Part shown: positions 1 to 64,000 of the stretch, piece by piece
Layout of the letters: each line of letters opens with the position of its first letter
How positions within the stretch are numbered: the first letter of the stretch is position 1
DNA from: a bacterium
Lineage (GTDB): Bacteria > Patescibacteriota > Minisyncoccia > Sungbacterales > SURF-37
Length of the DNA stretch: 64,000 bases
Assembly: GCA_030648055.1 (NCBI GenBank)
Contig: JAUSHI010000009.1
Coordinates: 47,722-111,721, forward strand
Direction: 5' to 3'
Notes under the pieces: generated by a model
Database searches by the model: none
Told to the model about the DNA's origin: nothing
What the model saw: only the letters and a program-made list of their open reading frames with translations
Program-made: the position numbers and the translations under genes

Positions 1-73
1 AGCGGGACGATGGAGCACCACGTTATATATGCTCCACAAAGTAATGAAGTGCCGAGCGATGAGGCAACCTTTT

Positions 74-781
74 TTATGTTAATGCGCTATCCTCCTCCTT
101 TGCCGTAAGGCGCCAGCTGCGTTCGTCTTTGGTTACGAGTTTTGACCGCGAGATATGGAATTTGGGACGTGCGATCGCAAGGTGATACGGGAGAAGTTCA
201 TCTTTTCCGGTGACGGTGGAGCCCGCCGCGATCATTGCGCCTTCCGGCACAGTGATCGGGGCAACAAGGCATACGTTTGTTCCGATGAACGCGTCGTTGC
301 CGATGGTTGTTTGATGCTTTGTTTCCCCGTCATAGTTTGCGGTAACGACCCCCGCGCCAATGTTCACATCTTCTCCGACAACGGCATCTCCGAGATATCC
401 GTGATGCATCATTTTCGAACGAGCGCCGAACTGCGTGCGCTTAAGCTGTGCGGTATAGCCGAGCTCCGCGTTGTCTCCGACTTCGCTATTTTCCACTCGT
501 GCGCCTGCGATGATCACATTGTCGCCTATAATTGAATCAATGATGACCGAACCGAATCTTATCTTGCAGTTTTTGCCTATGACGGTTTTTCCTTCAATCC
601 ATACGTTCGGTTCAATGACCGTTCCGCCTCCGATACGCGTTTCAGTTGAGATATATATGTTTAAAGGATCAATGAATTTCGGCACGATTTCGTTGGGAAG
701 ATTTCCCCAGTGGCGGAAAAAAAGGACAAGCGTATTCCACAGGTTTTTGCGTTGCCAGCGGTAGGCGTTTGGTACCTTCAT
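74..781 (-). CDS. Hexapeptide-repeat (left-handed beta-helix) acetyltransferase resembling the GlmU C-terminal domain
   Basis: The 235-aa ORF has tandem hexapeptide repeats and a GlmU-like C-terminus (NYDGETKHQTTIGNDAFIGTNVCLVAPITV). No N-terminal nucleotidyltransferase domain lies in the same ORF. An SD (aaaggagttgaaATG) precedes the start. Confidence 0.6.
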   Translation of the reverse strand: MKVPNAYRWQRKNLWNTLVLFFRHWGNLPNEIVPKFIDPLNIYISTETRIGGGTVIEPNVWIEGKTVIGKNCKIRFGSVIIDSIIGDNVIIAGARVENSEVGDNAELGYTAQLKRTQFGARSKMMHHGYLGDAVVGEDVNIGAGVVTANYDGETKHQTTIGNDAFIGTNVCLVAPITVPEGAMIAAGSTVTGKDELLPYHLAIARPKFHISRSKLVTKDERSWRLTAKEEDSALT

Positions 782-937
782 TTCAACTCCTTTTGAAAGA
801 ACTTGTGCTCGAAGCCGTGATTGTTATGTAGCATATCCGGTGTCGCAACGGCAAATTTAGATTATAGAAATATAAAATATGGTGTGAAGCGGGCACTGTG
901 GTGTTGTGACATCAGGCATAAACTATCGGGTTACAAA

Positions 938-1918
938 ATGGGTATAATAATTTATCGGGTCATGAGGAAAAAACTGGCGAAAAATAAAAAAGTCGTTGTT
1001 ATCGGCGGGGGAACAGGTGTTTTTACCGTGCTTTCCGGGCTTCGCAAGTATTCGCTTGATCTTACAGCGGTTATTTCAATGGCTGATGACGGCGGCTCAA
1101 CGGGCGTTTTGCGGGAAGAGTTCGGCATTCTTCCGCCGGGCGACATAAGAAGAGTGCTTGTGGCTATGTCGCGAACGGACGACCGCCTGCTTTCCGATTT
1201 ATTCAATTATCGTTTTGACCGTGGCGGACTGATGGGTCATACATTCGGAAACATAATGCTTACGGCGTTAGAACGCCTTACCGGAAGTTTTGAGAGCGCG
1301 ATAAAAGAGGCCTGCCGGATTCTCGGCGTGGAGGGCGATGTTTTGCCGGTAACGCTTACCAACACGCGGCTTGCCGCCGAATTGGAAGACGGTACCATAA
1401 TTCACGGCGAATCAAACATTAACATACCCAAACATAACGGCGGTCTCAAAATTAAACGTGTGTGGCTTGACCCTAAAGCTAAAATCAACGAGCGGGCGCG
1501 CGCGGCTTTAATCGCGGCGGACATGATTGTTATAGGGCCGGGCGATCTTTATACGAGCATAATTCCCAACCTCGTCGTTGGGGGCGTGGCTGACGCCATT
1601 CGGAAGTCCATGGCCCAAAAAGTGTACGTGGTTAATCTTATGACTAAGTGGGGGGAAACAAACGGATTTAAGGCACCAGATTTTATTGCCAGTATTGAAA
1701 AATATCTCGGCAAGGGTGTGCTTGATTACGCGCTTGTCAATTCCAAACAACCCTCTTCAGAACGGTTGAAGCATTACGAAAAAGAATCCGCCGAGTTTGT
1801 TGTCGCGGGCGGGTTTTTGAAAAAACCGGTTCCGGTTTTTGGAGATTTTTTGCGGAAAAAAGGTTTTGTGCGCCACGACCCAGACCGTCTTGCTAAAACT
1901 ATTGTGTCGCTATTATAA
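938..1918 (+). CDS. yvcK: Gluconeogenesis factor YvcK / CofD-like (UPF0052)
   Basis: VVIGGGTG...AVISMADDGGSTGVLREEFGILPPGDIRR is near-identical in pattern to B. subtilis YvcK. The start is probably the internal ATG at 938 or 962 rather than the ORF-track start at 821. Confidence 0.85.
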   Translation: MGIIIYRVMRKKLAKNKKVVVIGGGTGVFTVLSGLRKYSLDLTAVISMADDGGSTGVLREEFGILPPGDIRRVLVAMSRTDDRLLSDLFNYRFDRGGLMGHTFGNIMLTALERLTGSFESAIKEACRILGVEGDVLPVTLTNTRLAAELEDGTIIHGESNINIPKHNGGLKIKRVWLDPKAKINERARAALIAADMIVIGPGDLYTSIIPNLVVGGVADAIRKSMAQKVYVVNLMTKWGETNGFKAPDFIASIEKYLGKGVLDYALVNSKQPSSERLKHYEKESAEFVVAGGFLKKPVPVFGDFLRKKGFVRHDPDRLAKTIVSLL

Positions 1919-2150
1919 AATGAGCCGGGCGGCTTATTTTTTTGTAGAATACTGCCGCGCTTTTCAAAACGCGCGGCGACTTGTTTTCGGGAGATAAAAT
2001 TGTTATCACTTTGGTATGCCGGGTAGTGAAAATTCGAATAGCCGCGTAGCGGCAAAATGAATTCAAATTAATACTTGGTGCAGTTTATTTATTCTGTTTT
2101 TTTATGAGAGGTCTTAGTTGTTAAATAATTCAAACTTCTACATACCCGGT

Positions 2151-2786
2151 ATGGCGTTAAAAATTATAAAACTTACTCAAGAAAATTATCAAAAAGCGCT
2201 TTCCTCCGCGGAGAAGGTTTTGAAGGGCGGCGGGATTGTTGTCGGGCCGAGCGATACGGTTTACGGCGTTTACGCCAGCGCTTTTGATAAAAAAGCGGTA
2301 AAAAAAATTTTTCAGTTTAAAAAACGCTCGCTTGAAAAAGCTTTACCCCTTTTTGTTAAAGATATCCAGCGCGCGCGGAAACTTGCTTATATTGATGACC
2401 GAAAAGCCGGGTTTTTGAATAAAGTGTGGCCAGGCCCGGTAACCGTAGTTTTTTACAAAAAAGATATTATTTCGGATTTAGTAAGCGGCGGAAAAGAAAC
2501 GGCGGGATTTCGCGTTCCCGATTATGTTTTTCTTGCGGATTTGATGGGCCGCGTTGATTTTCCAATCGCTCAAACTTCGGCGAATATTTCCGGCAACGAA
2601 CCGATTCGTTCTTTTGAGGAAGCTAAAGAACTCTGGAAAAACGAAAAATTAATTGATTTAATGCTTGACGGCGGAGAGCTGGCCAAGCAATCGTCAACCG
2701 TGATTGATTTTTCTCATAACGAGCCGATAATTTTACGTTCGGGAGTTATAACCAAAAAAGAACTTGACGAGGCGCTCGGCCGGTGA
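2151..2786 (+). CDS. tsaC: L-threonylcarbamoyladenylate synthase (YrdC/Sua5/TsaC family)
   Basis: The YrdC-fold signature (GGIVVGPSDTVYGVYASAFD) and its length support the call. The ATG at 2151 is preferred over the TTG at 2118. Confidence 0.75.
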   Translation: MALKIIKLTQENYQKALSSAEKVLKGGGIVVGPSDTVYGVYASAFDKKAVKKIFQFKKRSLEKALPLFVKDIQRARKLAYIDDRKAGFLNKVWPGPVTVVFYKKDIISDLVSGGKETAGFRVPDYVFLADLMGRVDFPIAQTSANISGNEPIRSFEEAKELWKNEKLIDLMLDGGELAKQSSTVIDFSHNEPIILRSGVITKKELDEALGR

Positions 2787-2828
2787 TAATTTGCAGGTAC
2801 TCTTTCACACAGAAAGGCGGAGGGTGGA

Positions 2829-3212
2829 ATGAGGAAGATTGCGAATGCCGCAATTATCCGCGATAACCGAGTTCTCCTTGTTCAGGAAAAAGATAGGACG
2901 GTGTGGACCTTTCCCGGCGGCGGAATTGAGACGCATGAAAGCGACGAGATGTGTTTGCGCCGGGAGTTGCGCGAGGAGTTGGAGGGCATTGAGAGCGTCG
3001 CGTTTGCCTTCTTAACGTTCTTTTATGGGACAAGTGTTGCAAGCGTGGATTCCATTCTTATATTTCTGTATCGCGCCGAGGTCTTGGGGCGTCTTCTGCC
3101 CGGGCAGAACGCGCGGCACATCGCATGGGTTATGGCGGACACCAGCTATCCGGTCACGGAAGCCACGAAGTCGTTTCTACAGACGCTGAAAGATAGGGGT
3201 TACCTCGCGTAG
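2829..3212 (+). CDS. NUDIX hydrolase
   Basis: Nudix box GGGIETHESDEMCLRRELREELEG (GX5EX7REUXEEXGU). Confidence 0.8.
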   Translation: MRKIANAAIIRDNRVLLVQEKDRTVWTFPGGGIETHESDEMCLRRELREELEGIESVAFAFLTFFYGTSVASVDSILIFLYRAEVLGRLLPGQNARHIAWVMADTSYPVTEATKSFLQTLKDRGYLA

Positions 3213-3276
3213 CCCCTTTTTTATTCACAGAGCGGCGGTTGCAACGGCATATACGCGCGGGTATGATACAAAGATT

Positions 3277-3954
3277 ATGCTATTATCGCGAGACGCAATT
3301 TTGCGGCATTTCAAGGAGGGGACAATCGTCATTGACCCATATGATGAAAGAAAATTAAAGACCACGAGCTATGATGTAACGCTTGGCGAATGGTTTTGGA
3401 AAGAAAAACATCCTGATGGCGGAGCTACATTGCATAACTTATACGACGAAGAATCCACCAAGCGCGTGTGGTCGGGGCCTTATCAGGCAGAGTTCTCCCA
3501 GGATGTCGCGGGGCGCACAAATGTTCCGTTAAAGAACATCAAGCCCGACGAAAGGGTTATACTTTTGCGGCCCGGAGAAACGGTTTTGGCGCATACTATT
3601 GAATTTATCGGCGGCCGCCATAAAATTGTCGGCAAGATGTACGCGCGTTCTTCCCTCGGCAGGAATTTTGTTGAGGTATGCAAAGACGCCGGCTGGGGAG
3701 ATATCGGATATTTTAACCGCTGGACAATGGAGGTTACGAATAATTCTCAATATTTTACCATCCCGCTTGTCGTTGGCCGCAGAATTGGGCAGATGGTTTT
3801 CTATGAAGTTGAGCCTTTAAAAAACGCGTTGGATTATGTCGGTGAGGGAGGAAAATATCAGCTTTCGCAGGAAATTGAAGAAGTCAAAAAATCATGGAAT
3901 CCAAACATGATGATTCCTCAGATGCATAAAGATTGGGAAGTGCGCTCGCAGTAA
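3277..3954 (+). CDS. dcd: dCTP deaminase family protein (dUTPase superfamily)
   Basis: The N-terminus MLLSRDAILRHFKEGTIVIDPYD plus 225 aa is typical of Dcd-like enzymes. Confidence 0.7.
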   Translation: MLLSRDAILRHFKEGTIVIDPYDERKLKTTSYDVTLGEWFWKEKHPDGGATLHNLYDEESTKRVWSGPYQAEFSQDVAGRTNVPLKNIKPDERVILLRPGETVLAHTIEFIGGRHKIVGKMYARSSLGRNFVEVCKDAGWGDIGYFNRWTMEVTNNSQYFTIPLVVGRRIGQMVFYEVEPLKNALDYVGEGGKYQLSQEIEEVKKSWNPNMMIPQMHKDWEVRSQ

Positions 3955-4205
3955 CCCAAAAATTTTCAGCTCCGATTCAGACAAAATTTCCTCACGCCCA
4001 GCGCAATATAATTAAGAAAAATTTGAACTCAACCTCGCTTCGGCTTAGCCGAAACTCGGGATTCAAACAGCAAATTTTTCTTATATTGCTCGCGCGTTCG
4101 TTATTTTGTAGCTGAATCTCCGCAATGAAAATTTTTGCATCACTGCTCGCTTTAATGAATACGGACGGTGAATTTGTAGTTATATCTTCGCGATGAAAAA
4201 ATTTA
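3955..4205 (+). repeat. Family A repeat, copy 1 (about 250 bp with a GC hairpin and internal 'aatcggagc / aaaatttt' sub-repeats)
   Basis: It is about 75-80% identical to the reverse complement of 34238..34490. The central hairpin is ttcggc-tta-gccgaa here versus ccccggc-ttgta-gccgggg in copy 2, so the stem is kept by different bases. It starts 1 nt after the dcd stop. Confidence 0.7.
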
Positions 4206-4274
4206 CGCAATACGCGCTTTAGTATTTTCCTAAGGTAGTAATTTTAGAGCCTCTGTCTAAAACTAAAATCAAAA

Positions 4275-4654
4275 ATGAACCCAATTATTTTTGTCATACT
4301 TACTGTTCTAAGTTTTGGGGCCTGGACCGCATTTCATAAACTTGCCTCGCCATATATTAATCAAATATTCTGGGCAATCTTCGTTTCTTTTACTGTAGTA
4401 ATTATAGGAACTATTTGGTTGCTACCCCAATTAAAAAATATACACCTTGTTACAGACTCGAAAGGTGTTTTTTCCCTTGCATTGGCTGGTGTTTGTGCCT
4501 TTTTTATAGATTTATGTGCACTAAAGGCATATTCCGGGGCTTATCAATTATCATTGGCGGCCCAATTATTATAGGTGGTAGCATTGCAGTTGCGGCAATT
4601 ATTGATTTTTTCTTGGGGGATTCGATTGGCGGTAAGTTAAGAGGTATACTATAA
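4275..4654 (+). pseudogene. EamA/DMT-like small membrane transporter, split by a 1-nt frameshift at a G4 tract (~4536)
   Basis: ORFs 4275..4574 and 4415..4654 are the N- and C-halves of one 4-TM protein. Adding one G to the ccgggg run restores ...KAYSGGLSIIIGGPIIIGGSIAVAAIIDFFLGDSIGG. Confidence 0.5.
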
Positions 4655-4657
4655 AGG

Positions 4658-5299
4658 ATGGAACAAAAAAAAAATTACTATATTGCCATGGCTGGGATTA
4701 TGGGGTCGGGTAAGACTACCGTGGCAAAATTACTTTCGCGTGAACTTGGATTCACGCTTTTTGAAGAGACCGTTGCCGAGAATTCCTTTTTGCCGCTTTT
4801 CTATAAAGATGCGCGGCGGTGGGCGTTTCACAACCAGCTTTTCTATCTTCATGATAATGTTCGGCAGCTCAAAACAATACAGGAGATGCTACAACGCATG
4901 AGTGTTGTCCAGGATTCGCTGATTCATGATCATTATTTTACATATACCAAGGCGCAACTTGAGCTTGGTCATATGCTTCCTGCAGAATTTGCTTTGTATG
5001 AACAATATGTAGCCGCAATTTGGCGCGATGTGCCAATTCCTGACTTAATAATTCAGCTGGATGCGTCAGTGTCCGTGCTTGCTGAACGAATTCAGAAGCG
5101 TTCGCGAGATTTTGAAAAAGAAATTGACACGCACTACCTTGAAACGCTTTCTCGCCTGCAGGGCGAATGGGTCCTTGCGCACCCTCACCTTCCCATTCTT
5201 TCCGTCGCGGTTGATCATATTAATTTAGCATCCGGTCGTGAAGACCAGCGGATGTTTATCGGGTTGGTGCGAGAGAGGCTTGGAATTAAAATGAAATAA
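4658..5299 (+). CDS. Deoxynucleoside kinase (dAK/dGK family)
   Basis: P-loop MAGIMGSGKTT with a dNK-family layout over 213 aa. Confidence 0.8.
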   Translation: MEQKKNYYIAMAGIMGSGKTTVAKLLSRELGFTLFEETVAENSFLPLFYKDARRWAFHNQLFYLHDNVRQLKTIQEMLQRMSVVQDSLIHDHYFTYTKAQLELGHMLPAEFALYEQYVAAIWRDVPIPDLIIQLDASVSVLAERIQKRSRDFEKEIDTHYLETLSRLQGEWVLAHPHLPILSVAVDHINLASGREDQRMFIGLVRERLGIKMK

Positions 5300-5341
5300 A
5301 AATTAAAAGACCAGCTCGTGCGCTGGTTTTTTTAAAAATTT

Positions 5342-6113
5342 TTAGGATACGAATGGGATCAGGTCTTCCAGAGAACGAAGTGTTTGTATGCGCGGGTGCT
5401 CCAGGGGTTGCGATTGGAAACCTTCACCACGGTCATGAGGGTTGAAGAGGGGTGAGCTTGAACCGTGCGGCACATAGATACCGCTCCATTCCTTTCCAAG
5501 AGAGAGGGCGGGTAGAATGTCGTTGTCGCCATTGCCGATGGCGAACCACCATTCAAACCGAGAGCTATCGGAAGTGTATCCGCTTACGCGACAGAAATCA
5601 TCCGCGGTTTTCTTCTGTTCTGTTGCCTGTACGCGTTCCTGCGGAAAAAATTCAAAAATGTTCATGTGTGTGGCACGGCGATGGAATAGTGCGGTGTCAT
5701 AGCACGAAAGAAGACAAAGGCGATGGCCGCCCGCTTTCAGGTGTTGGAGAACAGCACGGGCTTCCGGCAACCATTCTAGTTTTGTGTAGTCAAAAGGCAG
5801 ATCACCGATTGCGCGGACAAGCATTTCATGTTCCTGGCGATAATAGTTTTTTCCGAAGCGCCATTTTGCCCATGTGCATACTTCTCGGTAGAAGAGCGCC
5901 ATCGCTTCCGCGACTCTGCCCCGCCGTACTCCCCATTCTTTGAAGAGTTCTAGGTCGATCTCAAAATAACGATCTTTGACGTAGTGCAGGTTAGGGACGT
6001 GTCCTGGAAGCAGTTCATAGAGCACGCGGAAGAATTCTGAACGGGCGTGAGAATATTGCCACTCATTCATCCAGAGCGTGTCATCAGCATCAAAGACGAA
6101 TTACGTTCGGCAT
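5342..6113 (-). pseudogene. HAD-superfamily hydrolase with an apparent 1-nt frameshift immediately after the start codon
   Basis: SD gaggagg plus the ATG at 6113 encode MPNV. One extra nt (~6101) then shifts the frame before the in-frame HAD motif I FVFDADDTLW, which precedes the first ATG (6070) of the long ORF. HAD motif IV (FAIGNGDNDIL) is present. Confidence 0.6.
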
Positions 6114-6232
6114 CTCGTCCTCCTCTTCGCAGGACCTTATTTTTTTAGTAGTATGTGAAAGTACTATTACTGGCTAGTTTATATTGCTTTTCTCGCGGGC
6201 ACAATTTTTCTTATACACAGTATTTGCACACT

Positions 6233-7498
6233 ATGCGCGACAAAGAAATTTTTTCACTCCTTCAGGAAGAAGCAAAGCGTCAGCAGGAGACGCTTGATTT
6301 GATACCGTCGGAAAATATTGCCTCCGCGGCGGTGCGCGAAGCGCTTGGCTCGGAATTTGTTAATAAGTATTCGGAAGGATATCCGGGAAAACGTTATTAC
6401 GGCGGGAATAAAATCGTTGACGAGGTTGAATTGCTCGCCCAAGAACGCGCGCGCAAAGTTTTTCATCTCGGTAAAAATTGGCACGTAAACGTTCAGCCGT
6501 ATTCGGGTTCTCCGGCAAATATGGCGGTCTATTACGCCCTTTTGGGTCCGTGTGAGTCTGCGCCAAGTCAGCGTAAGTCCGCGGATATTCTGGGCATGTC
6601 GCTTCCGTTCGGCGGGCATTTGACGCACGGATGGAAAGTTAATTTTTCGGGGAGATTTTATAAGTCGGCGCAGTACACGGTCGGTCGTGATGGGTTGATT
6701 GATTACAACGAAGTCGCGCGTCTCGCACGGAAAGAACGGCCAAAAATAATTGTAGCGGGCGCGACCGCGTATCCGCGGATTATTGATTTCAAAAAGTTTG
6801 CGGCCATCAGCCGCGAAGTCGGAGCGTATTTTATGGCGGATATCGCGCACATTGCCGGGCTTATTGCCGCCGGCGCTCATCCAACGCCTTTTCCTTTCGC
6901 GGATGTCGTGACAACGACCACGCATAAAACCCTTCGCGGCCCCAGAGGGGCTATGATATTCGCAAACAAAAATTCGCAGGTTGCAAAAAAGAATTTGGTT
7001 GATATTGCCTCAGCCATAGACCGAGCGGTATTTCCAGCCTTACAGGGCGGGCCTCATGACAACCAAACCGCAGCTATTGCCGTTGCGCTCGGCGAGGCCA
7101 TGGAGCCGTCGTTCAAAAAATACGGCCATCAGATCGTGAAAAACGCGAAAGTGCTTGCGCGCGAATTGCAAAAACTCGGATTCCGGCTGGTATCTGGCGG
7201 TACGGATAATCATTTGATGCTCGTGGACCTTACCAACCTCGGCATTTCCGGCAGAGAGGCCCAAGACCGGCTGGAGGAGGCGGGCATTATCGTCAACCGG
7301 AATACTATCCCGTACGATACGCGCTCGCCCTTTGATCCTTCAGGCATTCGTGTCGGCACACCATCAGTTACTACGCGAGGGATGAAAGAAAAAGAAATTA
7401 AAATAATTGCCGGATTTATTTATGAAGCTTTGACGAATGGCGGTGGGCGTGCTATGAATTTTAAAGTTAAAGCTCTTTGCAGAAAATTTCCTGTATAA
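6233..7498 (+). CDS. glyA: Serine hydroxymethyltransferase
   Basis: SHMT motifs (DLIPSENIASAAV, GYPGKRYYGG, HLTHG, PLP Lys in TTTHKTLRGPRG). The internal ATG at 6233 matches the canonical N-terminus. Confidence 0.92.
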   Translation: MRDKEIFSLLQEEAKRQQETLDLIPSENIASAAVREALGSEFVNKYSEGYPGKRYYGGNKIVDEVELLAQERARKVFHLGKNWHVNVQPYSGSPANMAVYYALLGPCESAPSQRKSADILGMSLPFGGHLTHGWKVNFSGRFYKSAQYTVGRDGLIDYNEVARLARKERPKIIVAGATAYPRIIDFKKFAAISREVGAYFMADIAHIAGLIAAGAHPTPFPFADVVTTTTHKTLRGPRGAMIFANKNSQVAKKNLVDIASAIDRAVFPALQGGPHDNQTAAIAVALGEAMEPSFKKYGHQIVKNAKVLARELQKLGFRLVSGGTDNHLMLVDLTNLGISGREAQDRLEEAGIIVNRNTIPYDTRSPFDPSGIRVGTPSVTTRGMKEKEIKIIAGFIYEALTNGGGRAMNFKVKALCRKFPV

Positions 7499-7505
7499 GG
7501 AGGGT

Positions 7506-7757
7506 TTGGCCATGACCATGAGGAAGCTAGAAATTTATAGCGGTATGATTATAATTTTATTGGGGATTGTATGGTTTGCTTTGATGACTTGGGCGATGAC
7601 TCTGCCCGGAGGAGGCGTTTACGTTTTACGGCACGGGGGTTCTGTTCATTCCGGTGAGTTTCTTTGGCAGACATTTGCAGTGTTAGTGGGTGTTTGGGCT
7701 GTTTTTATGGGGATGTTGGTTCTTAAAGAAGGGCGGAATACCAAAAAAGATCTTTGA
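7506..7757 (+). CDS. Small membrane protein (2 TM)
   Basis: A strong SD (aaggagg) sits 7 nt upstream and there are two hydrophobic helices. Function unknown. Confidence 0.45.
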   Translation: MAMTMRKLEIYSGMIIILLGIVWFALMTWAMTLPGGGVYVLRHGGSVHSGEFLWQTFAVLVGVWAVFMGMLVLKEGRNTKKDL

Positions 7758-7800
7758 TTAGGATGAGGAAGCCATCGCGCCTCCTCGGTAGTAGAATTTC

Positions 7801-7826
7801 GGTCCGCCTTAGGCGGATTTTTCTTT
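7801..7826 (+). terminator. Rho-independent terminator (tccgcc-tta-ggcgga + T-run)
   Basis: Hairpin followed by TTTTTCTTT, downstream of glyA and the small ORF. Confidence 0.6.
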
Positions 7827-7981
7827 GTCGAAACTCACTACCGGGCCTCGCTTTTTTGTTTGGTTTTTATCTTAATTCAAAATGACCGGCCGGCCATTTT
7901 TAATTAAGATAAATTTTGGGTGGGTTTTATTGGTTGATTTTGTTGGTTGAGAAAGATTCCAAAATTTGTTACATTTAATCC

Positions 7982-8821
7982 ATGATTTTACTTGATGGCA
8001 GAAAACTTGCCGAGAAAATTCTCTCCGGTTTAAGGGAGGAAATCGTAAAGCGCAAGAAATTATTGCGGCTTGCCGTTGTGGTCGTCGGTGAAAATCCGGT
8101 GACTTTGAAATTTATTGAACAAAAAACGAAGGTCGCGAAATCTATCGGCGTTGACGTACGCGTTTATCATTTTAAAGAAGGAGTTACGACAAACGCGCTT
8201 CGTAAAAATATCGCCGCGATTGTGCGAGAAAAGAAAAACTCCGGCGTTGTTATTCAGCTTCCTTTGCCGCCACACATTAATTCGCAATATATTTTGAATG
8301 CCGTTCCTTCGGAAAAAGACGCTGACGTATTGTCAGCCAAGGCCCTCGGCAATTTTTTTGTCGGTAAGGCGGCTGTTTTGCCGCCGGTTGTCGGCGCGGT
8401 CAAGGCCCTTTTTAAAGAATATAACATTGATTGCCGCGGAAAAAATATAGCGGTGGCGGGCGCGGGGCGTTTGGTCGGCAAGCCCGTTGTGGCATGGCTC
8501 ATAAACGAGACTGGCACGGTAAGCATAGTAAATGAATTTACAAAAGATATTACTCAGTTTACGCGCGGGGCCGATATTATTATTTCAGGGGTTGGAAAGC
8601 CGAAACTTATAACTGGCGACATGGTAAAGGAGGGGGTTGTGGTAATTGACGCGGGAACTTCAGAGGCGGGCGGGAAGATCGCGGGTGACGTTGATTTTGA
8701 TTCAGTATCCGGAAAAGCGGCTTATATTACTCCTGTTCCCGGGGGCATCGGGCCGGTAACAGTCGCGATGTTGCTTGATAATTTAGTTACGCTTTCTAAA
8801 CAGAAAAGACAGACAGAATAA
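7982..8821 (+). CDS. folD: Bifunctional methylene-THF dehydrogenase / methenyl-THF cyclohydrolase
   Basis: FolD pattern (LLDGRKLA, PGGIGPVTVAML) over 279 aa. Confidence 0.9.
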   Translation: MILLDGRKLAEKILSGLREEIVKRKKLLRLAVVVVGENPVTLKFIEQKTKVAKSIGVDVRVYHFKEGVTTNALRKNIAAIVREKKNSGVVIQLPLPPHINSQYILNAVPSEKDADVLSAKALGNFFVGKAAVLPPVVGAVKALFKEYNIDCRGKNIAVAGAGRLVGKPVVAWLINETGTVSIVNEFTKDITQFTRGADIIISGVGKPKLITGDMVKEGVVVIDAGTSEAGGKIAGDVDFDSVSGKAAYITPVPGGIGPVTVAMLLDNLVTLSKQKRQTE

Positions 8822-9045
8822 AAGTTAGGGAAAATTAATAGCCCCATGGTTGCTTGTCTTCCAGTTTTACTGAGTAATGTTTATAAAAAGGGGGTTGGCG
8901 CGGGGGACTGCCTTAGAATTAATTAGTTATTTTGAATAGTACTTTTCGTGCGAAAAGTACTATGGAGAGGTTATTTGTTATGGCTACTCAATCGTGTTTC
9001 GCAGACGGACCAAACAAAAAATGACGGCGAGTTCGTCATTTAAAT

Positions 9046-9264
9046 TTAAAAGAGGCATTCGGATACTATTTTCCAAAAACGTATTTTTTGCCCGGTATAG
9101 ATGTCGCGTATGAGGCGCATAATGATAACCGGCGTTCCGACGATTAAAAGCGGAATTCCAAAGATGAAAATTATGAGAATGAAATTTATGATGAATATGA
9201 ATAGCATATCGATGGTTAATTCCCAGATCGTCATTTTGTCTCCCCAGATTAAATTTACAAGCAA
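9046..9264 (-). CDS. Small membrane protein
   Basis: Hydrophobic 72-aa ORF with a downstream terminator hairpin. Weak support. Confidence 0.3.
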   Translation of the reverse strand: MLVNLIWGDKMTIWELTIDMLFIFIINFILIIFIFGIPLLIVGTPVIIMRLIRDIYTGQKIRFWKIVSECLF

Positions 9265-9311
9265 ATTTGATCTGGCGATCGATCAGTTTTGCGAATTGGT
9301 TTAGTCTTTGG

Positions 9312-9575
9312 TTAAATCATTAAAATTTTGCCGGTGCCGTCACAGCGCGCGCAAGGAATAAATTGAATATAGGGTGAATCGTGTGTTTCTGCGGGAAGTT
9401 TGGTTGCGCCGTTGCATGCGGGGCAGGTCATTATAAACAGAGTTGTTTCTTTTGGTCCGCGTTTTTGTTGGGTTATAAGTATTGCTATTATTATAATAAT
9501 AACCAGCGCGATAAGACCAAAAAGGAAAAGCGGGTCGTTTAGCCGGCTTCCAAAATCCGAAACAATGGTAAGCAT
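9312..9575 (-). CDS. Membrane-anchored zinc-ribbon protein
   Basis: N-terminal TM helix plus CPACNG...CARCDG (CxxC...CxxC). Confidence 0.35.
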   Translation of the reverse strand: MLTIVSDFGSRLNDPLFLFGLIALVIIIIIAILITQQKRGPKETTLFIMTCPACNGATKLPAETHDSPYIQFIPCARCDGTGKILMI

Positions 9576-9727
9576 TTATTGGCCCCTTATTATGAAGGCT
9601 TGTAAATGAACTTTTGCCTTCAGCGTATACCAATAGTTCATTTTGGCAAGTAGCGTGTTATGGGGCTTAAACAGCGCCCCTTTTAGATTAATGCGATGCG
9701 GTGGCGTTGAGTCATGATATAGATACC

Positions 9728-9756
9728 TTGACAGAATTTTTGATTTACGCTATAAT
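9728..9756 (+). promoter_or_regulatory. Consensus sigma70-type promoter (TTGACA-17-TATAAT)
   Basis: cTTGACAgaatttttgatttacgcTATAATgta lies about 65 nt upstream of the ATG at 9823. Confidence 0.65.
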
Positions 9757-9822
9757 GTAAGTCAAAGTCAGAGGAGAGTGATGATCTTTTCCAAAACAAA
9801 TCACCAACAGGAGGAAGTAGCG

Positions 9823-10221
9823 ATGAAAAAGGCATGGACGGTCGTATTTGCTCTGCTTTTCGTTTTCGTGTTCGGGCAGGCGTCTGCGGATGAGCTGGGG
9901 TTCGACCCCCAGCTGCTCGTCGGAGAGTACCATGGGACCTTCAAGGTGGAGGAGGGTGGCCAAACCATCAGTGGGTCAGTCTATGTCACTATCAAGAGCG
10001 TGGAGGGTGACAAGGTGGCGTGGGTTTTGTACTTCTCCGCGTCGGTTAGCAATGCCAGCTTCAACCGTGATATCAACGGTATGGGAAAGCTGGAGGGGAA
10101 TACGATTTCCTCCAATCGCGGAGGAGCCACAGTGGTGCTCAATGTGGTGGATAAGGACACGATTGATGGGTACGCTCGCGTGCGTAGCGCCACCAAGTTC
10201 ACGGTTACGAGGAAGAAGTAG
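9823..10221 (+). CDS. Secreted protein with signal peptide, unknown function; GC-rich relative to surroundings
   Basis: SD aggagg, then MKKAWTVVFALLFVFVFGQASA signal peptide. Codon usage is biased to G/C-ending codons, unlike neighbouring genes. Confidence 0.5.
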   Translation: MKKAWTVVFALLFVFVFGQASADELGFDPQLLVGEYHGTFKVEEGGQTISGSVYVTIKSVEGDKVAWVLYFSASVSNASFNRDINGMGKLEGNTISSNRGGATVVLNVVDKDTIDGYARVRSATKFTVTRKK

Positions 10222-10244
10222 CTCAAACCCCTCTGATTCACCAA

Positions 10245-10272
10245 GGTCCGCCTCCTGACGGACCTTTTAAAT
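10245..10272 (+). terminator. Rho-independent terminator
   Basis: ggtccg-cctcctga-cggacc followed by ttttaaattt. Confidence 0.6.
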
Positions 10273-10538
10273 TTCATAAAGATGAAATAGTGCTGAAAGC
10301 TTATGCGATAAATGGCACCACCCCGCGTTTTCAAAGCCACGGTTTTTATGGATTTACGAGGCAAATACGTTGTACCTGAATATCCGATGCTGTTCTCATT
10401 TTGGTTATAATAATTTATATTGAGGATGCGGTGCGGTAGTGATTTTACTTGGAGAGGTAACAATTTTTGGGTAAAAAATTTAATCAATAATTCAAATTAG
10501 CTGACGAAATCGCGACACGCAAAGTTTGTTTGTAAAAT

Positions 10539-10991
10539 ATGATATGGTATCTTAAAAAACGAGGAGTGTCCTTTTTAGAAAAGCAGGTGACCTGTGAAGA
10601 AAAAGAGATTGCCGCCGCACTTAAAAGATATTTTTCCATACTTAATACGCATGATTTAGATGGGCTTAGTGATATTCTGGCTGAAGATGCCGAGATGCAT
10701 TCGTATGCCGCCGGCAATCGTATGGTTGGGAAAGACGAGTTTATAAAAATTGTGAAAAAAATATTTCAAGGTGTTCGGCCGATTTATATGGAAAATACAA
10801 TGATAAGAATTGTCGGCGAATCGGCAATCGTCAATACGCTGTACTTACTACATTCTCATGGCCACGCATACGGTCCACAAAGAACACAGTTTGAATTTAA
10901 AAAAGAAAATGGTGGTTGGAAATTACATACACAGCTTTTTCTTGATCAGAATGTCTCCGGTAGCACCCCGTCAAAGCAAGATGTTACCTAA
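10539..10991 (+). CDS. SnoaL-like / NTF2-fold protein
   Basis: ALKRYFSILNTHDLDGLSDILAEDAEMH is typical of SnoaL/NTF2-like (DUF4440) domains. Confidence 0.5.
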   Translation: MIWYLKKRGVSFLEKQVTCEEKEIAAALKRYFSILNTHDLDGLSDILAEDAEMHSYAAGNRMVGKDEFIKIVKKIFQGVRPIYMENTMIRIVGESAIVNTLYLLHSHGHAYGPQRTQFEFKKENGGWKLHTQLFLDQNVSGSTPSKQDVT

Positions 10992-11027
10992 AAGTTAAAA
11001 GTAATATATCTAAAATTTATATTTTGT

Positions 11028-12047
11028 ATGGAAAAACCACACCGCTACGATAATAAAGAAGATATTTTATCGCAGCTAGACGCTTTATTAAAAAATGATT
11101 ATTTGGTGGTACAAATAGGGTTTGCTTTGGAGCGAATAGGTTTTTTTAAATTATTAGAGGAGCGGGGTAAAATCAATTTTAAAGAAATTGTTGAACTATT
11201 AAAAGTGCGAGAAGATTATTTAAGGGTGTGTACGGATTTTTTATGGGCGGCATCAAGTATTCTTGAAAGAGACAAGGATTTTTTTTCTTTGAAATATAAA
11301 ACCGTTGGACGAGGATTGTGGTGGTTGGCGGCGTATAAGCCGGTTCTTGATAATTTGGCCGGGCTTCTTACCGGAGAAAAATTATACGGCCGTGACGTAA
11401 AGCGAATCGGTCATTATCTCCAAAAAGCGTCGGATTTATCAAATCAGGATGCCGCAGATAAGGCTTTGTATTTATTAAGAAACGAAGGCGGCATTTTGGT
11501 AGATATGGGATGCGGGTCTGCCCATACACTAATTACATATTGCCAGGAAAAAGCAGGGCGCTATGGGGTCGGCATTGATGTAGATCCGGAAACTGTGCAA
11601 GAGGCGCGGCGGCACGTGAAAGGCGCGGCGCTGGAAGGATCCATTAGTATAGTTGAAAGCGATGCGTTTGAAGTTGAGAGATGGAGGGACGCAGTTCTTA
11701 AAAAACAGAAGGTTTTATTTTTGTTAAACACCGTTCTGCATGAATTTTTTCGGAACGGCGACGAAGCTGTGGCGGGCTTTTTACAGGAACTGAAAAAAGA
11801 ATTTCAAGATTCTAAATTGATTATTATTGAATTTGATGCCTGGGAGTTCAGCAAAATTAAAGAAGAGAAAGACAGAAATAAGGCCGCAGCTTTTTATGCG
11901 GCCAGATATCAATTAGTTCATCCTTTAACCGATCAGGGCATGCCACGGTCGCGTAAGGAGTGGGAAGATGTGATTAAAAAAGGGGGCTGGCAAGTAAAAG
12001 ATATTATACCCGCAGAATATAATTTGGTCATTTATAATTGCGCATAA
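11028..12047 (+). CDS. Class I SAM-dependent O-methyltransferase with N-terminal winged-helix dimerisation domain
   Basis: Motif I VDMGCGSAH, preceded by about 130 aa resembling the dimerisation domain of small-molecule O-MTs. Confidence 0.65.
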   Translation: MEKPHRYDNKEDILSQLDALLKNDYLVVQIGFALERIGFFKLLEERGKINFKEIVELLKVREDYLRVCTDFLWAASSILERDKDFFSLKYKTVGRGLWWLAAYKPVLDNLAGLLTGEKLYGRDVKRIGHYLQKASDLSNQDAADKALYLLRNEGGILVDMGCGSAHTLITYCQEKAGRYGVGIDVDPETVQEARRHVKGAALEGSISIVESDAFEVERWRDAVLKKQKVLFLLNTVLHEFFRNGDEAVAGFLQELKKEFQDSKLIIIEFDAWEFSKIKEEKDRNKAAAFYAARYQLVHPLTDQGMPRSRKEWEDVIKKGGWQVKDIIPAEYNLVIYNCA

Positions 12048-12102
12048 TATACCAAGATTATAGCGGGCCCGCGATGGGTTTTTTGGCATAGTGATGACTT
12101 TT

Positions 12103-13401
12103 CTATAGCGACTCATCAACATATGGAACAGTTTTGCCGTGGTTTGTAAGATTTGGCAGATAGCTCACAATTTTTATATCGGTTATAATATTACAGTCAT
12201 CTTTTAGTTGTCTTTTTAAAGATTCTAACTTGTTTGGCGGGACTTTTCCGTTGGCAATAATCCTTAATTCCAGGCGCCCGGATGTTATTCTGGCTAACTG
12301 GTATTGCACGATGAATCTGTCAAAATTATTTATTACGCCACTTATCTCAAGTAGCGTGATATGATTTTGACCGATATTAAGTGCGATTCCATCGCGGCCG
12401 TTGATAAAAAGCCTTTTTGACCGTACGCCGCAACGGCACCGTTTTTTCAGGATGACGCCGATATCACCTGTTTTATATCTGATGAAGGGCATAATCCGGT
12501 TATAAAAGTGAGTGAGCACTACATGGCCACTTTCTCCGTTAGCAACGGCACCCCCAGCATTATTAATTATTTCAACAATGAATGATTCCTCATTAATATG
12601 AAATCCTTTGTGCTCGGCGCATTCCATTCCAACCGGACCGAATTCCTCCAAACCGTACAGGTCATAGACACCCCCCTTGTTGCTCAGAATATTTTCAATA
12701 AAATATCGCTGGCCGTAAGATAAATTTTCTCCGTAAGATATTATGTAAGGAATTTTAATTGGTTGTACGCCAACACCAGCTTCTGCCATTGTACGCCCGA
12801 CCTCGGCCAATATCGTCGGAACACTTTCTAAAATAAAAGGCTGGAATGTTCCCAGCTTACTAATGACAGATCGGGCATTTTTTCTGACGTCCGAAACCGG
12901 AATAAATAAATAATTTTTTTTCAGCGGCATCGGCCGGAATCCTATGTGGGCGACTTTTAGCGCATCCATATTTTTATTGAATCCTTCCCAAAACAGAAAT
13001 CTGTATTTCGTAAAATCGTAATATCGTTTATCACCATAAACAGCGCTGACTAGGGTAATTGGGAACCGAAATGGTTCTCCAGTGGTGCCCGATGTCTGGC
13101 GCCATATGTATTTTCCTTGGTAATTCCAGTTTAGCAACAGGTTCCGGTCTTGCTGCTTTAGCGTTCTTTTGTCCATGATCGGGAGAATATCTATATCGTT
13201 GCGCGTTTTTATGCTGTCGGGATTTATTTTTGATTCTTTAAGTATGCGCGTGTAAAAAGGGACACCATCGTACGCAATTCCCAATAGTTTTTTTAGTTGA
13301 TGCGATTGCCACGCGTACACAATCGGCGAGGGGAGCTGATGTATAATGCTCCAGGCAGAAAATTTTATTTTGTTGTTTAAATTTTTTAGAAGCTGAATCA
13401 T
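12103..13401 (-). CDS. PaaK/CapK-like adenylate-forming enzyme (phenylacetate-CoA ligase / F390 synthetase family), paralog 1
   Basis: Adenylation motif TSGTTGEP and a length of about 430 aa. Confidence 0.75.
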   Translation of the reverse strand: MIQLLKNLNNKIKFSAWSIIHQLPSPIVYAWQSHQLKKLLGIAYDGVPFYTRILKESKINPDSIKTRNDIDILPIMDKRTLKQQDRNLLLNWNYQGKYIWRQTSGTTGEPFRFPITLVSAVYGDKRYYDFTKYRFLFWEGFNKNMDALKVAHIGFRPMPLKKNYLFIPVSDVRKNARSVISKLGTFQPFILESVPTILAEVGRTMAEAGVGVQPIKIPYIISYGENLSYGQRYFIENILSNKGGVYDLYGLEEFGPVGMECAEHKGFHINEESFIVEIINNAGGAVANGESGHVVLTHFYNRIMPFIRYKTGDIGVILKKRCRCGVRSKRLFINGRDGIALNIGQNHITLLEISGVINNFDRFIVQYQLARITSGRLELRIIANGKVPPNKLESLKRQLKDDCNIITDIKIVSYLPNLTNHGKTVPYVDESL

Positions 13402-13413
13402 GGAGGCCGTCGT

Positions 13414-14391
13414 TTAATTGTTGGTACTTGTCATGAGATTTAATATTTCCCGAATAAAATCTTCTTTTTGCGGAAGAGCGTACTTGCCGAAGCCATAAGG
13501 AATAGGAACATTTGCGGCCCCCAATTTTATAATTTTTATATCTGGACACGAACTCCGCGCGATATTTTCTATAATCGGGTAAAGTCCTCCTCCGGCCAGC
13601 GGTTCTTCGTCGGCAATAAGCAGCCTTTTTGTTTTACGGGAAGTTTCTTTTATTTTTTCTGTATCAAGGGGTTTAAGGCTGACTAAATCTAAGATTTCCA
13701 CATCTACGCCTTGTGTTTTCAGTTCGTCAGCGGCACTCTCCGCCATATCCGTCATTTGCGCGTGGGTTATTATTGTTACATCTTTGCCGGTTCTTCTGTA
13801 CTCTGCTTTTCCGGACGGGTATTTATAATCGGCATCGGTGGGTTGGCCTAATTTTTTATATAAACCCCAGTGTTCAAGAAAAATAATGACCTTACCCGTT
13901 GAAGTAAAGGCCGTGCGCAAAAGTCCTTGTGCCTGCTGCACTGTGCTCGGCGATATAATCACTACTCCAAGAAAATTAAAAAATTGGGAAATGAAAGGAA
14001 TGGAAAGTTGTCCGCCCACCTTGCCGCCCCCCCAACGCACTCTTATGATTGTTGATGGCATGGTTGTGCGCGTGCACATCATGCTCCATATTCCCGATAA
14101 GAAAATATCAGAAGCGGCAATGGTAATAAGCGTGCCGTGGGCAAACTCTACTATTGGACGAAGTCCCGCTTGCGCGGCCCCCAGAGCAATGCCTACAAAA
14201 AGCTCTTCATTGATAGGCGTTTCTCGTATTCGTTCTTCACCAAATTCATCAATGAATCCTTTGGTAATGCCGTCTCTTCCCCCCCATTTTCCTATGTCCT
14301 CTCCCATTATGAAAAGGCGAGAGTCCTTTCTCATCTCATCATGGAGGACTTCTTTGATTGCCTCGGATATTGTGATGTTATTTGTTGACAT
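13414..14391 (-). CDS. TPP-dependent dehydrogenase E1 component, beta subunit-like (transketolase-like C-terminal fold)
   Basis: E1-beta pattern (MGEDIGKWGG...ETPINEELFVGIALGAAQAGLRPIVEF) over 325 aa. Confidence 0.8.
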   Translation of the reverse strand: MSTNNITISEAIKEVLHDEMRKDSRLFIMGEDIGKWGGRDGITKGFIDEFGEERIRETPINEELFVGIALGAAQAGLRPIVEFAHGTLITIAASDIFLSGIWSMMCTRTTMPSTIIRVRWGGGKVGGQLSIPFISQFFNFLGVVIISPSTVQQAQGLLRTAFTSTGKVIIFLEHWGLYKKLGQPTDADYKYPSGKAEYRRTGKDVTIITHAQMTDMAESAADELKTQGVDVEILDLVSLKPLDTEKIKETSRKTKRLLIADEEPLAGGGLYPIIENIARSSCPDIKIIKLGAANVPIPYGFGKYALPQKEDFIREILNLMTSTNN

Positions 14392-15463
14392 CGGAGTTTT
14401 CCATTAATAGTTCATCTTTAGATAACTCTTTTTGCGCACGCGCCTGGTCAAGGGCCTCTTGTACTTCACGTTCTGCCTTTTTTTCCAATACAGAAAGAGA
14501 AGCTTCGTCGGCAATATTATGTGCAATAATTTTTTTTCGCGTTGAAAGAACGGGGTCTGTCTGCTCTTTGTTGGCGGTGTCCAGAAAATTATTATCCAAC
14601 GTGTCCGACATAAAAAAAGCTTCGTGTGGTACACGCCTATAAGTTTTTATTTCTAAAAAAGCCGGAGCAGATTCGTGTCTTGTTTTTTCAAACATTTTTT
14701 TTGCTACAGGGAAAACTTTAAATAAGTCATCACCCTCGACGCAGTCGGAAAATAAGCCGATTGATCTCGCCTTTTCAAAATATGGCCTGGCGGTAAGACG
14801 AGACAGCGGTGTTGTTACGGAAAGCTGATTATTTTCGCATACCCAAATAATCGGCAATTTCCAAAGCACAGAAAGATTAAGCGCGCTGTATAATGTTCCT
14901 CGAGAGGCCGCACCGTCTCCGAAGAATATGGCAACGACACGGTCGTCATTAAAAAATCTTGCCGCCACACCCATGCCGACTGCGATTGAAAAACCGTTTC
15001 CCAGCATGCCCCCCTGGGGGAAAACGCCATATTGCGGTAACATAAAATTTATAGGTGAGACGCCTTTACCCATGCAAACGCCAGTTTTTTTACCCAAAAT
15101 TTCTGCGGCGATAGCTCTTAACGGAACACCCTTACTTAGTGCCACAGCAAAACCTCTATAGTAAGGAAGCAGAAAGTCTTTATTCTCTAAAAGTCCGCCA
15201 ACGGCGGCCTGTCCGGCTTCTTGCCCTCTTCCTTCGAAAAAACTTCTTTTTAGGAGCATATTTTTATCAGCCAGCTCCTTGACTTTTATTTCCAAAATTC
15301 TTGCCGTGACCATATGTTCCCACATTTTTAACACTGCTGCCCCTAATTCCGTATTTTTTTTTAAAAAACTATCGTTAAAAAGCGCAGTCTCGTCGTTGTT
15401 GCCATGGTTGCCCCCCCTTTTTTCTTCTGGTAGTGTCATAATATCGGGTTGGTTTATGCGCAA
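14378..15463 (-). CDS. TPP-dependent dehydrogenase E1 component, alpha subunit-like
   Basis: TPP motif FFGDGAASRGTLYSALNLSVLWKLPIIWVCENNQ. It overlaps the beta-subunit gene by 14 nt, consistent with translational coupling. Confidence 0.8.
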   Translation of the reverse strand: MRINQPDIMTLPEEKRGGNHGNNDETALFNDSFLKKNTELGAAVLKMWEHMVTARILEIKVKELADKNMLLKRSFFEGRGQEAGQAAVGGLLENKDFLLPYYRGFAVALSKGVPLRAIAAEILGKKTGVCMGKGVSPINFMLPQYGVFPQGGMLGNGFSIAVGMGVAARFFNDDRVVAIFFGDGAASRGTLYSALNLSVLWKLPIIWVCENNQLSVTTPLSRLTARPYFEKARSIGLFSDCVEGDDLFKVFPVAKKMFEKTRHESAPAFLEIKTYRRVPHEAFFMSDTLDNNFLDTANKEQTDPVLSTRKKIIAHNIADEASLSVLEKKAEREVQEALDQARAQKELSKDELLMENSDVNK

Positions 15464-15498
15464 ACCCCTAAATAATTTATAGAAACAACTATATAATT

Positions 15499-16245
15499 AT
15501 GTTTTTAGCAGATTCTTTAAAATATATTTCGGCCGATTTTTATGAAAAGACTGTTGGTACGCCGCTGGAAAAAAAATCAATAATGAGGGTTGCGCAAATT
15601 GTGCGGGCCAGGGCGCTTGAAGGAAGCAAAAAAAACGTTCTTGACATAGGTTGTGGAAGCGGTGTGCTCGCCGTAGAATTGGCCGACATTAAAACAATAG
15701 AATATATCGGTATAGATATCAATGAAGGGTTTATAAAGAGGGCTCGGGAGCGATTAAATTCTCATCATAATTTTACCTTTTTCGTAGAGGATATAGCGCG
15801 ATATTGCCCGAATCTTAAATTTGATATAATTATTCTTTGCGGCACCTATCATCATATTCCGGACGAGCATAAAGCCGTTGTGCTACGGCGGGTTGCAAGC
15901 GTTCTTGCGGAAAGAGGCATCGTGGTTTTATATGAAAAATTGCTTGCTCCGTATTCCACAAAAAAAGAGTTTATTTCCGCAAATAGGATTTTTTATAGAA
16001 AAAGATTTGCTGCTCAATTTCTCGCCGGAGAAATAGGACCCCGGCATCTATTGGCCCTTCTAAAAATAGGTTTAGGGGATATATCTGCGTTTCAGGAATA
16101 TAAGATTGATTATCAGCGCCTCATCTCATATTTTTTTTCGCACGGGCTTGTACCTGTTGAAGAACACAAGATCTGGCCAGCAAGAAATTTATTCAAAAAA
16201 AATAATATCGGCGATTTTATTTTTGTATTTGCACATGGAAATTAA
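15499..16245 (+). CDS. Class I SAM-dependent methyltransferase
   Basis: Motif I VLDIGCGSGVLAVELA. Confidence 0.7.
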   Translation: MFLADSLKYISADFYEKTVGTPLEKKSIMRVAQIVRARALEGSKKNVLDIGCGSGVLAVELADIKTIEYIGIDINEGFIKRARERLNSHHNFTFFVEDIARYCPNLKFDIIILCGTYHHIPDEHKAVVLRRVASVLAERGIVVLYEKLLAPYSTKKEFISANRIFYRKRFAAQFLAGEIGPRHLLALLKIGLGDISAFQEYKIDYQRLISYFFSHGLVPVEEHKIWPARNLFKKNNIGDFIFVFAHGN

Positions 16246-17008
16246 ATTTCATAATAAAATAATACTAGTTACCGGATCAACGCGTGGTATCGGGAAAGAA
16301 ATTGCCCGAGCATTTGGAGAGGCCGGGGGCAACATCATTATTAATTCCAGGCGGGAAGAGGCGGTTGAGGATACGGTAGATGAATTTAGAAAGTCCGGTT
16401 ATCAGGCTGTCGGTTACGCCGCGGATGTCGGCAGTTGGGATTCGGTTAAAAAACTCATGGAATTTATAGGAGCGACACACAAACGTCTGGATGTGATCGT
16501 TAATAATGCGGGAATCAGTTTTCCTTTGGCGGGCGTTAGTGAAATGGCGGTGGAAGATTGGGATAATATCTTGAAGACAAATCTTAGCGGTCCGTTCTTT
16601 GTCGCTAAAGCGGGGCTTCCACTCATGCAGTATGCCGGTGGAGGAAGTATAATTAATATAGGTTCCATGGCTTATCTCCTACAGATAGGATCGCCTAATC
16701 CAGCATATAGCGCCGCTAAGGGCGGATTAGTTTCTCTTACCAAAGCTTTGGTTAAGGATTGCTCGCCTCATAAAATTCGCGTAAATGCGATCAGTCCCTG
16801 GTATGTAAAAAATGATAAATTTGATGATATTTTTAAAAAAGCAGGAATTGACCAGAATTATGCGGCCGAACGGAATCCATTAGGCAGGACCGCTTTACCG
16901 GCAGATATTTCCAGTTTGGCGTTATTTCTGGCTTCAGACCACGCGTCGTTTATTAGCGGTCAAGTAATTCATGTTAGCGGAGCGGCAGAGGTTTTGATTA
17001 GAAAATAA
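16235..17008 (+). CDS. Short-chain dehydrogenase/reductase (SDR)
   Basis: VTGSTRGIGKEIA glycine motif and SDR topology over about 257 aa. The start is taken at the internal ATG 16235, which overlaps the upstream stop. Confidence 0.8.
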   Translation: MEIKFHNKIILVTGSTRGIGKEIARAFGEAGGNIIINSRREEAVEDTVDEFRKSGYQAVGYAADVGSWDSVKKLMEFIGATHKRLDVIVNNAGISFPLAGVSEMAVEDWDNILKTNLSGPFFVAKAGLPLMQYAGGGSIINIGSMAYLLQIGSPNPAYSAAKGGLVSLTKALVKDCSPHKIRVNAISPWYVKNDKFDDIFKKAGIDQNYAAERNPLGRTALPADISSLALFLASDHASFISGQVIHVSGAAEVLIRK

Positions 17009-17039
17009 TTTTTATAAAATCTTTTGGAGTTATTATAGT

Positions 17040-18140
17040 TTGATTAATAATGCCATGGAAGACGTAAAAATTTTGCTTGCATTATTGCGGGTGATAATAG
17101 GACGGGATTATTTTTTCCCCACAAGCAAAACAATAAAAAATTTTGAAACCGCTTTTGCAACGCTAGTCAGTTCTGCACACGCATTCGGTGTTTCTAACGG
17201 AACTGATGCGCTAATAATGGCTCTGAAGGCCTGCGGTATACAGGCGGGTGATGAAGTAATTGTCCCGGCTTCAGGTTTCATTGCAACCGCCTCGTGTGCC
17301 GCATGGATCGGCGCGAGGCCGGTATTTGTAGATATTGATTTCCGCACTTTTAATATTAATCCCTCTCTTATAGAAAATTATATTACTATTAAAACAAAAG
17401 CAATTATTGTTACGCACCTCAATGGCAGAATGGCGGACATGGATAAAATTTCTGCTATTGCAAAAAAACATAACCTATTCCTTATAGAAGATGCGGCTCA
17501 GGCTGTAGGTTCAAAATACAGAGGGGAATCAGCGGGGCATTACGGGGACATGGCTTGTTTTAGCTTCAATCCGTCCAAGGCGTTAGCGGCTTATGGAGAC
17601 GGAGGGGCGGTGGTTACAAATAATATTTCTCTTGCGGAAAAAATATCGTTAATGAGAACATACGGCGCCCGTTTTAAGGAAATTTCCGCCCACCATAAAA
17701 TTATAGGCGTAGCGAGCCGTTTGGGGGCGTTGCAGGCCGCTATATTATTGATTAAACTTGAAAATATTTCCTCTGTTATTGAGGCATGGAGACATAATTA
17801 TTTTCTTTATTTTGAGGCGCTTCGCGGTGTTGGTGATTTGATTCTTCCGGAAGTGAGCGATGATTTTTTTATCAACGGTTATCGTTTTGTGGTGCTTACA
17901 AAAAAGAGAAACGATTTACAGCAGTTTTTAAGAAAGAACGGCGTAAATAGTCATATCCAGTACGGAGTTTCAATCCCGTATTTTGAAGCTTTTTCTTATC
18001 TTCAACATAAAAGGGGGGAGTTTCCAGAAAGCGAACGGGTGGCATTCGAAAGCATTGTTCTTCCAACTGCTCCTATTTTTCGAGAAAATGATATTTATCG
18101 CGCAGTGGCGCTTATAAAAAAGTTTTTTGCGAATTTGTAA
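17040..18140 (+). CDS. DegT/DnrJ/EryC1/StrS family PLP-dependent sugar aminotransferase
   Basis: Fold-type I AT pattern with SFNPSKALAAYGDGGAVVTNN (PLP Lys). Confidence 0.85.
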   Translation: MINNAMEDVKILLALLRVIIGRDYFFPTSKTIKNFETAFATLVSSAHAFGVSNGTDALIMALKACGIQAGDEVIVPASGFIATASCAAWIGARPVFVDIDFRTFNINPSLIENYITIKTKAIIVTHLNGRMADMDKISAIAKKHNLFLIEDAAQAVGSKYRGESAGHYGDMACFSFNPSKALAAYGDGGAVVTNNISLAEKISLMRTYGARFKEISAHHKIIGVASRLGALQAAILLIKLENISSVIEAWRHNYFLYFEALRGVGDLILPEVSDDFFINGYRFVVLTKKRNDLQQFLRKNGVNSHIQYGVSIPYFEAFSYLQHKRGEFPESERVAFESIVLPTAPIFRENDIYRAVALIKKFFANL

Positions 18141-18206
18141 AGAATTATTGAGAAGGCGAAATCGGGATCGGTTATACATTTTTTAATTTGACGGTAAAAA
18201 TAAAAG

Positions 18207-19115
18207 ATGATATCAATACATATCAAGCCAAGGTTCTTTAAAACCAAAGGAGCGGCAAAAATGGGAAGTACTCATGGGTTTAATGGGAGTCGGGAAGATG
18301 TTCTAAGAATATGGGAAAAAAATTCGGAAGGGTGGTTTTCTGTCGGTTCTCCTTGGAGGCCGTCCGCCGGCGATGTAAGAGTATATCAAAAATTGTGCGG
18401 TTCAAGGATTAACGGCAGAGTGCTGATTCTTGGTTCTACTTCGGAATTGCGCGAGCTTGTAGCATCGCAACATAATAGTCCGGTTTTGGTAGACATTAGT
18501 TTCGCAATGCTTCAAAAAATGAGTCAGTCATTAACGCATGGCGACCAGGCAAATGAAATATGGATCAAATCTGATTGGTGTGAGGCGCCCCTACGGTCAA
18601 ATTACTTTGATCTTATTATCGGCGATATGGTATGGTGGGTTGTTTCGGTAGATTCACAGTTTAGACTGCGTGACAAAATAGCGGACCTTCTTGCCCCGGA
18701 CGGCATATTTGTTTCACGTTTTCGTCTGATAGGGGCGGGCAACGGACAGCACAATCCGCGCGGAGTGGTAAAGGAGTATTTGGCGAAGTACGAAGCAAAC
18801 CCTGAAAATGAAATTTTGTTGCGGAATGCCATGATGTCGCGGCTTTATGACAGTACTGCCGATGTCGGAACGAAACGTCTTAATCGCGAGAGAGCAAAAG
18901 TGATTTTGTCGGAGGTTTCGGATGGTCTGGATAATTCCAGGCACCGCGCTTTTCTTTCTGCGGCCTCAGAAAGACTTTTGAGCGCTGATTGGACAGCCCA
19001 GACGAGAGAAGAGATTTTTTCCATTTTAGCGGATAAGTTTGAGCTTTTTTCAGAGATGCACGCAACTGATTATGAGTCAGAATATTATCCAATAGTTTCA
19101 TTTAAGAAAAAATGA
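18207..19115 (+). CDS. Hypothetical protein with a methyltransferase-like Rossmann fold and a degenerate SAM loop
   Basis: VLILGSTSE replaces GxGxG. Post-I (LVDIS) and motif III-like (LLAPDGIFV) elements are present. Confidence 0.35.
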   Translation: MISIHIKPRFFKTKGAAKMGSTHGFNGSREDVLRIWEKNSEGWFSVGSPWRPSAGDVRVYQKLCGSRINGRVLILGSTSELRELVASQHNSPVLVDISFAMLQKMSQSLTHGDQANEIWIKSDWCEAPLRSNYFDLIIGDMVWWVVSVDSQFRLRDKIADLLAPDGIFVSRFRLIGAGNGQHNPRGVVKEYLAKYEANPENEILLRNAMMSRLYDSTADVGTKRLNRERAKVILSEVSDGLDNSRHRAFLSAASERLLSADWTAQTREEIFSILADKFELFSEMHATDYESEYYPIVSFKKK

Positions 19116-20485
19116 GCTTAAAGTGGTTTGCTAAAAAAATTATAATTTCAGCTCCTTTTTCTGTGGAGTATTCTTCGGAATATGTTCCATCTATTATCAA
19201 ATCAACCGCCAAAAGGGTTGATTTTTTATTGCAAAATTGGGCCTTGACCCAATCTGATTCTTTTTCCGGGGAAGAATGGCGTAAAATTCAGCTTATTAAA
19301 CTGAAGAAATTGTTGATTCATGCCAGAGAGGGTGTGCCTTCTTGGGATGATCTTTTTAAAAAGATCGGTTTTATTCCAGAAAAATTTGAACGATTTGAAG
19401 ACTTGCGACACATTCCGGTGATTACCCGCGCCGATATAAAAAAAATCCCGATTGAAGCTCTTACTGCCAAAAACATTCCTCGCTGGCGTTTTAAAGAAGC
19501 AGTGACATCGGGTTCTACAGGAGAGCCGCTGAAATTTTTTCAAGACCTCCGCGATAACTTACGGCGAGAGGTAAACACCTTTCATGAATTAAGATACGCT
19601 GGTGTTTCTTATCGCGATAATATAGTGGTATTGGATTTGGATAAGCATAATGATTTGAACAATTTCGGCAAGCGATTCAGCAGTATTGAGTGGGGCGACA
19701 GCAAATTCAGGCAATCCGTCATTTACCCTTATCTGAAATTAAAGCCGGCGGTGCTTATCGCCAACGGAAGCAATTTGAGAAGATTTTTATTTTTAATCCG
19801 GCAGGAAGCTCCAGACACAATTTTTAAAACTTTAATGTACCGGGGCGAGCACATAAGCAAGTCGGAGCGTAATAATATTTCCCGATTTTTTAAATGTCCA
19901 ATTTTTACCTGTTACGGCAGTCGGGAAACTTCACTTTTAGGAATTGAATGCGAATATCACAAATTACATTTAGCGCCGTGGATGAGTTATTTTGAAGTTG
20001 TATCGGACAGCGAACAAACCGTCCCCGAAGGCGATGAAGGCAATGTGGTTGTAACTTTTTTTGAAAATTTTGTTATGCCGTTTATGAGGTATAAAATTGG
20101 CGATAGGGCGATAATAAATACCGAATCGTGTTCTTGCGGCCGAAAATCAAAAACAATTAATTTTTTTGGGCGGGAGTCGGAATTTATTAAATTTCCGGAT
20201 TCCAATAAAAGCTTATCAATTCTTAGTTTGACGCGTCGCGTCGATGAAAATTATTGTAATAGTATTGGGCAGTATCAGTTTGAATTGATAGGCGAAAGGC
20301 TGATAGTATTTCGTTACGTTCCAGTTTCAGCAGTAAATGAAACGGAAAAGAATAATTTAAGCGGTTTGCTGGAAAAGGCTTTGGGGCATCAGTTTCGCAT
20401 TGTGCTGGAAGAAGTGGCGGCAATAAATCCATTAGCCGACGGCAAAACCCCAATTTTAATAAGAAATAAGCCGCGCAATTTGTAA
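19112..20485 (+). CDS. PaaK/CapK-like adenylate-forming enzyme, paralog 2
   Basis: TSGSTGEP motif. The overall architecture is collinear with the 12103..13401 product. Confidence 0.75.
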   Translation: MSLKWFAKKIIISAPFSVEYSSEYVPSIIKSTAKRVDFLLQNWALTQSDSFSGEEWRKIQLIKLKKLLIHAREGVPSWDDLFKKIGFIPEKFERFEDLRHIPVITRADIKKIPIEALTAKNIPRWRFKEAVTSGSTGEPLKFFQDLRDNLRREVNTFHELRYAGVSYRDNIVVLDLDKHNDLNNFGKRFSSIEWGDSKFRQSVIYPYLKLKPAVLIANGSNLRRFLFLIRQEAPDTIFKTLMYRGEHISKSERNNISRFFKCPIFTCYGSRETSLLGIECEYHKLHLAPWMSYFEVVSDSEQTVPEGDEGNVVVTFFENFVMPFMRYKIGDRAIINTESCSCGRKSKTINFFGRESEFIKFPDSNKSLSILSLTRRVDENYCNSIGQYQFELIGERLIVFRYVPVSAVNETEKNNLSGLLEKALGHQFRIVLEEVAAINPLADGKTPILIRNKPRNL

Positions 20486-20684
20486 CGCCATGAATGAATT
20501 ATTTCTAAAACTAAAAATTATCAACGCCTTGGCCAGAATTGTCTTGAAGGGGGAAAATACCGGAGATTTTATGTTAGGCAAGCCGGTCCAGATTTTTGAA
20601 CGATCTTTATTTGATTAAGTTTTAATCCCACGAGAACGAGTGTCTCATCCTTCTGACTAATTATTTATTAACAAAAGAAAATAT

Positions 20685-21658
20685 ATGTCAATAGCAGGAC
20701 CTCAATACTCCATAGTTATTCCAACTTATAATCGCGCCAAAACTCTCGCTTTAACCCTAAATTCTGTTTGCCAACAAACCCTTTCGCCTGAAAAATATGA
20801 GATCTTGGTGGTTGATGACGGATCATCGGATAACACTAAAGAAGTTGTTTTACATATCCAAAAAAATATTCTCACTGCGGTATCCTTTATTTCCATGAAC
20901 AAACCGGCGGTCCCGCTAAGGCCAGGAACTTGGGCATCAAAGAATCCAAAGGCGAAATTATATTTTTTACCGATGACGACTGCATAGTGCCGCCGGACTG
21001 GATGGCAACGCTTTTAGACGGATATAAGAGACATACGGAGGTTGTCGGGGTGGGGGGATGGCATATACCGCCGGATGGAGAACTTGAAAAAAGCGCTACC
21101 TCGCGATATACCCATTATGAAAGTTTTTATCACGACCGTTTTAACCAATCTCTTATATTTTATGAGGTTTTGACTAATAATCCTGTTATGTTTTTTGGAA
21201 CTTTCGCTTATAACACGGCGAATATATGCTATAAAAAGGAAATATTGCGAAAGGTCGGCGGTTTCAAAGAAGATTTTTACTGGCCCGGAAGCGAAGATAA
21301 CGACCTTGCCTTTAGAGTCGCGCAAGCCGGGTACTGTCTGCTTTATCTGCCATTTAATGTAATCCATTCAAAAGCCATGAATTTGTTAGAATTTATGAAA
21401 CTCCATTTCCGCCGAGGGGCCAATGGTTACTTTTTGCGTACTATGCATGTTGATATTCTCAAAAAACAAAACCCCGGATTTATTAAAGATTATGGTTCGA
21501 TAAAATATTTTATCCATCATCTCAATGGTCCGGAAAAGTTTTTGGCATTTTTGGAATGGCTTAGTTTAAACGCTGGCATTATGTATATGAAAAATAAATT
21601 AACCGAACGCGACAAGCCAGTACTTTCCAAACCAGAGGAAAAAATTAGTAACGATTGA
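20685..21658 (+). pseudogene. GT2 family glycosyltransferase, interrupted by a -1 frameshift at an A7 tract (~20859-20865)
   Basis: ORF 20685..20987 carries IVIPTYNRAKTL...LVVDDGSSDNT. The next frame carries FHEQTGGPAKARNLGIKESKGEIIFFTDDDC. Changing A7 to A8 fuses them into one intact GT2. Confidence 0.6.
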
Positions 21659-22720
21659 AACAAAAGAAAAGCGGACCATGTCCGGAATGGACTTTGAAAA
21701 TAAAGGCGGTTGGCTTCTGCTTGTAAAAATAATTTTGGAATCGTTTATGGTCCGTTTTAAAAAAAATAAAAAATCTGGGTTTTGGCGAATATCCGGATGC
21801 AGTAAATATAGAAAATGCCAATCTAAGCCCTGAAGAAGGCACTTTTTTATGTGAATGCCAAGCGAAAAATCCGCGAAATGCTTTACCATTTTCGGTTCGT
21901 ATAAAAGTTTTAATCCTAATTTACGCGCTCTTATTTTAAATTCCATAAAGCCGACATGCTTAAAATACGGATTGAATCCGCCCAACTTTTCAAAAATTTC
22001 TCTACGGTAGCAAACATTGGCGGTTAAGCCGCATTGATTATTTAGAATATCAAAGTTTTTTGTGCGAACATGCGTGCGGTAAAAATGCTTCCACATTGTA
22101 AACCGGTGATAAATATCAAGGGGGGGTTTTATCGGCCAAGGTTCTTTAAATCCGCCGACTCCGGCGATTTCCGGGTTGGCTTCCAGTTCTCGCTTGAATT
22201 CAAAAAGCCAGTCTGGCGGGACAATACAGTCGTCGTCGGTAAAGGCGAGCAAATTTCCCTGCGAATTTAAAACGGCGACATTTCGCGCTAAATCGGCGCC
22301 GTAATTTTTTTTTAATTTGATATAAACCATACTCGTCTGTCTATTTTGATCCGCAAAATCCTCCACCGCTTTTTCGGTCTTATCTTTTGAACCGTTATCA
22401 ATTATTACTATCTCAAATTCATCCAAAGAAATATTCTTCTGCCCTATTACGGCGTTAACGGTTTTTAAAAGCAGGTCGCGGCGATTATAAGTTGGAACGA
22501 TTATACTAAATAGAACAACGTTTTTTTTATTAGAGCCGAATTTTGTGACATTCTCAATGTAAGAAGTATAATCATCGCGCAAAAAATTGTTATCCTCGGG
22601 AGGAGTTTCCCCGTAAAAAAATTCAATCAGTTCACGATAGGAGGTATTGTCCTGCTCTATACGACAAATAATGCGCAGAGTTTTTAAAAAATTAGACGAC
22701 ATGTTGATAATAACTTTCAT
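21599..22720 (-). CDS. GT2 family glycosyltransferase
   Basis: FSIIVPTYNRRDLL...VIIDNGSKDKT and ...FTDDDCIVPPDW. There is an N-terminal extension of about 65 aa. Confidence 0.8.
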   Translation of the reverse strand: MKVIINMSSNFLKTLRIICRIEQDNTSYRELIEFFYGETPPEDNNFLRDDYTSYIENVTKFGSNKKNVVLFSIIVPTYNRRDLLLKTVNAVIGQKNISLDEFEIVIIDNGSKDKTEKAVEDFADQNRQTSMVYIKLKKNYGADLARNVAVLNSQGNLLAFTDDDCIVPPDWLFEFKRELEANPEIAGVGGFKEPWPIKPPLDIYHRFTMWKHFYRTHVRTKNFDILNNQCGLTANVCYRREIFEKLGGFNPYFKHVGFMEFKIRARKLGLKLLYEPKMVKHFADFSLGIHIKKCLLQGLDWHFLYLLHPDIRQNPDFLFFLKRTINDSKIIFTSRSQPPLFSKSIPDMVRFSFVSIVTNFFLWFGKYWLVAFG

Positions 22721-23567
22721 AATCTTCTTTTAATCCTGAAAATAAAGGTTGAAATTTTAATCCCAGCGCTTTAATTTTGCTGTTGTCGCATATCATATTT
22801 TCATTGGCAAAAGGGAACTCTTCTTTGTCAAAATTTTTTCCGGCGGCAGGCGGATTGAACCGCAAAACTGGATCCTTACCGGAGATTTTTCCCATCATCT
22901 TCACCAAATCAATAAGTGTTATTGTTTCGTCTCCGGCGCAGTTAAATGCGCCGACAGCGCGTTTTTCCGCAATCGCCGCGATTGCTTCGGCTACTTCTTC
23001 GGCAAACACAAATTGAATTTTGGCTTGACCATCGCCTGGTAAAATAAGCGGCCGGTTATTTTGAATTCGTGTATAGATAAAGCGTTCGCGGTTCTGATAA
23101 TTTTTTGGTCCTAAAATATAGACCGGACGAAACGAGGCATATTTTATTCCGCTTTCTTCAAGAACTTTTTCGCACCCAGCCTTGCCCCTGCCGTAGTTGC
23201 CCCAAATCGGCCAATCGCCTACGGGAGAAAGTTCGGTTAATGGAAACAAATGGGGTTTTTTATAAACCGCGGCGGTGCTAAAATGTAAAAAGAAGTCAAA
23301 ACGCAATTCCCGTATAGCGTTTTCGGTTTGCGCTTCGCTGTAAGCGCACATATCTATCACTGTATCAAAGCGCTCTTTCAGATTGTATCCTCTGTTTCTG
23401 TCACCTGTTACAAAACGCGCTTTCGCCGGATATTCTAACTGTATCAATCCGCGATTAAATATAGTTAAATTATGTCCGCGGTTTAACAGAAGTTCTACGA
23501 GATAGGGCCCCACAAAACGCGAGCCGCCGATTATTAAAATATTTTGCTTGTCAGGAGAGGTCATCAT
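22692..23567 (-). CDS. NAD-dependent epimerase/dehydratase (extended SDR)
   Basis: ILIIGGSRFVGPYLVELLLNRGH Rossmann motif. Confidence 0.8.
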   Translation of the reverse strand: MMTSPDKQNILIIGGSRFVGPYLVELLLNRGHNLTIFNRGLIQLEYPAKARFVTGDRNRGYNLKERFDTVIDMCAYSEAQTENAIRELRFDFFLHFSTAAVYKKPHLFPLTELSPVGDWPIWGNYGRGKAGCEKVLEESGIKYASFRPVYILGPKNYQNRERFIYTRIQNNRPLILPGDGQAKIQFVFAEEVAEAIAAIAEKRAVGAFNCAGDETITLIDLVKMMGKISGKDPVLRFNPPAAGKNFDKEEFPFANENMICDNSKIKALGLKFQPLFSGLKEDYESYYQHVV

Positions 23568-23573
23568 ATCATT

Positions 23574-23664
23574 GTGTATAACACATTTGCCAAGACGCTG
23601 AAAATAGTTGTATTATTATAGTGTATAACACATTTGCCAAGACGCTGAAAATAGTTGTATTATT
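23574..23664. repeat. Perfect tandem direct repeat, 2 x 44 bp separated by 3 bp, each unit promoter-like (TTGCCA-18-TATTAT)
   Basis: gtgtataacacatttgccaagacgctgaaaatagttgtattatt occurs at 23574..23617 and again at 23621..23664, in the divergent intergenic region between the epimerase and ORF 23695. Confidence 0.85.
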
Positions 23665-23694
23665 GTAAATATAAAAAATAAATTTTTAACTATT

Positions 23695-25149
23695 GTGAAA
23701 AACCTTTTTAATTCTCTTAAGTTTATTTTTAGAGCGTTTCTTTTAGTTATTATCTTACTGTTTGGCTGGGCGTTTATTAATGTCGCCAATTTAATCAAGG
23801 GCAAAAAAACGCCGGACAAAGATTCTTTGTCCGCCAACCCGTTTGGGGCGGATGAAGCAAGGGCTGACACTCCGGGAGGAGGGGGTTTTTCTTCTTGCCC
23901 TTTTCTCGCTTGTTTTAATGGAAAAGAATACAAATTAGAAAATGATATTCTTTTTGGAAGACCAAAGAGCTACTGGCCTACATACGAAACAGCCAAAGCC
24001 ATGTACGAAGATGGCCGTATAAGCCCCGATCTTTACAAAATCACCAGCCCAATAAGGCCCCATAATAATAAATTGCTTTTTCAAATTCAGGAAATAGAAC
24101 CGGAAGAAAGTTTCTTTAAGCAACTTCGTTTAAAAAGAGTTTTACATCCCCAAAATACGGAAGTCATCGTGGACTCTGAATTTAAGAAGTATTACGTTCT
24201 CCCCCAAACCGAATTTCTAAAAAGCATTATTCTTCCATCGCTTGTAAAAAATGCTGATAAAAAAGATGTGGCGGTAAGTTTTAGTTTAGGCCGGGTCTTT
24301 GTAAGCGATACGGAAGGGGACGATGGAATTAAATTTCAAAAAAACGAAGAGTTTTATTTTTATTTTAAAGACCTAAATCCTAAAGAGACTTCCCATCTTT
24401 TACTGTCTTCATTTAATCGTGACTGGCAGTTAGGATATCAAGAAGAATGGGTTGCCAACCCCCAGTTTAATATTCGCGCACTTATTAGCCGTTTAGATTT
24501 TGCGCGTGTTGGGGTCGGAGTCGCGTTACTAATTGGTGCTTGGATATCGGGAAAATGGGGTTCTGTTGCGACCGCTGCGGTATTGAGCCCTTTTTTTATC
24601 GGAGCAGGGCAAGCGGGTTGCTCATTTATAATTGAATATAAAGATAGGGACGAAACCTATTCAAGAGTAGCGGTTACTGAAGCAAGGGCATGGAAATACA
24701 ATACGGAAATTATTGAAATTCCTCGGGACAGTATTACGCCAAGTGGTGAGCTTGAGTTAAGAATAAAGTCGTCAAAAAGACATGTTCTTGGTTTCGCTGG
24801 GATATCTCAAAAAATAGAGTCGCTTAATAATAAAAATTATCAAGAAGAAATATTACCGTTAATTACAGCCGAGCATAGTAGATTACGAAAAGACGTTTCG
24901 GGCGACCTTAAGAGTAGAGAGGGATCGTATGTTCATACAATACCGGGCGATACGATTAATCTTGAGTTTAGTGTTCCGGAAAGTTTGGTTTCCGATGAAA
25001 ACAAGGAAACATATCTTATTCAGTCATCCGGTTTTTACACATCCCTTAGGCCGGAAAATATGAAGCTCGCCGGCAATTGGAAAGAAAAAATCTCTCAAGA
25101 GGCAAAAGAACGTCTTGAAAAACTTGTTTCGCTAAGTTCTTATAAATAA
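23695..25149 (+). CDS. Hypothetical membrane/extracytoplasmic protein (N-terminal TM plus an internal hydrophobic segment), unknown function
   Basis: GTG start, TM helix FLLVIILLFGWAFINVANLI. No recognisable catalytic motifs. Confidence 0.4.
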   Translation: MKNLFNSLKFIFRAFLLVIILLFGWAFINVANLIKGKKTPDKDSLSANPFGADEARADTPGGGGFSSCPFLACFNGKEYKLENDILFGRPKSYWPTYETAKAMYEDGRISPDLYKITSPIRPHNNKLLFQIQEIEPEESFFKQLRLKRVLHPQNTEVIVDSEFKKYYVLPQTEFLKSIILPSLVKNADKKDVAVSFSLGRVFVSDTEGDDGIKFQKNEEFYFYFKDLNPKETSHLLLSSFNRDWQLGYQEEWVANPQFNIRALISRLDFARVGVGVALLIGAWISGKWGSVATAAVLSPFFIGAGQAGCSFIIEYKDRDETYSRVAVTEARAWKYNTEIIEIPRDSITPSGELELRIKSSKRHVLGFAGISQKIESLNNKNYQEEILPLITAEHSRLRKDVSGDLKSREGSYVHTIPGDTINLEFSVPESLVSDENKETYLIQSSGFYTSLRPENMKLAGNWKEKISQEAKERLEKLVSLSSYK

Positions 25150-25174
25150 ATTTATTTTTAGTTTAGATATTGCT

Positions 25175-26251
25175 ATGAAAGAATGGCTAATAAATAAAAA
25201 GTTTATTGTAATTTTAGTAGCTTTAGCGGTTTTGTTTTTGGCCGCTTTTTGGGGGGCGCGCTTTGCCGCTTCTTATTATTACGAAAAAGGCGCGGGGATG
25301 TTTTTACAAAATAATTTTGAAGCTGCTAAAAGTAACTTTACCACGTCTTTAATATTTAATTCTAAAAATCCCAAAACCCATTATTTTCTCGGGAAAATAG
25401 CTTTAGGCCCGCCAGTACCCAGACAACTTGTTTACCATCCTCGGGCCGATTATAAAGAAGCGGTTAAACATTACGACAAAGCGATGTTATTCGGTCTTGA
25501 GCAAAAAAACCAGAATTTATATAAAGTCGCTCTTGATGATTTAGGCAACGCGTATTGGAATTTAAATGAGCTGGACAAGGCGCGCGAAAAATATTCTGAA
25601 AAATTATCAAAATTTCCAGAATCATCTTTTTGGGCGAGGTATTTTATCGCGTGGGACGACTTTTACCGTCTTAACAAGCCAGAAGAGGCTTTAGAAATAT
25701 TGCCGACCACTTTAAGTATTACAATGTCAGACAACGATAGATGGAATCTTTTTAGAATTCATGTGCTTTTATCTCGTCTCAATTTATATTTTGGCAATTA
25801 CGCCAACGCCATAAAATACGCCAAATTGGTTATTGAAAATGTTGAGCCCGAAAACAAATATGAAGGAATTCAGGCCGCTCATGCGCTTTTAGCAGTTGAT
25901 TATGGCCGCCAGAAAAATTTTTCTTTAGCCGAAGGCGAAGTAAAAAAGGCCAACGATTTAGCTGGAGTGATCGGCGCTTACAATTGTTCTCTCGCAGTGG
26001 CTTATATCAGCGGTGAAAATTATCTCAAAGCAATTTTAATAGCCGAAAAAACGGATAAGACCGCTCTGACTTATATAAATTCTCTCTGTATTCAGTCTTT
26101 GGCTATTTCTTATTTAGCGAAAGGCGACAAAATTAACGCCAAGAAGTATCTTGAAGAGTATTTGAATTTTACTGAAAAATTATCGGAAAAAAATATTTTT
26201 GTAATGCGCAATCGCCAACAATTTTCTGACGAGCTTTTGAAATTAAAATGA
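25175..26251 (+). CDS. Membrane-anchored TPR-repeat protein
   Basis: N-terminal TM followed by multiple TPR-like helix pairs (AxxxYxxAl...). Confidence 0.6.
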   Translation: MKEWLINKKFIVILVALAVLFLAAFWGARFAASYYYEKGAGMFLQNNFEAAKSNFTTSLIFNSKNPKTHYFLGKIALGPPVPRQLVYHPRADYKEAVKHYDKAMLFGLEQKNQNLYKVALDDLGNAYWNLNELDKAREKYSEKLSKFPESSFWARYFIAWDDFYRLNKPEEALEILPTTLSITMSDNDRWNLFRIHVLLSRLNLYFGNYANAIKYAKLVIENVEPENKYEGIQAAHALLAVDYGRQKNFSLAEGEVKKANDLAGVIGAYNCSLAVAYISGENYLKAILIAEKTDKTALTYINSLCIQSLAISYLAKGDKINAKKYLEEYLNFTEKLSEKNIFVMRNRQQFSDELLKLK

Positions 26252-27039
26252 CTTATTTAAAAACTAAAAAAGGGCCTCTCTGGTTTTCAATCGGAGCAGT
26301 GGTTATTTTTTCATTTTTTCTTTCACGGGACAGCTTAGCTCGTTTTGCTTGGCAAAAATACCACAGCGCAAATCTCGCGTTTTTTTTAGATCACGGCGAT
26401 GCTGATTTAGCTCTTAAAATAGGCAATTACTATTTTAATGTTTATAAAGACGGTGTGTATGACCTTAATAAGGCGAAAAAATATTTTAATAAAGCGCTGG
26501 AAATTGACCCTAAAACGCCGGATGCCTGGCATCAGCTAGCAAGAATTGATTTTTTGAAAGGCGATTTTACTTTGGCTCTTGAAAAAATAAATAAACAAAT
26601 AGAAATCCACGGCGACTCGTTCATGGCATCTTTTTATATTCGCGGACTTATTGAGGGGTACGCCGGCGACTTTGATCAAGCCGAAAAAGATTTTAAAAAG
26701 TTCATTGAATGGGACCGGCAGAATTGGGCGGCCCTAAACGATCTTGCTTGGATTTATTTTAAAAAAGGCGATTACAAAAATGCCGAAAATATGGCAGAAA
26801 TCGGCCTTAAAATTGCCCCTCAAAATCCATGGCTTTTAACGGTTTTTGGCGTATCTATGCTCAACCAAAACCAAAAAGAAGAAGCTAAAAAAGCCTTTAT
26901 TCAGGCTAAAATCAATGCCAATTTATTAACGGAAGCGGACTGGCACAAAGCCTATCCAGGCAATGATCCTAAATCGGCGGGAAAAGGCCTTGAATCAATG
27001 AAAAAGATAATTGAATCTGACTTAAGTCTTATCCAGTAA
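26248..27039 (+). CDS. Membrane-anchored TPR-repeat protein
   Basis: N-terminal TM plus TPR units. It overlaps the upstream gene by 4 nt (ATGA). Confidence 0.6.
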   Translation: MTYLKTKKGPLWFSIGAVVIFSFFLSRDSLARFAWQKYHSANLAFFLDHGDADLALKIGNYYFNVYKDGVYDLNKAKKYFNKALEIDPKTPDAWHQLARIDFLKGDFTLALEKINKQIEIHGDSFMASFYIRGLIEGYAGDFDQAEKDFKKFIEWDRQNWAALNDLAWIYFKKGDYKNAENMAEIGLKIAPQNPWLLTVFGVSMLNQNQKEEAKKAFIQAKINANLLTEADWHKAYPGNDPKSAGKGLESMKKIIESDLSLIQ

Positions 27040-27116
27040 AATAAATTGTGTGAATAAATTAATTGTGGTTTACCCGCTATTTAATATATGATAGTTATAT
27101 GAGCTTTAATTTTAAA

Positions 27117-27743
27117 ATGACAAAAGAGGTTGTCCGTTTAGGAACGGTGCTGATTATTTTACTTTTAATTCTAAGCCTCGGCCAAATTAAAGGAAAAGTC
27201 GCTTACTTAGATACGGAATCCATTGAAACCGGCCAGTCTTTTGTTCAAACCGGCCCCGGAATCGGCGCTGTTATTCCGGCATCCTGTCCTTCTTACGCAC
27301 ATTGGGAGAGCGAATGTTGGCAACCTCCGGCTCCGGAGCCGGCACCACCTTCAGAGCCATCGCCTCCTCCACCCCCTCCTCCACCTCCCTCGCCCCCACC
27401 CCCTCCTTCAGCGCCGGTTATTGGACCTGGCTCAGGCGGCGGTAGCGGAGGTGGCGGAGGTGGCGTTGGCGGTGGCGGTGGAGCAGGAAGTTTTACCGTA
27501 ACTCCTACTGGTTCAATTAACCCCGGTGAATCGGCAACACTTTCATGGACGACAAGCAATGCAACTTCATGCTCTATTGACCAAGGGATTGGCGGAGTGC
27601 CCATAAACGGGAGCACAATTGTAAGTCCAATGACAACAACGACATACACTCTGACCTGCTCCGGCCCCGGAGGAGCGGCGCAGGCCACGGCGACGGTTAC
27701 TGTTTCCGGAATACCGCATTTTGAAGAAGTGGTGCCGGAGTAA
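27117..27743 (+). CDS. Cell-surface protein with a Pro-rich linker, a Gly-rich linker and a C-terminal Ig-like/PKD-like beta domain
   Basis: TM/signal segment VVRLGTVLIILLLILSLG. PPAPEPAPPSEPSPPPPPPPPPSPPPPPS, then GSGGGSGGGGGGVGGGGGAG, then SATLSWTTSNATSCS...TYTLTCSG. A start at 27117 is preferred. Confidence 0.5.
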   Translation: MTKEVVRLGTVLIILLLILSLGQIKGKVAYLDTESIETGQSFVQTGPGIGAVIPASCPSYAHWESECWQPPAPEPAPPSEPSPPPPPPPPPSPPPPPSAPVIGPGSGGGSGGGGGGVGGGGGAGSFTVTPTGSINPGESATLSWTTSNATSCSIDQGIGGVPINGSTIVSPMTTTTYTLTCSGPGGAAQATATVTVSGIPHFEEVVPE

Positions 27744-27754
27744 ATCCAAAGGCA

Positions 27755-27795
27755 AAACCATCCCTCCGCATTCATGCGGAGGGATGGTTTTGGAT
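27755..27795 (+). terminator. Strong rho-independent terminator (16-bp stem)
   Basis: aaaccatccctccgca-ttca-tgcggagggatggttt followed by a T-run. Confidence 0.7.
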
Positions 27796-27890
27796 TCAAG
27801 AGTCTCATAACCATAAACATTTCAGCATAAATTCCCGTTAAATGTGCTATCGCTTGCTAAAACGGCATTTGTTAGCTACTGTCAAACGTA

Positions 27891-28469
27891 ATGGGACGAG
27901 GTAAAGATATAAAACCCAGATTGGGCCCAGTGATGCAGAAAATATTGCTACTCTTGGCCGGAGGTTCTGCGCTCGGGCTTTCTCGGAGGCCCGATACTTA
28001 TTTTCGAATTCTCAGAGGCATCACAAAGGAATGGCGGGCAATAGAACGGCGGCGCCTTCACGAGGCAATAAGAAATCTTTATAGTTCACAGTTGGTTGAC
28101 TGCCGAGAGCATCCCGATGGCACGGCCTCTTTGGTGTTGACCAATAGTGGTAAGGAGCGAGTGCTACATTATGATCCCGAGGCGATAAAAATAAAGCGCC
28201 CTAAACGGTGGGATGGTTTGTGGCGGGTTGTTATGTTTGATATTCCCGAGCTCCAGAAACGAGCGCGCGACGCGCTTTCATTTAAATTAAGACAGATCGG
28301 TTTTTATCCAATGCAAAAGAGCGTGTTTGTACATCCGTACGATTGTAAAGATGAAATAGATTTTCTTATTGAATTCCATCAGGTTAGACCGCACGTGAGA
28401 TTTTTATTGGTAAAAGAAACTGACATCGATTTGAAACTAAAACAGCATTTTCACATTAATATGTTATGA
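27891..28469 (+). CDS. PaaX-like putative transcriptional regulator (N-terminal wHTH-like plus PaaX C-terminal domain)
   Basis: MQKILLLLAG...LVLTNSGKERVL resembles the PaaX N-domain. The C-terminal VVMFDIPE...QKSVFVHP segment is PaaX-C-like. Confidence 0.4.
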   Translation: MGRGKDIKPRLGPVMQKILLLLAGGSALGLSRRPDTYFRILRGITKEWRAIERRRLHEAIRNLYSSQLVDCREHPDGTASLVLTNSGKERVLHYDPEAIKIKRPKRWDGLWRVVMFDIPELQKRARDALSFKLRQIGFYPMQKSVFVHPYDCKDEIDFLIEFHQVRPHVRFLLVKETDIDLKLKQHFHINML

Positions 28470-28473
28470 ATTA

Positions 28474-28503
28474 CCGTTTAATATGCTATAGCATATTAAA
28501 CGG
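28474..28503. terminator. Perfect 30-bp palindrome, putative bidirectional terminator
   Basis: ccgtttaatatgcta|tagcatattaaacgg lies between the 3' ends of the PaaX-like gene (+) and tRNA-Leu (-). Confidence 0.55.
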
Positions 28504-28516
28504 GCAAAAAGAAAAA

Positions 28517-28600
28517 TGGGCGAGGAGGGAGTTGAACCCTCATGAGCTTGCGCTCGCAGGATTTTGAGTCCTGTGCGTCTGCCAGTTCCGCCACTCGCCC
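28517..28600 (-). tRNA. tRNA-Leu (anticodon CAA), type II with long variable arm
   Basis: The reverse complement folds as GGGCGAG / TG / GCGG-AACTGGCAGA-CGC / A / CAGGA-CTCAAAA-TCCTG / long variable arm / GAGGG-TTCAACT-CCCTC / CTCGCCC-A. This is near the E. coli tRNA-Leu pattern. No encoded CCA. Confidence 0.88.
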
Positions 28601-28681
28601 TTCGTTGGAGATATTTTACTCCACAATTTTAATAATTTCAATTGTTGCGGAGCTTAGTAAAATGGCTTACTGTGGAATTAC

Positions 28682-29443
28682 ATGGCTACCGTAATTTCTG
28701 TTCTCAATCAAAAAGGAGGAACCGGCAAGACAACAACTAGCGTTAATCTGTCTGCTTATTTGGTCGCCTTGGGAAAGAAAGTTCTCTTGGTTGATATTGA
28801 TCCGCAGGCTAATGCCACATCCGGGCTTGGTGTGGACCGCAAGACCCTCAAGGAAAATCTTTATCACGCGCTTGTGCTGGATGTTTCTCCGGGCGGCGTT
28901 ATAAGAAAAACACGGCTTTTAAATCTTGATATTTTACCGGGCTCGCCGGATCTTGCCGGAGCCTCGGTGGAGCTTGTTGGTATGAAAAGGCGCGAGTTTA
29001 GGCTGAGAGACCTTCTCAAAAAAGTTTCCGGAGGGTACGATTATATAATAATTGATCCTCCGCCCTCGCTCGGGCTTTTGACGCTGAATTCCATTACCGC
29101 CTCCGACAAAGTGATTATTCCCGTGCAGTGCGAGTATTACGCCATGGAGGGGTTGGCCGAGCTTTTAAGGACAATTCAGCTTGTAAAGAAAAACTTAAAA
29201 TCAAAAATTGAAGTCGGCGGGGTGGTGCTTACCATGTTTGATAAAACTTCTCGTCTTCACAGGGCGGTTGCCAAAGAAATACGGAAAAAATTTCCCGGAC
29301 ATGTGTTTGAAACGGTAGTCCCGAGAAATATCAGCCTCGCGGAGGCCCCCAGTTTCGGCAAGGCGATTCTGCAATACGACCCTTATAGCCACGGAGCAAA
29401 GGCCTATAGACAATTGGCCCAGGAACTAATACAGATGAAGTAA
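28682..29443 (+). CDS. parA: Chromosome partitioning ATPase ParA/Soj
   Basis: Deviant Walker A NQKGGTGKTTTSVNL. Confidence 0.9.
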   Translation: MATVISVLNQKGGTGKTTTSVNLSAYLVALGKKVLLVDIDPQANATSGLGVDRKTLKENLYHALVLDVSPGGVIRKTRLLNLDILPGSPDLAGASVELVGMKRREFRLRDLLKKVSGGYDYIIIDPPPSLGLLTLNSITASDKVIIPVQCEYYAMEGLAELLRTIQLVKKNLKSKIEVGGVVLTMFDKTSRLHRAVAKEIRKKFPGHVFETVVPRNISLAEAPSFGKAILQYDPYSHGAKAYRQLAQELIQMK

Positions 29444-29582
29444 GATAAAGAAATTTATGAATCCCGTTAGAAGCCGCGGTCGCGGTGCGGGAAATATATA
29501 GTACTAATAATATGAGAAAGGAGATTATAAATTATCAGTATAATAATCAGCAGGCACCGACCGCGACCCGCTTTTAAACGGA

Positions 29583-30680
29583 ATGAACCCATTAGGTAAA
29601 GGACTTGAATCACTAATACCAGACAAAGACCCCTTGGAGTTAAGCGATAAGGAGCCGCTGGATATTTTAGATGCGCAAGCAAATATTCCAGAGCCAGTTT
29701 ATCGTCTCGCTTCTTTGGGAGGCGCGACTGTGCCAAGAGCTGATTTTGGAACCAGTGCTCATAATGAAATTAAGGCCGAGGTCGCCAAAACGATGCTCGC
29801 ACTCGCCCCTAGCCAAGAAAATTTTCACGAGGAAGTGCCTCGCTACGCGCGCTCTAGGGGAGAGAGTGTTTTTTGGATTGACATAGGTAAGATTGAGCCG
29901 AACCCTTATCAGCCCAGAAAGGAGTTTGATGAGGAGGCGTTAAAAAGTTTGTCGGATTCAATACGGACGCACGGAGTGCTTCAGCCTATCGTAGTTTATA
30001 AAGTTGAGGTGGAAACTCCCCGGGGCCTTGATGTCCGCTATCAGCTAATAGCGGGTGAGAGAAGGTGGAGAGCGTCAAAAATGGCTGGGCTTCGTGAGGT
30101 TCCGGCAATGGTTAAGCGGGGGCAGGCCGAAGAGCGTCAAAAATTAGAGTGGGCTATTATTGAAAATGTTCAGCGCGAGGATTTAAGTCCGGTTGAGCGC
30201 GCGCGTGCTTTCAAACAGCTTATTGGTGAGTTCAACCTTTCCCAACGAGATGTCGCCGGCCGAATCGGGAAAAGCCGCGAATATGTGGCCAATGCCATCC
30301 GGCTTTTGTCGCTTCCCGTACATATTCAGACGGCGATTGAAAGCGGGACTATAAGCGAAGGTCATGCCCGAGCTATTTTGACTATGCAGGGTTTGCCGGA
30401 AAGCCAGAATAAACTTTTTGAAGAAATTAAGGCCAACAGTTTGACGGTGCGCGACGCAGAGCTCGCCACCCGCGCGATGCTTGGCGCGCGGAGGCCCACT
30501 AAACGGAGGAACGCTTCTTTTCTTGACCCGGAAGTGCGCTCGGTTCAGTCGCGGCTTGAGGAGACGCTAGGCACAAAAGTGCTTTTGCAAAAGGACGGCG
30601 AACGCGGGAAAATCATCGTGGAGTTTTATTCCGATGAAGAACTGCGGAGTATAATTAGCAAGATGATGAGCGGAGAATAA
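29583..30680 (+). CDS. parB: Chromosome partitioning protein ParB/Spo0J (with a lineage-specific insert of about 90 aa after the N-terminal motif)
   Basis: N-terminal GKGLESLIP, ParB box IEPNPYQPRKEF...GVLQPIVV, and the HTH region. Confidence 0.85.
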   Translation: MNPLGKGLESLIPDKDPLELSDKEPLDILDAQANIPEPVYRLASLGGATVPRADFGTSAHNEIKAEVAKTMLALAPSQENFHEEVPRYARSRGESVFWIDIGKIEPNPYQPRKEFDEEALKSLSDSIRTHGVLQPIVVYKVEVETPRGLDVRYQLIAGERRWRASKMAGLREVPAMVKRGQAEERQKLEWAIIENVQREDLSPVERARAFKQLIGEFNLSQRDVAGRIGKSREYVANAIRLLSLPVHIQTAIESGTISEGHARAILTMQGLPESQNKLFEEIKANSLTVRDAELATRAMLGARRPTKRRNASFLDPEVRSVQSRLEETLGTKVLLQKDGERGKIIVEFYSDEELRSIISKMMSGE

Positions 30681-30710
30681 GCGCGCGGGATTTTAAAACA
30701 GAAATTTATC

Positions 30711-30738
30711 AAAAAAACGGTCTTAGGCCGTTTTTTTT
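30711..30738. terminator. Bidirectional rho-independent terminator (A-run / hairpin / T-run)
   Basis: aaaaaaacggtcttaggccgtttttttt lies between the convergent parB and rel. Confidence 0.6.
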
Positions 30739-30760
30739 GATGCTGATTTTAACAGGCGGA

Positions 30761-32509
30761 CTATGCCAATTTATAGTTTATTTCTTCAACTCCGTTTACT
30801 TTTTTGAGGCGAAAAATTAATTTTTCCAGAGAGGGCTTGGTCTTAACCGAAATCTGGATGACTATCAGTGGATACAGGCGGTTCTTCGTCTCGCTGGTAA
30901 CGCTTTTCATGTTTATTTTTTGATCGGAAATAACTTGAGAGACGTCTTTTAAGAGTCCTATGCGGTCTTTTATGTTTAATCGGAGCTCCACGGAAGAGCC
31001 TGTTTTTTTGGCAAACGCAAAATGTTCCCGTCCTTTTCTAATTGATGTGGTTATTTTTTTACGCGCTCCAGAGGTTTTTACGAACTCAAGCCAGTCTTGG
31101 TTTGGCCTTTTATTTTTTTGAGTAAGAATTTCAACAACATCCCCCGATGAAAGGCGGTAGTCAAGCGATACCATTTTGGAGTTAACCTTGGCACCCGCGG
31201 CAGTGTCTCCAATTGTTGAGTGAACCTGGTAGGCAAAATCAACCGGCGTTGCTCCTTCTGGGAGGTCAAGAACCTCGCCCTTGGGCGTGAAGACAAAGAT
31301 GCGGTTTTTGAAAAAATCAATTTTTAACGATTCAAGAAATTCTTCCGGATTTTGAAATTCTTTGTGCCATTCTCTTAATTGCTGGACCCAGGCCAGATTT
31401 TTATTACGGGCAATTCCGCTGAAAGATGGAGTATTTTTTGGCGATTCGGTTTTGGCTTCCGAATACGCCCAGTGGGCGGTAATTCCATTTTCTGCCTCTT
31501 GGTGCATTTCCAGCGTTCTGATTTGGAATTCCGTCATTTTGCCTTCGGGGCCGAATATCGTGGTGTGAAGCGAGCGGTAGCCGTTGGGTTTGGGAATGGC
31601 GATATAATCTTTGATACGCCCCGGGATTGGTTTCCAAAGTTTGTGGATGGCGCCCAGTGTTTTGTAGCAATCCTCAATATTTTTTACGACAACACGCACG
31701 GCGATTAAGTCGTGGATTTTATCTATATCCATGCCGTGGGCGAGAAGTTTTTTATAAAGGGAGTAATAGTGTTTTGCCCGCGCGTGGATATCAATCGGAT
31801 AAAGGCCTTCTTTAGAAAATTCATTTTTTACGACTGGAATCAGGCGTTCAATATAATTTTTCCGGTCTTCAAATGTGTCTTTTGTGTGGTCTTTAAGCCA
31901 GCTATGTTCTTGGGGGTAAATATAAGGAAAAGCGAGGTCTTCAAGCTGACCTTTTGTCTCGCCGATTCCGAGCCGGTAGGCAAGGGGCGCGTAAATTTCA
32001 AGAGTTTCAAGCGCTATACGGCGCTTCTTTTCGGGCGCTACGTGTTCAAGCGTTTCCATGTTATGTTGGCGGTCGGCAAGTTTTATTAAAACCACCCTTA
32101 TATCTTCAGCCACAGCCAGAAACATTTTTCTTAAGTTTTCCGCGTTTCGTTCAGTACCTTTGTAGCGGATTTGGTCAAGTTTTGTCACACCCTCAACAAG
32201 AAAAGCGATTTCGTCGCCGAAATTTTTTCTTATGTCGTCAATTGTGCGCTCGGTGTCTTCAACGGTGTCGTGCAGAAGTCCGGCCGCTATCGTCTCTTTG
32301 TCCAGTTTCATGTTGGTAAGTCTCTCCGCGACCGCAAGCGGGTGCACTATATAGGGCTCGCCTGATTTTCTTTTCTGGTCTTTGTGGGCCTCTGTTGCGA
32401 ATTCATACGTGCGTTTTATCAACGCCAAATTAGCTTCGGCATGCCCCGTTTCGCGCATCTTTTTCAGAATATCGTTTAAAATTTTATCGTTCGTTCTCTT
32501 TACATCCAT
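30761..32509 (-). CDS. rel: Bifunctional (p)ppGpp synthetase/hydrolase (RelA/SpoT homolog)
   Basis: HD domain (HPLAVAERL...LHDTVEDT), RelA/SpoT synthetase domain, and TGS and ACT-like C-terminus. Confidence 0.9.
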   Translation of the reverse strand: MDVKRTNDKILNDILKKMRETGHAEANLALIKRTYEFATEAHKDQKRKSGEPYIVHPLAVAERLTNMKLDKETIAAGLLHDTVEDTERTIDDIRKNFGDEIAFLVEGVTKLDQIRYKGTERNAENLRKMFLAVAEDIRVVLIKLADRQHNMETLEHVAPEKKRRIALETLEIYAPLAYRLGIGETKGQLEDLAFPYIYPQEHSWLKDHTKDTFEDRKNYIERLIPVVKNEFSKEGLYPIDIHARAKHYYSLYKKLLAHGMDIDKIHDLIAVRVVVKNIEDCYKTLGAIHKLWKPIPGRIKDYIAIPKPNGYRSLHTTIFGPEGKMTEFQIRTLEMHQEAENGITAHWAYSEAKTESPKNTPSFSGIARNKNLAWVQQLREWHKEFQNPEEFLESLKIDFFKNRIFVFTPKGEVLDLPEGATPVDFAYQVHSTIGDTAAGAKVNSKMVSLDYRLSSGDVVEILTQKNKRPNQDWLEFVKTSGARKKITTSIRKGREHFAFAKKTGSSVELRLNIKDRIGLLKDVSQVISDQKINMKSVTSETKNRLYPLIVIQISVKTKPSLEKLIFRLKKVNGVEEINYKLA

Positions 32510-32546
32510 GTGGCATTATTGTATTCTTTGACGCGCGTTTTTTCAA

Positions 32547-32679
32547 CCCCGTAGTAGAACGCGGCATAGCGCCTTTAATTTTTTGGCAGTAAAATGTTTT
32601 GTCAGAAAAATTGTATGTGCGGCATCGGTTTTTTATTTAATTATGCGCAAAAAATATTATGCCGCGTTTCACTACGGGG
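32547..32679. repeat. Family C inverted-repeat element, copy C1 (22-bp arms ccccgtagtagaacgcggcata / tatgccgcgtttcactacgggg with a 90-bp loop)
   Basis: Arms are complementary with 2 mismatches. Arm sequence is related to the other CCSGGTAGTGAAA-motif sites. Confidence 0.6.
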
Positions 32680-32758
32680 TCAATCCTTGACCGGTTTATG
32701 GCATTGCATTAGTATTGTTTAGGAATAAGTTCGTTAAAAAATTAAATAAAGAAAGAGG

Positions 32759-33856
32759 ATGATAATGAATCCCTATCTTGCAAGGCTTGAACCCTATTTC
32801 TCGCTTCCCAAGAAGCATGTGAAGTTGAATCGCGAGCGTCTTAGCGCTTTCGTGTATGAGGTAGCACTTCAAGAACTGGAAGCGCCTTCGTGGAAAGAGC
32901 CAGTATACCCTGTTGATGATTTGGAATTCGTTCAGTTTCTTGGAATGGGCAGTAGCATCAATTTTTATTACACCGACCTTGCTACAGGAGAAAAATTCCA
33001 GACACTTTGGCCGGAGTGTGGGTTGTGCCGACAGGTGGTGTCTTTTTATGCAGAAATCGGGAAACGTAAATTCCGCTGTATCGCGCACGGAGTTGAGGCG
33101 ACGATGTGGGGCGGGGCCTATGCTATGTGGGCCTGTCTCAAGCGCGCGGAAGGGGACGGTATTTCTATCACTGACGCCCGGTTTTTGAGAGACAAGCAGA
33201 AGTGGACCAAAGAGCTCGCGCGTTTTGTTTTCAGGGGCACAGAGCCGGTTCCGGTAATTCCCATGCTGATAGAACGGCACAAACTTTTGCGTGATAGCGC
33301 GGTTTTTCTTGAAGGTTACAGGAATAAGTGGATGAATGTTTTTAAATTGGCTAAATTCAGAGCTTTTAATGACGGATCTGGCGCGGTTGAATTGCTGGCA
33401 AACTTTTCTTCGTATCATGATGAATATCTCGGGTTTTCGGGAAGTTCCGGTCCAGCAATTCCATTCTATAAACGAGCCCATCTTTTTGTGCAGATGTATG
33501 AAGGACGGGCGCGCGCGTCAGAAGTTTTGCCGCGCATCAAAGACCCGGAGCTTTTGATTCTTCCTGCTGACTACGAACTCCCGAGAGCGCTTAGGGCCAA
33601 ACAAATTACCGAATATTCGCCCGCGCTTTTGGAAAGAATTGTTAACAAGCGAGAGGTTAAAGAGGGAAGTAGGATGGAGATTGAGATCCGCCTCGCGACG
33701 GTTGAGGCCGGAGAAATTTTGGAGAAAGAAATTAATTTTTTACGGAAAGCTCACAATTTGCCGCTTTACACCAAAGTTGAAACCGATTATCTTCTTTGGA
33801 CAAGCGGTCGGGCCCATTCTGAAACGCACCATATTACTCGTACGACCAAATACTAA
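32759..33856 (+). CDS. Conserved hypothetical protein (365 aa), function unknown
   Basis: Long ORF with coding-like composition. No motif is assignable from sequence alone. Confidence 0.35.
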   Translation: MIMNPYLARLEPYFSLPKKHVKLNRERLSAFVYEVALQELEAPSWKEPVYPVDDLEFVQFLGMGSSINFYYTDLATGEKFQTLWPECGLCRQVVSFYAEIGKRKFRCIAHGVEATMWGGAYAMWACLKRAEGDGISITDARFLRDKQKWTKELARFVFRGTEPVPVIPMLIERHKLLRDSAVFLEGYRNKWMNVFKLAKFRAFNDGSGAVELLANFSSYHDEYLGFSGSSGPAIPFYKRAHLFVQMYEGRARASEVLPRIKDPELLILPADYELPRALRAKQITEYSPALLERIVNKREVKEGSRMEIEIRLATVEAGEILEKEINFLRKAHNLPLYTKVETDYLLWTSGRAHSETHHITRTTKY

Positions 33857-33872
33857 GGAGGAGGGAGGATAA

Positions 33873-34097
33873 ATGACTGACCGGTGTCCTTCTTGCGGAA
33901 CGTGGCATCTTATTTTTGACTCCCGCGCGCGCGGTGCCAGATGCACGAATCCCGATTGTGATTTTCAGGAAACGCTTTCTTATGCCGATTATCTCCGGTG
34001 TTATGCCGACCGGAGCCGGATGGTTGTTTTACCCAAAGAACTCGGCGGAGGATTAAATCCGGAATGGCGCGGCTCTGTCCGCGGAACACGTCAATGA
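33873..34097 (+). CDS. Small zinc-ribbon protein
   Basis: Strong SD (aaggaggagggagg). CPSCGTW...CTNPDC. Confidence 0.45.
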   Translation: MTDRCPSCGTWHLIFDSRARGARCTNPDCDFQETLSYADYLRCYADRSRMVVLPKELGGGLNPEWRGSVRGTRQ

Positions 34098-34237
34098 ATC
34101 AAAAACGCCCAAACGGGCGTTTTTCATTTTTAATTTATTCCAAGCGAGCTTTTCCTGAAATTTTCCATTGCGTAGGTTTTACCCAAGCGAGTCATTTCAG
34201 AATTTTCCCCTCGCCCCTTTAATCATATGAGCGAGGT

Positions 34238-34490
34238 ATTAGCAAAATTTTTTATTGCGCAGATTTAGGAACAAAATGACGAGCATATTAGCAACATAAG
34301 GAAAATCTGCTGTGTGAATCCCCCGGCTTGTAGCCGGGGATGAGTTCAGATTTTCCTTAATAATGTTGCGAAATATGAGAGGAGATTTTGTCTCAATCGG
34401 AGCTGAATAAATTTTTGTTGATGCCGAGCGTTGTTTTGTGAAGTGCGCGAAGTAGAATTTGTTCAAATCGGAGCGGGGAAAATTTTGAAA
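34238..34490 (-). repeat. Family A repeat, copy 2 (inverted relative to copy 1)
   Basis: The reverse complement aligns with 3955..4205. Its central hairpin is ccccggc-ttgta-gccgggg. It lies immediately 3' of the topA stop (34500). Confidence 0.7.
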
Positions 34491-34499
34491 TGGCGAGCG

Positions 34500-36665
34500 T
34501 CACTTTTTATGCGGATTGTGATTTGGGCAAGTTTTATTACTGCACCTTTCGGGAATGGTTTTTGTTCCCTGCATCATTAAGGACCCGCAAAGTGGGCAGA
34601 CGTTTCCTGTGGGGCGCGCCTTCACGGCGAAGATGCATTTGGGGTAATTTGAACAGCTGAAAAACGGACCAAAGCGCCCTCTTCGTTCAACAATCTCACC
34701 CTCTTTGCACTGCGGGCACTTGACTCCGGTTTTGGCGCGCTCTTCTTCTTCAGCGCTCTTCTTTATGTATTTACATTTCGGATAATTTTTACAGGCTATA
34801 AATTTTCCGAATCTTCCTTCGCGTTCTATCAGCTTGCCTTCTTTGCACTCGGGGCATATTTCTCCGGTCTCTCTTGGTGCTTCAAGAACACTGCCGTCCA
34901 TTTTTCTTGCCCCACTGCATTCTGGAAAACGGCTACAGCTTAAAAATTTTCCATTTCTTGAAAGTTTTATAATCATGGGGCTTCCGCACACCGGACAAGG
35001 AAATTCAGCAGGGCCTTCGCCGAGGTTTGTGAGCTTAGCGATTTTTTCTTTTGATTTTATTTCTTTGCTAAAAGGGCCGTAGAAATCGCGCAGTGTTTTA
35101 ACATATTCTTTTTTGCCGTCCGCGATTTCATCTAAAGTATTTTCCATATCTGCGGTGAAAGAGTCGCTTATGTATGAAGCAAAATTTTCTTCCAAAAATG
35201 AACTTACCACTTCGCCGGTGTCTGTAGGTTTTAGGGCTCTTCCTACTTTCTCGGCGTATCCCCGGTCTTGAAGCGTTTTAAGAATTGCCGCGTAAGTTGA
35301 GGGGCGTCCGATTTCGCGTTTTTCAAGTTCTTTGACTAAACCGGCTTCAGTGTAGCGGGAGGGCGGCTCGGTTGCTTTAGCTTCGCTTGTTACATCTTTT
35401 AGAGATAAAGCCGTGCCTTCCGCAAGGTGCGGAAGTTCAATGTCTTCGCCCCTAGCCGCGGGATCGGCATTAAGCCAGCCCGGGAAAACAATCACGCTTC
35501 CGTTGATTGAAAAATCAGGAATCAGTTCTTTTGGCCCGGTGATATTTGCCGATATTTTTGTGCGAAGCGTTTTTGCGTCAGTCATTTGCGAGGCAAGGGC
35601 GCGCGCGCGGATGAGCGAGTACAATTTTTTTTGCTCCGGAGTTGAACCGGCGGTCTTCGCGTTCATTTTTGTCGGGCGCACCGCTTCGTGCGCTTCCTGG
35701 GCGGTTTTTGATTTGGTGGTATACACTCTCGGAGATAAATATTCTTGGCCGTAGGTTTTTTCTATTTCGGCGTGGATCGCGGCTTGGGCCTCGGTTGATA
35801 ATGTCGGGCTGTCGGTGCGCATGTAGCTGATGTGCCCCTGCTCATAGAGCTTTTGCGCGATTGACATGGTGTATGACGGAGAGAATCCAAAGCGGGAGCT
35901 CGCTGTCTGCTGCATGGTTGAGGTAGTAAGCGGTGGCTTGGGAGAGCGCTTTACTTCGGCTTGCGTAACGGAGTTTATTTGCCAAGAATGTTTTTTGGCC
36001 TCCTCAATAATTCGTGATGATTCTTTTTCGGTTTTCGGCTCCTCATCGCAGGTAAGTGTCAGTATGTGTTTTTGAGGCGTTTCAAATTGCCCAGATATAA
36101 TCCAGTAAGCTTCAGGAATAAAAGCGCGTATTTCGCGCTCGCGCTCCATAATAATGCGAAGTGCTGGAGATTGTACTCTTCCGGCCGAAAGGCCGTAGCG
36201 CACTTTTTTCCAAATAAGACCGCTTAAGTCGTATCCGAACAAGCGATCTAAAACTCGCCGCGCCTCTTGTGCGGTTCGCAGATGTTCGTCAATATCCCGG
36301 GGATGTTTTAACGCTTCGTTGACCGCGTGTTCGGTGATTTCATTGAAGACAACGCGTTTCGGGCTTTTTAAATTACAGGCCTCTTTGACGTGCCAGGCGA
36401 TTGCTTCGCCTTCGCGGTCGGGGTCGGTTGCGAGAACCACCTCACTTGCTTTTTCCGAAAGCGAAGTTAGTTCCTGCACAATTTTTTCTTTACCTTTGAC
36501 TATTTCATAATGGGGAATGAAGCCGGCTTTGATATCTATGGCTTTTTTGTTTGATTTCGGCAAATCACGAATATGCCCGACGCTCGCGCGGACCTCATAT
36601 GTTCCATGAAGATATTTAGATATTGTTTTTGCCTTTGCCGGAGATTCGACAATCAATAATTTCAT
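34500..36665 (-). CDS. topA: DNA topoisomerase I with C-terminal zinc ribbons
   Basis: TOPRIM MKLLIVESPAKAKTI, active-site region, and multiple C-terminal CxxC zinc fingers. The ATG at 36665 matches the canonical N-terminus, so the ORF-track start at 36704 is probably spurious. Confidence 0.9.
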   Translation of the reverse strand: MKLLIVESPAKAKTISKYLHGTYEVRASVGHIRDLPKSNKKAIDIKAGFIPHYEIVKGKEKIVQELTSLSEKASEVVLATDPDREGEAIAWHVKEACNLKSPKRVVFNEITEHAVNEALKHPRDIDEHLRTAQEARRVLDRLFGYDLSGLIWKKVRYGLSAGRVQSPALRIIMEREREIRAFIPEAYWIISGQFETPQKHILTLTCDEEPKTEKESSRIIEEAKKHSWQINSVTQAEVKRSPKPPLTTSTMQQTASSRFGFSPSYTMSIAQKLYEQGHISYMRTDSPTLSTEAQAAIHAEIEKTYGQEYLSPRVYTTKSKTAQEAHEAVRPTKMNAKTAGSTPEQKKLYSLIRARALASQMTDAKTLRTKISANITGPKELIPDFSINGSVIVFPGWLNADPAARGEDIELPHLAEGTALSLKDVTSEAKATEPPSRYTEAGLVKELEKREIGRPSTYAAILKTLQDRGYAEKVGRALKPTDTGEVVSSFLEENFASYISDSFTADMENTLDEIADGKKEYVKTLRDFYGPFSKEIKSKEKIAKLTNLGEGPAEFPCPVCGSPMIIKLSRNGKFLSCSRFPECSGARKMDGSVLEAPRETGEICPECKEGKLIEREGRFGKFIACKNYPKCKYIKKSAEEEERAKTGVKCPQCKEGEIVERRGRFGPFFSCSNYPKCIFAVKARPTGNVCPLCGSLMMQGTKTIPERCSNKTCPNHNPHKK

Positions 36666-36776
36666 CCCGTACGAAATAGGACGCGGACGCAGAATATCCC
36701 GCATCCCAGATTATTACTAATTTTTTCTAACAAAATTCATATATATGATGTGCACGCGTCCGCGATTTCGTACGGG
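36666..36776. repeat. Family C-like inverted repeat, copy C2 (arms cccgtacgaaataggacgcggacgc / gcgtccgcgatttcgtacggg) abutting the topA start codon
   Basis: Arms of about 22 bp are separated by about 64 bp. The left arm ends at the topA ATG. Confidence 0.5.
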
Positions 36777-36813
36777 ATTCATAGCCTCACTTCTTGCGGA
36801 ACTTTCGAAAGAT

Positions 36814-37905
36814 TTAAATTCTTGTCCACTTTCCGTTCATATTTTTAATAAGCCCCTTTAATTCTAACATTGAAAGCAAGGAAATGATATCGGGGGCTGG
36901 AATTTTGATGCGCATCTTTAATTCATCTAGCCCCAGTGGCTCAGAAAGAGTTTCTAAAATATGTTTTTCGCTTTCATTTGTCAGGGGGTTTTCTTTATTT
37001 TCTTGTATAGTTTTTCTTTGAAGATTTAATTCATCAATTATATCCATGGCCGAGAATATAGGCGTTGCCCCTTCTTTTAAAAGCATATTTGTACCTTGCG
37101 AATAGGGTGAAAAAATTGAGCCGGGAATCGCGAAAACTTCTTTATTCTGTTCAAGCGCGAAGCGCGCGGTTATAAGAGCGCCTGATTTTTCTGCCGCCTC
37201 AACGACAAGCGTGCCGACGGAAAGCCCCGATATGATTCTGTTTCTTTGAATGAAGTTTTGTCTGAACGCCGGCATGCCGAGGGGGTATTCGGAAATTATT
37301 GCTCCACACTTATCAATAATATCTTCAGAGAGGCGTATGTTTTTGGGTGGGAAGAATGATTTTCGGTCAAGGCCGGTACCGATAACCGCGATAGCCGGAA
37401 GGCCGTGTCTTAAACTTGATATGTGCGCCTGGGCGTCAATTCCCGTTGCGAGGCCGCTTATGATGGTTATATCGGTAAGCACGGAAAGGCCGGAGATAAT
37501 TTTTTCCGTCGCTTCCCTGCCGTATGAAGTAGCTTTTCTGGAGCCGACTATGGCAAGCGATGGCGCGTTTAATTTTGCCCCCCCTTTAATATAGAGCCAG
37601 TATGGGGGAGACGGGATTTCTTTTAGTAATTCAGGAAAATCGGGGTCACTGTATTCTAAAAATATGATACCTTCTTTGGATAGGCGCTCCATTTCAGAAT
37701 CCGGATCAAGGCGTGTTTTGCTTGTGGTTAATTGTTTCGCTGTTTTTTCAGTAACGCCTGCCGCCTTAAATTCTGTTTCACTTGCCCGCCACGCCTCTTC
37801 ATATGAAGGGAAAAATTTTTTGAGGCGCGACATTGTCTCATATCCGACGCCGGGCGTCAGGAGAAACGAATTTATAAATTTTTTCTCGTTTAAGGGGTTC
37901 GCCAT
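36814..37905 (-). CDS. dprA: DNA processing protein DprA/Smf
   Basis: Rossmann-like IVGSRKATSYGRE...GLATGIDAQAH. The smf-topA pairing is conserved. Confidence 0.85.
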   Translation of the reverse strand: MANPLNEKKFINSFLLTPGVGYETMSRLKKFFPSYEEAWRASETEFKAAGVTEKTAKQLTTSKTRLDPDSEMERLSKEGIIFLEYSDPDFPELLKEIPSPPYWLYIKGGAKLNAPSLAIVGSRKATSYGREATEKIISGLSVLTDITIISGLATGIDAQAHISSLRHGLPAIAVIGTGLDRKSFFPPKNIRLSEDIIDKCGAIISEYPLGMPAFRQNFIQRNRIISGLSVGTLVVEAAEKSGALITARFALEQNKEVFAIPGSIFSPYSQGTNMLLKEGATPIFSAMDIIDELNLQRKTIQENKENPLTNESEKHILETLSEPLGLDELKMRIKIPAPDIISLLSMLELKGLIKNMNGKWTRI

Positions 37906-37944
37906 GTTTATTTAGATATAAGCGAGTTTTCAATTTAGCGCAAA

Positions 37945-38078
37945 CCCGGTAGTGAAAAGTGGCATGGTATTTCTTGCGCGCGAGCAGCTCGTTAGATCAA
38001 TCCGGCATTTATCTTGTTTTAGATAATAGCATTTTATTCGGGGGAATGCGGCATCTTGCCATTTTCTACTAACGGGGT
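37945..38078. repeat. Family C inverted-repeat element, copy C3 (arms cccggtagtgaaaagtggcatgg / ...ttgccattttctactaacgggg)
   Basis: Imperfect 25-35-bp arms lie upstream of the MoxR gene. The left arm contains CCCGGTAGTGAAAA. Confidence 0.55.
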
Positions 38079-38122
38079 TAGGGTAAGCGCAAAGTTCGTT
38101 GACATTTTAGGAGGGTCTGCAC

Positions 38123-39277
38123 ATGCATACGCTCTCGAGCGTTGCTCAATTCGTTGATTCTGATTTTGGTCCTGATCCTTATTTTGAGCGATACCTATCA
38201 CGCGGCCAGGTTTCGTGTACTAACCGGCACATTGAATACATGTTTCGCATCATGTGGCCGCTTTTGTCTTCGTATCGAAAGATCATTGTTGCGCAAAAAG
38301 CGTTCACTAGCTATACCGCTCTTGCTCCCGTGGCACCAGGTGACCGTGACGGCACATATATAGCTCCAGGCCACGTTCTCTTTGTGGATTTTCCTGGCAA
38401 AGGGAAGACTCTTCTTGGAAGTATTCCTGCTGTCGTGCTTGGCGGAAGGTTTACGCGGTTTCAGGGTGCGTTTGACAATTTGGCACCGGACTATCTTGGC
38501 CATAGGTATCCCGACTTCGATGCCAACGGGAAAAAGATATATAAACTTGAAGAAGGTCCCGCGTTTGGCGACATTCAGCTCATTGATGAGATTAATCGGA
38601 ATACGGAAAAGATGCAGGGGCATTTGCTTCCTGTTCTTGCCGAGGGGAAGATCATTCTTGCTGGTCAGATTTATCAGAGACAGCCCTTCGCGATCATGAC
38701 GATGAATCAGATTGAGAGCGAAGGCGTAAATCCTATTATCGAGGCGCTAGCCGACCGAATCATGTTTAAACTTCGCGGTGAGTGGTTTACTGCGAAGGAT
38801 TTTTCGGAAATTGGCGAGCGAAGCGCGCGTTTTGGAGAACTTAGGGGCGAGCTCAAACAGGTCTGCGACATATCCACCATTCATGAAATCCGCGAATTTG
38901 TATTGAAGCAGATTTACGTTGACCCCGATCTTCGTCAAAATCGAATGGGCCGTTTCGCAGAAATTTCCAATAACCCACAAAGGTTTGGTTATCTCGCGCA
39001 GTATTCAAAGCATCTTGATGGCGCGCCAATCTTAAAAAGCGGCTTATGGGGACGGGCGTTTACGCATTGGCTTGGGGCGGCACAAGCACTTGCCTTCTTT
39101 CGGTATCGTGATTATGTTCTTCCTGAAGACGCGAAAAAGGTGCTTCTGCCAATTATGCGTCATCGCGTCGTTTTTGCCCCAGGAGTAGTTCGTCGTCTTA
39201 AGAATGTCTTTGGGTATATTGATCAAGAAGAAACAATAGATCGAATTCTTTCTGATCTTATCAAGGAGGCCTTCTAA
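38123..39277 (+). CDS. MoxR-family AAA+ ATPase (with N-terminal extension)
   Basis: Walker A FPGKGKT, Walker B/sensor IQLIDEINRNTEKMQGHLLPVLAEG...PFAIMTMNQ (MoxR hallmark DEINR...ATQNP-like). Confidence 0.8.
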   Translation: MHTLSSVAQFVDSDFGPDPYFERYLSRGQVSCTNRHIEYMFRIMWPLLSSYRKIIVAQKAFTSYTALAPVAPGDRDGTYIAPGHVLFVDFPGKGKTLLGSIPAVVLGGRFTRFQGAFDNLAPDYLGHRYPDFDANGKKIYKLEEGPAFGDIQLIDEINRNTEKMQGHLLPVLAEGKIILAGQIYQRQPFAIMTMNQIESEGVNPIIEALADRIMFKLRGEWFTAKDFSEIGERSARFGELRGELKQVCDISTIHEIREFVLKQIYVDPDLRQNRMGRFAEISNNPQRFGYLAQYSKHLDGAPILKSGLWGRAFTHWLGAAQALAFFRYRDYVLPEDAKKVLLPIMRHRVVFAPGVVRRLKNVFGYIDQEETIDRILSDLIKEAF

Positions 39278-40167
39278 TGGATGCCTCTTTTTTTTCAGCT
39301 CGTCCCTCTGTTTCGTTGCGGCTTAAGATCGGGCGCGTACTTACGCAATTTCGTGGCGGCATTCATAAAAGTAGGGTCATTGGGGGAGGTCATGAGTTCA
39401 GGGGCTTTCGGCCCTGGAGTTCAGACGACAGTCCGTCACGGATCAACTATCCCGCATCATATAAACTTTCGCCCGATCTTGACGAAGTTGTTGTTCGGAC
39501 GTCATACGGAGAGAAACGAACTTCTGTTGTTGTTGTTTTTGATGCGCGCGCAACAATGCTGAGTCCGTCTCAAAAGATGGTGCACGCAGGAAGCCTTTTT
39601 TGGCTTTTTGCTCTTTCTGCTTTCCAGGCGCACGACCGATTCCGGGCGATGTTCATGTTAGATAGTGGGTTTGTGGATTCCGGGTGGGTATCAAAAGAAG
39701 ATAATCTCGCAGAGTTTCTTGACCAGGATATTTTGGGACGGAGAGCGAGTGCATTATTTCTTCGTGCAGAGAATCCTCTTTCGCTGCTTGTTGATGAGCG
39801 TACTCGCGATGCGTTTCTTATCGTGCTTTCTGACTTCTGTACTTCATGGGATAAAGAGATCACGGCGTTTTCATTGCTCGGCGCGCAGGAAAATAATATT
39901 CATGGCGCATTTCTCGCTATGGACGAGTGGGCTGGTTCGGTATCGCTTGGTTACAGCATGAATATTCGAGACCTTCGTACGGGTGTGTTTCATCGGATGA
40001 CCAGCGGTGATCTTGACGAGGCGGCACGAGCCGCATGTGAGTCGTATTTACGCTTTTCTCGAAAACTTGACCAACACTCCGCTTCGTTCATTAAAATTCC
40101 GCTCACGAATGACCCAATTGCTTCATTTTGCCGTGCCGCGCTTGGGTTTGAGCTTAAAATAGAATAA
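39277..40167 (+). CDS. DUF58-family protein (MoxR partner)
   Basis: GGGHEFRGFRPWSSDDSPSRINYPASYK...VVVVFDARATM matches the DUF58 core. Start overlaps the moxR stop. Confidence 0.7.
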   Translation: MDASFFSARPSVSLRLKIGRVLTQFRGGIHKSRVIGGGHEFRGFRPWSSDDSPSRINYPASYKLSPDLDEVVVRTSYGEKRTSVVVVFDARATMLSPSQKMVHAGSLFWLFALSAFQAHDRFRAMFMLDSGFVDSGWVSKEDNLAEFLDQDILGRRASALFLRAENPLSLLVDERTRDAFLIVLSDFCTSWDKEITAFSLLGAQENNIHGAFLAMDEWAGSVSLGYSMNIRDLRTGVFHRMTSGDLDEAARAACESYLRFSRKLDQHSASFIKIPLTNDPIASFCRAALGFELKIE

Positions 40168-40182
40168 GCAATCTTTTATATT

Positions 40183-40208
40183 CCGTACCCGATGGGTACG
40201 GTTTTTTC
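40183..40208 (+). terminator. Rho-independent terminator
   Basis: ccgtaccc-gat-gggtacgg followed by ttttttc. Confidence 0.6.
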
Positions 40209-40212
40209 TTTC

Positions 40213-40243
40213 TTGACAAGGGAGGGGCTTTACGTGGTATATA
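40213..40243 (+). promoter_or_regulatory. Putative promoter TTGACA-19-TATATA with an extended -10 (TGg)
   Basis: cTTGACAagggaggggctttacgTGgTATATAt lies 45 nt upstream of ORF 40287. Confidence 0.45.
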
Positions 40244-40286
40244 TTGTTTAAATAAGATCTTTGACATTTCTAAAAAGGAGAAACAC

Positions 40287-41894
40287 ATGAGACGACTGGT
40301 GCCTCTTTTGCTTCTTGCTTTCTTTTCCGTTCATCTTCCCGTCTTCGCCGCGGATGACAAACCCAAAAACAATATTTCCTGGCGTCTTCGTGATTTGTAT
40401 TACCATGATGCTAACGGCACGATAGTTCAGCTTGAGCTTGCTCGAAAGCTTTTGGTCCGATTTACCCGTGAAATATCCAATGAGGAAAAAACGGCTCTAC
40501 TCGCGGAATTTTCTCCTATTGCCCAGAAGGAACAGCCTGGTAATCCGTCTCGCATCGTTTTTTCGTTCAATGAATCCACTTCGCTGTCTGATATTCTTGA
40601 CGCGGCAAATAAAATTACTGCCTCTGGCAATGCCGAGGCGTCGCTGGTTTTCTTTGTTGATAATATCGAGGCGGTACTTGAAGGAGTTGTTATTGAACCC
40701 AAAATTGTTCTTACTCCAGATCGGCTTAAGGCCAGAATGCAAAAGTATGGCGGTTTCACGTTACGTCAGGCGGTCAGTGAAAACGGCTCTTGGATTTTTC
40801 TAATTGACGAGGTAAAGCCGCCGCTCAATCTTCTTGTGCTTACAAATCTTATCTCAAATGATATTTGGGTTCGGCGTGCATATCCGCGGTTTAAGTTCCT
40901 GCATGATCCAATCGTTGCTTCCATCAATGTGGAGCCGGTATCGGGGACAATAGGCGAGACGCGAACAATAATATTCACGGTCAAAATCTTTGATTCAGCA
41001 ATAACACTTTCAACAGAGTATCCCGAGTTTGGTGCCGGACTTTTTCGGCCGATTCAAGGGTCGCCGTCAAGCCCTTTAAGTATACGCCATGTGCCTGGGC
41101 ATCTTTTTGAGCTTGTTGGAGATCCGGTGAGGCATCCCGTAAAACAAGAGAAACGGAGCAGGGTGTATACGACATCATGGAAGTTCAAACACTACGCGGT
41201 CGGTGAATGGGTAATACACCCGCTGACTGTTCCTTATACCAAAAACGGGGTTGCTCAAGAGATCAAGTCATCAGGCTTTACGCTTGTGGTTAATTCACAG
41301 ATCGGTAATCTCAATATTACTGATATGCCAAATCCGCGCTCACTTATTTATTTTTCCGAGAAATCCGAGGCTCCTCCCATTGCCGCACTTCCGCCGGTTC
41401 CATCATATTGGTTTGACGCATGGACGTCGCATGCCGATATTATTGCGCGATACGCCGGGTTTGCCGGGATGTTACTCGGCACATTGCCGGTGGCAGGAGC
41501 AGCAGTACTTGTTGTCTGTGTGGTAAAAAGAAACAGAAAGAAGGCGCGTGAGCGTCGTTATAGGGTCAAGCACATTGAGGAGCTTTTGCAAGAAGCCTAC
41601 GCGAACCATTCATATGCTAAATATGATGAGGCGCTTTCCTTCATGTTTGCCGCACTTTTTCCCGATCTTCCCTTGCATCCTGCTTGGGAAGACGTCAAAA
41701 ATAATGACGGCGCTTGCGAAGTTTTTGGCGGTGAAACAATGGCGCATCTTGAAATGGTTTTCGGTAAACTCAGTCGGCGATACGCGAGTAACTTTACGCC
41801 TAGTACGGAAGACATCATGAAGCTTCACGAAAGTATGTGTAGTATCTTTGACACAGTGAAGCGGGTTCTAAAAATGGAAAAGGAGGTCCGGTGA
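40287..41894 (+). CDS. Exported protein with a C-terminal TM anchor and cytoplasmic tail, possibly BatD-like
   Basis: Signal peptide MRRLVPLLLLAFFSVHLPVFA, a large periplasmic region, then TM GFAGMLLGTLPVAGAAVLVVCVV followed by RK-rich residues. The BatD call rests mainly on position in the operon. Confidence 0.4.
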   Translation: MRRLVPLLLLAFFSVHLPVFAADDKPKNNISWRLRDLYYHDANGTIVQLELARKLLVRFTREISNEEKTALLAEFSPIAQKEQPGNPSRIVFSFNESTSLSDILDAANKITASGNAEASLVFFVDNIEAVLEGVVIEPKIVLTPDRLKARMQKYGGFTLRQAVSENGSWIFLIDEVKPPLNLLVLTNLISNDIWVRRAYPRFKFLHDPIVASINVEPVSGTIGETRTIIFTVKIFDSAITLSTEYPEFGAGLFRPIQGSPSSPLSIRHVPGHLFELVGDPVRHPVKQEKRSRVYTTSWKFKHYAVGEWVIHPLTVPYTKNGVAQEIKSSGFTLVVNSQIGNLNITDMPNPRSLIYFSEKSEAPPIAALPPVPSYWFDAWTSHADIIARYAGFAGMLLGTLPVAGAAVLVVCVVKRNRKKARERRYRVKHIEELLQEAYANHSYAKYDEALSFMFAALFPDLPLHPAWEDVKNNDGACEVFGGETMAHLEMVFGKLSRRYASNFTPSTEDIMKLHESMCSIFDTVKRVLKMEKEVR

Positions 41895-43102
41895 TGTTTG
41901 TGTCCCTGGTTTCGGGGCATCCATGGTGGTTACTTTTGCTCATTCCTATCGTAATCGGAGTTTTTACGCGAATTCCCTCAACATACATTTCCAAGGCGCA
42001 TTCTCATATTGCGCCTTTTTTTCTCATAGCGGGAACTCGATGGGGGAGGGCTTTACGATATATTGTCCATACTCTTCCTTCTTTTGTGAGCGTGCTTGTT
42101 TTGATATTAATCGTTGTGGCACTCGTTGATGTTACCAGGGGCTATGTCGTTGTAGTAGGACAAAAGATTTCCCAGCGCCTTATTGTCGCTCTTGACGTTT
42201 CAAGCTCGATGTATGGCTTTAGCACCAACCTTCCGACCGTAACTTGCCGGAAAAACTCTATGCTATTTCCGCGCATTCACGGATCTTGCCGCGCGCTTTA
42301 TCGCGTGGTGGACGATATTGAGAAGGAAACAAAAGATGAACTACGCCCGCGGATATTAATTGGTCTTATGCAGTGGGCATACAGATCGGCTGTTGTTTCG
42401 TATCCAACATCCGATTACAAGCGCTATCGTGAGAAAATCGATATGCTTGAATTCAGGTCGCATAACCTTGGTGCTTCTACGGGCATGCATGGAGCTCTTT
42501 GGGACATGTTTCTTATGTCGTTAGACAGGAACATGAAAAAGAATTCCGGATTTATGCATTTTTCCGGTAAAGATATGCAGGTGATTTACGCGTCGCTTGC
42601 GCCAGGACCAAAGGAATCATCATTATATCTTCCTAAGGATATAATGCAAAAAGTTGCCAAGGTTAAAGAAGAGATGCGGGATACGGTTTTTATTATACCG
42701 ACCGATGCGGTGGTTTCATATCTTGAGAGCCGTATGGACGGGCAACATCCTTCAATAAGGCGTCTTCTTCAACTTGCTGAAATTTTTGAGATTCCGGTTT
42801 ACTTCATCTCAACAGATGAAGATTATCCGGAACTTAAGCGTCTTGCGCGCCGCACAGGCTTCGGGCCTGCCGGCGGACTGCAACGCGGGGACTTCAAGAT
42901 TGTTCGGAAGGAAGGCGATGCCTATCTCATTGATGAGGTGATGAGCGGGGTTCTAAAATCTCGTTTCGGGCTTACGGTTCCCACATACGAAACACGCCGC
43001 GAATCGTATGCTGATCTCGCTCTTGAACTTGCATTGACATTTGCCCTCTTTGGGGTACTGTGGAAAAAGTTAGTGGTTCGCTCTTTGACAGATAGGGAAT
43101 AG
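41891..43102 (+). CDS. Membrane-anchored von Willebrand factor A (VWA) protein, BatA-like
   Basis: Two N-terminal TM helices, then the MIDAS motif LIVALDVSSSM. Confidence 0.7.
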   Translation: MMFVSLVSGHPWWLLLLIPIVIGVFTRIPSTYISKAHSHIAPFFLIAGTRWGRALRYIVHTLPSFVSVLVLILIVVALVDVTRGYVVVVGQKISQRLIVALDVSSSMYGFSTNLPTVTCRKNSMLFPRIHGSCRALYRVVDDIEKETKDELRPRILIGLMQWAYRSAVVSYPTSDYKRYREKIDMLEFRSHNLGASTGMHGALWDMFLMSLDRNMKKNSGFMHFSGKDMQVIYASLAPGPKESSLYLPKDIMQKVAKVKEEMRDTVFIIPTDAVVSYLESRMDGQHPSIRRLLQLAEIFEIPVYFISTDEDYPELKRLARRTGFGPAGGLQRGDFKIVRKEGDAYLIDEVMSGVLKSRFGLTVPTYETRRESYADLALELALTFALFGVLWKKLVVRSLTDRE

Positions 43103-43113
43103 GAGAGGGGACA

Positions 43114-43896
43114 ATGATGAAGAAATGGGTAACTCTTGGATTAGTTTTATTTTTTATCGCGCTTGCGCTAGTTGGGTTTTCCCGCTATGTGAGGGTGCGA
43201 CTTGACGAAAGGCGCGCTGTTGCTGAAACGCGTGCGCGCCTTGAGACAGAGGCGAAGCTTGTTTCAACCGATCGGGTTGAAAATATCATGACAAAGCTTG
43301 AAAAACTCAGGCGTCTTGAAGACATGGAAGAGTTTGCTGTCAAGAATATCGCGAGCCTCCCTCAAGGAGAGCGCACGGTCGTAGGGCCCGCGTTTCGAGT
43401 GAAACTTTTCGGAGCATATTTTCGCAGAGGAGAACTTCTCCTTGGCCGTGCCGGTGATCTTCTTCGGAAGGATGAGAACCATCCAACCGGAAAGGAGTAC
43501 ATTGAGCGCGCCCGGAAGATTTATGAGAAAATGGATAAGCTTATTGACGAAGGTGTCTCTGCACACTCCAAAGATGCGGAGGAAAATGCACGGCTTAACT
43601 ATTTGAAAGGTGTATATTATTTTCGCTCACTGGTTTTCATAACAGACGCGAAAGCCGAGGCGCCGCGCGTGGAAGAGCTTGTTGGCCTTTCCGCCAAACA
43701 TCTCTCGGCGGTATTCCAGTACAAACCAAAGGATCGCGATACAGAAGTTGCGCTTGAGATTCTTCAAAAGAAAGCGCAACAAATGGGCGCCGGCGGTGAT
43801 GGTTCCGGCAAAATGCAACTCGAACTTTTGCCTTCTCAAGGCAATAATCAGGGCCCGACCTTTTCAATCGAAGGGTCAGAGGGCGGAAGGCATTAA
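43114..43896 (+). CDS. Membrane-anchored helical/TPR-like protein, BatC-like
   Basis: N-terminal TM and a helical repeat region (RGELLLGRAGDLL...YLKGVYYF). Confidence 0.4.
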   Translation: MMKKWVTLGLVLFFIALALVGFSRYVRVRLDERRAVAETRARLETEAKLVSTDRVENIMTKLEKLRRLEDMEEFAVKNIASLPQGERTVVGPAFRVKLFGAYFRRGELLLGRAGDLLRKDENHPTGKEYIERARKIYEKMDKLIDEGVSAHSKDAEENARLNYLKGVYYFRSLVFITDAKAEAPRVEELVGLSAKHLSAVFQYKPKDRDTEVALEILQKKAQQMGAGGDGSGKMQLELLPSQGNNQGPTFSIEGSEGGRH

Positions 43897-43986
43897 GTTC
43901 ATGCAAAACACATTTCAGTTAAACGTCCCCTTACGGGGACTTTTCTTTTCCTGCAAGATCGGGTCAAAAGAAAGGAGGCACAAAAA

Positions 43987-45210
43987 ATGACAATGCATTT
44001 TCCATTAGCGTTTGACCTTGTGTTCCGTCATCCGTCACGGTTTTGGTGGGCATCTGTTTTCGCTTTAGTTTTTCTTCTTGTTTTATTGGAAGGACGAAAG
44101 AGGGCTGCAGCGTTTCAGCACCCATGGATAGCGCTTCACTCCTCGACGTCAAATCTTCCTAATTTTTTCGCGCGTTTGTGCTGGTGGACTTGTTGGACTG
44201 TTGCAACAATCCTTTTGGTGGCCGCGTACGCGAATCCCGAGAGGGTTTTTTATGACTGGGAGCGGGTATTTGAGCGAATTCGCATTTCGTTCATTCTCGA
44301 CATATCGCACTCAATGAAAAAAGCTGAAGATGTTTTACCAAATCGGCTTGAGGCGGAAAAAGGCGTTGTCCGGGATTTTGCCGCAAAGCTGGAACAAGAC
44401 AAAGAACTGAAAGGCAAATATTCTTTGGCGCTTATTCCGTTCTCCGGAGCCGCATTGCCTTACTATCTTCCGTTTACAACCTCGCGGGATGAGTTTCTTG
44501 CGCATCTTGATGCGATGGATACGGATACGGTCAATCGCAAAGGAACAAGTTTGTGGGCGGCGATTCGGGCTTTCGACGAACTGTTGCTTGCAAAGCCGGC
44601 GTCGGATAAAGGTACGGTGGATCTGGGCATTCTCATTTCTGACGGCGGCAAGGAAGAAGGGAAAAAGGAGCGCGCACTTATTCCGCGCACCATCGATGAA
44701 TTGCGCGATCCGTATCGGGCGCCGCGTCTTACGATGAGCGGAGAACGGGTTATAGTAAGAGCGAGAGAATCGCAGAGGAAGGTGGTATTAAATACAGTTG
44801 GAATTGGCAAGATTGAAATTAATGAAGGAAGGCGCGTACCATATCCCGCGCGTCTCATTAATCGCGATAAAGCCGGAAATTTCATGGGGTACGATCACGT
44901 GAAAGAAGATGATTCGAAAGGCCCCGTGCTTACCACTATGCTTGATGAGCAGATTCTTAGTGAGGTGGCTGTACGTGGCGGCGGGGTGTACCGGCATTTT
45001 TATGATCACGAAACCATACTGCAGGAGTTTAAGGCATTTGTGCTGGCAAATCGCGTCGAAGTTGATAAAATTCCTGTGCCGCGATATGAATCAGTGCGCG
45101 CGTGGTTCCTCGTCCCCGCATTTATAATGTATTATTTTCTCTTCGGTTATGGCGTATGGATGCTCCGCTTTTTTTCACGGATCTTAAGAGTGAATCGCCG
45201 AAGCTTCTAA
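43987..45210 (+). CDS. Membrane-anchored VWA protein, BatB-like
   Basis: N-terminal TM, MIDAS ISFILDISHSM and a C-terminal TM (AWFLVPAFIMYYFLFGYGVWML). Confidence 0.7.
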   Translation: MTMHFPLAFDLVFRHPSRFWWASVFALVFLLVLLEGRKRAAAFQHPWIALHSSTSNLPNFFARLCWWTCWTVATILLVAAYANPERVFYDWERVFERIRISFILDISHSMKKAEDVLPNRLEAEKGVVRDFAAKLEQDKELKGKYSLALIPFSGAALPYYLPFTTSRDEFLAHLDAMDTDTVNRKGTSLWAAIRAFDELLLAKPASDKGTVDLGILISDGGKEEGKKERALIPRTIDELRDPYRAPRLTMSGERVIVRARESQRKVVLNTVGIGKIEINEGRRVPYPARLINRDKAGNFMGYDHVKEDDSKGPVLTTMLDEQILSEVAVRGGGVYRHFYDHETILQEFKAFVLANRVEVDKIPVPRYESVRAWFLVPAFIMYYFLFGYGVWMLRFFSRILRVNRRSF

Positions 45211-45231
45211 GGATCACTTATAAAAATACTT

Positions 45232-45257
45232 AGCTACCCCATTGGGTAGCTTTTTTC
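45232..45257 (+). terminator. Rho-independent terminator
   Basis: agctacccc-at-tgggtagct followed by tttttt. Confidence 0.65.
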
Positions 45258-45264
45258 ATATGAT

Positions 45265-45294
45265 TTGACCGTGCGGTGATAGATGTGGTATTAC
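45265..45294 (+). promoter_or_regulatory. Putative promoter TTGACC-18-TATTAC with an extended -10 TG
   Basis: tTTGACCgtgcggtgatagatgTGgTATTAC. An SD aaggagg lies 8 nt before the ATG at 45329. Confidence 0.5.
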
Positions 45295-45328
45295 AAAGCA
45301 AGTTCCTTGAAATATAAAGGAGGGGAAA

Positions 45329-46366
45329 ATGTATATAAGGGCGATTTTTGTTATCACGGCTCTTTTTTGTGGCTCATTTGGTATTTTTTCTTTCGCCGTA
45401 GCGAATGAAGAGCTTTGCAATTCTGTATGCAAGAAAATGCAGGAGATCAAGGAAAGAAGTAATAATGTGGTACTCATTTATGCGTTCGGTTCAAAAGGCG
45501 CTTCAAGCGGTACTGGTACAGTTATATCGACGGCTGAGGGCAATACATATATTCTTACGAATAACCATGTGGTTGAGGGGGCCTCATCCGGCCGTGTGTG
45601 GGTGGTTTTCGAAAGTGGAAAGAAAGAAGAGGTCGCGGTTATAGGACGGGATCCCGCGGCAGATCTTGCTCTCCTTCAGTCCCCAGAGCTTCCTCCGGGC
45701 GCGACACCGGTTATTTTCGGCAGAGAACTTAAAATAGGGCAGCAGGTATACGCGCTTGGATATCCTTTTGGCATGCGGAGTGTGACCTTTGGTTATATCA
45801 ACGCGCTTGAGCCGACTCTTACCTGGCCTTTTATTTGGACGCAAACGCCCATAAATCCTGGAAATTCCGGCGGTCCGCTCTTTAATGAGAAACGGGAGAT
45901 GGTGGGTGTAAATACCGCAGTTGTTCCAGTGAATATCGCGGTCGGGGGCGGTATCAGTTTGGTGATACCCATTGACCATGTGAAGCGGCTTTTACCACGC
46001 CTTACTCTGGAGCGTGTTGTGCGTCATGGCGTTGTCGGATTTGAGCTTGATGATTCAGCGCGAATACTACCAGTTTTTTTTGATAAATACGGTCTTCGCT
46101 ATCCTCCAGAACGTGAAGGGATTATGGTGACGGTTGTTGTGCCAGGTTTGCCCGCCGCACAGGCGAACATTAAAGTTGGTGATATTGTCCTTAAATGGAA
46201 GGGTGTCTCTTTTAGAAAAGCGCTTGATTTGAAGGCAAAGATTTTCTTTGACCATCGTCCGGGTGAAGAGGTTACCATTACTCTCCAGCGGGACGGTCAA
46301 ATATTTGAGCGCCGCGTTTTACTCTCTGAACACACGCGTCCCAAGGCAGAGGAAGGGACTCAATAG
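45329..46366 (+). CDS. htrA: HtrA/DegP-family trypsin-like serine protease with a C-terminal PDZ domain
   Basis: Catalytic His (ILTNNHVV), Ser (GNSGGPLFN), a PDZ-like C-terminus and an N-terminal TM/signal segment. Confidence 0.8.
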   Translation: MYIRAIFVITALFCGSFGIFSFAVANEELCNSVCKKMQEIKERSNNVVLIYAFGSKGASSGTGTVISTAEGNTYILTNNHVVEGASSGRVWVVFESGKKEEVAVIGRDPAADLALLQSPELPPGATPVIFGRELKIGQQVYALGYPFGMRSVTFGYINALEPTLTWPFIWTQTPINPGNSGGPLFNEKREMVGVNTAVVPVNIAVGGGISLVIPIDHVKRLLPRLTLERVVRHGVVGFELDDSARILPVFFDKYGLRYPPEREGIMVTVVVPGLPAAQANIKVGDIVLKWKGVSFRKALDLKAKIFFDHRPGEEVTITLQRDGQIFERRVLLSEHTRPKAEEGTQ

Positions 46367-46382
46367 TATAAATAGCCAAATG

Positions 46383-46418
46383 ATACGGCCCAAGGGGGCC
46401 GTATTTTATTTTTATTTT
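46383..46418 (+). terminator. Rho-independent terminator
   Basis: atacggccc-aag-ggggccgtat followed by tttatttttatttt. Confidence 0.65.
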
Positions 46419-46518
46419 GGCAAACGCCCATATGATTATTATTTTAAATCCCACCAAATAGAATCTATGGATATTATTTGATGGCAGAGGAACGGGGGTG
46501 TTACGGATAGTTTATGGG

Positions 46519-46548
46519 TTGACCTACATAAGGTTGGCTTGCTACAGA
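46519..46548 (+). promoter_or_regulatory. Putative promoter TTGACC-18-TACAGA
   Basis: gTTGACCtacataaggttggcttgcTACAGAt. An SD aaaggagg lies at 46573. Confidence 0.4.
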
Positions 46549-46589
46549 TGAGCTAATTCGTTTGTTCCTTTAAATTTAAAGGAGGCCGC

Positions 46590-48071
46590 ATGATCGCTTT
46601 GGCGCGGAAAACATGGCATCGTTTTTTTGGTGACTTCAGGGCCAGATACATTCCGCTTCTTATGGTGTATTTTGCTTACGGAGCAGCCGGCTTCTCGGCT
46701 ATTGCCGAGAGCTTTTGGGTCAAGGAACAGCTTTCTCTTTCAGCTCGAGACCTTGCCGTTATCGGTTTTTGGGTTGGCATTCCCTGGACCGTCAAGATGG
46801 TTTTTGGACAGTTTGCCGATAGCATTTCTATTTTCGGGTCGCGCCGAAAAATTTATATTTTTGCGGGCGCGGGCCTTATTGCGCTTGGTCAGGCGATTCT
46901 AATCGGGCTTGCGGCGGGATGGCCGCTAGTGAAACAGTTTGGAATGCCGGAGAATCTATTTTTTCTTGCCGCGGTTGTTTCCGTGGTCGGCTTCGTCTTG
47001 CAGGACGTCATTGCCGATACGATGAGTACCGAAGTTGTTGACCGGGTGAATCTCGATGGCACTCCTCGGCCACAAGAAGAAGTTGATTCCGATCTCGCTC
47101 AGGTTCAATGGCTCGGCCGGATCGCACTCATAGTGGCCGGTGTTTTGGTCTCCGGTATCGGCGGCTGGCTGGCCCAAGTGACGAGCTATACCACGATGTT
47201 CACACTTGCTCTCTTTGTTCCGGTGATTTCTATGACTGGAGCCGTGTTTATCCGCGTGAATCAAGCGCCACAGAGCCCGGTTAACTGGTGGGTTCTCGGT
47301 GGCGGGCTTCTCTTTGGTGTCTTTGTAGTCGGCATTAAGTTTTCCGGCCTTCCGCTTGCCGAAGAGATCGTCTTTGCCGCATCTCTGGGGACTCTCATTT
47401 TTTTGATCTCCAGGATTGGCATTTCTCGGGCCTTGGCTTTTGCGGCAATCACTTTATTTCTTTTCCGCGCGACTCCGGGCGCGGGGCCGGGTGTTGGTTG
47501 GTGGACGATTGATGTTTTGGGATTTGATAAGGCCTTTCAGGGGACGCTCCAGCAGATCGGGTCAATCCTTACTCTTGCCGGCCTCTTTTTGTTCCGAAAG
47601 TATATTATTGAGAAGCCCATTGGGTTTACTCTTGCTTGGCTTACGGTGGCGGGCGCGATAGTTTCGCTTCCGACCATTGGTCTTTTTTACAGCATTCACG
47701 AGATGATCGGCGTCTCGGCGCGCACCATAGCGCTCGTTGATACTACGATTGCCTCACCTCTTGGCCAGCTTTCCATGGTGCCGCTTCTTACCCTTACTGC
47801 GAGGACTTGCCCTAAGGGTAATGCGGGTACATGGTTTGCTTTGATGGCATCACTAATGAATTTAGCATTATCCGCAAGTCAGCTCGGGACAAAGTATTTA
47901 AACACCGCTTGGGTAGTGACGCGCGAAGTGCGTAATGCTTCGGGCTCGGTGGTTACCGCGGCTGATTATTCAAATGTCGGCGTGCTCCTCATCACCACGT
48001 GGGTGATCGGGCTTGTCGTGCCGCTTTTCACTATTTGGTTCTTTCTCCGGAGAAGTAGTTCTTCCGGCTAA
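46590..48071 (+). CDS. BT1-family folate-biopterin transporter (MFS)
   Basis: Twelve predicted TM segments. IPWTVKMVFGQFADSISIFGSRRK matches the BT1 signature. Confidence 0.6.
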   Translation: MIALARKTWHRFFGDFRARYIPLLMVYFAYGAAGFSAIAESFWVKEQLSLSARDLAVIGFWVGIPWTVKMVFGQFADSISIFGSRRKIYIFAGAGLIALGQAILIGLAAGWPLVKQFGMPENLFFLAAVVSVVGFVLQDVIADTMSTEVVDRVNLDGTPRPQEEVDSDLAQVQWLGRIALIVAGVLVSGIGGWLAQVTSYTTMFTLALFVPVISMTGAVFIRVNQAPQSPVNWWVLGGGLLFGVFVVGIKFSGLPLAEEIVFAASLGTLIFLISRIGISRALAFAAITLFLFRATPGAGPGVGWWTIDVLGFDKAFQGTLQQIGSILTLAGLFLFRKYIIEKPIGFTLAWLTVAGAIVSLPTIGLFYSIHEMIGVSARTIALVDTTIASPLGQLSMVPLLTLTARTCPKGNAGTWFALMASLMNLALSASQLGTKYLNTAWVVTREVRNASGSVVTAADYSNVGVLLITTWVIGLVVPLFTIWFFLRRSSSSG

Positions 48072-48098
48072 CAGACGGGAAATCCCGTCTGTTTTTTC
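48071..48098 (+). terminator. Rho-independent terminator
   Basis: acagacggg-aaat-cccgtctgt followed by tttttc. Confidence 0.7.
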
Positions 48099-48124
48099 AT
48101 TGTTTGCCTTCGACGTGTCGTCGG

Positions 48125-48265
48125 AGTTGCAAACAATAGAACCCAGCCCTCTAAGCCATTGAATTACTTTGCTTCTTTGACTAAAAGCCCTTCACTTATA
48201 TTTATAAATGACACTTATTCGAACAGCATAGAGGGCTGGGTGAAGGTTTTGTAACCAAAATTTGG
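48125..48265. mobile_element. Family B MITE-like element, copy I (diverged outer TIRs; core TIR CCCAGCCCTCTA...TAGAGGGCTGGG)
   Basis: Core 48142..48240. The flanking sequence resembles the family consensus TIR extension. Confidence 0.65.
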
Positions 48266-48380
48266 AACAAATTTTGGACAAAGCCCTTCATTTGACTCAA
48301 TTATTTTTATGTAGTACAGCTAAATATATAGCAGGTTCGTTTAAAACCTCTACGGAGGAAATAAGAAAAGGAGAAAGCTC

Positions 48381-49607
48381 ATGAAACTTCATTGGGTTTT
48401 CGTTATCGTTTTTGCGTTTCTTGTCGTTTCTCTTGGTACGGTTATGGCGCCGGTTACGGTCCATTCGGCGGAGCCTACTGGCGAAGAGGTAAACACTATC
48501 AAGGCAGAGATGATGACGTTCGCTGAAATTCTTTACTACTACGCCACAGAAGCGCTTGAAAAGCCCGCGGACCTCAAGGCCTGTGCCTATGAGATGCTTC
48601 GCATGAAGCCCGCGGAGCAGAAGAGTTGCCGTGACAAGTATTCGGTTTGGTATCCGAAGGAAGAGGTTGAAATGGTTGAGGCAGACATGGAGGGAAAGTT
48701 TGGCGGCATCGGCGCGGAGCTTACTGACAAGGACGGAAAAGTTGTGGTCGTGGCTCCCATTGACGGCACGCCGGCATTTCGCGCAGGTTTGAAGCCCGGG
48801 GACGAAATTCTTGAAGTTGATGGCGTTAAGGTTGAGAGTGTGTCTGGTGCGGTAAAGCGCGTTCGCGGGAAGATCGGAACATCAGTTGAGATAAAAGTTA
48901 GGCGCGATGGGAAGAACGACACGATCGTTTTCACAATCGTTCGTGCCGAGATCGTCATTCAGGCGGTTGAGATGAAAGTGCTTCACGGCGCGAATGGAGA
49001 GGCGGGGTATCTTCGCGTGAAGACCTTCAGCGAAGTGATGCCCGATGAGTTTCACAAAGAGATGACGAAACTTCGTGATTCCGGTATTACCAAGGTTGTT
49101 CTTGATTTTCGTGGTAATCCCGGTGGGTTTCTTAATGTAGCATTAGATATTCTTTACGATTTTGCGCGTGAAAGCGATACTTTGATGGTCATGCGCGAGC
49201 GCGATGAGGAAACGGTGTTTGATGCTCTGTCTGTGGGGCGCGCGGTTTTGAAAACCGAGCGCAAACGCACACATGGAATGTTTCTCGGTATGGCGGTTGT
49301 GATTCTCGTGAACAAAGGGAGCGCTTCTGCCTCGGAGGTCTTCGCCGGGACCATGAAGGATTGGGGGTATCCGGTGATTGGCACGAATACTTTCGGCAAG
49401 GGGATTGGACAAACGCATCTTCCGCTTTCCGATGGTTCGGTTTTGAGTCTGACCACTTTTGAGTTCCTGGTCGGCAACTCCAGGACTAAGATTCACGGCA
49501 TCGGTGTTATTCCGACTCATAGTGTTGTCGGGCCGAGGCCAGCCACTTCCGAAATTCTTCGTGAAGACAAACAGCTTGAAAAAGCGCTTGAATTGCTTTT
49601 CAAGTAA
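48381..49607 (+). CDS. ctpA: S41-family C-terminal processing peptidase with PDZ domain
   Basis: Signal peptide, PDZ (GIGAELTDKDGKVVVVAPIDGTPAFRAGLKPGDEIL), S41 motifs VLDFRGNPGGFL and GSASASE. Confidence 0.8.
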   Translation: MKLHWVFVIVFAFLVVSLGTVMAPVTVHSAEPTGEEVNTIKAEMMTFAEILYYYATEALEKPADLKACAYEMLRMKPAEQKSCRDKYSVWYPKEEVEMVEADMEGKFGGIGAELTDKDGKVVVVAPIDGTPAFRAGLKPGDEILEVDGVKVESVSGAVKRVRGKIGTSVEIKVRRDGKNDTIVFTIVRAEIVIQAVEMKVLHGANGEAGYLRVKTFSEVMPDEFHKEMTKLRDSGITKVVLDFRGNPGGFLNVALDILYDFARESDTLMVMRERDEETVFDALSVGRAVLKTERKRTHGMFLGMAVVILVNKGSASASEVFAGTMKDWGYPVIGTNTFGKGIGQTHLPLSDGSVLSLTTFEFLVGNSRTKIHGIGVIPTHSVVGPRPATSEILREDKQLEKALELLFK

Positions 49608-49616
49608 TAAATGATT

Positions 49617-49643
49617 CAAAAAGGCGCCAGCGCGCCTTTTTTC
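49617..49643 (+). terminator. Rho-independent terminator
   Basis: aaaaaggcgc-cagc-gcgcc followed by ttttttc. Confidence 0.65.
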
Positions 49644-49693
49644 TTTGCCAATGTTGTCTAAATTTATAAGCTGAGTTCAATGCGAGGCGCAAT

Positions 49694-49836
49694 AAATTTA
49701 GTTACAACATTGAGCACCCAGCCCTCTATGCTGTTCGAATAAGTGCAATTCATAAATATAAGTGAAGAGTTTTTAATCAAAGAAGCAAAGTAATTCAATG
49801 GCTTAGAGGGCTGGGTGAAGGTTTTGTTGCCAAAAT
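49694..49836. mobile_element. Family B MITE-like element, copy II (inverted relative to copy I; long TIRs)
   Basis: aaatttagttacaacattgagcaCCCAGCCCTCTA ... TAGAGGGCTGGGtgaaggttttgttgccaaaatt. The internal segment is the reverse complement of copy I's internal segment. Confidence 0.7.
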
Positions 49837-49845
49837 TATGCGCGC

Positions 49846-51852
49846 TTACGCGCTTTTATTTTGGACAAAGCCCCTCATTTCCTCCAAAGTTTCGTTCAGC
49901 ATTTGGCAGTATAAATTGAAGCCGACTTTGTTGATCGCACCCGATTGTTCGCGGCCGAGAATATTCCCAGCACCCCGGATTTCAAGATCTCTTAACGCGA
50001 TTTCATATCCCGAGCCGAGTTCCGAAAATTCCTGAAGAGCGGTGAGCCGGGCAAGGGCTTTTTCGGTGAGGCTAGCCCGGGCGCCGGTCGCCCTAGGGTT
50101 TTGCGATCGATAAAGGAAATAAGAATAAGCTTGCCTGTCGCCCCGGCCGATCCTGCCTCGCAATTGGTGCGCCTGGGCAAGACCAAGTTTTGTCGCGTCT
50201 TCAACGATGAGTGTGTTTACGTTTGAAAAATCAAGCCCGTTTTCAATGATGGTCGTGGCCAGGAGCATGTCAAATTTTTTATTGCGGAATTCATTCATTA
50301 CCGAGAGCATTTCTTGTTCCGGCATTCTTCCGTGTATTATGCGGATTTTTACTTGCGGAAGAAGTTTGGCAAGTTTTTCTTTGAAAAGGCCCATGGTCTC
50401 TACGCGGTTATGCAGAAAATAGATCTGTCCGCCTCTTGCCAGCTCCTCATTAACGGCTCCGCGGATAATTTTTTGTGAATAGGGCAGTACTATGGTTTTT
50501 ATGGCGATTCTCCCGGGTGGCGGCGTTTCTATTACAGATATGTCCCGGAGGCGCGTTAAGGCCAAAGAAAGAGTCCGCGGTATCGGGGTTGCCGAAAGCG
50601 AGATAATATCAACTTCTCCGCGCATTTCTTTGAAGCGTTCTTTTTGTTTGACTCCGAATTTTTGTTCTTCATCAATTATGGCGAGTCCCAGATTGGCGAA
50701 ATTTATATCTTTTGAAATTAGGCGGTGGGTTCCGATGACTATGTCAATTTTTCCCGAAGAAATTTTGGAAAGAATTTCCTTTTCTTCTTTTTTGGGAGTA
50801 AGCCGTGAAAGGAGGGCTATTGTCACTCCGGTCTCGCTGAAGCGCTCGGTAAAATTCCTAAGATGCTGATCGGCGAGAATAGTGGTCGGGCTTATGAGGG
50901 CGACTTGTTTTCCTGTGGCAACCGCGCGAAAAGCCGCGCGCATGGCAATCTCCGTTTTCCCGAAGCCGACGTCTCCGCAGATAATTCTATCCATCGGTCT
51001 TTTTTTAAGCATGTCGTCTTTAACGTCGTCAGTTGCTTTACGCTGGTCCGCTGTTTCATTAAACGCGAAATTTTCTTCAAATTCCTTTTGAAAGCCCTCG
51101 TTGTCCTGATACGGAGGGCGCGTGGAGAGAGCTCGTTTTTTATAAAGCTCCAGGAGTTCACGCGCCAAAATTTCAGTTGATTCTTTTACTTTTCTTCTTG
51201 TTGTAAACCAAACTGTTCCACCGAGGCGGTGTACGCTCGGCGTTTCAAAGCCGATGTATGGCGAGAGTTTTTTGGCCTGCTCTCTCGGGACAAGCAGGCG
51301 GTCGGGTTCGGTCCTGTTTTTGGGCGGGGCGTATTCCAGCAAAAAATATTCTTTGCCGTTTTCTTTTATTTTTCCGCGGTATATTCCGATACCATGGTCA
51401 AGATGAACCATAAAACTGTTTGGCAGAGTTTTTTCAAGCGACATTCTGAATGAAATCTTCGGCCCCGTTGTTGCCGATTCGCGCTCAAAAATTTTTATGG
51501 TTTCAATAGTGTTTCCGAAAAATTCAATTCTGAAGGGTGATGGTGAGTTTATCGGCCATACTTCAAGGATATTCCCCTGCCAGAGGAATTCTCCCCGGCC
51601 GAAAATTTTTCCGGTTTTTTCATAACCAAAATCAACAAGGTGTCTTAAAACTTGCGACGGCTTGATTGTTTGGCCTTTTTCAAGGAATAACGCCGAATCT
51701 TTCCACGTGTCGGAGGTTTCTTTGGCCTTTTTGATTTGTGATAAGTTTTCCGAAAACCATGAAAACCCCCGTTCTAAAAATTGGGGGGTGATGCGAACTA
51801 TTAAAATTTCTTTTAATTCATTCGGCACGCGGAGCATTTTACGCTCATTCAT
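49846..51852 (-). CDS. mfd: Transcription-repair coupling factor Mfd, minimal form (RNAP-interaction region plus translocase; lacks UvrB-homology N-module and C-terminal D7)
   Basis: Walker A GDVGFGKTEIAMRAAF, helicase motifs, and the TRG motif LRDLEIRGAGNILGREQSG. It is only 668 aa, against about 1150 aa for canonical Mfd. Confidence 0.75.
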   Translation of the reverse strand: MNERKMLRVPNELKEILIVRITPQFLERGFSWFSENLSQIKKAKETSDTWKDSALFLEKGQTIKPSQVLRHLVDFGYEKTGKIFGRGEFLWQGNILEVWPINSPSPFRIEFFGNTIETIKIFERESATTGPKISFRMSLEKTLPNSFMVHLDHGIGIYRGKIKENGKEYFLLEYAPPKNRTEPDRLLVPREQAKKLSPYIGFETPSVHRLGGTVWFTTRRKVKESTEILARELLELYKKRALSTRPPYQDNEGFQKEFEENFAFNETADQRKATDDVKDDMLKKRPMDRIICGDVGFGKTEIAMRAAFRAVATGKQVALISPTTILADQHLRNFTERFSETGVTIALLSRLTPKKEEKEILSKISSGKIDIVIGTHRLISKDINFANLGLAIIDEEQKFGVKQKERFKEMRGEVDIISLSATPIPRTLSLALTRLRDISVIETPPPGRIAIKTIVLPYSQKIIRGAVNEELARGGQIYFLHNRVETMGLFKEKLAKLLPQVKIRIIHGRMPEQEMLSVMNEFRNKKFDMLLATTIIENGLDFSNVNTLIVEDATKLGLAQAHQLRGRIGRGDRQAYSYFLYRSQNPRATGARASLTEKALARLTALQEFSELGSGYEIALRDLEIRGAGNILGREQSGAINKVGFNLYCQMLNETLEEMRGFVQNKSA

Positions 51853-51969
51853 GCTAACATAACGAGTGTTTTTTTTGAAAATGCGTTATTAAAATGTTTT
51901 CGGATTTATTCTAACAAATCAGATGATCGTCGGTTGTGTTAGAATAAAAAATCAATGAACTCGGCGAGT

Positions 51970-52537
51970 TTATTGTGCGTTATATGCGTTCATTATAATT
52001 TCCGGCCGGTTTTCTCTAAGTGTTTCAAGCGCGTTGGCGGTTTGTTTAATTATTTTTGCAATCGCGCGTTTTTCGTTGGGTGTGAATTTTTGCAATACTA
52101 ATTTTTCCGCTGGAACTCTCTTTTTTTTCTGGACACCTATTCTAAACCGCCAATAGGCTTCGGTTTTTAACGCGCGTTTCACTGATTCAACGCCTTTATG
52201 GCCTCCTGAACTTTTATTGAAAGAAAGTTTTGCTCTCCCAAGTTCAATATCGGAATCGTCGTGCACGATAATAACGGCGGAGGGTTTAGTTTTATAAAAA
52301 CGCGCGGCTGGTCCTACTGCGTTTCCGGATTTATTCATAAATGTTTCGGGTAGCACTAAAACCAATTTTTCCTTTCCAAGTTTTGTCTCGGCGACCAGTG
52401 CGTTCCATTTTTTGTTGAATGAAAAATCATTCGCGTTTATTTTTTTGTGGAATGCCAAAAGAACCATGCGCCCGACGTTGTGGCGCGTTTCCTCATATTC
52501 TTTTCCGGGGTTTCCCAGGCCAACTATTAAATACATG
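51970..52537 (-). CDS. pth: Peptidyl-tRNA hydrolase
   Basis: MYLIVGLGNPGKEYEETRHNVG is the canonical Pth N-terminus. The ORF-track extension to 52671 runs into the repeat element and is probably not translated. Confidence 0.85.
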
Positions 52538-52559
52538 CCAATTTTATTTGAGCGGAGCG

Positions 52560-52705
52560 AAATTATAAAATTGAGCACCCCGCCCTCTAAGTTGTAAGCG
52601 TTTTTTGTGTCCGACAAATGAAATGAGCCGGCTCTTAAAAATAATAATACTCCTATTATGTCATACGGCATAGGGGGCGGGGTTCTGGTTTTTGTTTCAA
52701 CAGTT
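52560..52705. mobile_element. Family B MITE-like element, copy III (variant core TIR CCCCGCCCTCTA...TAGGGGGCGGGG)
   Basis: ttgagcaCCCCGCCCTCTAag ... caTAGGGGGCGGGGttctggtttttg. The tail tttcgctccgctcaaataaaattggcATG ends at the pth start codon. Confidence 0.65.
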
Positions 52706-52764
52706 CTTCGCCATTTATGGCTTAAACTTTTGACAAAAACCGAAAAGTGCGCTAAAATGCGATA

Positions 52765-53316
52765 ATGGATCAGGAAACATCATTTGGAAAGAGCGTAAAA
52801 GAGTTTGTTAAATTTCTTCTTATTGCTTCCGCGATTGCTCTTCCAATACGGTATTTTATAGCACAGCCCTTTATTGTTAAGGGTGCCTCAATGGTCCCCA
52901 CGTTTGAAAACGGACAGTATTTGATTGTTGATGAAGCGACTTATTTTTTGCGTCAGCCGGCGCGCGGCGAAGTAATTGTATTTCGTTATCCGCTTGATCA
53001 GCGGCAATTTTTTATTAAACGCATAATCGGCCTTCCTGGCGAGACGGTAGAGGTAAAAGACGGTAAAGTGAAAATTGATCTTCCAAACGGGAGAGGAGAA
53101 ATGGTTTTGGACGAGCCGTATCTTCCCAAGGACTTGCGAACCGACGGAAATACAAAAGTTGCGCTTGGAATAGAAGATTATTTTGTTCTCGGCGATAATC
53201 GTTCACAGAGTTCAGACAGCAGAATGTGGGGGGTTTTGCCGAGGAGCCTGATAACCGGGCGCGCCTTAATACGGGCTTGGCCGGTTTCTGCGGCAGGTAT
53301 ATTGGTTGGTCACTAA
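52765..53316 (+). CDS. lepB: Signal peptidase I
   Basis: S26 motifs GASMVPTF (Ser) and GDNRSQSSDSRMWG, plus an N-terminal TM. Confidence 0.8.
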   Translation: MDQETSFGKSVKEFVKFLLIASAIALPIRYFIAQPFIVKGASMVPTFENGQYLIVDEATYFLRQPARGEVIVFRYPLDQRQFFIKRIIGLPGETVEVKDGKVKIDLPNGRGEMVLDEPYLPKDLRTDGNTKVALGIEDYFVLGDNRSQSSDSRMWGVLPRSLITGRALIRAWPVSAAGILVGH

Positions 53317-53545
53317 CATAGAAGGAAAAATAATTTGGACATGCCATCCCCCGCCAATTTTGGGGGGCATGCCGGGGCGAAGCGCTTCGCCCAAAAGGGT
53401 TGTCCTATTCGGACACGCGCTTCGCAAAAGTTACTCATGACATTTTTCTTCCAAATATTTGTCCAGTTGTAACGGCAAAATTGGAGGAGGATGCTCATGA
53501 TTGTAACTAAATTTTATTCGCTTGTGCTCTAAAATTTAGACAATC

Positions 53546-54967
53546 ATGGCAAAACAAAAAATAAAAGAATTTCGCTCTCCGCGCGGAACACACGATATTC
53601 TTCCCGAAGAACAGAGGTTGTGGGATAAAATCCGGCAGGAAGCGCGGGAAATTTCTCTTTTTTACGGTTTCGACAGGATTGACCCGCCGCATTTTGAGCA
53701 TACCGAACTTTTTGAATTAGGCATCGGGAGCGATACCGAAATAGTTACAAAACAAATGTATTCATTTAGAACAAGGGGTGGCGATTCTTTAACTTTGAGG
53801 CCTGAAGGTACGCCTTCAATTATGCGGGCTTTTTTTGAGCATGGCATGCTGAATCTACCCCAGCCCGTAAAGCTTTATTATTTTGGTTCGTTTTTTCGCC
53901 ACGAATCTCCTCAGCGCGGAAGGTCCCGTGAATTTAACCAATGGGGTCTTGAGCTTATCGGAGAGCAAGGCCCGGTGGCGGACGCGCAGATAATTCAGGC
54001 ACTTTTTGTTTTCTTGAAAGAGCTTGGCCTTAAAAACGCGATTATAGAAATAAATTCCATTGGCTGTGAGGTTTGCAGGCCGCGATATCGCTCGGAACTT
54101 GCCGCGTATTATCGCTCAAGAGCTAAAGGGCTTTGCAAAGATTGTAAAGAAAGATTCCGCCAGAATCCACTGCGCCTTTTGGACTGCAAAGAGGAAAAAT
54201 GCATGATTGTCCGCCAGGGAGCTCCGCAGATTTTGGACCACTTGTGCGAAAACTGTAAAACCCATTTTAAACTGCTTTTGGAATTTCTAGATGAGTCCTC
54301 GCTCCCCTATCTTTTAAATCCATATCTTGTCAGGGGGCTGGATTATTATACTCGGACTGTCTTTGAGGTTTTTGTTGGCGAAGAGGAAGAAAAAAAAGAG
54401 AAGAAGCCCGGGGTGGTGGAGGAGGCCGTTGAAGTTTCGGAAAATAAAGAAGAACCTCCGGATTTAGGTTTGGAGCAAAAAGAAAAAGAGGTAATACCCG
54501 TAAAAGAAGAAGTATCGGAAATGCCAAAGCGTCTTGCGCTTGGGGGTGGAGGTAGGTACGATAATTTGGCGGAGATTATCGGCGGTAAAATTGTTCCGGC
54601 GGTCGGCGCGGCTATGGGCATTGAACGGGTAATTCTTGCTTTAAAGATGCAAGGACATAAAATGCCCGAACCCAACAAGCCAAAAGTATTTTTTGTACAG
54701 CTTGGAGAGCTTGCTCGGAGGAAAAGTTTGCCCCTGATTGAAGAGCTAAGAAAAGCAAGGATTTCAATGGCTGAATCATTGGGTAAGGACAGTATTAAAA
54801 CGCAATTAAAAATTGCTGATAAGGTCGGGGCTGAATACGCGCTTATTTTCGGGCAGAAAGAGGCTCTGGACGGGACTATGATATTGCGCGAGATGTCATC
54901 GGGTATTCAGGAGGCCCTACCGCAGGATAAGCTTATAGAAGCGCTTAAAAAGAGATTGAGGAAGTAA
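53546..54967 (+). CDS. hisS: Histidyl-tRNA synthetase (with a Zn-ribbon insertion and an acidic KE-rich insertion)
   Basis: Class II motifs (RGTHDILPEE, LRPEGT, FRHESPQRGRSREFNQWGLE, GGGRYDNL) and an anticodon-binding C-terminus. Confidence 0.9.
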   Translation: MAKQKIKEFRSPRGTHDILPEEQRLWDKIRQEAREISLFYGFDRIDPPHFEHTELFELGIGSDTEIVTKQMYSFRTRGGDSLTLRPEGTPSIMRAFFEHGMLNLPQPVKLYYFGSFFRHESPQRGRSREFNQWGLELIGEQGPVADAQIIQALFVFLKELGLKNAIIEINSIGCEVCRPRYRSELAAYYRSRAKGLCKDCKERFRQNPLRLLDCKEEKCMIVRQGAPQILDHLCENCKTHFKLLLEFLDESSLPYLLNPYLVRGLDYYTRTVFEVFVGEEEEKKEKKPGVVEEAVEVSENKEEPPDLGLEQKEKEVIPVKEEVSEMPKRLALGGGGRYDNLAEIIGGKIVPAVGAAMGIERVILALKMQGHKMPEPNKPKVFFVQLGELARRKSLPLIEELRKARISMAESLGKDSIKTQLKIADKVGAEYALIFGQKEALDGTMILREMSSGIQEALPQDKLIEALKKRLRK

Positions 54968-55003
54968 AGGGCTTTTTCTAAAATTTGTCATTCATAGCCA
55001 CAA

Positions 55004-55173
55004 ATTTTAGCTAAAAAACCTTTACCCAGCCCCTTATGCAGTTCAAAATTAATAACAGTAAATAATGCGGTAGGTTAACATAAGAGAAAACTTAGCCCAG
55101 GCGGCTTAAGGGGCTGGGTGCTCATGTTTGTAGCTAAATTTATTTCGCTATGAGCTCATAAATTTCGACAAAC
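55004..55173 (+). mobile_element. Family B MITE-like element, copy IV (core TIR CCCAGCCCCTTA...TAAGGGGCTGGG) with a tail ending at the ATG of the HIT gene
   Basis: aaattttagctaaaaaacctttaCCCAGCCCCTTA ... TAAGGGGCTGGGtgctcatgtttgtagctaaattt + tatttcgctatgagctcataaatttcgacaaacATG. Confidence 0.7.
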
Positions 55174-55512
55174 ATGGAAGATTGTATTTTTTGCAAAATT
55201 GCCGCTAAAATTGTTTCGGCGGACATAGTTTCAGAGGATGATGAAGTAATTGTTTTCAGAGACCTTCATCCCAAAGCGCCGGTACATCTTCTGGTAGTCC
55301 CCAAAGAGCATATCCAGTCCATCGCGTACTTAAAAGAAAATCATTCCGAAATAATAGCGAAGATTATTTACCAAGCGAAGGAAAATGCCGAGAAAATTGG
55401 GTTAAAAGGATATAAATTGGTGTTTAACGTCGGGCGTGAAGGGGGCCAGGTAATTGATCACTTGCATCTTCATCTTCTCGGCGGCTGGGATAAAGCAGAG
55501 GAAGAAGCTTAA
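55174..55512 (+). CDS. HIT-family histidine triad protein
   Basis: HLHLHLLGG histidine triad. 112 aa. Confidence 0.8.
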   Translation: MEDCIFCKIAAKIVSADIVSEDDEVIVFRDLHPKAPVHLLVVPKEHIQSIAYLKENHSEIIAKIIYQAKENAEKIGLKGYKLVFNVGREGGQVIDHLHLHLLGGWDKAEEEA

Positions 55513-55571
55513 AATAGGTTGTCAGTAGAAGTTATTAAAAGCCAATAAAGCTATAAGTAATAAAAGAAAAT

Positions 55572-55829
55572 ATGGTTTACGCGATTAGAAAACAAAAAGA
55601 AACCACCGGCGCTCTTTTGCGGCGTTTTACAAAAAACGTCCAGCAATCCGGAATTCTTCTTGAGGCAAGGCGTACCCGCTTTTTTTCTAAAAAGAAGAAT
55701 AAGCGTGCGCGAAAAATCAGCGCGTTGAGGAGAATGAAGCTCGGCAAAGAGCGGGAAAAACTTATGAAGCTCGGCCGGTTAAGGCCAAAGGAAAAAAGAC
55801 CCCGCCCGACAAGAGAGCTTTCTTCGTAG
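55572..55829 (+). CDS. rpsU: 30S ribosomal protein S21
   Basis: ALRRFTKNVQQSGILLEARRTRFFSKK...RKISALRR matches the bS21 pattern, with a basic C-terminus. Confidence 0.7.
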   Translation: MVYAIRKQKETTGALLRRFTKNVQQSGILLEARRTRFFSKKKNKRARKISALRRMKLGKEREKLMKLGRLRPKEKRPRPTRELSS

Positions 55830-55874
55830 AGGTTTTTTGTGATGGGTTTTTATGCCAGGTAGTGAAAATTCGAT

Positions 55875-56336
55875 ATGGATACAAAAGAAAAAATAGCGGG
55901 CGATCTGAAAGAGGCCATGAAAAATAAGGAGGAGTTGCGTCTTTCGGTTTTAAGGATGATTTTTTCGGCTCTTCACAATAAAGAAATTGAAAAGCGGGGT
56001 AGGGGCCTGCCCGCGAAGCTTTCCGTGGAAGAAGTAGTCGCTGTATTGAGGACTGAGGTTAAAAAGCGTAAGGACTCCGTAGAAAGTTTTGAAAAAGGAG
56101 GGAGGCAGGAACTTGCCGAAAAAGAGAAGAAAGAGATTAAAATCATTGAGCCGTATTTGCCATCAGAGCTTTCAGATAGCGACTTGGAAAAAATCGTCAG
56201 TGAGGTTGTCGCGGCCGCCGGCGAGGTCACTCAAAAGGATTTTGGCAGGGTTATGGGCGAAGTTATGAAAAAAATTAAAGGCCAAGCATCGGGAGATAGG
56301 GTAAGCGCGCTTGTAAAAAAACACTTGTATAAATAA
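55875..56336 (+). CDS. yqeY: GatB/YqeY domain protein
   Basis: Helical YqeY pattern (IAGDLKEAMKNKEELRLSVLRMI...). The rpsU-yqeY adjacency is conserved. Confidence 0.7.
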   Translation: MDTKEKIAGDLKEAMKNKEELRLSVLRMIFSALHNKEIEKRGRGLPAKLSVEEVVAVLRTEVKKRKDSVESFEKGGRQELAEKEKKEIKIIEPYLPSELSDSDLEKIVSEVVAAAGEVTQKDFGRVMGEVMKKIKGQASGDRVSALVKKHLYK

Positions 56337-56374
56337 AAAAGCGCGGACTTTTGTCCGCGCGAGCGAGAAGTGTG

Positions 56375-56704
56375 TTAACCAATACCGAGAAGTTTGGCGA
56401 GTCCGCCAGCAAAGATGAGGCAAAGTAGAAGCCACGCGCCGTAGGTGAGCCACCCCGCAAGGGGGAAAAAAAGATGGAGCAATGGCCATGAGAACATAAA
56501 GACCAGTTGGTCCATTAGAAGTGTGTGTTCCCTGCAGTTATTTGGGCTTGTAATCGACCATACTATTTGCCAGAAGGTCTGCGGAACTTTGCAGAGAATG
56601 CGGTTGTGCCAATAAGTTCCGAGTGCCCACCCGATATTGAGGTATAGGGCGAGAAAAACAACATAAAGCATGCTGTATACAGGGTGGTTCCTCAAGTATT
56701 TCAT
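56375..56704 (-). CDS. Small integral membrane protein
   Basis: SD ggagg precedes the start and there are 3 predicted TM helices. Function unknown. Confidence 0.4.
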   Translation of the reverse strand: MKYLRNHPVYSMLYVVFLALYLNIGWALGTYWHNRILCKVPQTFWQIVWSITSPNNCREHTLLMDQLVFMFSWPLLHLFFPLAGWLTYGAWLLLCLIFAGGLAKLLGIG

Positions 56705-56750
56705 TCTTACCTCCAGTTAGGGGTTTTTAAAAAGCTGTCAGTGTGTTTCT

Positions 56751-57137
56751 ATGAAACAATTCGTAGCATTTAAAATAAAAGTTGTCAAGCTATTTCCGCG
56801 GACATTTCATAAAAAACTGCCAAAAAAAACCGCAATAATTGCGGTTTCAAAAAAAGAATCAAGCCTGTTTAACTGGCAGTACCGCGGGAAAAAGAAAGCC
56901 ACCAATGTTCTATCGTTTAGATATGGGTCGGATTACGGCGAGATTTTGATTTGCCCAGAGATTATCAGGCGTGAGGCGAAAAAAGCCGGAAATAATTATA
57001 ATTACCAGCTGACATGGATGATTATTCATGGTATGGTGCATTTAGCGGGCCTTCATCATGAAAAGTCGCAGCTTATACAGAAAAAAGTTGAACGGCTTGA
57101 GGAAAATCTCCTTGGAAAAATATTTGGCGCGTCTTAA
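56751..57137 (+). CDS. ybeY: rRNA maturation endoribonuclease YbeY
   Basis: Zinc motif IIHGMVHLAGLHHE (HxxxHxxHLxGxDH-like). Confidence 0.85.
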   Translation: MKQFVAFKIKVVKLFPRTFHKKLPKKTAIIAVSKKESSLFNWQYRGKKKATNVLSFRYGSDYGEILICPEIIRREAKKAGNNYNYQLTWMIIHGMVHLAGLHHEKSQLIQKKVERLEENLLGKIFGAS

Positions 57138-57149
57138 AAGGGTTAATGG

Positions 57150-58388
57150 ATGCCATTTATGAAGAGCGTTTCAATAGGCATTGACGTAGGAACTACTTTA
57201 ATCACTACGGCGGTTATAAAAAGCGACAAAACAGGAAAGCCGCGGCTTTTGGCTTTGGCAAAAACCCCGTCCAGAGGCGTCAGGAAAGGAACCGTTATTG
57301 AACCTTCAGAGCTTGCGCCCGCCATTAAAGTCTCGGTTGCCGAGGCATCTAAGATTTCGGGATTCAGGATAAAGAGCGCTGTTGTGGGTTTTAGCGGCGC
57401 GGGGGTTGCCTCGTCGCTTTCACGCGGGGTTGTTGCGATTTCTCGACCGGATGGCGAGATTACCGGCGAGGATATAAAACGCGTGATGCAGGCCGCGGAA
57501 GCTCTTCATCCTAAAAATCTAAATAGAGAGATTATTCATATGATTCCCCGCGAATATCGGGTTGACCACGAAAGAGGAATTAAAAATCCGATAGGCATGG
57601 CGGGTATGCGGCTTGAGGTTGATGCTTTGATTATTGACGCTCAAAAAACAGCTCTTCAGAATATGGTCAGGGCCTTTGATATGGCTGGGGTTGAGGTGGA
57701 GGACTGGCTTTTCTCGCCGGTCGCGGCCGCGGAGGCGGTTTTGTCTCAAAGGCAGAAAGAATTGGGTGTAATGCTTTTGGATATCGGGGGCGGCACGACG
57801 GATTACGCTATTTTTTCCGAGGGCGAGTTGGTGGACGCCGGATTGATTCCTTTAGGCGGGGAACACATAAGCCACGACATTGCCTTGGGTTTTAAAACCC
57901 ATATTGATGTCGCTGAAGCGGTGAAGTTAAGATACGGGCAGGTGGTTCCAGATGTTTTTTCAAAACGCGACGTTATAACGCTAACCGAGTTTAGCGGGGA
58001 CGATGAGTCGGTTTATTCTCAAAAAGAGCTTGCCGAAATAATTCAGGCGCGGGTTACCGACATTCTTGAACTTGCCCAGAAAGCGCTTCGGCGCGCAGGA
58101 GCTGATAATCGTCTGCCGGGCGGAGTTGTGGTTATTGGAGGTTCAGCTTTGTTTCCCGGGCTTAAGGAATTTGTTAAAAAAGAAATGCGACTCCCTGTGG
58201 AGAGGGGGGTTGTGCAAGCGATTGAACTTCCCGTCTCTCTCGGCGCAGGAATCAATGTTGCCGTTTCACTTGGTCTTGGCCTGTGGCATTTGCGTGAAGG
58301 TGGTGCATCGTCTGGTCGCTATTTTCCGCCGGTTTTTGGCAAAGCGGCATCTGGCCTTAGGTCATGGCTTAAGATGTTCCTTCCTTAG
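57150..58388 (+). CDS. ftsA: Cell division protein FtsA
   Basis: Actin-like ATPase motifs (SIGIDVGTT, LLDIGGGTTD, VIGGSALFPGL). Adjacent to ftsZ. Confidence 0.9.
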   Translation: MPFMKSVSIGIDVGTTLITTAVIKSDKTGKPRLLALAKTPSRGVRKGTVIEPSELAPAIKVSVAEASKISGFRIKSAVVGFSGAGVASSLSRGVVAISRPDGEITGEDIKRVMQAAEALHPKNLNREIIHMIPREYRVDHERGIKNPIGMAGMRLEVDALIIDAQKTALQNMVRAFDMAGVEVEDWLFSPVAAAEAVLSQRQKELGVMLLDIGGGTTDYAIFSEGELVDAGLIPLGGEHISHDIALGFKTHIDVAEAVKLRYGQVVPDVFSKRDVITLTEFSGDDESVYSQKELAEIIQARVTDILELAQKALRRAGADNRLPGGVVVIGGSALFPGLKEFVKKEMRLPVERGVVQAIELPVSLGAGINVAVSLGLGLWHLREGGASSGRYFPPVFGKAASGLRSWLKMFLP

Positions 58389-58499
58389 CAGGAATTATTA
58401 AAACACTAACCCAGATTTTGTAAAGGTTGTCTTTTAAGGACGCAGGCTTATTATAAAAGAGGAGTTCCACATTTTTAAAAATCTATAATTTTTGTAAAC

Positions 58500-59594
58500 A
58501 TGCCTCAAATAAAACCGGAAATTGAAACATTCGCGCGGATTAAAGTGGTCGGAGTTGGTGGCTCCGGCGGATCGGCGATTACTCGTATGATGGAAGCGCG
58601 GGTCCGTGGGGTTGATTTTATCGCCGTTAATTCTGATGCGCAGGCGCTTCACAACAATAAAGCCAGCCACAAGATTCATATCGGGAAGAATTTGACACGG
58701 GGGCTGGGCGCGGGTATGAACCCCGAAGTAGGCCGCCAGGCCGCTGAAGAAAATCGCGATGAATTGCACGAGAGCTTAAAAGGAGCCGACATGATTTTTA
58801 TTACCTGCGGGCTTGGCGGTGGGACCGGTTCCGGGGCCGCACCCATTGTTGCTGAAGTGGCGAAGGAATCCGGCGCCCTTACGGTCGCTGTCGTAACCAA
58901 GCCATTCGGTTTTGAAGGAAGCCAGAGGATGCGCATAGCTGATGAGGCATGGACAAAGTTAAAGGACAAAGTTGACGCTTTAATTACTATTCCAAACGAT
59001 AGAATTTTAAATGTTATTCAAAAAGACACTTCATTGGTTAAAGCTTTTGAGACATGCGATGACGTTTTAAAACACGCGGTGCAGGGCATTTCGGATTTGA
59101 TAATTATGCCAGGTCTTGTCAATGTTGACTTTGCCGATGTGCGGGCAGTGATGCAAGACGCGGGCTCGGCTCTGATGGGTGTCGGCATTGCTACGGGCGA
59201 GACGAGAGCGGTGGACGCGGCAAAGGCCGCGGTGTCCTCGCCCTTGCTTGATCTTTCAATTGACGGCGCGAAGGGTGTGCTCTTTAATGTTTCGGGTGGG
59301 TCGGATATGACTATGTGGGAAATCAACGAGGCGGCGAAAACCATCACCGAATCAGTTGATCGCGACGCGAAACTTATTTTTGGGGCTGTGCATGACGAAC
59401 GCCTTAAGAAGGGTGAAATTAAGATTACGGTTATTGCTACAGGTTTTAATGGTATGGGTAAGACTTCGGACTCAAAGAAACCGGGAGTTTTTGGGACAAC
59501 CCTTGCCAAGAGTGACGTTTCTTCGCGTATTGAGGTTAAAAGTGAGGATGATGAATGGGATTCGGTACCGGCATTCTTGCGAAGGAAAAAGTAA
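58500..59594 (+). CDS. ftsZ: Cell division GTPase FtsZ
   Basis: GVGGSGGSAI and the tubulin signature GGGTGSGAAP. Confidence 0.95.
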   Translation: MPQIKPEIETFARIKVVGVGGSGGSAITRMMEARVRGVDFIAVNSDAQALHNNKASHKIHIGKNLTRGLGAGMNPEVGRQAAEENRDELHESLKGADMIFITCGLGGGTGSGAAPIVAEVAKESGALTVAVVTKPFGFEGSQRMRIADEAWTKLKDKVDALITIPNDRILNVIQKDTSLVKAFETCDDVLKHAVQGISDLIIMPGLVNVDFADVRAVMQDAGSALMGVGIATGETRAVDAAKAAVSSPLLDLSIDGAKGVLFNVSGGSDMTMWEINEAAKTITESVDRDAKLIFGAVHDERLKKGEIKITVIATGFNGMGKTSDSKKPGVFGTTLAKSDVSSRIEVKSEDDEWDSVPAFLRRKK

Positions 59595-59662
59595 CAATTA
59601 TGATGTTTTATAAAAATGCCCATTGTGTGGGTATTTTTTGTTTTCGGCTCGGTTAAATAAAG

Positions 59663-59724
59663 AAGCGGTCAAAATGTTCCAAATAGCAAGCGACCGCTTT
59701 CTATTTGGAACATTTCAAATTTTT
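59663..59724 (+). terminator. Rho-independent terminator with two interleaved inverted repeats
   Basis: aaatgttccaaatag ... ctatttggaacattt (15-bp stems) followed by caaattttt. A second pair, aagcggtc/gaccgctt, is interleaved with it. Confidence 0.55.
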
Positions 59725-59760
59725 GTCGTTAATTTGCCTTTAAAAGTTGTGGTTTTCTGA

Positions 59761-59785
59761 AAAGAAAAAAGCCGCAAGACGCGGC
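59761..59785 (-). terminator. Rho-independent terminator for the minus-strand gene 59785..60687
   Basis: On the minus strand: gccgcg-tcttg-cggc followed by ttttttcttt. Confidence 0.5.
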
Positions 59786-60687
59786 TATTTGTTTATATTT
59801 TTCTGTTTGTTGATAATCTCCTCAAGCTTAATCTCCTCAAGTTGGGTAAGCACGTCCGGAGCAATACGCTCCAAGACCCCTCTTTCTCTCCCGTCTGTGT
59901 AGGCCCGGCTCATGTGATTGGGATAGGTGCGGGCGAATTCAAGAAGATAGCCGGCGAGCGTTATCAAGTCAGCATCTGTTGGTCCTCCTTGTTCCTCCTC
60001 TATCTGGCTGAAAAGTGGACCTCTTATTGCCCATTGAAGAGCTGAAACCACGATACTATTGTCGGGATGGTCCTTTTGTTTTACGGAAAGTTTGGTTAAA
60101 GAGGTTATGATCTTTTTTCCGTAGCGCTGCCAGTGTTCGGTTGTTATGTATGAAAGGCGACCTATATATGAAAGGCGACCGAGGGCGGTGTATCCTTCCC
60201 CGTCCCGATACCAGACACTATCTGGGTCAGTCCAGCCAGCGGATTCCAGCTCTTCTTCAATCTGAGAGAATAACGCATCAGCCACCCGATAGTCATGCGG
60301 CCTTTCCTCCGGCTTCATTAGAAAGAGGACATGGGCAAAAGTTTCAACAAGCATTTTAAGAGCGTAGCCCTTGGTCACGCCTGCCGACTTCATGGCTTCT
60401 GTAATGTTTTGGATACCGCAGTTCTGGAGTGCTACTTCAGGCACGGAAGGCACAATTTCTAGAGGCATGTTGGCCGTCTCGTTCCACGGCGTTTTAGCGT
60501 CCTTTCCACAAACCACAAGCGTGCCATCTTCGGCGAGGACTTTCGCGTAGCCGCCGCCTGATTTCAAGCGCTCGGCGCAGAGCTCTTTTGTCCGCGAAAG
60601 CGAGCGAATTTCATCGGTTGAGGCGAAACTACAAAAAGGAAAGCCAAAAAGCAGTAGCGCGATAAACGCTGGCACGGTTTTTTTCAT
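59785..60687 (-). CDS. Secreted hypothetical protein with internal duplications
   Basis: Signal peptide MKKTVPAFIALLLFGFPFCSFA. The tandem GRLSYI x2 is encoded by a perfect 18-nt tandem repeat (~60148-60183). LFSQIEEE occurs twice. Confidence 0.4.
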   Translation of the reverse strand: MKKTVPAFIALLLFGFPFCSFASTDEIRSLSRTKELCAERLKSGGGYAKVLAEDGTLVVCGKDAKTPWNETANMPLEIVPSVPEVALQNCGIQNITEAMKSAGVTKGYALKMLVETFAHVLFLMKPEERPHDYRVADALFSQIEEELESAGWTDPDSVWYRDGEGYTALGRLSYIGRLSYITTEHWQRYGKKIITSLTKLSVKQKDHPDNSIVVSALQWAIRGPLFSQIEEEQGGPTDADLITLAGYLLEFARTYPNHMSRAYTDGRERGVLERIAPDVLTQLEEIKLEEIINKQKNINK

Positions 60688-60984
60688 AGCTTCTCCTTAT
60701 TAAAGAGCAATTCCCCTTCATTATGTGTTGCAATTTTTATGCTTTTTGTCAAGCAATCTTATAACTTATCCACAAGAAATTTGATTGCGTTTTTTTTGGT
60801 GATAAGATTAAGACAACGGAAGCGTTTGAGGGAAAAAAGTTTTTAACAATCTGATATTCAATCAAAATGTTCAGGGAATTTTTACAAAAGGCCTTAAGCA
60901 TTTGCCGCATCAAGAAAATGGCGGGGTATCGCCATGTACCGAGGTGCGGATTTTTATTCGTTTGTTCGCGAGGCGTAGCCGAGC

Positions 60985-61166
60985 GATTACAAACGAATAA
61001 CCCAGCCCTCTATGCTGATTGATTGCGTAAATGCAATAATTTATGAAGAAAAAACTTGTAAAGAGTAATAAACGAAATTCGGGCGGCTTAGAGGGCTGGG
61101 TGCTCAATGTTGTAGCTAAATTCTTTCGCTCGCATTGGGCTCGCTCATAATTTAGACATCATTGGC
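60985..61166 (+). mobile_element. Family B MITE-like element, copy V, with a tail ending at the ATG of the RNR gene
   Basis: CCCAGCCCTCTAtgctg ... cttAGAGGGCTGGGtgctcaatgttgtagctaaatt + ctttcgctcgcattgggctcgctcataatttagacatcattggcATG. Confidence 0.7.
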
Positions 61167-63470
61167 ATGCCTCCAAAAATCACAATCCCATTTAAAACAG
61201 TTAGGAAGCGCGACGGCAGGATCGTGCCTTTTGACCAATCTCGTATTACAAGCGCGATTTACCGCGCCATGGGGGCCTCTTCCGAGGGTGATCTTCAGCG
61301 CGACCCGACGAGAGTTTCCGAGAGAGTTCTACGTGAACTCATAAGAAAATTTCCGGCTGGATATACTCCGGGCATTGAAGAAATTCAGGACGCGGCCGAA
61401 GAGGCGCTCATTCTTATGGATTTCCCCAAAACCGCCAAGCATTATATTTTGTACCGCTCAAAGCGGGCCGAAATTCGCGATCAGATGAAGTTGGTTCCCG
61501 AGCGCGTTAAGGATCTTGCCCGTGAAAGCAAGAAATATTTCAGGAATACCCTTTCCGAGTTTATTTATTACCGTACTTATTCGCGGTGGATTGATGAAGA
61601 GAACCGCCGGGAAACATGGATAGAGACCGTTGAGCGCTATGTCGCTTTTATGAAAGAGAACCTCGGCAATAAGTTGGACGAGGATGAATATATAGAAATC
61701 AAAAACGCTATTTTCCATCAAGAGGTCATGCCTTCAATGCGCCTGATGTGGAGCGCGGGGTCCGCGGCGCGAAAGACCAACGTCTGCGCTTACAACTGCG
61801 CGTATATTGCTCCGTCTAAAATTGAAGATTTCGCTGAAATTATGTATCTCTTGATGTGCGGAACTGGCGTTGGTTTTTCTATTGAGTCGCAGACCGTTCA
61901 GCAGCTTCCCATAATCAAACGCCAGAGTGGCAAGAAATTAAAAGATTATGTCATTGAAGACAGCAAAGAGGGCTGGGGTAACTCCTTAACACTCGGTCTT
62001 AAGACATGGTTCGGGGGCAAGGATGTAAAATTTGATTTTTCAAAATTGCGACCGGCTGGCGCGCGCCTTAAGACAATGGGCGGAAGAAGTTCCGGGCCGG
62101 AGCCGTTAAAAGCACTTTTAGAGTTTGCCAGAGTGAAAATACTTACCGCGGAAGGTAGGCGTCTTACTAACATTAATGTCCATGATATTATCTGCAAAAT
62201 CGGCGAGGTCGTGGTTATGGGCGGAGTAAGAAGATCCGCGCTTATTTCTCTTTCCGACCTTGATGACAATGAAATGCGCCTTGCTAAAACAGGCAAGTTT
62301 TATCTTACAAATCCGCAGAGAATGATGGCTAATAATTCCGCAGTTTATAATGTGAAGCCTACGACAACAAAGTTTCTTGAGGAATGGCTGGCCTTGGCGG
62401 AAAGCGGTACCGGCGAGCGCGGGATTTTTAACCGAGGTGGCCTTGAAAAGCAACTGCCGGCTCGTAGATGGAAAGTGTTCGGAAAACATGTATCCACCGC
62501 GGGTATAAACCCGTGCGGCGAAATAGTTCTTCGTTCAAAGCAGTTTTGCAATCTTACAGAGGTGGTCGCGCGCCACGAGGATACTGAGGCGACACTTTTG
62601 AAAAAAATCCGTCTGGCGACGATTATTGGCACTTATCAGTCGTTGTTGACCAACTTTCAATATATATCCAAGGAGTGGAAGAAAAACTGCGAAGAAGAGC
62701 GTTTGCTCGGCGTTTCCGTTACCGGTCAATGGGATTCGCCTGCGGTCCGGCATTCGGCAACTTTGAAAAAACTTAGAGACAAAGCGATAGCCGTAAACAA
62801 AGAATATGCGAAACGGTTTGGTATGAACGAATCAACATGCATCACCTGCGTTAAGCCCTCGGGAACGGTTTCCCAATTAGTAGATGCTTCTTCTGGAATG
62901 CATCCGCGCCATGCGCGCTATTATATTCGCCGCATCCGCATTTCGGCGACTGATCCATTGTTCCATATGATGAAAGAACAGAAATTTCCTTATCAGTCGG
63001 AAGTGGGCCAGCTTGAAAGTTCAGCCACAACTTATGTTTTGGAGTTTCCAGTTGAGGCCCCGAAGGGGGCGGTATTTAGGAACGATCTTACTGCGCTTGA
63101 ACAGCTTCAGTACTGGAAAATGGTTAAAGAAAATTATACCGAGCACAATCCTTCGGTTACGGTCTCGGTGGGGGATGACGAATGGATTGAAACCGCTAAC
63201 TGGTTGTATAAAGAATGGGAAATGCTTGGCGGTCTTTCGTTTTTGCCGAGAACCGAGCATGTTTATCAATTAGCACCTTACGAGGAAATAAACGAAGAGC
63301 AATACAAAGAGCTTTTGGCTAAAATGCCGCAGATTGATTTTTCGCATATTGTTGCCTATGAAGAAGAAGACCAGACAAGTGGCGCTAAAGAGCTTGCTTG
63401 CGTCAGCGGGGTTTGTGAGATTGATTCCGAAGAAGAGTTGTCTTCAATTAAAGTGTTTCTGCCATCCTGA
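61167..63470 (+). CDS. Class II (adenosylcobalamin-dependent) ribonucleoside-triphosphate reductase, monomeric RTPR-like
   Basis: 767 aa. Thiyl-radical loop NPCGEIVL, and a C-terminal redox pair CVSGVC (C-x4-C) as in the L. leichmannii-type RTPR. Confidence 0.7.
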   Translation: MPPKITIPFKTVRKRDGRIVPFDQSRITSAIYRAMGASSEGDLQRDPTRVSERVLRELIRKFPAGYTPGIEEIQDAAEEALILMDFPKTAKHYILYRSKRAEIRDQMKLVPERVKDLARESKKYFRNTLSEFIYYRTYSRWIDEENRRETWIETVERYVAFMKENLGNKLDEDEYIEIKNAIFHQEVMPSMRLMWSAGSAARKTNVCAYNCAYIAPSKIEDFAEIMYLLMCGTGVGFSIESQTVQQLPIIKRQSGKKLKDYVIEDSKEGWGNSLTLGLKTWFGGKDVKFDFSKLRPAGARLKTMGGRSSGPEPLKALLEFARVKILTAEGRRLTNINVHDIICKIGEVVVMGGVRRSALISLSDLDDNEMRLAKTGKFYLTNPQRMMANNSAVYNVKPTTTKFLEEWLALAESGTGERGIFNRGGLEKQLPARRWKVFGKHVSTAGINPCGEIVLRSKQFCNLTEVVARHEDTEATLLKKIRLATIIGTYQSLLTNFQYISKEWKKNCEEERLLGVSVTGQWDSPAVRHSATLKKLRDKAIAVNKEYAKRFGMNESTCITCVKPSGTVSQLVDASSGMHPRHARYYIRRIRISATDPLFHMMKEQKFPYQSEVGQLESSATTYVLEFPVEAPKGAVFRNDLTALEQLQYWKMVKENYTEHNPSVTVSVGDDEWIETANWLYKEWEMLGGLSFLPRTEHVYQLAPYEEINEEQYKELLAKMPQIDFSHIVAYEEEDQTSGAKELACVSGVCEIDSEEELSSIKVFLPS

Positions 63471-63585
63471 TGTTTCTTTGCAGTCCGCTCCTTTTGGGGC
63501 GGTTTTTTTAAATTACATTTTTTGACAAAAAAGAGGGATCATTATATTCATAAGTACGAGGAGATTTTTTAGAAGGAGAGGCGAG

Positions 63586-64000
63586 ATGCTTAGAAGCAGA
63601 GTTTTCCGTTTTCTCCGAAGACATGGTTTGCCCACGCAACCGGAAATGTGGCTTATTATGGTTTTTGTGTGCGTTCTTGGAGGAGCATTTAGCGCATACG
63701 TCACATCGGATGCATTTCGCTTTGCAAGCGTGGAAGTTTTAGCGCGTCAGCACCTTTTCAACACAACCGGGAAAGATGTTCCGGTCTCGGTCACTGGAGG
63801 AAATCTCAAGGACGGTTTCACGTTCTCCATTCTCTATAAAAAAGTAGAACAAGATGGAACCGTTTCGCGCCGCGGGGTGTTCTCCGGAACGGCATGGCCG
63901 AATAATGGCCGCGTTGAAGGGCGAACTAAGGAGCAGGTTTTGCTCCGTGGCGACCGCGGACATCACAGCGTTTCCACAACGCCGGAGGGCGTGGTCGAGA
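63586..64000 (+). CDS. Partial ORF (5' part) running off the window end; hypothetical membrane protein, GC-rich
   Basis: The ATG at 63586 opens a frame with a TM segment (MWLIMVFVCVLGGAFSAY) that is still open at 64000. GC is higher than neighbouring genes. Confidence 0.3.
   Translation, partial: MLRSRVFRFLRRHGLPTQPEMWLIMVFVCVLGGAFSAYVTSDAFRFASVEVLARQHLFNTTGKDVPVSVTGGNLKDGFTFSILYKKVEQDGTVSRRGVFSGTAWPNNGRVEGRTKEQVLLRGDRGHHSVSTTPEGVVE

Follow-up and report, generated by a model that had tools for sequence, protein, structure and literature searches.

ERIC/IRU elements of enterobacteria, Correia/nemis elements of Neisseria, RUP of pneumococci and YPAL of Yersinia are 100-300 bp long, non-coding and devoid of a transposase gene. 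They combine terminal inverted repeats with short flanking direct repeats, are palindromic over their whole length and form long hairpins once co-transcribed, often just 3' of open reading frames (ORFs); some copies are full-length, others vary internally or are truncated. RNase III or RNase E processes the RNAs of Correia and ERIC elements (PMC10969869, PMC3184786). Prokaryotic MITEs in general are recognized by a size of 50-800 bp, by their inverted repeats and by a duplication of the target (PMC11602168). REPs are palindromes of 20-40 bp that carry, at one end, an unpaired tag, either GTAG or CGTC (PMC3733652), and REPs and REPINs are thought to be mobilized in trans by RAYT (PMC3733652, PMC3116915). 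Such units lie 3' of genes in tens to hundreds of copies, either singly or as inverted pairs that form larger hairpins. Palindrome-associated elements of the IS200/IS605 type have no terminal inverted repeats; their ends are distinct subterminal hairpins and not inverted repeats of each other, they make no duplication, and their orientation is tied to the replication strand. Many integrative elements restore the stop codon when integrating at gene 3' ends. The genomes of Patescibacteria are tiny and streamlined, and the literature that could be searched describes no MITE family from them.

The repeat described here occurs at two loci of the window, the whole stretch of 64,000 nucleotides that was analysed, 3' of dcd and 3' of topA. 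It is probably a small non-coding, non-autonomous, palindromic mobile element of the MITE-like kind (~160-300 bp) from Parcubacteria/Sungbacteria-like Patescibacteria. This reading is supported by inverted repeats that reach the tips, CTCG repeats, the occupation of four gene ends, nesting, solo ends and empty sites, and it sustains the REP/MITE-like element that the earlier note had proposed among other options. Members of the family are located at the ends of four different genes (dcd, topA, rpsO and parB) across four Parcubacteria/Sungbacteria-like genomes. Their left and right ends, ~65 nt each, are conserved and are mutual inverted repeats to the very tips (CCATATCCTAAAATTTTCCA-like), while the central hairpin is variable. 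The family is most likely new, though it belongs to an ordinary kind of element and is not a new kind of RNA gene.

Measured against the MITE definition, the dcd copy (197 nt), the nested copy (189 nt), the composite (302 nt) and the copy in locus L033 (161 nt) all lie between 50 and 800 bp. The terminal inverted repeats, for which at least 10-15 bp are expected, extend over 21-36 nt at 78-100%: all 21 nt match in L033, the dcd copy has 21 nt at 86%, and the outer topA copy 36 nt at 78%. CTCG has a length suitable for a target-site duplication of 2-10 bp, a reading that it fits no better than that of a recombination core common to both sides or of a right end with CTCG as its own terminus. The element is non-coding and has no internal transposase gene, and its copies are dispersed, with mobility indicated by filled and empty sites, the latter from different species rather than strains. 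The low copy number, two loci in 64 kb, speaks against a MITE.

The size, non-coding nature, flanking and terminal repeats, hairpin folding, position near ORF ends and range of copy types listed above for ERIC, Correia, RUP and YPAL elements recur in the window element. It differs from them in its longer asymmetric target, (TGA)CGCTCGCT, and its fixed orientation, where those families use TA or TAA-type targets, in its very low copy number and in its host, a Patescibacteria genome of the ~1 Mb class; no sequence similarity to them was detected in Rfam or in plasmid and phage collections. Integron attC sites are likewise imperfect palindromes directly 3' of an ORF in which structure is kept more than sequence, but the window element has no R/L core (GTTRRRY) and no integron integrase, and its host genes are housekeeping core genes whose synteny is kept, unlike cassettes. 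Three further candidates were rejected: TIGR-Tas arrays, as there are no tandem 36-nt units and no Tas genes nearby; the template and variable repeats of DGRs, as there are no adenine-specific differences and no reverse transcriptase nearby; and retrons, on their anatomy, again with no reverse transcriptase gene nearby.

Copy 1, a long-type element with the form of an imperfect palindrome, occupies positions 3949-4145 of the forward strand and is 75% identical to positions 34424-34236 of the reverse strand. The blastn alignment within the window covers 185 nt at 74.6% identity (E 4e-28), in keeping with the ~75-80% given in the earlier note, and the conserved blocks quoted there are present. 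A repeat search pairs the arms 3948-4037 and 34335-34424 (90 nt, 76% complementary), and an nhmmer profile of both copies matches only these two loci of the window, each on both strands owing to the palindromic sequence. Each window copy folds into a hairpin of ~190 nt. The apical hairpins also proved to be as described before, with TTCGGC-TTA-GCCGAA at 4039-4053 in copy 1 and CCCCGGC-TACAA-GCCGGGG on the reverse strand in the other copy. Copy 1 begins with CAGTAACCCAAAAATTTTCA and ends with TGAAAATTTTTGCATCACTG, matches the left-end and right-end profiles with E-values of 1.5e-16 and 3e-15, and gives an RNA fold of -70 kcal/mol (z -4.7).

The upstream gene, dcd (3277-3954, forward strand), encodes dCTP deaminase (PF22769, E 6e-30; 1476 homologues, the best at 87-88%); Pfam confirms the identities previously assigned to both dcd and topA. 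On the 5' side, the element is preceded by CTCG at 3945-3948 (forward strand), the target or target-site duplication, which together with 3943-3944 reads CGCTCG and encodes Arg-Ser of Dcd. On the 3' side, the sequence continues with the second CTCG at 4146-4149 (forward strand) and CTTTAA. Positions 4153-4221 of the same strand contain an incomplete second copy that consists of a solo right end (...TTTGTAGTTATATCTTCGCGATGAAAAAATTTACGCAATACGCG|CTTTAG), identified by the right-end profile (E 1.6e-11) and by pairwise alignment with the corresponding end of copy 1.

The second locus has a composite architecture. The gene topA (34500-36704, reverse strand; Pfam Toprim, Topoisom_bac and Zn_ribbon_Top1) encodes topoisomerase I and is the last of a dprA-topA pair whose synteny is kept in relatives; its TGA stop codon is at 34502-34500. 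The 302-nt composite element (34192-34493, reverse strand) consists of an outer short-type element, with its left arm at 34493-34429 and its right arm at 34231-34192, and a long-type element nested centrally. The outer left arm is homologous to the copies in loci L025 and L033, and CTCG flanks the composite at 34497-34494 and 34191-34188. The nested element, copy 2 (34236-34424, reverse strand), is the homologue of the dcd copy and sits between CGCTCG (34430-34425) and CTCG (34235-34232). Both copies had been reported to start next to a stop codon. This holds for dcd, with the refinement that the element starts 6 nt before the gene end and contains the stop codon; at topA it holds for the outer related element, which starts 2 nt after the stop codon, and not for the part homologous to the dcd copy, which starts ~75 nt after it.

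A solo right-end remnant (34145-34187, reverse strand; ...CCTACGCAATGGAAAATTTCAGGAAAAG CTCG|CTTGG) was identified by alignments and a right-end profile match at 34239-34142 (E 6e-11), so that solo right ends adjoin both window copies. The sub-repeats noted before (CGCRATRRAAAWWTTT) give five matches against 0.63 expected, four of them in the two loci, and they are extra partial copies of the right end. A bidirectional intrinsic terminator (AAAAACGCCCAAACGGGCGTTTTT), found by the terminator scan, lies outside the element at 34101-34124, which places the topA copy between stop codon and terminator, in the presumed 3'UTR. The suggestion that the repeat is itself a structured terminator is not supported: no T-run follows the long hairpin, this separate canonical terminator is located downstream of the topA copy, and the prediction gives none in the interval from dcd to the gene that follows. 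A second palindromic family is present in the same window at 48-61 kb.

The insertion sites share a short motif. CTCG is found on both sides at five of six complete junction pairs, the sixth being CTCG/CTTG, with flanks of the form CG-CTCG|...|CTCG-YT and the context (TGA)CG-CTCG|...|CTCG-CT. The window shows no enrichment of the motif CGCTCGCT, with three occurrences against 2.2 expected. At dcd, the first six bases of the element, CAGTAA (3949-3954), supply the last Dcd codon and the stop. The C-termini of Dcd homologues read ...DWEVRS-x-stop, and VRS is kept in 120 homologues. Since the Arg-Ser pair is conserved in homologues without the element, CGCTCG at dcd is host target sequence and not part of the element. 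In silico removal of the element and one CTCG yields GTG CGC TCG CTT TAA, which encodes VRSL-stop and restores the usual length. The predicted empty-site junctions are GTGCGCTCG|CTTTAATG at dcd and TGACGCTCG|CTTGG at topA.

In all five insertion events the element has the same orientation with respect to the asymmetric target, and at all four loci it has the same orientation with respect to the upstream gene: it is on the strand of the gene and starts 0-2 nt past the stop codon or, at dcd, 6 nt short of the gene end. Such constancy is not usual among classical DDE transposons with target duplication, and a site-specific or single-strand mechanism would fit better. The abutment on the stop codon at each of the four loci is explained only by way of an extended target that we infer, in combination with selection.

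Further copies in L014, L025 and L033 answer the earlier note's concern that there might be none. The copy after rpsO (L014; nhmmer E 2e-80) is 86.8% identical to the window composite over 326 nt (positions 1722-2047 of L014), the copy after parB (L033, in the Sungbacteria MAG GCA_016186145.1) matches the left-end and right-end profiles with E-values of 6e-16 and 7.5e-15, and the copy in L025 follows topA of a relative whose TopA is 84% identical. In both the window topA locus and L014, the nested long-type copy sits at an internal CGCTCG of the short-type copy; between these two loci the inner copy is 92.5% identical and the outer arms 84% and 68%. Empty sites, which come from relatives with ~80% protein identity, were found for both genes: in L026 and L028 the terminator follows the topA stop codon at a distance of 66-93 nt, and the gene after dcd follows within 3-8 nt in L035-L037, with unrelated spacers in L001, L003 and L038. 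Left ends are equally alike at orthologous and non-orthologous sites (53-72%), which indicates that their similarity is a property of the family and does not reflect descent at a single locus; fourfold-degenerate sites of topA are 47% identical.

Searches of 38 loci (~310 kb of related genomes) with the left-end and right-end profiles gave no copies beyond dcd, topA, L014, L025 and L033; a look-alike tip in L038 was discarded as not significant (E 1.5). Larger collections were scanned for patterns, exact 18-21-mers being required in GTDB and JGI. Among GTDB species representatives, CAGCTCCGATTNAGACAAAAT had no match and GGATTCAMACAGCARATTTT two chance matches; the exact-pattern scan of IMG/VR gave one chance match, in a coding region, and that of JGI metagenomes gave 17 loci, of which only L014 is real. 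The composite element had no blastn match in plasmids or phages.

An alternative explanation is a selected, cis-acting RNA module of the 3'UTR that would protect against exonucleases, provide an RNase III/RNase E site or couple termination to folding, mobility being only its means of spread. Effects of this type are known for Correia and ERIC elements (PMC10969869). The placement on the gene's strand at the stop codon in four of four loci would agree with such a role, as would the topA copy, which is upstream of the terminator and should be transcribed, and the related copy at the same topA site in a species with near-saturated neutral sites. Compensatory changes occur in 12 of 64 pairs compared to 4.8 in shuffles, and 93.7% of the cells are paired compared to 34-49% when the partners are slid. 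The compensatory pairs and the orthologous topA copy in two species would also fit selection on structure. However, the pairs are almost all Watson-Crick, and both strands therefore fold; in the L033 copy, the youngest-looking, they do so equally well (-85.0 and -84.5 kcal/mol). Near-pure Watson-Crick pairing and folding of two strands are the signature of a DNA palindrome and not of an RNA made from one strand, so the functional RNA that had been deduced from covariation is not specifically supported, real as the compensatory pairs are. A 3'UTR-derived small RNA, another reading of the earlier note, would show as a stable, separate transcript whose ends are defined, and such a role is conceivable. 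For the window copies, folding of the antisense strand is 14-30 kcal/mol more favourable than that of the transcribed sense strand. A functional antisense RNA was considered and dropped as a family property, because the C-rich, G-poor sense strand of the long type explains the difference and L033 is symmetric. Comparison with Rfam gave only a tRNA in the window at the gathering threshold and, at E-values up to 10, only generic hairpins (miRNA precursors at 15-20 bits, with thresholds of 40-211), hence no family match at either level. The same genes lack the element in close relatives, orthologous copies are no closer than paralogous ones, and solo ends and nesting are products of decay and insertion rather than functional designs. 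On balance, we consider a selected RNA module unlikely. There is next to no chance that the small ORFs at 3933-4115 (forward strand) and 34239-34466 (reverse strand) encode real small proteins and that the repeat reflects a gene family. A single frame does run uninterrupted through the core of each of the three long-type copies, but the peptides have no relatives among 5.8 billion proteins, the ORF at dcd starts with a TTG inside dcd, its upstream part has a stop in L014, and the two most similar copies differ at 15 nucleotides, which alters ~12 residues. Reverse-strand frames run into stops in other copies, and the palindromic structure accounts for the conservation, in line with the previous verdict that these ORFs are spurious.

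Two other explanations concern the enzyme that moves the element. Insertion 3' of CTCG by a single-strand HUH tyrosine transposase, with no duplication and a right end that terminates in CTCG (REP/REPIN-RAYT-like or IS200/IS605-derived), would account for the orientation fixed in all five events, for solo right ends and unit clusters in alternating orientation, and for a position downstream of genes like that of REPs (PMC3733652); it predicts the same empty site as the duplication model. A tetranucleotide at the edge of palindromic units that occur singly or in inverted pairs is a further resemblance to REPs and REPINs. Nevertheless, this origin appears improbable: by the REP criteria (PMC3733652), the units are too long, 65-200 nt with ends of ~65 nt instead of 20-40 nt, there is no GTAG or CGTC tag, and CTCG is on both sides. 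The inverted repeats reach the tips, unlike in IS200/IS605 elements, and the window contains no RAYT or TnpA gene. The two window copies are opposite on one replichore, GC skew being positive throughout, and thus show no bias relative to the direction of replication (n = 2); a replication-strand preference was rejected on the same grounds, although parAB is located between the copies. The footprint of site-specific recombination by a tyrosine or serine recombinase or an IS110-like enzyme, with CGCTCG as crossover core, the inverted ends as binding arms and integration at housekeeping-gene 3' ends restoring the stop, is very improbable. It draws on an identical core on either side, strict orientation, and integration at gene 3' ends with replacement of the last codon and stop in dcd, and joining the two ends of the L033 copy would give a perfect palindromic site of the form 20-CTCG-20. 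3'-end-targeting integrative elements and Tn7-like transposons similarly insert at housekeeping stop codons in fixed orientation and preserve the gene end. But these elements span kilobases, carry their own integrase or transposase and target one gene, whereas the window element has ~200 bp and occupies at least four genes via a short motif. The four genes share only ~8-11 nt of motif, the target flanks are unlike the arms of the element, which has no cargo, and the window ORFs searched against Pfam include no nearby recombinase gene; a crossover core and a 4-bp duplication look alike here.

For the MITE-like element, the following course of events may be proposed from sequence comparison. A transposase or recombinase supplied in trans would bind both inverted ends and insert the element in one orientation at a host (TGA)CG-CTCG-CT, leaving CTCG on either side. 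No transposase, integrase or HUH family was found in the ~60 window ORFs scanned against Pfam, out of 69 ORFs of at least 60 aa, nor did the 64-kb window reveal an insertion sequence bounded by these ends that could serve as autonomous partner. As the preferred target would resemble a stop codon followed by CGCTCG, and insertions inside genes would be lethal in a compact genome, the surviving copies would be those at or near stop codons of housekeeping genes, on the strand of the gene. The element would tolerate or supply a stop codon, as suggested by CAGTAA at dcd, and might then be co-transcribed as a long 3'UTR or intercistronic hairpin, with any effect on mRNA stability or processing as a by-product. 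Further insertions into CGCTCG sites of other copies could give rise to nesting, and decay to solo ends. A bolder and rather doubtful version holds that these are orientation-locked, site-specific mini-elements of the CPR which seek a stop codon with CGCTCG, are moved by a recombinase (HUH, IS110-like or tyrosine) and are retained because their hairpin, placed exactly at the stop codon, influences translation termination or the mRNA upstream of it; the palindromic family at 48-61 kb would belong to the same system.

If the element is mobile as proposed, selfish palindromic DNA persists even in streamlined Patescibacteria, where it uses a rare harmless place at the stop codon, and its target specificity raises the small question of which enzyme moves it. 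The strict CGCTCG target makes the family a possible marker for strain typing in metagenomes. The element explains the unusually long 3' regions of dcd and topA as well as the differing last codon of dcd, and the spurious small ORFs at 3933-4115 (forward strand), 3992-4210 and 34239-34466 (both reverse strand) can be removed from the annotation.

Family A is a genuine repeat. It is most likely a new family belonging to an already known type of selfish element, and its target specificity is neat. Its two loci in the window lie 3' of dcd (gene 3277-3954; element 3949-4145, forward strand) and 3' of topA (gene 34500-36704; element 34192-34493, both on the reverse strand); both genes are confirmed by Pfam. 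A blastn alignment of the two copies within the 64-kb window (185 nt, 74.6% identity, E 4e-28) bears out the repeat reported in the earlier note, and a repeat search gives an inverted pair, 3948-4037 and 34335-34424, with 90-nt arms that are 76% complementary. Matches of a profile built from both copies are confined in the window to these loci, each on both strands because the element itself is palindromic. The conserved blocks and two differing apical hairpins are present as described in that note, as are the short sub-repeats CGCAAT-AAAATTTT, which are extra partial right ends, placed by profile and alignment 3' of the dcd copy (4153-4221) and of the topA copy (~34187-34145). The small ORFs of the two copies had rightly been called spurious: no protein relatives were found for them, and their reading frames are not kept from copy to copy.

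A scan of JGI metagenomes with an 18-mer from the left arm matched 17 loci, but only one proved genuine. This member, L014 (1738-2040; nhmmer E 2e-80), begins 2 nt past the rpsO stop codon and is 86.8% identical to the window topA locus over 326 nt. Two more members came from neighbourhoods of TopA homologues. In L025, whose TopA is 84% identical, TGA-CG-CTCG-CCCTTTCAGAAAATTTTTCAGCTTCGG... stands after topA in exactly the position seen in the window. L033, from the Sungbacteria MAG GCA_016186145.1, carries a 161-nt member directly 3' of the parB stop codon (TGA-CTCG-CCATATCCTAAAATTTTCCA ... TGGAAAATTTTAGGATATGG-CTCG), with a terminal inverted repeat of 21/21 nt and, at its centre, a perfect hairpin of 15 bp. 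Equally good folding of its two strands (-85.0 and -84.5 kcal/mol) suggests a young copy. Left-end and right-end profiles pick up every member (E between 1e-18 and 6e-11), with no other significant match in the window or the ~300 kb of loci searched. Downstream of topA in L033 (8514-8640; the same in L034), a 58-nt palindrome bounded by AAAATTTT, AAAATTTTGTGTCAAAAATCTTGC-TATA-GCAGGATTTTTGACCACTGAAAATTTT, precedes two hairpins that resemble terminators; this palindrome may be a miniature, distantly related form of family A, although it gave no significant match in the profile searches.

Alignment of seven left ends and six right ends gives the plan CTCG, left end, variable central hairpin, right end, CTCG. 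The left end (~65 nt) reads CCAT..CAAAATTTT..GCTCCGAT..GA.ACAAAT.CT..CTCGCG.., and the right end ..TCGT.ATTTGT....ATCT.CGCAATGAAAATTTT, followed by 6-9 nt and then CTCG. Two central modules occur: the dcd copy and the nested copies have a long one, L033 and L025 a short one. The window topA locus and L014 are composites, in which a long-type element sits within an outer short-type one, at an internal CGCTCG and again with CTCG on each side. Between these two loci the nested part is 92.5% identical and the outer arms only 84% and 68%; the nested element is either a later, independent arrival at the same internal target or under tighter constraint.

The junctions repeat the tetranucleotide almost without exception. 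The 5' and 3' flanks are GTGCG-CTCG and CTCG-CTTTAATG for the dcd copy, GTGACG-CTCG and CTCG-CTTGGG for the outer topA element of the window, CAACG-CTCG and CTCG-CTCATA for the element nested in it, ATAGCG-CTCG and CTTG-CTTTTAG for the outer L014 element, ATGACG-CTCG and CTCG-TTCGG for the nested one, and TCTGA-CTCG and CTCG-TTCGGG for L033; L025 has ATGACG-CTCG, and its contig ends on the 3' side. The octamer CGCTCGCT is not enriched in the window, with 3 occurrences against 2.2 expected, so the CTCG flanks are specific to the element. At dcd, CGCTCG codes for the Arg-Ser of the C-terminal motif DWEVRS-x-stop. Since this motif is common among 120 Dcd homologues and the close relatives checked have no family A element downstream of dcd, the hexamer is host sequence. 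Without the element and one CTCG, dcd would end GTG CGC TCG CTT TAA (VRSL-stop), at the usual length; its present last codon and stop, CAG TAA, are the first six bases of the element. TopA ends in NPHKK-stop in the window and L025, which have the element, and in NPHKSSK, NPHKINKT or NPHLAQKT at sites without it.

In all five insertion events the element faces the same way with respect to its asymmetric target, and at all four loci it shares the strand of the gene upstream. The earlier note placed both copies within about 10 nt of a stop codon; the element abuts the stop codon at 4/4 loci, and the dcd stop lies within it. With pre-insertion spacers of ~27, 45 and 66-93 nt, we estimate that uniform placement would put three insertions at most 2 nt from a stop with a probability of ~1e-4 to 1e-3. 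A longer preferred target, roughly T-G-A-C-G-C-T-C-G-C-T, could explain this abutment: a target with TGA or TAG would find few harmless sites in a compact genome besides real stop codons. TGA also precedes the nested L014 copy, where it is not a stop codon. A site-specific or single-strand mechanism would account for the fixed orientation and gene strand better than a classical DDE transposase would, whereas inverted repeats reaching the tips argue the other way. These regularities of orientation, strand and stop codon exceed the textbook MITE picture and are only partly explained.

Sites without the element in relatives, together with sequence divergence, favour mobility over descent at each locus. 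In L026 and L028 (80% TopA identity) topA is followed by just 66-93 nt with stop and terminator, in L035-L037 the next gene begins 3-8 nt after dcd, and in L001, L003 and L038 the spacers after dcd are unrelated. Between the window and L025, topA has only 47% identity at its fourfold-degenerate sites. Left ends at this shared site are 65% identical, no different from those at unrelated sites (53-72%), so the similarity belongs to the family and not to the locus. The closest relatives (Dcd 87-88% identical), L001 (2840-3075) and L038 (1060-1280), have directly 3' of dcd a different GC-rich spacer of ~230 nt, full of GCTCGC motifs; that of L001 folds strongly (-105 kcal/mol, z -5.1), and neither has detectable kinship with family A.

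Structure was an argument for a functional RNA in the earlier note. Both window copies are predicted to form a single long imperfect hairpin (dcd, 3950-4215, -70.2 kcal/mol, z -4.7; topA, -97.2 kcal/mol, z -6.1). Among the 64 pairs that RNAalifold predicts for the three long-type copies, 12 have changed on both sides. Pairing in these copies is maintained, because 93.7% of cells are paired, against 34-49% with partners slid by 1-3 columns, and double-changed pairs number 12 against 4.8 ± 1.7 in shuffles. The compensatory pairs noted earlier are thus real, but give no specific support to a functional RNA: just one pair varies on one side only, via G-U, which indicates folding of either strand. 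A C-rich, G-poor sense strand (50 C and 31 G at dcd) accounts for the 14-30 kcal/mol by which the strand opposite the gene folds better in the window copies. Given this composition, the lack of asymmetry in L033 and no relation to replication skew, the better folding is not taken as evidence for an antisense RNA. The proposed structured terminator fails, as no T-run follows the hairpin; a canonical bidirectional terminator lies past the topA copy (34101-34124), which places the copy in the presumed 3'UTR. A search of Rfam, as the earlier note advised, matched no family to the element. An RNA gene finds no support in these computations and is the less likely reading.

Of the REP/MITE-like option, the MITE part holds. 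Family A has every defining feature of prokaryotic MITEs (size, inverted repeats of at least 10-15 bp, a 2-10-bp duplication, no transposase; PMC11602168), plus dispersal, nesting and solo ends, and is therefore filed as a new MITE-like family. REP/REPIN is rejected on unit size and tag (PMC3733652), an IS200/IS605-type element because the inverted repeats extend to the tips; an attC site was also rejected. Family A works like palindromic MITEs of the ERIC, Correia, RUP or YPAL type; these are transcribed together with the gene upstream of them, and RNase III or RNase E can cleave them (PMC10969869, PMC3184786). The searched literature gave no description of MITEs in Patescibacteria beyond incidental co-mentions, and the phylum is absent from the main text of a 183,232-genome MITE survey and a 2024 review.

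Housekeeping genes make up the compact window. Its Dcd and TopA homologues assign it to Patescibacteria (named matches: Parcubacteria, Candidatus Sungbacteria, Wolfebacteria; best Dcd match 87-88% identical). Pfam found no transposase, integrase or HUH domain among ~60 of the 69 ORFs of at least 60 aa, including all of at least 150 aa. GC skew stays positive along the whole window, which therefore lies on one replichore and, despite parA-parB (28682-30680), does not contain the origin; the sole Rfam match, a tRNA gene (28517-28600, reverse strand), adjoins parA-parB. Between dcd and glyA (6155-7498) lies a 2.2-kb segment with family A at its left edge and no remnant at its right, holding a small, maybe frameshifted membrane-like ORF (4275-4574 / 4415-4654), a deoxynucleoside kinase (4658-5299) and a reverse-strand gene of unknown identity (5342-6070). 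In several relatives dcd and glyA are adjacent (3-8 nt, L035-L036) or parted by a spacer alone (L001).

A second palindromic intergenic repeat, family B (~135-150 nt), is unrelated to family A. Four full copies (48127-48262, 49695-49837, 52563-52704, 60986-61122) and two half copies (53473-53521, 55100-55148) occur, with arms ..TTACAA..GAGCACCCAGCCCTCTA / TAGAGGGCTGGGTG..TTGTA.. around a non-palindromic ~70-nt centre; the RNA fold has z -5.4, and Rfam gives no match. Two copies in inverted orientation, 94% complementary over 102 nt (48141-48242, 49715-49816), flank an S41 peptidase gene (48381-49607). Just past another, upstream of a ribonucleotide reductase gene, CGCTCGC...GGCTCGCTCATA (61127-61150) repeats the 10-mer found where the nested family A copy has its 3' junction (34235-34226; ~0.1 expected by chance), and may be an empty or decayed target, or chance. 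The intergenic region that separates the divergent genes at 22692-23567 (reverse strand) and 23695-25149 (forward strand) contains a tandem duplication of a 47-nt unit (23567-23660, 96% identical).

Follow-up and report, generated by a model that had tools for sequence, protein, structure and literature searches.

E1 alpha/beta-type enzymes that act in sugar branching are known from actinomycete deoxysugar clusters, where the characterised alphaKADH2 enzymes are reported to use C2 donors only; branching by KbDH-alpha/beta was tested in vitro and the aldgamycin case by knock-out, and the branch ketones of such pathways are subsequently reduced, methylated or transaminated (PMC12247030). The same chemistry has been proposed for AviB1/B2 and Pau11/12 (PMC4753412). 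Vibrio VPS carries a glycine amide that depends on the PaaK/CapK-like protein VpsH (PMC13463779). The locus described here lies in a 64-kb window (the whole stretch of DNA that was analysed) and contains an E1 alpha/beta pair together with two PaaK/CapK-like enzymes, in what is very probably a tailoring island for a cell-surface glycopolymer.

Gene content and borders of the island

All the gene classes named in the earlier note were found by Pfam, NCBIfam and PDB searches between positions 10539 and 23567: a SnoaL-like protein, three methyltransferase-fold proteins, E1 alpha and E1 beta, two PaaK/CapK-like adenylate-forming enzymes (LigA and LigB), a short-chain dehydrogenase/reductase (SDR), a DegT aminotransferase, two family 2 glycosyltransferases (GT2) and an extended-SDR epimerase-like protein (Epi). 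The features of the island and its right border are:

10539..10991, plus strand: SnoaL/NTF2-like small protein, 150 aa (Pfam SnoaL_3 39.4 bits, DUF4440 32.8 bits)
11028..12047, plus strand: class I SAM methyltransferase with N-terminal helical domain, distantly MrsA/MppJ/ApyS-like, 339 aa
12103..13401, minus strand: LigA, PaaK/CapK-like, E1-linked sub-family, 432 aa (NCBIfam, PDB)
13414..14391, minus strand: E1 beta, ThDP enzyme of a 'His-less' clade, 325 aa (Pfam Transket_pyr 65.8 bits, Transketolase_C 74 bits)
14378..15439, minus strand: E1 alpha, 353 aa (Pfam E1_dh 163.4 bits)
15499..16245, plus strand: MT248, class I SAM methyltransferase divergent from E1 alpha, 248 aa (Methyltransf_25 68.9 bits)
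16235..17008 (corrected), plus strand: classical (FabG-like) SDR, 257 aa (adh_short_C2 190.4 bits)
17040..18140, plus strand: DegT/DnrJ/EryC1 PLP aminotransferase, 366 aa (Pfam 311.7 bits)
18261..19115, plus strand: 'MT302' family methyltransferase-fold protein with helical insert, 284 aa (284/302; Methyltransf_11 25.9 bits)
19112..20485, plus strand: LigB, PaaK/CapK-like, MT302-coupled sub-family, 457 aa (NCBIfam, PDB)
20538..20609, plus strand: relic of a DegT 3' end, 24 codons (tblastn, 75% identity to the DegT C-terminus of related locus L030)
20685..21658, plus strand: GT2 split by a -1 frameshift (Pfam GT2 on both fragments)
21599..22720, minus strand: intact GT2, 373 aa (Glycos_transf_2 101.1 bits)
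22692..23567, minus strand: Epi, extended-SDR epimerase/reductase-like, 291 aa (Pfam Epimerase 69.4 bits)
23695..27039, plus strand: right border, a 484-aa membrane-anchored protein and two TPR proteins (TPR by Pfam)
25175-26251 and 26248-27039, plus strand: the two TPR proteins (Pfam TPR matches)
28517..28600, minus strand: tRNA-Leu(CAA), right edge of the low-GC island (ARAGORN and Rfam, 56.6 bits)

The island has a GC content of 0.405 and a GC3 of 0.380, against 0.474 and 0.474 in its flanks (Mann-Whitney p ~1e-7). This shift in composition and the co-occurrence of the same families in independent genomes, where they are not scattered, indicate a grouping that is more than chance, and they bear out the earlier view of an accessory tailoring locus with a conserved neighbourhood. 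The genes of the right border are as low in GC as the rest of the island; the 484-aa protein has no Pfam or NCBIfam match, and in five Parcubacteria-type MAGs an orthologue of the second TPR protein, 40-43% identical, adjoins the same locus. Searches of the window turned up neither a nucleotidyltransferase nor a cytidylyltransferase or TagF-like gene, and its annotated part yielded no 4,6-dehydratase, ketoisomerase, flippase or initiating transferase, so that the sugar substrate would have to come from elsewhere. A reduced genome is suggested solely by the CPR affinities of the homologues.

Recurrence of the genes in other genomes

Homologues from these families, at 26-68% identity, occur in metagenome genomes of CPR and DPANN, with modular synteny in independent genomes (loci L002-L005, L015, L020, L030-L032 and L034). 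Extra genes in the closest orthologous loci encode an IspD-type cytidylyltransferase, a TagF-like polyol-phosphate transferase or an NDP-sugar nucleotidyltransferase: the order is DegT-SDR-IspD-like-Glyphos_transf-GT2-Epi in L005 and L030, whose IspD-like protein matches the ribitol-5-P cytidylyltransferase model at 122 bits, and Epi-NTP_transferase-GT2-Glyphos_transf/GT2 in L031. These genes, which stand beside the same GT2-Epi pair, point to a teichoic-acid-like surface glycopolymer theme and fit the surface-glycan role proposed before.

The signature gene of the locus is MT302, which has about 33 orthologues of 41-60% identity, those with names being CPR MAGs, and is always followed by LigB. 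The AF2 model of MT302 (pLDDT 93.3) shows the class I methyltransferase fold, with generic small-molecule N-methyltransferases as best Foldseek matches (TM 0.5-0.6). The order MT302-LigB-DegT is found in L005 and L030, where DegT is 56-58% identical. DegT retains the PLP lysine (SFNPSK, read, like the motifs of the SDR, ligases and Epi, from the translation), and in the PDB it most resembles NDP-3-keto-sugar aminotransferases (QdtB, E 5e-75; DesV, 2oga; WbpE). The second DegT 3' end, downstream of LigB, is a rearrangement scar. Orthologues of the 339-aa methyltransferase (39-47% identity) occur in L004, L005, L030 and L031. It had been called a dimerisation-domain O-methyltransferase, a label that is not established: its nearest relatives include no proven O-methyltransferase and are alpha-keto-acid C-methyltransferases (MrsA, MppJ) and the RiPP methyltransferase ApyS (NCBIfam 2-ketoarginine methyltransferase 87.7 bits, cut-off 425, and ApyS 65.2 bits; PDB 2-ketoarginine methyltransferase 8r4z, E 7e-7, and MppJ, E 2e-4).

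Other genes travel with the E1 pair. Small NTF2-like or DUF4440 proteins accompany it in L002, L004 and L032; the SDR has the motifs TGxxxGIG and YSAAK, and in L002, L004 and L034 an SDR is translationally coupled to E1 alpha; and a fragment 49% identical to MT248 occupies the same divergent position in L003. LigA orthologues of 33-38% identity adjoin E1 beta in L002, L003 and L032.

LigA has no Pfam match; its NCBIfam matches are all below cut-off (DVU1553-type ligase 123.9 bits, PaaK 96.9 bits), its best PDB match is phenylacetate-CoA ligase 4r1l (E 1.7e-23), and it carries the motifs TSGTTGEP, YGLEE, YKTGD, GRDG and a C-terminal GK. LigB is likewise below cut-off in NCBIfam (109.1 bits; PDB 4r1l, E 1.9e-16), has TSGSTGEP, YGSRE, YKIGD and GK, and is 65-68% identical to its counterparts in L004, L005 and L030. 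Both enzymes are present as the earlier note had it, but they are not recent twins, being 26% identical and belonging to two sub-families with different gene partners. As to the proposed attachment of acyl or aryl groups, the VpsH precedent favours amide ligases over aryl- or acyl-CoA ligases.

The 373-aa GT2, for which the best NCBIfam match is EpsD-like (104 bits, below cut-off), has orthologues in L005, L030 and L031, in each paired with Epi. Epi is 51-59% identical to its counterparts there and in L031 shares an operon with the NTP_transferase. The motif of 4,6-dehydratases is STDEVYG; Epi instead reads STAAVY and YGRGK and lacks the D-E pair of the dehydratases. The homopolymer frameshift reported in the other GT2 was confirmed at an A7 run (20860-20866): one added A restores a 324-aa ORF that aligns end to end with the intact 358-aa GT2 of L005 (141 of 317 columns identical). 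Phase variation or a sequencing error could account for the frameshift; together with the DegT relic, it may also indicate that the pathway is partly decayed in this copy.

The E1 alpha/beta pair

The E1 alpha and E1 beta ORFs overlap by 14 nt, with the start of E1 alpha corrected to M9 (14378-15439, 353 aa, identical to P0001). E1 beta retains the ThDP-activating Glu of TP.NEE, and E1 alpha the ThDP motif GDGA...N. The lipoyl-directed histidine of the HSQ motif, required for cooperation with E2 and E3, is lost from E1 beta, which has GGQLS where the T. thermophilus protein has GGHHHSQ; E1 alpha has RGFA in place of the canonical R[DG]HG[HQ], and its GHS loop is altered to PHEAFF. In a neighbour-joining tree of the 150 closest E1 beta representatives, the window protein and all E1 betas of CPR loci form one clade of 24 members, none of which has the HSQ histidine, which is kept in 120 of 127 outside it. 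The nearest relatives of E1 alpha are only 49, 41 and 38% identical, and all three are in syntenic loci. With E. coli AceF and Lpd (E2 and E3) as queries, no match below E = 1 came up in the window, nor any match in 29 related loci, in agreement with the earlier description of a stand-alone pair. The grouping with ordinary E1 that would have spoken against the earlier reading is not seen in the tree. The lack of E2 and E3 in the window, NCBIfam scores below cut-off (E1 beta 199.8 bits against 321, E1 alpha 200.5 bits against 393.85) and membership of a His-less clade that keeps the Glu argue against a pyruvate dehydrogenase or acetoin E1. The pair is probably an E2-independent, non-dehydrogenase enzyme, consistent with the alpha/beta carboligases already known to work without E2 (alphaKADH2: KbDH, aldgamycin, AviB1/B2). 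The two closest orthologous loci, L005 and L030, do without it, which makes it an optional add-on.

Possible pathways

Two modules may be distinguished: module A, comprising MT302, LigB, DegT and the MrsA-like methyltransferase, and module B, comprising MT248, then E1 alpha-E1 beta-LigA, with the SDR and the SnoaL-like protein. DegT would add an amino group to a nucleotide-linked sugar at a keto carbon, most likely C-3, the methyltransferase-fold proteins would methylate, and LigB, as an ATP-dependent CapK/VpsH-type enzyme, would join a carboxylate to the sugar amine as an amide. E1 alpha/beta, as a ThDP carboligase of the alphaKADH2 kind, may decarboxylate a 2-oxoacid, either pyruvate or one pre-tailored by the MrsA-like C-methyltransferase, and add the acyl-anion equivalent to the carbonyl of a sugar intermediate, giving a C-acyl branch. 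In the related locus L032 the donor may instead be tailored by a BphI-type aldolase, which adjoins E1 (264.7 bits, above the cut-off of 229) in an arrangement that mirrors ErwI/ErwE of erwiniose, a precedent for donor tailoring (PMC9306805). The SDR would then reduce the branch, or an aminotransferase aminate it, before acylation by LigA, and the GT2-Epi pair and the second GT2 would place the finished residue on the polymer.

The C-branching step is possible, on the analogy of the alphaKADH2 enzymes, and it is as an analogy that the earlier proposal of a two-carbon branch on a keto-sugar stands; no nucleotidyltransferase or 4,6-dehydratase was detected in the window, the Epi motif differs from that of 4,6-dehydratases, and E1 is optional. 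The actinomycete setting and C2-only donors of the characterised enzymes also count against it, as does the close linkage of E1 to LigA, an enzyme not needed for sugar branching as such. LigA directly follows E1 beta in the window, L002 and L003, and LigA-type ligases adjoin E1 pairs in L015, L020 and L032 too. This linkage would be accounted for if E1 alpha/beta, the SDR, the SnoaL-like protein and the methyltransferases left the sugar untouched, condensed 2-oxoacids in the manner of acetolactate or acyloin formation and, by reduction and methylation, arrived at a small branched hydroxy-acid, hydroxy-ketone or amino-alcohol, which LigA would adenylate and attach as an amide to a DegT-made amino sugar or to a uronic acid. 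The absence of keto-sugar-forming genes from the window, the free alpha-keto acids used by MrsA/MppJ-like methyltransferases and the free 2-oxoacid yielded by the L032 aldolase all agree with such a side chain, and amide ligases are known in the PaaK family (VpsH, PMC13463779; DdaG and BagE models were among the NCBIfam matches). However, no characterised E1 alpha/beta pair was found that makes a glycan N-acyl group, the documented E2-independent biosynthetic E1 alpha/beta enzymes all branch sugars (PMC12247030), and ErwE-type logic puts the same aldolase-made donor into sugar branching (PMC9306805); this route is rather unlikely.

The GT2 frameshift and the DegT relic, with the absence of IspD, NTP_transferase and TagF genes that are present in L005 and L030-L032, might mean that a once-complete teichoic-acid-type locus has lost its cytidylyltransferase, TagF-like genes and one GT2, and that its product is no longer made. 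Such decay, compatible with the other readings, is improbable, given that the other 12 genes are full length against their orthologues with catalytic motifs kept, and that the A7 frameshift has the other possible causes given above.

In relatives, SagD-type YcaO (8 of 32 loci; TIGR03604, 204.6 bits) and SagB-type dehydrogenase genes (7 of 32; TIGR03605, 96.5 bits, above cut-off) adjoin MT302, PaaK, DegT and Epi genes, and with the weak ApyS match they raise the question of whether the methyltransferases, ligases and GT2s tailor a peptide or pseudo-peptide in a small-molecule or RiPP pathway. There is little to recommend this: YcaO, SagB and any recognisable precursor gene are absent from the window, DegT is typical of the NDP-sugar aminotransferases, the IspD-like, TagF-like, NTP_transferase and GT2-Epi genes of the closest loci indicate glycopolymers, and YcaO/SagB are divergent from Epi-GT2 in L030 and L031 and may be a mere neighbour cluster within one variable region. 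It is scarcely credible that the pair is the ordinary catabolic E1 of a pyruvate, acetoin or branched-chain 2-oxoacid dehydrogenase that happens to lie beside glycan genes. PDH and BCKDH E1 subunits are its top matches in NCBIfam and the PDB, but the scores reach about half the equivalog cut-offs, E2 and E3 are absent from every locus searched, the beta histidine is lost clade-wide and the alpha R-x-H-G motif replaced, and relatives always have the pair within the same tailoring gene set.

The explanation tentatively preferred overall is a horizontally variable envelope-glycopolymer tailoring island of two recurrent modules and a transferase pair, which would include E1 carboligase chemistry. 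The island is a low-GC accessory locus of a mix-and-match form common to many ultra-small CPR/Patescibacteria.

Layout and borders of the island

Thirteen genes, arranged in four transcription units, occupy the interval 10539-23567; every gene class that the earlier note had named there was recovered with Pfam and NCBIfam models.

Genes of the island, in order of transcription within each unit
10539-10991, + (unit 1): SnoaL-like protein
11028-12047, + (unit 1): 339-aa methyltransferase, MrsA-like
14378-15439, - (unit 2): E1alpha
13414-14391, - (unit 2): E1beta
12103-13401, - (unit 2): LigA, PaaK-like adenylate-forming enzyme
15499-16245, + (unit 3): 248-aa methyltransferase
16235-17008, + (unit 3): classical SDR
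17040-18140, + (unit 3): DegT aminotransferase
18261-19115, + (unit 3): MT302, weakly methyltransferase-like protein
19112-20485, + (unit 3): LigB, the second PaaK-like enzyme
20685-21658, + (unit 3): GT2 glycosyltransferase in two frames
22692-23567, - (unit 4): Epi, Epimerase-family protein
21599-22720, - (unit 4): intact GT2 glycosyltransferase

Catalytic signatures are intact (the PLP lysine of DegT, YxxxK of the SDR, GDG...N of E1alpha, DDD of GT2). Exact look-up of E1alpha as a 361-aa protein starting at TTG gave no match, and the true start is M9. Epi was ruled out as a 4,6-dehydratase by its motif STAAVY, which lacks the dehydratase D-E pair, and no other 4,6-dehydratase was detected in the annotated part of the window. 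The comparison of base composition proposed in the earlier note sets the island apart, its mean gene GC being 0.405 and its GC3 0.380 versus 0.474 and 0.474 in 26 flanking genes (p ~1e-7). Housekeeping genes of the folD/SHMT type lie to the left; to the right are a tRNA-Leu, the sole Rfam match, and then parA/parB, relA, topA and dprA. A small PaaX_M-domain protein (27891-28469) precedes the tRNA. Such a layout at a tRNA edge is typical of a hot spot of integration or recombination; no integrase was seen.

Features between LigB and the right border
20538-20609, +: relic of the 3' end of a DegT gene, 24 codons, 75% identical to the DegT C-terminus of related locus L030
23695-25149, +: 484-aa protein, membrane-anchored at its N-terminus and having one further hydrophobic stretch
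26248-27039, +: TPR2, membrane-anchored TPR protein; orthologues of 40-43% identity border this locus in MAGs of Sung-, Giovannoni-, Moran- and Kaiserbacteria type
27063-27743, +: Pro/Gly-rich 226-aa protein adjoining TPR2; its relative in locus L002, of 662 aa, is likewise a neighbour of TPR2
28517-28600, -: tRNA-Leu(CAA), immediately right of the low-GC island

Since TPR2 and its neighbour recur at the border in relatives, the genomic position of the island is conserved. The content of the locus has been rearranged, as indicated by the DegT relic, which sits right after LigB in the place that DegT occupies in the related loci L005 and L030; the intact DegT of the window is now upstream of MT302. 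The homopolymer frameshift that the earlier note had described in one GT2 could be reproduced: with one more A in the A7 run (20860-20866), both fragments read through as a single 324-aa protein that is colinear with an intact orthologue. Because exact look-up of the truncated N-terminal fragment gave no match in an independent assembly, the Logan contig stopping within LigB, the frameshift may be due to mutation, phase variation or sequencing error. For the 484-aa protein neither Pfam nor NCBIfam gave a match, and none of the related loci has a homologue. It occupies the spot held by YcaO and SagB genes in relatives, and its size and position suggested a divergent YcaO; this assignment was rejected on account of no similarity at 1e-8, no family match and the N-terminal membrane anchor.

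Predicted activities of the enzymes

The adjacent genes for E1alpha and E1beta encode the Pfam domains E1_dh, Transket_pyr and Transketolase_C, and the pair retains the ThDP motif GDGA...N and the activating Glu of TP.NEE. The earlier note had proposed an E1 that stands alone, and this was borne out by tblastn with E. coli AceF (E2) and Lpd (E3), which gave no match with E < 1 across the 64 kb of the window and none in the 29 related loci L001-L029. E1alpha scored 200.5 bits versus an NCBIfam cut-off of 393.85 and E1beta 199.8 versus 321, both thus at about half of the cut-off. E1beta reads GGQLS where the Thermus thermophilus protein reads GGHHHSQ, and the His of HSQ is presumably the proton donor to the incoming lipoyl dithiolane in the E1 enzymes of Geobacillus stearothermophilus and human. 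The E1betas of all related loci also lack this His, having the motif G-x-E-L/I/M/F, and in E1alpha R-G-[FY]-A replaces the canonical R-[DG]-H-G-[HQ], with an altered GHS loop.

The E1beta of the window was compared with the best 150 representatives from 1.84 billion proteins; 126 of these 150 keep the His and 149 the Glu, and the His is absent from 13 of the 20 best-scoring sequences. The earlier note had named grouping with bona fide pyruvate dehydrogenase or acetoin dehydrogenase E1 as grounds for abandoning its reading of the pair. In a neighbour-joining tree of 297 columns, built without bootstrap, the window E1beta and all E1betas of the related loci instead form a separate clade of 24 members, with the His absent from 24 of 24 inside and present in 120 of 127 outside. 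Because E2 and E3 genes are lacking, scores fall below the cut-offs, the beta His is lost, the alpha motif is replaced, and the ThDP motif and Glu are kept, the pair is predicted to be an active ThDP enzyme that is not built for acyl transfer to lipoyl-E2.

LigA and LigB have no Pfam match; they match PaaK-fold families of NCBIfam and PaaK structures in the PDB. They were rejected as phenylacetate-CoA ligase PaaK, scoring 96.9 and 46.2 bits versus a cut-off of 646.3, and no paa genes were seen except the small PaaX_M-domain protein. Both have the characteristics of CapK/VpsH-like ligases, namely intact adenylation motifs (TSG[TS]TGEP, YG..E, YK.GD and a C-terminal GK) and a position within a glycan locus, and a fused homologue in L030 has a faint CapK_C match. 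DegT scored 311.7 bits versus a Pfam gathering score of 19.8, has its PLP Lys in SFNPSK, and finds its nearest solved relatives among the NDP-3-keto-sugar aminotransferases QdtB (E 5e-75), DesV and WbpE.

The 339-aa methyltransferase is a distant relative of MrsA and MppJ: it scored 87.7 bits, not reaching the cut-off of 425 for the MrsA 2-ketoarginine methyltransferase, and its PDB matches (E 7e-7 and 2e-4) cover the methyltransferase core only. Because the relationship is distant, a keto-acid substrate class can be taken only as a lead. MT302 is confidently modelled as a class I methyltransferase fold with an atypical motif I, LGSTxEL; a fold search with the model gave generic class I methyltransferases only (TM 0.5-0.6), and a sequence search of the PDB gave nothing.

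Related loci and their two modules

Only three relatives of E1alpha exceed 37% identity (49, 41 and 38%), and each of them belongs to a locus with the same gene families as the window: SDR-E1alpha-E1beta, a PaaK-like ligase, DegT, an MT302-like protein, an MrsA-like methyltransferase and small NTF2-like proteins. Scanning of a genome collection with the MT302 family yielded 25 loci, mostly from DPANN archaea and from CPR bacteria, the latter as MAGs labelled Saccharibacteria or Sung-, Giovannoni-, Moran- or Kaiserbacteria. Three further long loci were reached through close orthologues of MT302 (41-60% identity, ~33 clusters), and one more, L034, through another His-less E1beta.

The co-occurrence that the earlier note had expected of a genuine gene neighbourhood was found in a presence/absence table of gene families covering 32 loci. 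MT302 is present in 23 of the 32, PaaK-like ligases in 14, DegT in 11, SDR in eight, E1alpha with E1beta in eight, and the MrsA-like methyltransferase in five; all eight E1-bearing loci also contain other families of the set.

Two modules can be distinguished. Module A consists of MT302-LigB (65-68% identity) and DegT (56-58% identity in L005 and L030, 44% in L004), usually with the MrsA-like methyltransferase; all of the closest loci have it (L004, L005, L030 and, in looser form, L031 and L032). Module B is optional. It combines E1alpha-E1beta with a LigA-type ligase, an SDR and a small NTF2-like protein, and occurs in the window, L002, L003, L004, L015, L020, L031, L032 and L034 but in neither L005 nor L030. 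LigA and LigB share just 26% identity and go with different modules. L005, L030 and L031 also have the GT2-Epi pair of the window (Epi 51-59% identity).

Several loci depart from this scheme. In L005 (1701-4337) and L030 (6338-8938), which have no E1 genes, two LigA-like PaaK domains are fused into proteins of 866-878 aa with a GNAT acetyltransferase gene upstream, an arrangement that may be an alternative to module B. A His-less E1alpha/beta pair occurs twice, at separate sites, in L015 (4434-6453 and 11301-12828) and likewise in L020 (513-2277 and 7122-8952), where DegT is also present in two copies, accompanied by YcaO and an SHMT-like PLP enzyme. Five to six tandem MT302-family paralogues lie beside DegT in L018 (9989-17900; Saccharibacteria-labelled MAG CAZKRD010000002.1), which suggests that the family diversifies like a specificity-determining tailoring enzyme. 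L014 and L017 (10001-10558), from genomes of the actinomycete Dactylosporangium, have the N-terminal two-thirds of the MT302 fold at 31-32% identity and share no other family with the window locus.

Proposed function and significance

The interpretation of the locus as a glycopolymer tailoring island is well supported. The order DegT-SDR-IspD-like cytidylyltransferase-Glyphos_transf (TagF-like) is found in L005 and L030, where the cytidylyltransferase scores 122 bits with the ribitol-5-phosphate cytidylyltransferase model and 134 bits with IspD; L031 has Epi-NTP_transferase-GT2-Glyphos_transf/GT2; and L032 carries NTP_transferase-Glyphos_transf and a Gfo/Idh/MocA oxidoreductase. Judged by sequence, the gene vocabulary of the closest loci is that of wall-teichoic-acid-like polymers and 3-amino sugars. 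As in TarI/TarJ/TarL systems, an IspD-like or NTP transferase, an SDR and Glyphos_transf accompany the same core in L005 and L030-L032, whereas the 64-kb window has no nucleotidyltransferase or cytidylyltransferase, TagF-like gene, Gfo/Idh/MocA gene or aldolase. Because these genes are absent, the window copy is the tailoring part only, and it is perhaps partly eroded. With respect to the 3-amino-sugar pathways of WbpB/WbpE and QdtB, the resemblance lies in DegT, near QdtB, DesV and WbpE, and in the WbpB-like Gfo/Idh/MocA oxidoreductases of L003 and L032; the window differs in lacking such an oxidoreductase gene, and no ketoisomerase or N-acetyltransferase was detected among the island genes.

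Separate E1alpha and E1beta without E2/E3 in a sugar-tailoring cluster may be likened to the alphaKADH2 enzymes (KbDH-alpha/beta, AlmDI/DII, AviB1/AviB2 and Pau11/Pau12), sugar-branching carboligases that are the known biosynthetic E1alpha/beta enzymes working independently of E2. The kibdelomycin enzyme KbDH-alpha/beta joins pyruvate to ketones in vitro (PMC12247030); the aldgamycin enzyme AlmDI/DII is backed by feeding and knock-outs, and the acetyl branch at C-3 or C-4 is later reduced, methylated, oxidised or transaminated (PMC12247030). AviB1/B2 and Pau11/12 are proposed cases of sugar branching (PMC4753412). The reductase, aminotransferase and methyltransferases of the window are of just the kinds that these follow-up chemistries call for (PMC12247030, PMC4753412). 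However, the known cases are in actinomycete antibiotic deoxysugar clusters with NDP-hexose dehydratases, of which the window locus has none, and here an envelope polymer is the likely target, in a host whose CPR affinity is judged from the source names of the homologues and from synteny of the TPR2 border gene. The window contains no cluster for an NDP-keto-(deoxy)sugar such as characterizes alphaKADH2; relatives carry NTP_transferase, IspD or Gfo/Idh/MocA.

Whereas alphaKADH2 enzymes are reported to transfer C2 units only, the MrsA-like C-methyltransferase here and an aldolase in L032 suggest donors other than pyruvate. The BphI-type 4-hydroxy-2-oxovalerate aldolase of L032 (264.7 bits, above cut-off) adjoins E1beta/alpha and SDR, recalling the logic of YerE and ErwE in yersiniose and erwiniose synthesis, in which an aldolase-made 2-oxoacid passes to a ThDP carboligase and then an NAD(P)H reductase; for erwiniose this logic has been shown, with a YerE-type enzyme (PMC9306805). 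Unlike the E1 pair, YerE and ErwE are single-chain decarboxylase-superfamily enzymes that act on CDP-4-keto-3,6-dideoxyglucose, and genes for that sugar are absent from the window.

The best precedent for LigA and LigB would be VpsH, likewise a PaaK-fold adenylate-forming protein within a glycan locus, although the window has two divergent ligases, one per module. In the biofilm polysaccharide of Vibrio, VpsH is needed for the amide-linked addition of glycine to GulNAcA, which takes place on a lipid-linked intermediate; evidence for amide formation among CapK/VpsH-like ligases is genetic and concerns VpsH alone (PMC13463779).

In the favoured order of events, DegT would form an amino sugar, and a putative keto intermediate would receive a C-acyl branch from E1alpha/beta, to be reduced by the SDR; methylation by the methyltransferases and attachment of amide-linked groups by LigA and LigB would follow, before transfer of the residue to an envelope polymer by the GT2s. 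By analogy with the L032 aldolase and erwiniose, the MrsA/MppJ-like methyltransferase may pre-methylate the 2-oxoacid donor.

A different product of the E1-SDR-LigA module, namely a free branched acid or amine that is then attached by LigA, is a real if doubtful possibility; in its favour are the close linkage of E1beta to LigA and the absence from the window of genes for making a keto-sugar. A decaying remnant, which would be compatible with the other readings, is unlikely. A peptide or small-molecule pathway, which is improbable, is suggested by the SagD-type YcaO (eight of 32 loci) and SagB-type dehydrogenase (seven of 32) genes that directly adjoin the locus in relatives, but the YcaO cyclodehydratase and SagB dehydrogenase expected of TOMM/LAP RiPP clusters are absent from the window, and the two genes are divergently transcribed in L030 and L031. 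YcaO (TIGR03604, 204.6 bits) and SagB (TIGR03605, 96.5 bits, above cut-off) adjoin MT302, PaaK, DegT and Epi genes in L030 (18768-20855), L031 (17433-20625), L002, L008, L009, L011, L015, L020 and L022, through either a functional link or a merely shared variable region. An ordinary catabolic E1 is highly improbable, a bona fide PDH, BCKDH or acetoin E1 being contradicted by the unreached NCBIfam equivalog cut-offs, the lost HSQ His, the lack of E2/E3 genes in the neighbourhood and the His-less clade.

A more far-reaching version of the glycopolymer tailoring reading, which taken as a whole is rather unlikely, is that the His-less clade represents unrecognised, CPR/DPANN-centred E2-independent ThDP carboligases with custom 2-oxoacid donors (supplied by an MrsA-like C-methyltransferase or BphI-like aldolase), which together with two CapK-type amide ligases would equip the envelope polymer of ultra-small episymbionts with sugars or polyols of a new class, C-branched, aminated and decorated through amides. 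In that case the locus would be a strain-variable surface determinant that serves attachment to hosts or evasion of phages, and the GT2 A7 tract might make it phase-variable.

No account of the locus was found in literature on F390-synthetase-like enzymes in archaeal glycans, teichoic acids of Saccharibacteria and YcaO clusters of Patescibacteria. The kinds of enzyme are all already known; what is new is the combination of modules, their spread across CPR and DPANN genomes as a shuffled, low-GC locus beside a tRNA, and the coherent His-less E1 clade. This clade provides a simple sequence marker for E2-independent E1 enzymes and a new pool of possible carboligases, perhaps with non-pyruvate donors. 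If the E1 pair is an ordinary alphaKADH2 enzyme, the finding takes a known enzyme class into a new phylum and into primary envelope biosynthesis. CPR bacteria (Patescibacteria) live attached to host cells, and to our knowledge almost nothing is known of their surface chemistry. Because it is conserved yet shuffled in many CPR and some DPANN genomes, lies in a low-GC variable region by a tRNA and combines rare chemistries, the locus is a concrete candidate for strain-specific decoration of the cell surface, on which recognition of the host or resistance to phages could depend.

Follow-up and report, generated by a model that had tools for sequence, protein, structure and literature searches.

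The E1-like gene pair and its neighbours

Two adjacent genes on the minus strand of the window, by which we mean the whole 64-kb stretch of DNA analysed, encode the subunits of an E1-like ThDP-dependent enzyme. The E1 alpha-like, ThDP-binding subunit (14378..15439/15463; Pfam E1_dh, 8e-48) has its first in-frame start at TTG 15463, but its likely start is ATG 15439, which gives 353 aa and is the start used in the NCBI record of the identical protein (P0001). The E1 beta-like subunit (13414..14391) consists of a pyrimidine-binding and a C-terminal domain (Pfam Transket_pyr, 5e-18; Transketolase_C, 1e-20), and the match of the pair to TPP_enzyme_C is limited to the cofactor loop (1e-4). The Pfam matches and direct reading of the sequence confirmed that both genes are real and that they overlap by 14 nt, as had been claimed from the sequence alone. 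The overlap (14378..14391, minus strand) reads ATGTCAACAAATAA and spans the 14 nt from the beta ATG (14391-14389) to the end of TAA, the stop codon of alpha (14380-14378). A terminator scan of the sequence gave nothing better than shuffled sequence, and a promoter scan showed only modest enrichment over shuffled sequence.

The two flanking genes named in that sequence-only reading, a PaaK-like ligase and a methyltransferase, were both recovered. The ligase, Lig432 (12103..13401, minus), begins 12 nt after the E1 beta stop in the same operon; it is a PaaK-like adenylate-forming enzyme by its matches to the PaaK, F390-synthetase and DVU_1553-type families of NCBIfam and to PaaK in PDB (4r1l, 1.7e-23). 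The methyltransferase, MT248 (15499..16245, plus), is a class I SAM enzyme (Pfam Methyltransf_25, _31 and _12) with generic PDB matches only, and is divergent from E1 alpha, whose start lies 36-60 nt away. It is followed on the plus strand by a classical short-chain dehydrogenase/reductase, SDR (16235..17008; Pfam adh_short_C2, 5e-56), and by a DegT/DnrJ/EryC1 sugar aminotransferase (17040..18140; Pfam, 9e-93) that has the active-site Lys motif SFNPSK and whose closest PDB entries are the nucleotide-sugar 3-aminotransferases QdtB (5e-75), DesV and WbpE. Next come MTl302 (18207..19115, plus), a methyltransferase-like protein of an uncharacterised family with weak matches to Methyltransf_11 and _25 and no sequence match in PDB, and a second PaaK-like ligase, Lig457 (19112..20485, plus), assigned by NCBIfam PaaK-type matches. 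The series ends with a GT2 glycosyltransferase in two reading frames (20685..21658, plus), a second GT2 glycosyltransferase (21599..22720, minus; Pfam Glycos_transf_2, 8e-29) and a short protein of the NAD-dependent epimerase/dehydratase family (22692..23567, minus; Pfam Epimerase, 4e-19, partial match). In the split GT2 gene the Pfam match covers the C-terminal part, and the N-terminal part and the frame change, near an A7 run (~20852-20858), were read from the sequence.

On the other side of the pair, two plus-strand genes encode an NTF2/SnoaL-like small protein (10539..10991; Pfam SnoaL_3, DUF4440 and SnoaL_2 on the identical gene in L001) and MT339 (11028..12047), assigned to an alpha-keto-acid C-methyltransferase family. 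MT339 matches the NCBIfam 2-ketoarginine methyltransferase TIGR04543 (7.5e-25) at full length (residues 30-323), though below the equivalog cut-off. Against PDB, its family profile finds MrsA (5.7e-16), MppJ (1.3e-14) and SgvM (3.5e-11), other methyltransferases being matched via the SAM core only. The invariant H238 and H298 of MT339 align with H243 and H295 of MppJ (H244 and H296 of SgvM), which in MppJ are metal ligands (PMC10502145). Full-length similarity and two metal-ligating histidines together make MT339 a predicted member of the MrsA/MppJ/SgvM family.

Genomic context at eight loci

The pair belongs to a rare clade with 7-8 close members and ~20 cluster representatives among 1.84 billion, and all members with taxonomy are assigned to Candidatus Sungiibacteriota (CPR). 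The members are mutually only 30-60% identical, with ~80 of the 325 beta alignment columns invariant, and the identity of the pair to E1 components of pyruvate, branched-chain 2-oxoacid and acetoin dehydrogenase complexes, such as that of Geobacillus stearothermophilus, is 32-38%.

Across eight loci the partners of the pair are an SDR, a QdtB-like DegT aminotransferase, an NTF2-like protein, the alpha-keto-acid C-methyltransferase, other methyltransferases, PaaK-like ligases and GT2 enzymes. In L003, L012, L013 and L100 an SDR orthologue directly precedes E1 alpha, with 4-nt overlaps in the first two, and orthologues of the DegT enzyme are found in L003, L012, L014 and L100. MT339 has orthologues in L012, where the gene overlaps the E1 beta stop, and in L013 and L014. 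Weak but reciprocal NTF2-like homologues adjoin the SDR or E1 beta in L003, L012, L014 and L100; the MTl302 family is present in one or two copies each in L003, L012, L013 and L014; and a 49%-identical fragment of MT248 lies upstream of E1 alpha in L002. As for the ligases, Lig432 orthologues follow E1 beta in L002 and L003, and Lig457 is 65% and 46% identical to its orthologues in L012 and L014, respectively. Homologues of the minus-strand GT2 gene flank the cassette in L014. The label "orphan" that the pair had been given is misleading, since it is part of a conserved multi-gene cassette.

L002 and L003 each encode a small protein between E1 beta and the ligase; the two were considered as one family and proved unrelated, one being PNPOx-like and the other NTF2-like; the PNPOx-like protein has no counterpart in the window.

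Neither a nucleotidyltransferase nor a 4,6-dehydratase is encoded at any of the eight loci. The only genes at these loci that could supply a keto acceptor are a GFO/IDH/MocA oxidoreductase in L002, of the type of dehydrogenase that makes 3-keto sugars, and the short epimerase-family protein of the window.

Active site and relation to classical E1 components

The pair has the fold, the subunit organisation, the GDG...NN motif, Glu59-beta and H271-alpha in common with E1p of G. stearothermophilus (PDB 1W85/3DUF) and with the pyruvate, branched-chain and acetoin dehydrogenase E1 components. The ThDP motif GDG-X26-NN of E1 alpha reads FFGDGAASRG...VCENNQ; its residues (G174-D-G...N203-N204) and the cofactor-activating Glu62 of beta are invariant in the clade, and alpha His272, the equivalent of H271-alpha, is kept. 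In contrast to the G. stearothermophilus enzyme, however, the position of H128-beta is taken by Leu129 in the window protein and in all clade members, F82-beta is replaced by the clade-invariant His85, and F85-beta by Leu88, a Leu in most members. The catalytic His occupies the beta-129 column in all other top homologues (115 of 115), and in the window beta protein the 10 residues before and the 10 after Leu129 include no His. Also new and invariant in the clade is the beta stretch Asn61-Glu-Glu-Leu. Clade-specific changes in alpha comprise Asn131, Arg180 (an invariant new Arg after the GDG motif), Ser185 and an FF insertion after His272, by which the outer loop is remodelled. Several of these substitutions would make the active site more hydrophobic, and it does not appear obviously suited to a nucleotide sugar.

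H128-beta donates a proton to the lipoate dithiolane in reductive acylation and has been stated to be conserved in, and required by, all known E1s; in the Geobacillus enzyme it also contacts the 2-oxo group and carboxylate of pyruvate and aids the first half-reaction, and the H128A and H128N mutants are poor decarboxylases (PMC2663715). Because of these contacts of the lost His, activity on a keto acid would need a compensating residue, for which the clade-invariant His85 and Arg180 are candidates.

The loss of a residue considered essential in canonical E1 could also mark a relic devoid of catalysis or a partner with a structural role only. This is extremely unlikely, as the ThDP/Mg motif, Glu62 and His272 have been retained among such divergent proteins, the beta subunit has kept its many invariant columns, and His85, Asn61-Glu-Glu-Leu and Arg180 are newly invariant. 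Alternatively, the pair might have given up keto acids and take an alpha-hydroxyketone, diketone or ketose as donor, which it would cleave as a lyase or transferase in an acetoin- or transketolase-like manner, passing the fragment to an acceptor. The His that is lost contacts precisely the 2-oxo and carboxylate groups of pyruvate, and the nearest named homologues of the pair include acetoin:DCPIP oxidoreductases, for which methylacetoin or diacetyl can serve as donor. We nevertheless consider this improbable: the methyltransferase family conserved together with the pair acts on alpha-keto acids, Arg180 could bind a carboxylate, and there is no evident gene to supply a donor of the other kind.

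Several proteins outside the clade seemed to have Phe, Gln or Met at the beta-129 column (L072-L087, P0280, P0450, P0472). This was a register effect; they read PF-H-SQ or Q-H-S and retain the His in an inserted position, and in P0472 E2 is adjacent. The SDR-E1a-E1b triads of Chloroflexi (L015, L017) share the TPxNEE motif but keep HSQ and EIMYSDF and were excluded from the clade. The motif TP-x-NEE-[LI], combined with Leu or any other residue but His in place of H128-beta, may serve as a sequence marker by which lipoyl-independent E1-like enzymes can be told from true E1s.

The best family-level similarity of the pair is to pyruvate dehydrogenase and acetoin E1, and it might therefore be a classical catabolic E1 (of a pyruvate, branched-chain or acetoin dehydrogenase) whose E2 and E3 are encoded elsewhere in the genome, our search for them having covered the 64-kb window. 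However, both subunits score far below the respective NCBIfam cut-offs, at about half their value (alpha, 200.5 bits against 393.85 for pyruvate dehydrogenase E1 alpha, TIGR03182; beta, 199.8 bits against 321 for NF006667). None of the domains Biotin_lipoyl, 2-oxoacid_dh, E3_binding and Pyr_redox_dim was found among 30 ORFs scanned in the window, the long ones included, and no E2 or E3 gene lies near the pair in its seven closest relatives with readable flanks (L002, L003, L012, L013, L014 and L100 among them). The earlier observation that no lipoyl-E2 or E3 lies nearby therefore holds for the window and extends to seven related loci. E2 is thus missing at 8 of 8 clade loci, whereas in more distant, His-bearing homologues it is located immediately downstream. 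To our knowledge, CPR bacteria usually lack 2-oxoacid dehydrogenase complexes, which we also counted against a classical E1; a literature search on pyruvate dehydrogenase in Parcubacteria found no usable statement. Taken together, the sub-cut-off scores, the loss of the beta His and the absence of neighbouring E2/E3 genes support the conclusion that the pair is not the E1 of a classical pyruvate or other 2-oxoacid dehydrogenase, from which it differs as well by the two-residue outer-loop insertion and by its place within a glycan locus, and we regard a catabolic role as very unlikely. Genome annotation names these genes "pyruvate dehydrogenase E1" or "transketolase C-terminal domain protein", and in CPR genomes such a label would falsely imply that pyruvate is oxidised.

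Possible role in sugar branching

Since the His that serves lipoate transfer is lost and the neighbours are constantly sugar-tailoring genes, sugar branching rather than pyruvate oxidation appears the most likely function of the pair. We favour, at somewhat less than an even chance, its assignment as a lipoyl-independent ThDP carboligase that moves a decarboxylated alpha-keto-acid unit onto a keto sugar within a CPR glycan-tailoring cassette. The conserved ThDP motif, beta Glu62 and alpha His272 were counted in favour of this assignment, which also fits the cassette, as the coupled SDR, the QdtB-like aminotransferase, the methyltransferases and the GT2 enzymes match the logic of sugar branching. 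Also counted in its favour were the closeness of the DegT enzyme to nucleotide-sugar 3-aminotransferases and the presence of the GFO/IDH/MocA dehydrogenase in L002. All the chemical steps, as well as the identities of donor and acceptor, are what we infer. The ThDP ylide, activated by beta Glu62, would add to an alpha-keto acid, either pyruvate or, more likely, a keto acid methylated beforehand at carbon by the MrsA/MppJ/SgvM-type methyltransferase, and decarboxylation would give the enamine, or "active aldehyde". This would not reduce a lipoyl disulfide but attack the carbonyl of a keto sugar, by which an acyl branch would be formed as a tertiary alpha-hydroxy-ketone. The coupled SDR could then reduce the branch ketone, and/or the DegT enzyme could aminate the ring or branch ketone; the methyltransferases (N/O-methylation) and PaaK-like ligases (N-acylation) would decorate the product, and the GT2 enzymes would place the modified sugar in a surface polymer.

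E1-alpha/beta-type enzymes of the alpha-KADH2 type are known to branch keto sugars, the branch ketone being subsequently reduced, transaminated or methylated; examples are AviB1/AviB2 (avilamycin), AlmDI/DII (aldgamycin), Pau11/Pau12 = Plm8/Plm9 (paulomycin) and KbDH-alpha/beta (kibdelomycin) (PMC12247030, PMC4425429, PMC4753412). Like the pair described here, they are two-gene E1 alpha/beta systems without E2/E3 among sugar-tailoring genes, accompanied by a ketoreductase, a transaminase and methyltransferases; this likeness is one of gene context and published descriptions, not of compared sequences. In contrast, the alpha-KADH2 enzymes are actinobacterial, belong to antibiotic clusters, use pyruvate as the donor and are described as C2-branch specialists, whereas the pair is found in Candidatus Sungiibacteriota, adjoins GT2 genes that probably serve a surface glycan, and is conserved together with an alpha-keto-acid C-methyltransferase and PaaK-like ligases. 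The missing beta His is a contrast with E1 homologues, not one drawn with the residues of the characterised branching enzymes. Should the carboligase assignment be true, E1-type sugar branching would extend from actinobacterial antibiotics to surface glycans of episymbiotic, uncultured bacteria. Moreover, work on the mechanism and engineering of ThDP enzymes of this type, which form tertiary alcohols and for which there is no solved structure (PMC12247030), could draw on the pair as a natural variant of the active site. The product of the pair would be a surface sugar that is unusual, varies between strains and may have a part in attachment to the host.

The suggestion that the pair performs acyloin or two-carbon transfer onto a sugar nucleotide rather than pyruvate oxidation can be retained in part. 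A classical E1 is disfavoured by the scores, the beta His and the lack of E2/E3, and acyloin-type transfer to sugars has the precedent just described (PMC12247030, PMC4425429). The sugar-nucleotide acceptor is conjectural, because a nucleotidyltransferase and a 4,6-dehydratase are missing from every locus, and so are pyruvate as the donor and a transferred unit of two carbons. The donor, in turn, may be a different or tailored keto acid, since the C-methyltransferase is co-conserved and the pyruvate-contacting His is lost. It is conceivable, though we propose it only tentatively, that this CPR-restricted clade, with its rebuilt site (H128-beta to Leu, F82-beta to His, and the new Arg after GDG) and dedicated C-methyltransferase, equips a surface-glycan sugar with an acyl branch that is methylated or longer than C2, after which amination, and N-acylation by the PaaK-like ligases, would follow. 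If so, alpha-KADH2-type branching would for the first time be seen beyond the antibiotic clusters of actinobacteria, and for the first time with a tailored donor; so complex a glycan pathway would also be a rarity among organisms of minimal metabolism.

The same methyltransferase lends itself to a different explanation, in which the pair decarboxylates or carboligates a C-methylated non-sugar keto acid to an aldehyde or acyloin, which is reduced by the SDR or aminated, and the PaaK-like ligases attach the resulting side group through an amide bond to an amino sugar or a uronic acid of the glycan. The co-conservation of the methyltransferase and its translational coupling to E1 beta in L012, the PaaK-like ligase downstream of E1 beta in three loci, the more hydrophobic active site predicted from the substitutions, and the lack of NDP-sugar-forming genes in the cassette agree with such a route. 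However, the DegT enzyme is close to nucleotide-sugar aminotransferases such as QdtB and not to amino-acid transaminases, the cassette contains no aldehyde dehydrogenase to supply the acid for the ligase, and we found no precedent for such a route with an E1-alpha/beta enzyme; we consider it rather unlikely. A literature search on PaaK/F390-synthetase-like enzymes in glycan amidation found nothing usable. Simple sugar branching, for its part, leaves the tight linkage to PaaK-like ligases unexplained, which was counted against the carboligase assignment.

For the favoured carboligase function a further parallel is provided by YerE-type systems, in which a dedicated enzyme tailors the alpha-keto-acid donor (PMC9306805). 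The logic of the cassette matches that of YerE/YerF and ErwE/ErwF, where a tailored keto acid and a keto sugar are joined by a ThDP carboligase, followed by an adjacent NAD(P)H reductase, toward a cell-surface glycan (PMC9306805). In contrast to the split E1 alpha/beta pair, YerE-type enzymes consist of one chain and belong to the decarboxylase (acetolactate-synthase-like) superfamily, their clusters contain CDP-sugar genes, and for ErwE an aldolase rather than a methyltransferase tailors the donor. The pair is therefore not a member of the YerE family, although by analogy its mode of action may be YerE-like.

Actinobacterial candidates for branching enzymes were set aside in the course of this study. 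One of the actinobacterial top homologues, P0016, lies in a catabolic cluster with E2. A tblastn search for branching enzymes against plasmids yielded 695 records, and the two actinobacterial megaplasmid matches that were inspected (L102 and L103) are canonical, since E2 is located directly downstream of each.

Active site of the E1 pair

The two genes considered here lie on the minus strand and encode an E1 alpha/beta-type ThDP enzyme. E1 alpha (14378..15463 when the first TTG is taken as the start) contains the ThDP motif GDG-X26-NN (FFGDGAASRG...VCENNQ) and scores 8e-48 against Pfam E1_dh; in the NCBI record of an identical protein, P0001 (353 aa, encoded on a 245-kb MAG contig), translation begins at the ATG at 15439. 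E1 beta (13414..14391) has Transket_pyr and Transketolase_C domains, and its ATG falls within the E1 alpha 3' end, producing a 14-nt overlap (ATGTCAACAAATAA). A gene for a PaaK-like adenylate-forming ligase (Lig432, 12103..13401) starts 12 nt past the E1 beta stop, and a class I methyltransferase gene (15499..16245) is divergent from the E1 alpha start. No lipoyl-E2 or E3 was found by a Pfam scan of 30 window ORFs, long ones included. To this extent our data agree with the sequence-only reading, which had described a translationally coupled pair flanked by such a ligase and a methyltransferase, with E2 and E3 absent nearby.

The pair and its close relatives (the clade) were aligned with 115-117 other top homologues, and columns at least 85% conserved in the latter were listed. 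In all clade members the beta motif H-S-Q is replaced by L-S-x, the His being present in 115/115 others, and the window E1 beta has no His within 10 residues on either side of this position. The register of our alignment to the Geobacillus chain matches the published numbering (Q81, F82, F85, T124, P125, E126, H128; PMC2663715). In that enzyme, H128-beta sits in a nest of F82-beta, F85-beta, T124-beta and P125-beta, where it touches both the carboxylate and the 2-oxo group of pyruvate; it has been proposed to donate the proton when lipoate is reductively acetylated, and the H128Q and H128N variants keep less than 5% of the activity of the complex (Pei et al., PMC2663715). Inner-clade members all carry His at beta position 85 (F82-beta), where the extended clade has His or Tyr; position 88 (F85-beta) is Leu in 4/5 members and Phe in 115/115 others. 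In alpha, the His of the G-S-x-H motif is replaced by Asn or Ser, a conserved Glu 10 residues past GDG by Ser or Gly, and GDG is followed by an Arg specific to the clade (GDG[AT]A[ST]R). Members of the inner clade also have a two-residue hydrophobic insertion in the outer loop, 3 residues past His272. A dead enzyme is the least credible of the explanations weighed here; through these changes the clade keeps the GDG...NN motif and alpha His272 (H271-alpha), as well as beta Glu62 (E59-beta in G. stearothermophilus), which activates the cofactor. Since H128-beta also aids the first half-reaction of canonical E1, its loss must be made good by another residue, for which His85 or Arg180 are candidates.

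Non-clade sequences seemingly devoid of the beta His proved to carry it within an insertion, reading PF-H-SQ or Q-H-S; in the case of P0472, E2 follows directly. A peat/soil metagenome contig (L099) contains two tandem E1 alpha/beta pairs (4896..8978) adjoining genes for a hydrolase, a xylose-isomerase-like TIM-barrel protein and ABC transporters, with no E2 within 13 kb. The second beta has Leu at the catalytic His position and is missing the other clade signatures, so that it may represent an independent loss of His.

A recurring cassette and its partner genes

Gene sets were compared by blastp and phmmer between eight loci: the window and the related loci L002, L003, L012, L013, L014, L100 and L020, the last too short to be useful. 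E2 and E3 are absent from all eight; among His-bearing homologues of 30-35% identity, E2 lies directly 3' of E1 beta in L008-L011, L101, L102 and L103, and nearby in L007. A classical E1 served by E2/E3 encoded elsewhere in the genome is scarcely credible, and PDH-type oxidation, given the lost His and the E2 absent from these loci, is most likely not done by the pair. A classical SDR gene is located immediately upstream of E1 alpha; the two overlap by 4 nt in L003 and L012 and are neighbours in L013 and L100; the SDR gene of the window (16235..17008) is divergent from E1 alpha. None was found beside E1 alpha of L014 (~9145..9993), possibly because a masked stretch within that gene, read as X, hides its N-terminus and the region upstream from evaluation. 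A DegT-family aminotransferase and an NTF2/SnoaL-like small protein are encoded in the window, L003, L012, L014 and L100. The methyltransferase MT339 is present in the window, L012 (where its gene overlaps the E1 beta stop), L013 and L014, and MTl302, a methyltransferase-like family with no characterised member, is represented by one or two genes per locus. In L002 and L003, as in the window, E1 beta is directly followed by a ligase gene of the Lig432 type; another PaaK-like type, Lig457, is present in the window, L012 (65% identity) and L014. The cassette is flanked by GT2 glycosyltransferase genes, homologous between the window and L014. As this gene set recurs with the clade, the pair, previously labelled an orphan, is the core of a cassette.

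The DegT protein keeps the active-site Lys and, within the PDB, most closely matches QdtB (5e-75), DesV and WbpE, which are nucleotide-sugar 3-aminotransferases. L002 encodes a GFO/IDH/MocA oxidoreductase, of the type making 3-keto sugars for WbpE-like transaminases. In the glycosyltransferase beside the L014 cassette (16957..19407, minus strand; 816 aa), a GT2 domain is fused to a TagF-like CDP-glycerol glycerophosphotransferase domain, which hints at a teichoic-acid-like polymer as the possible carrier of the modified sugar.

E1 enzymes are ThDP enzymes using alpha-keto acids, and MT339 (11028..12047, plus strand) belongs by profile to a family of alpha-keto-acid C-methyltransferases. Its family profile matches, in order, the 2-ketoarginine methyltransferase MrsA (5.7e-16), the phenylpyruvate C-methyltransferase MppJ (1.3e-14) and SgvM (3.5e-11); other methyltransferases match through the SAM core only. 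To our knowledge, methyltransferases of this type have been described in antibiotic biosynthesis but neither in CPR bacteria nor in glycan loci. Its two invariant His residues, H238 and H298, fall on MppJ H243 and H295 (SgvM H244 and H296), which ligate the metal to which the alpha-keto acid binds (PMC10502145). From these matches and conserved ligands, an alpha-keto acid is very likely an intermediate of the cassette. An acyloin or a ketose as the donor instead, which would suit the loss of the pyruvate-contacting residue, appears improbable.

Predicted chemistry and known sugar-branching systems

Addition of a pyruvate-derived acetyl branch to a keto sugar by E1-alpha/beta-type ThDP enzymes (alpha-KADH2) is well established: AviB1/AviB2 act in avilamycin biosynthesis, Pau11/Pau12 (= Plm8/Plm9) in that of paulomycin, where the ketoreductase Pau7 acts next, and AlmDI/DII in that of aldgamycin; further such enzymes serve kosinostatin and trioxacarcin biosynthesis, and KbDH-alpha/beta of kibdelomycin was tested in vitro with cyclic ketones (PMC12247030, PMC4425429, PMC4802897, PMC4753412). 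A 2025 review counted ~120 alpha-KADH2 clusters, noted that no structure exists and that these enzymes appear specialised for C2 branches and specialised metabolites, and listed reduction, methylation, oxidation or transamination as later fates of the branch ketone (PMC12247030). The same branching is performed for cell-envelope glycans by the unrelated YerE-type enzymes, which are paired with a reductase (YerF, ErwF) and can use alpha-keto acid donors tailored by a dedicated cluster-encoded enzyme (PMC9306805). The cassette described here shares its E1-alpha/beta catalyst with the former systems, and the envelope-glycan setting, coupled reductase and donor-tailoring enzyme with the latter.

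By this analogy, acyloin-type transfer by the pair is plausible. We favour, with somewhat less than even confidence, a lipoyl-independent carboligase that would place a decarboxylated alpha-keto-acid unit on a sugar ketone. The ThDP ylide would add to an alpha-keto acid, possibly C-methylated beforehand by MT339; decarboxylation would yield an enamine, and its attack on the sugar ketone an acyl-branched tertiary alcohol, there being neither a lipoate acceptor nor a His to protonate one. The SDR would then reduce the branch ketone, DegT aminate a ketone, the methyltransferases and PaaK-like ligases decorate the product, and the GT2 enzymes transfer it to a polymer. Transfer rather than pyruvate oxidation, as proposed from sequence alone, is supported in part: its negative half stands and its positive half has precedent; the sugar-nucleotide acceptor and pyruvate donor are putative.

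Several points weaken this explanation: sugar-nucleotide genes are missing from every locus (no nucleotidyltransferase or 4,6-dehydratase in any of those compared), the clade changes make the active site more hydrophobic, the close linkage of a PaaK-like ligase is not accounted for, and the part of H128-beta in the first half-reaction calls for a substitute residue. A less likely alternative, though one to be taken seriously, is that the pair makes a non-sugar side group from the methylated keto acid, which the ligases then attach.

Distribution and genomic setting

Homology searches with beta gave bit scores of 724, 427, 316, 288 and 273, then 207, a steep fall after a few proteins, and the alpha scores likewise fell steeply after a handful. 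When 1.84 billion cluster representatives were searched exhaustively with a profile, 10,153 emerged as relatives at E<=1e-10, with the clade signature in only ~20 of the best 150. A pattern scan of 185,579 species, one genome each, added a single member, L014 (Candidatus Sungbacteria bacterium RIFCSPLOWO2_02_FULL_51_17), and a scan of 241 million metagenome records one short contig, L020. L003 is annotated as Candidatus Sungiibacteriota, within the Patescibacteria/Parcubacteria group; since the ParA proteins of the window and L003 share 85% identity, the window belongs to this candidate-phyla lineage as well. By these searches the clade is rare and distinct. In one member, P0004 (protein only, from a 4.1-kb ENA contig), the gene call joins alpha and beta into a 600-aa protein whose C-terminus is garbled and which lacks His at alpha position 272; this is probably a frameshifted low-coverage sequence, not a true fusion.

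The GC content is 0.38-0.43 across ~10000..28600, versus 0.44-0.50 in the flanks, and the low-GC region ends beside tRNA-Leu(CAA) (28517..28600, minus strand), the only tRNA gene of the window. Proteins of the cassette region are only 38-50% identical to their L003 counterparts, whereas ParA (28682..29443) and its counterpart next to the L003 cassette share 85% identity, and TPR genes flank the cassette in both. Such a pattern would be expected if a surface-glycan island that varies between strains occupied a conserved site on the chromosome.

One GT2 gene of the window (20685..21658, plus strand) is split between two reading frames, the change being at or near an A7 run (20852-20858); the N-terminal DxD-containing part and the rest (...GGPAKARNLGIKESKGEIIFFTDDDC...) are each open in their own frame, which could reflect an assembly error, a pseudogene or a slippage-prone tract. 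Finally, the product of another gene (27063..27743, plus strand), 226 aa long, has a signal-anchor-like N-terminus, poly-Pro and poly-Gly runs and a C-terminal beta-rich domain, the C-terminal part being 66% identical to the product of an L003 gene. This neighbour of the glycan locus probably encodes a surface protein, and the opposite-strand ORF that mirrors it (27293..27820, minus strand) is likely a low-complexity artefact.
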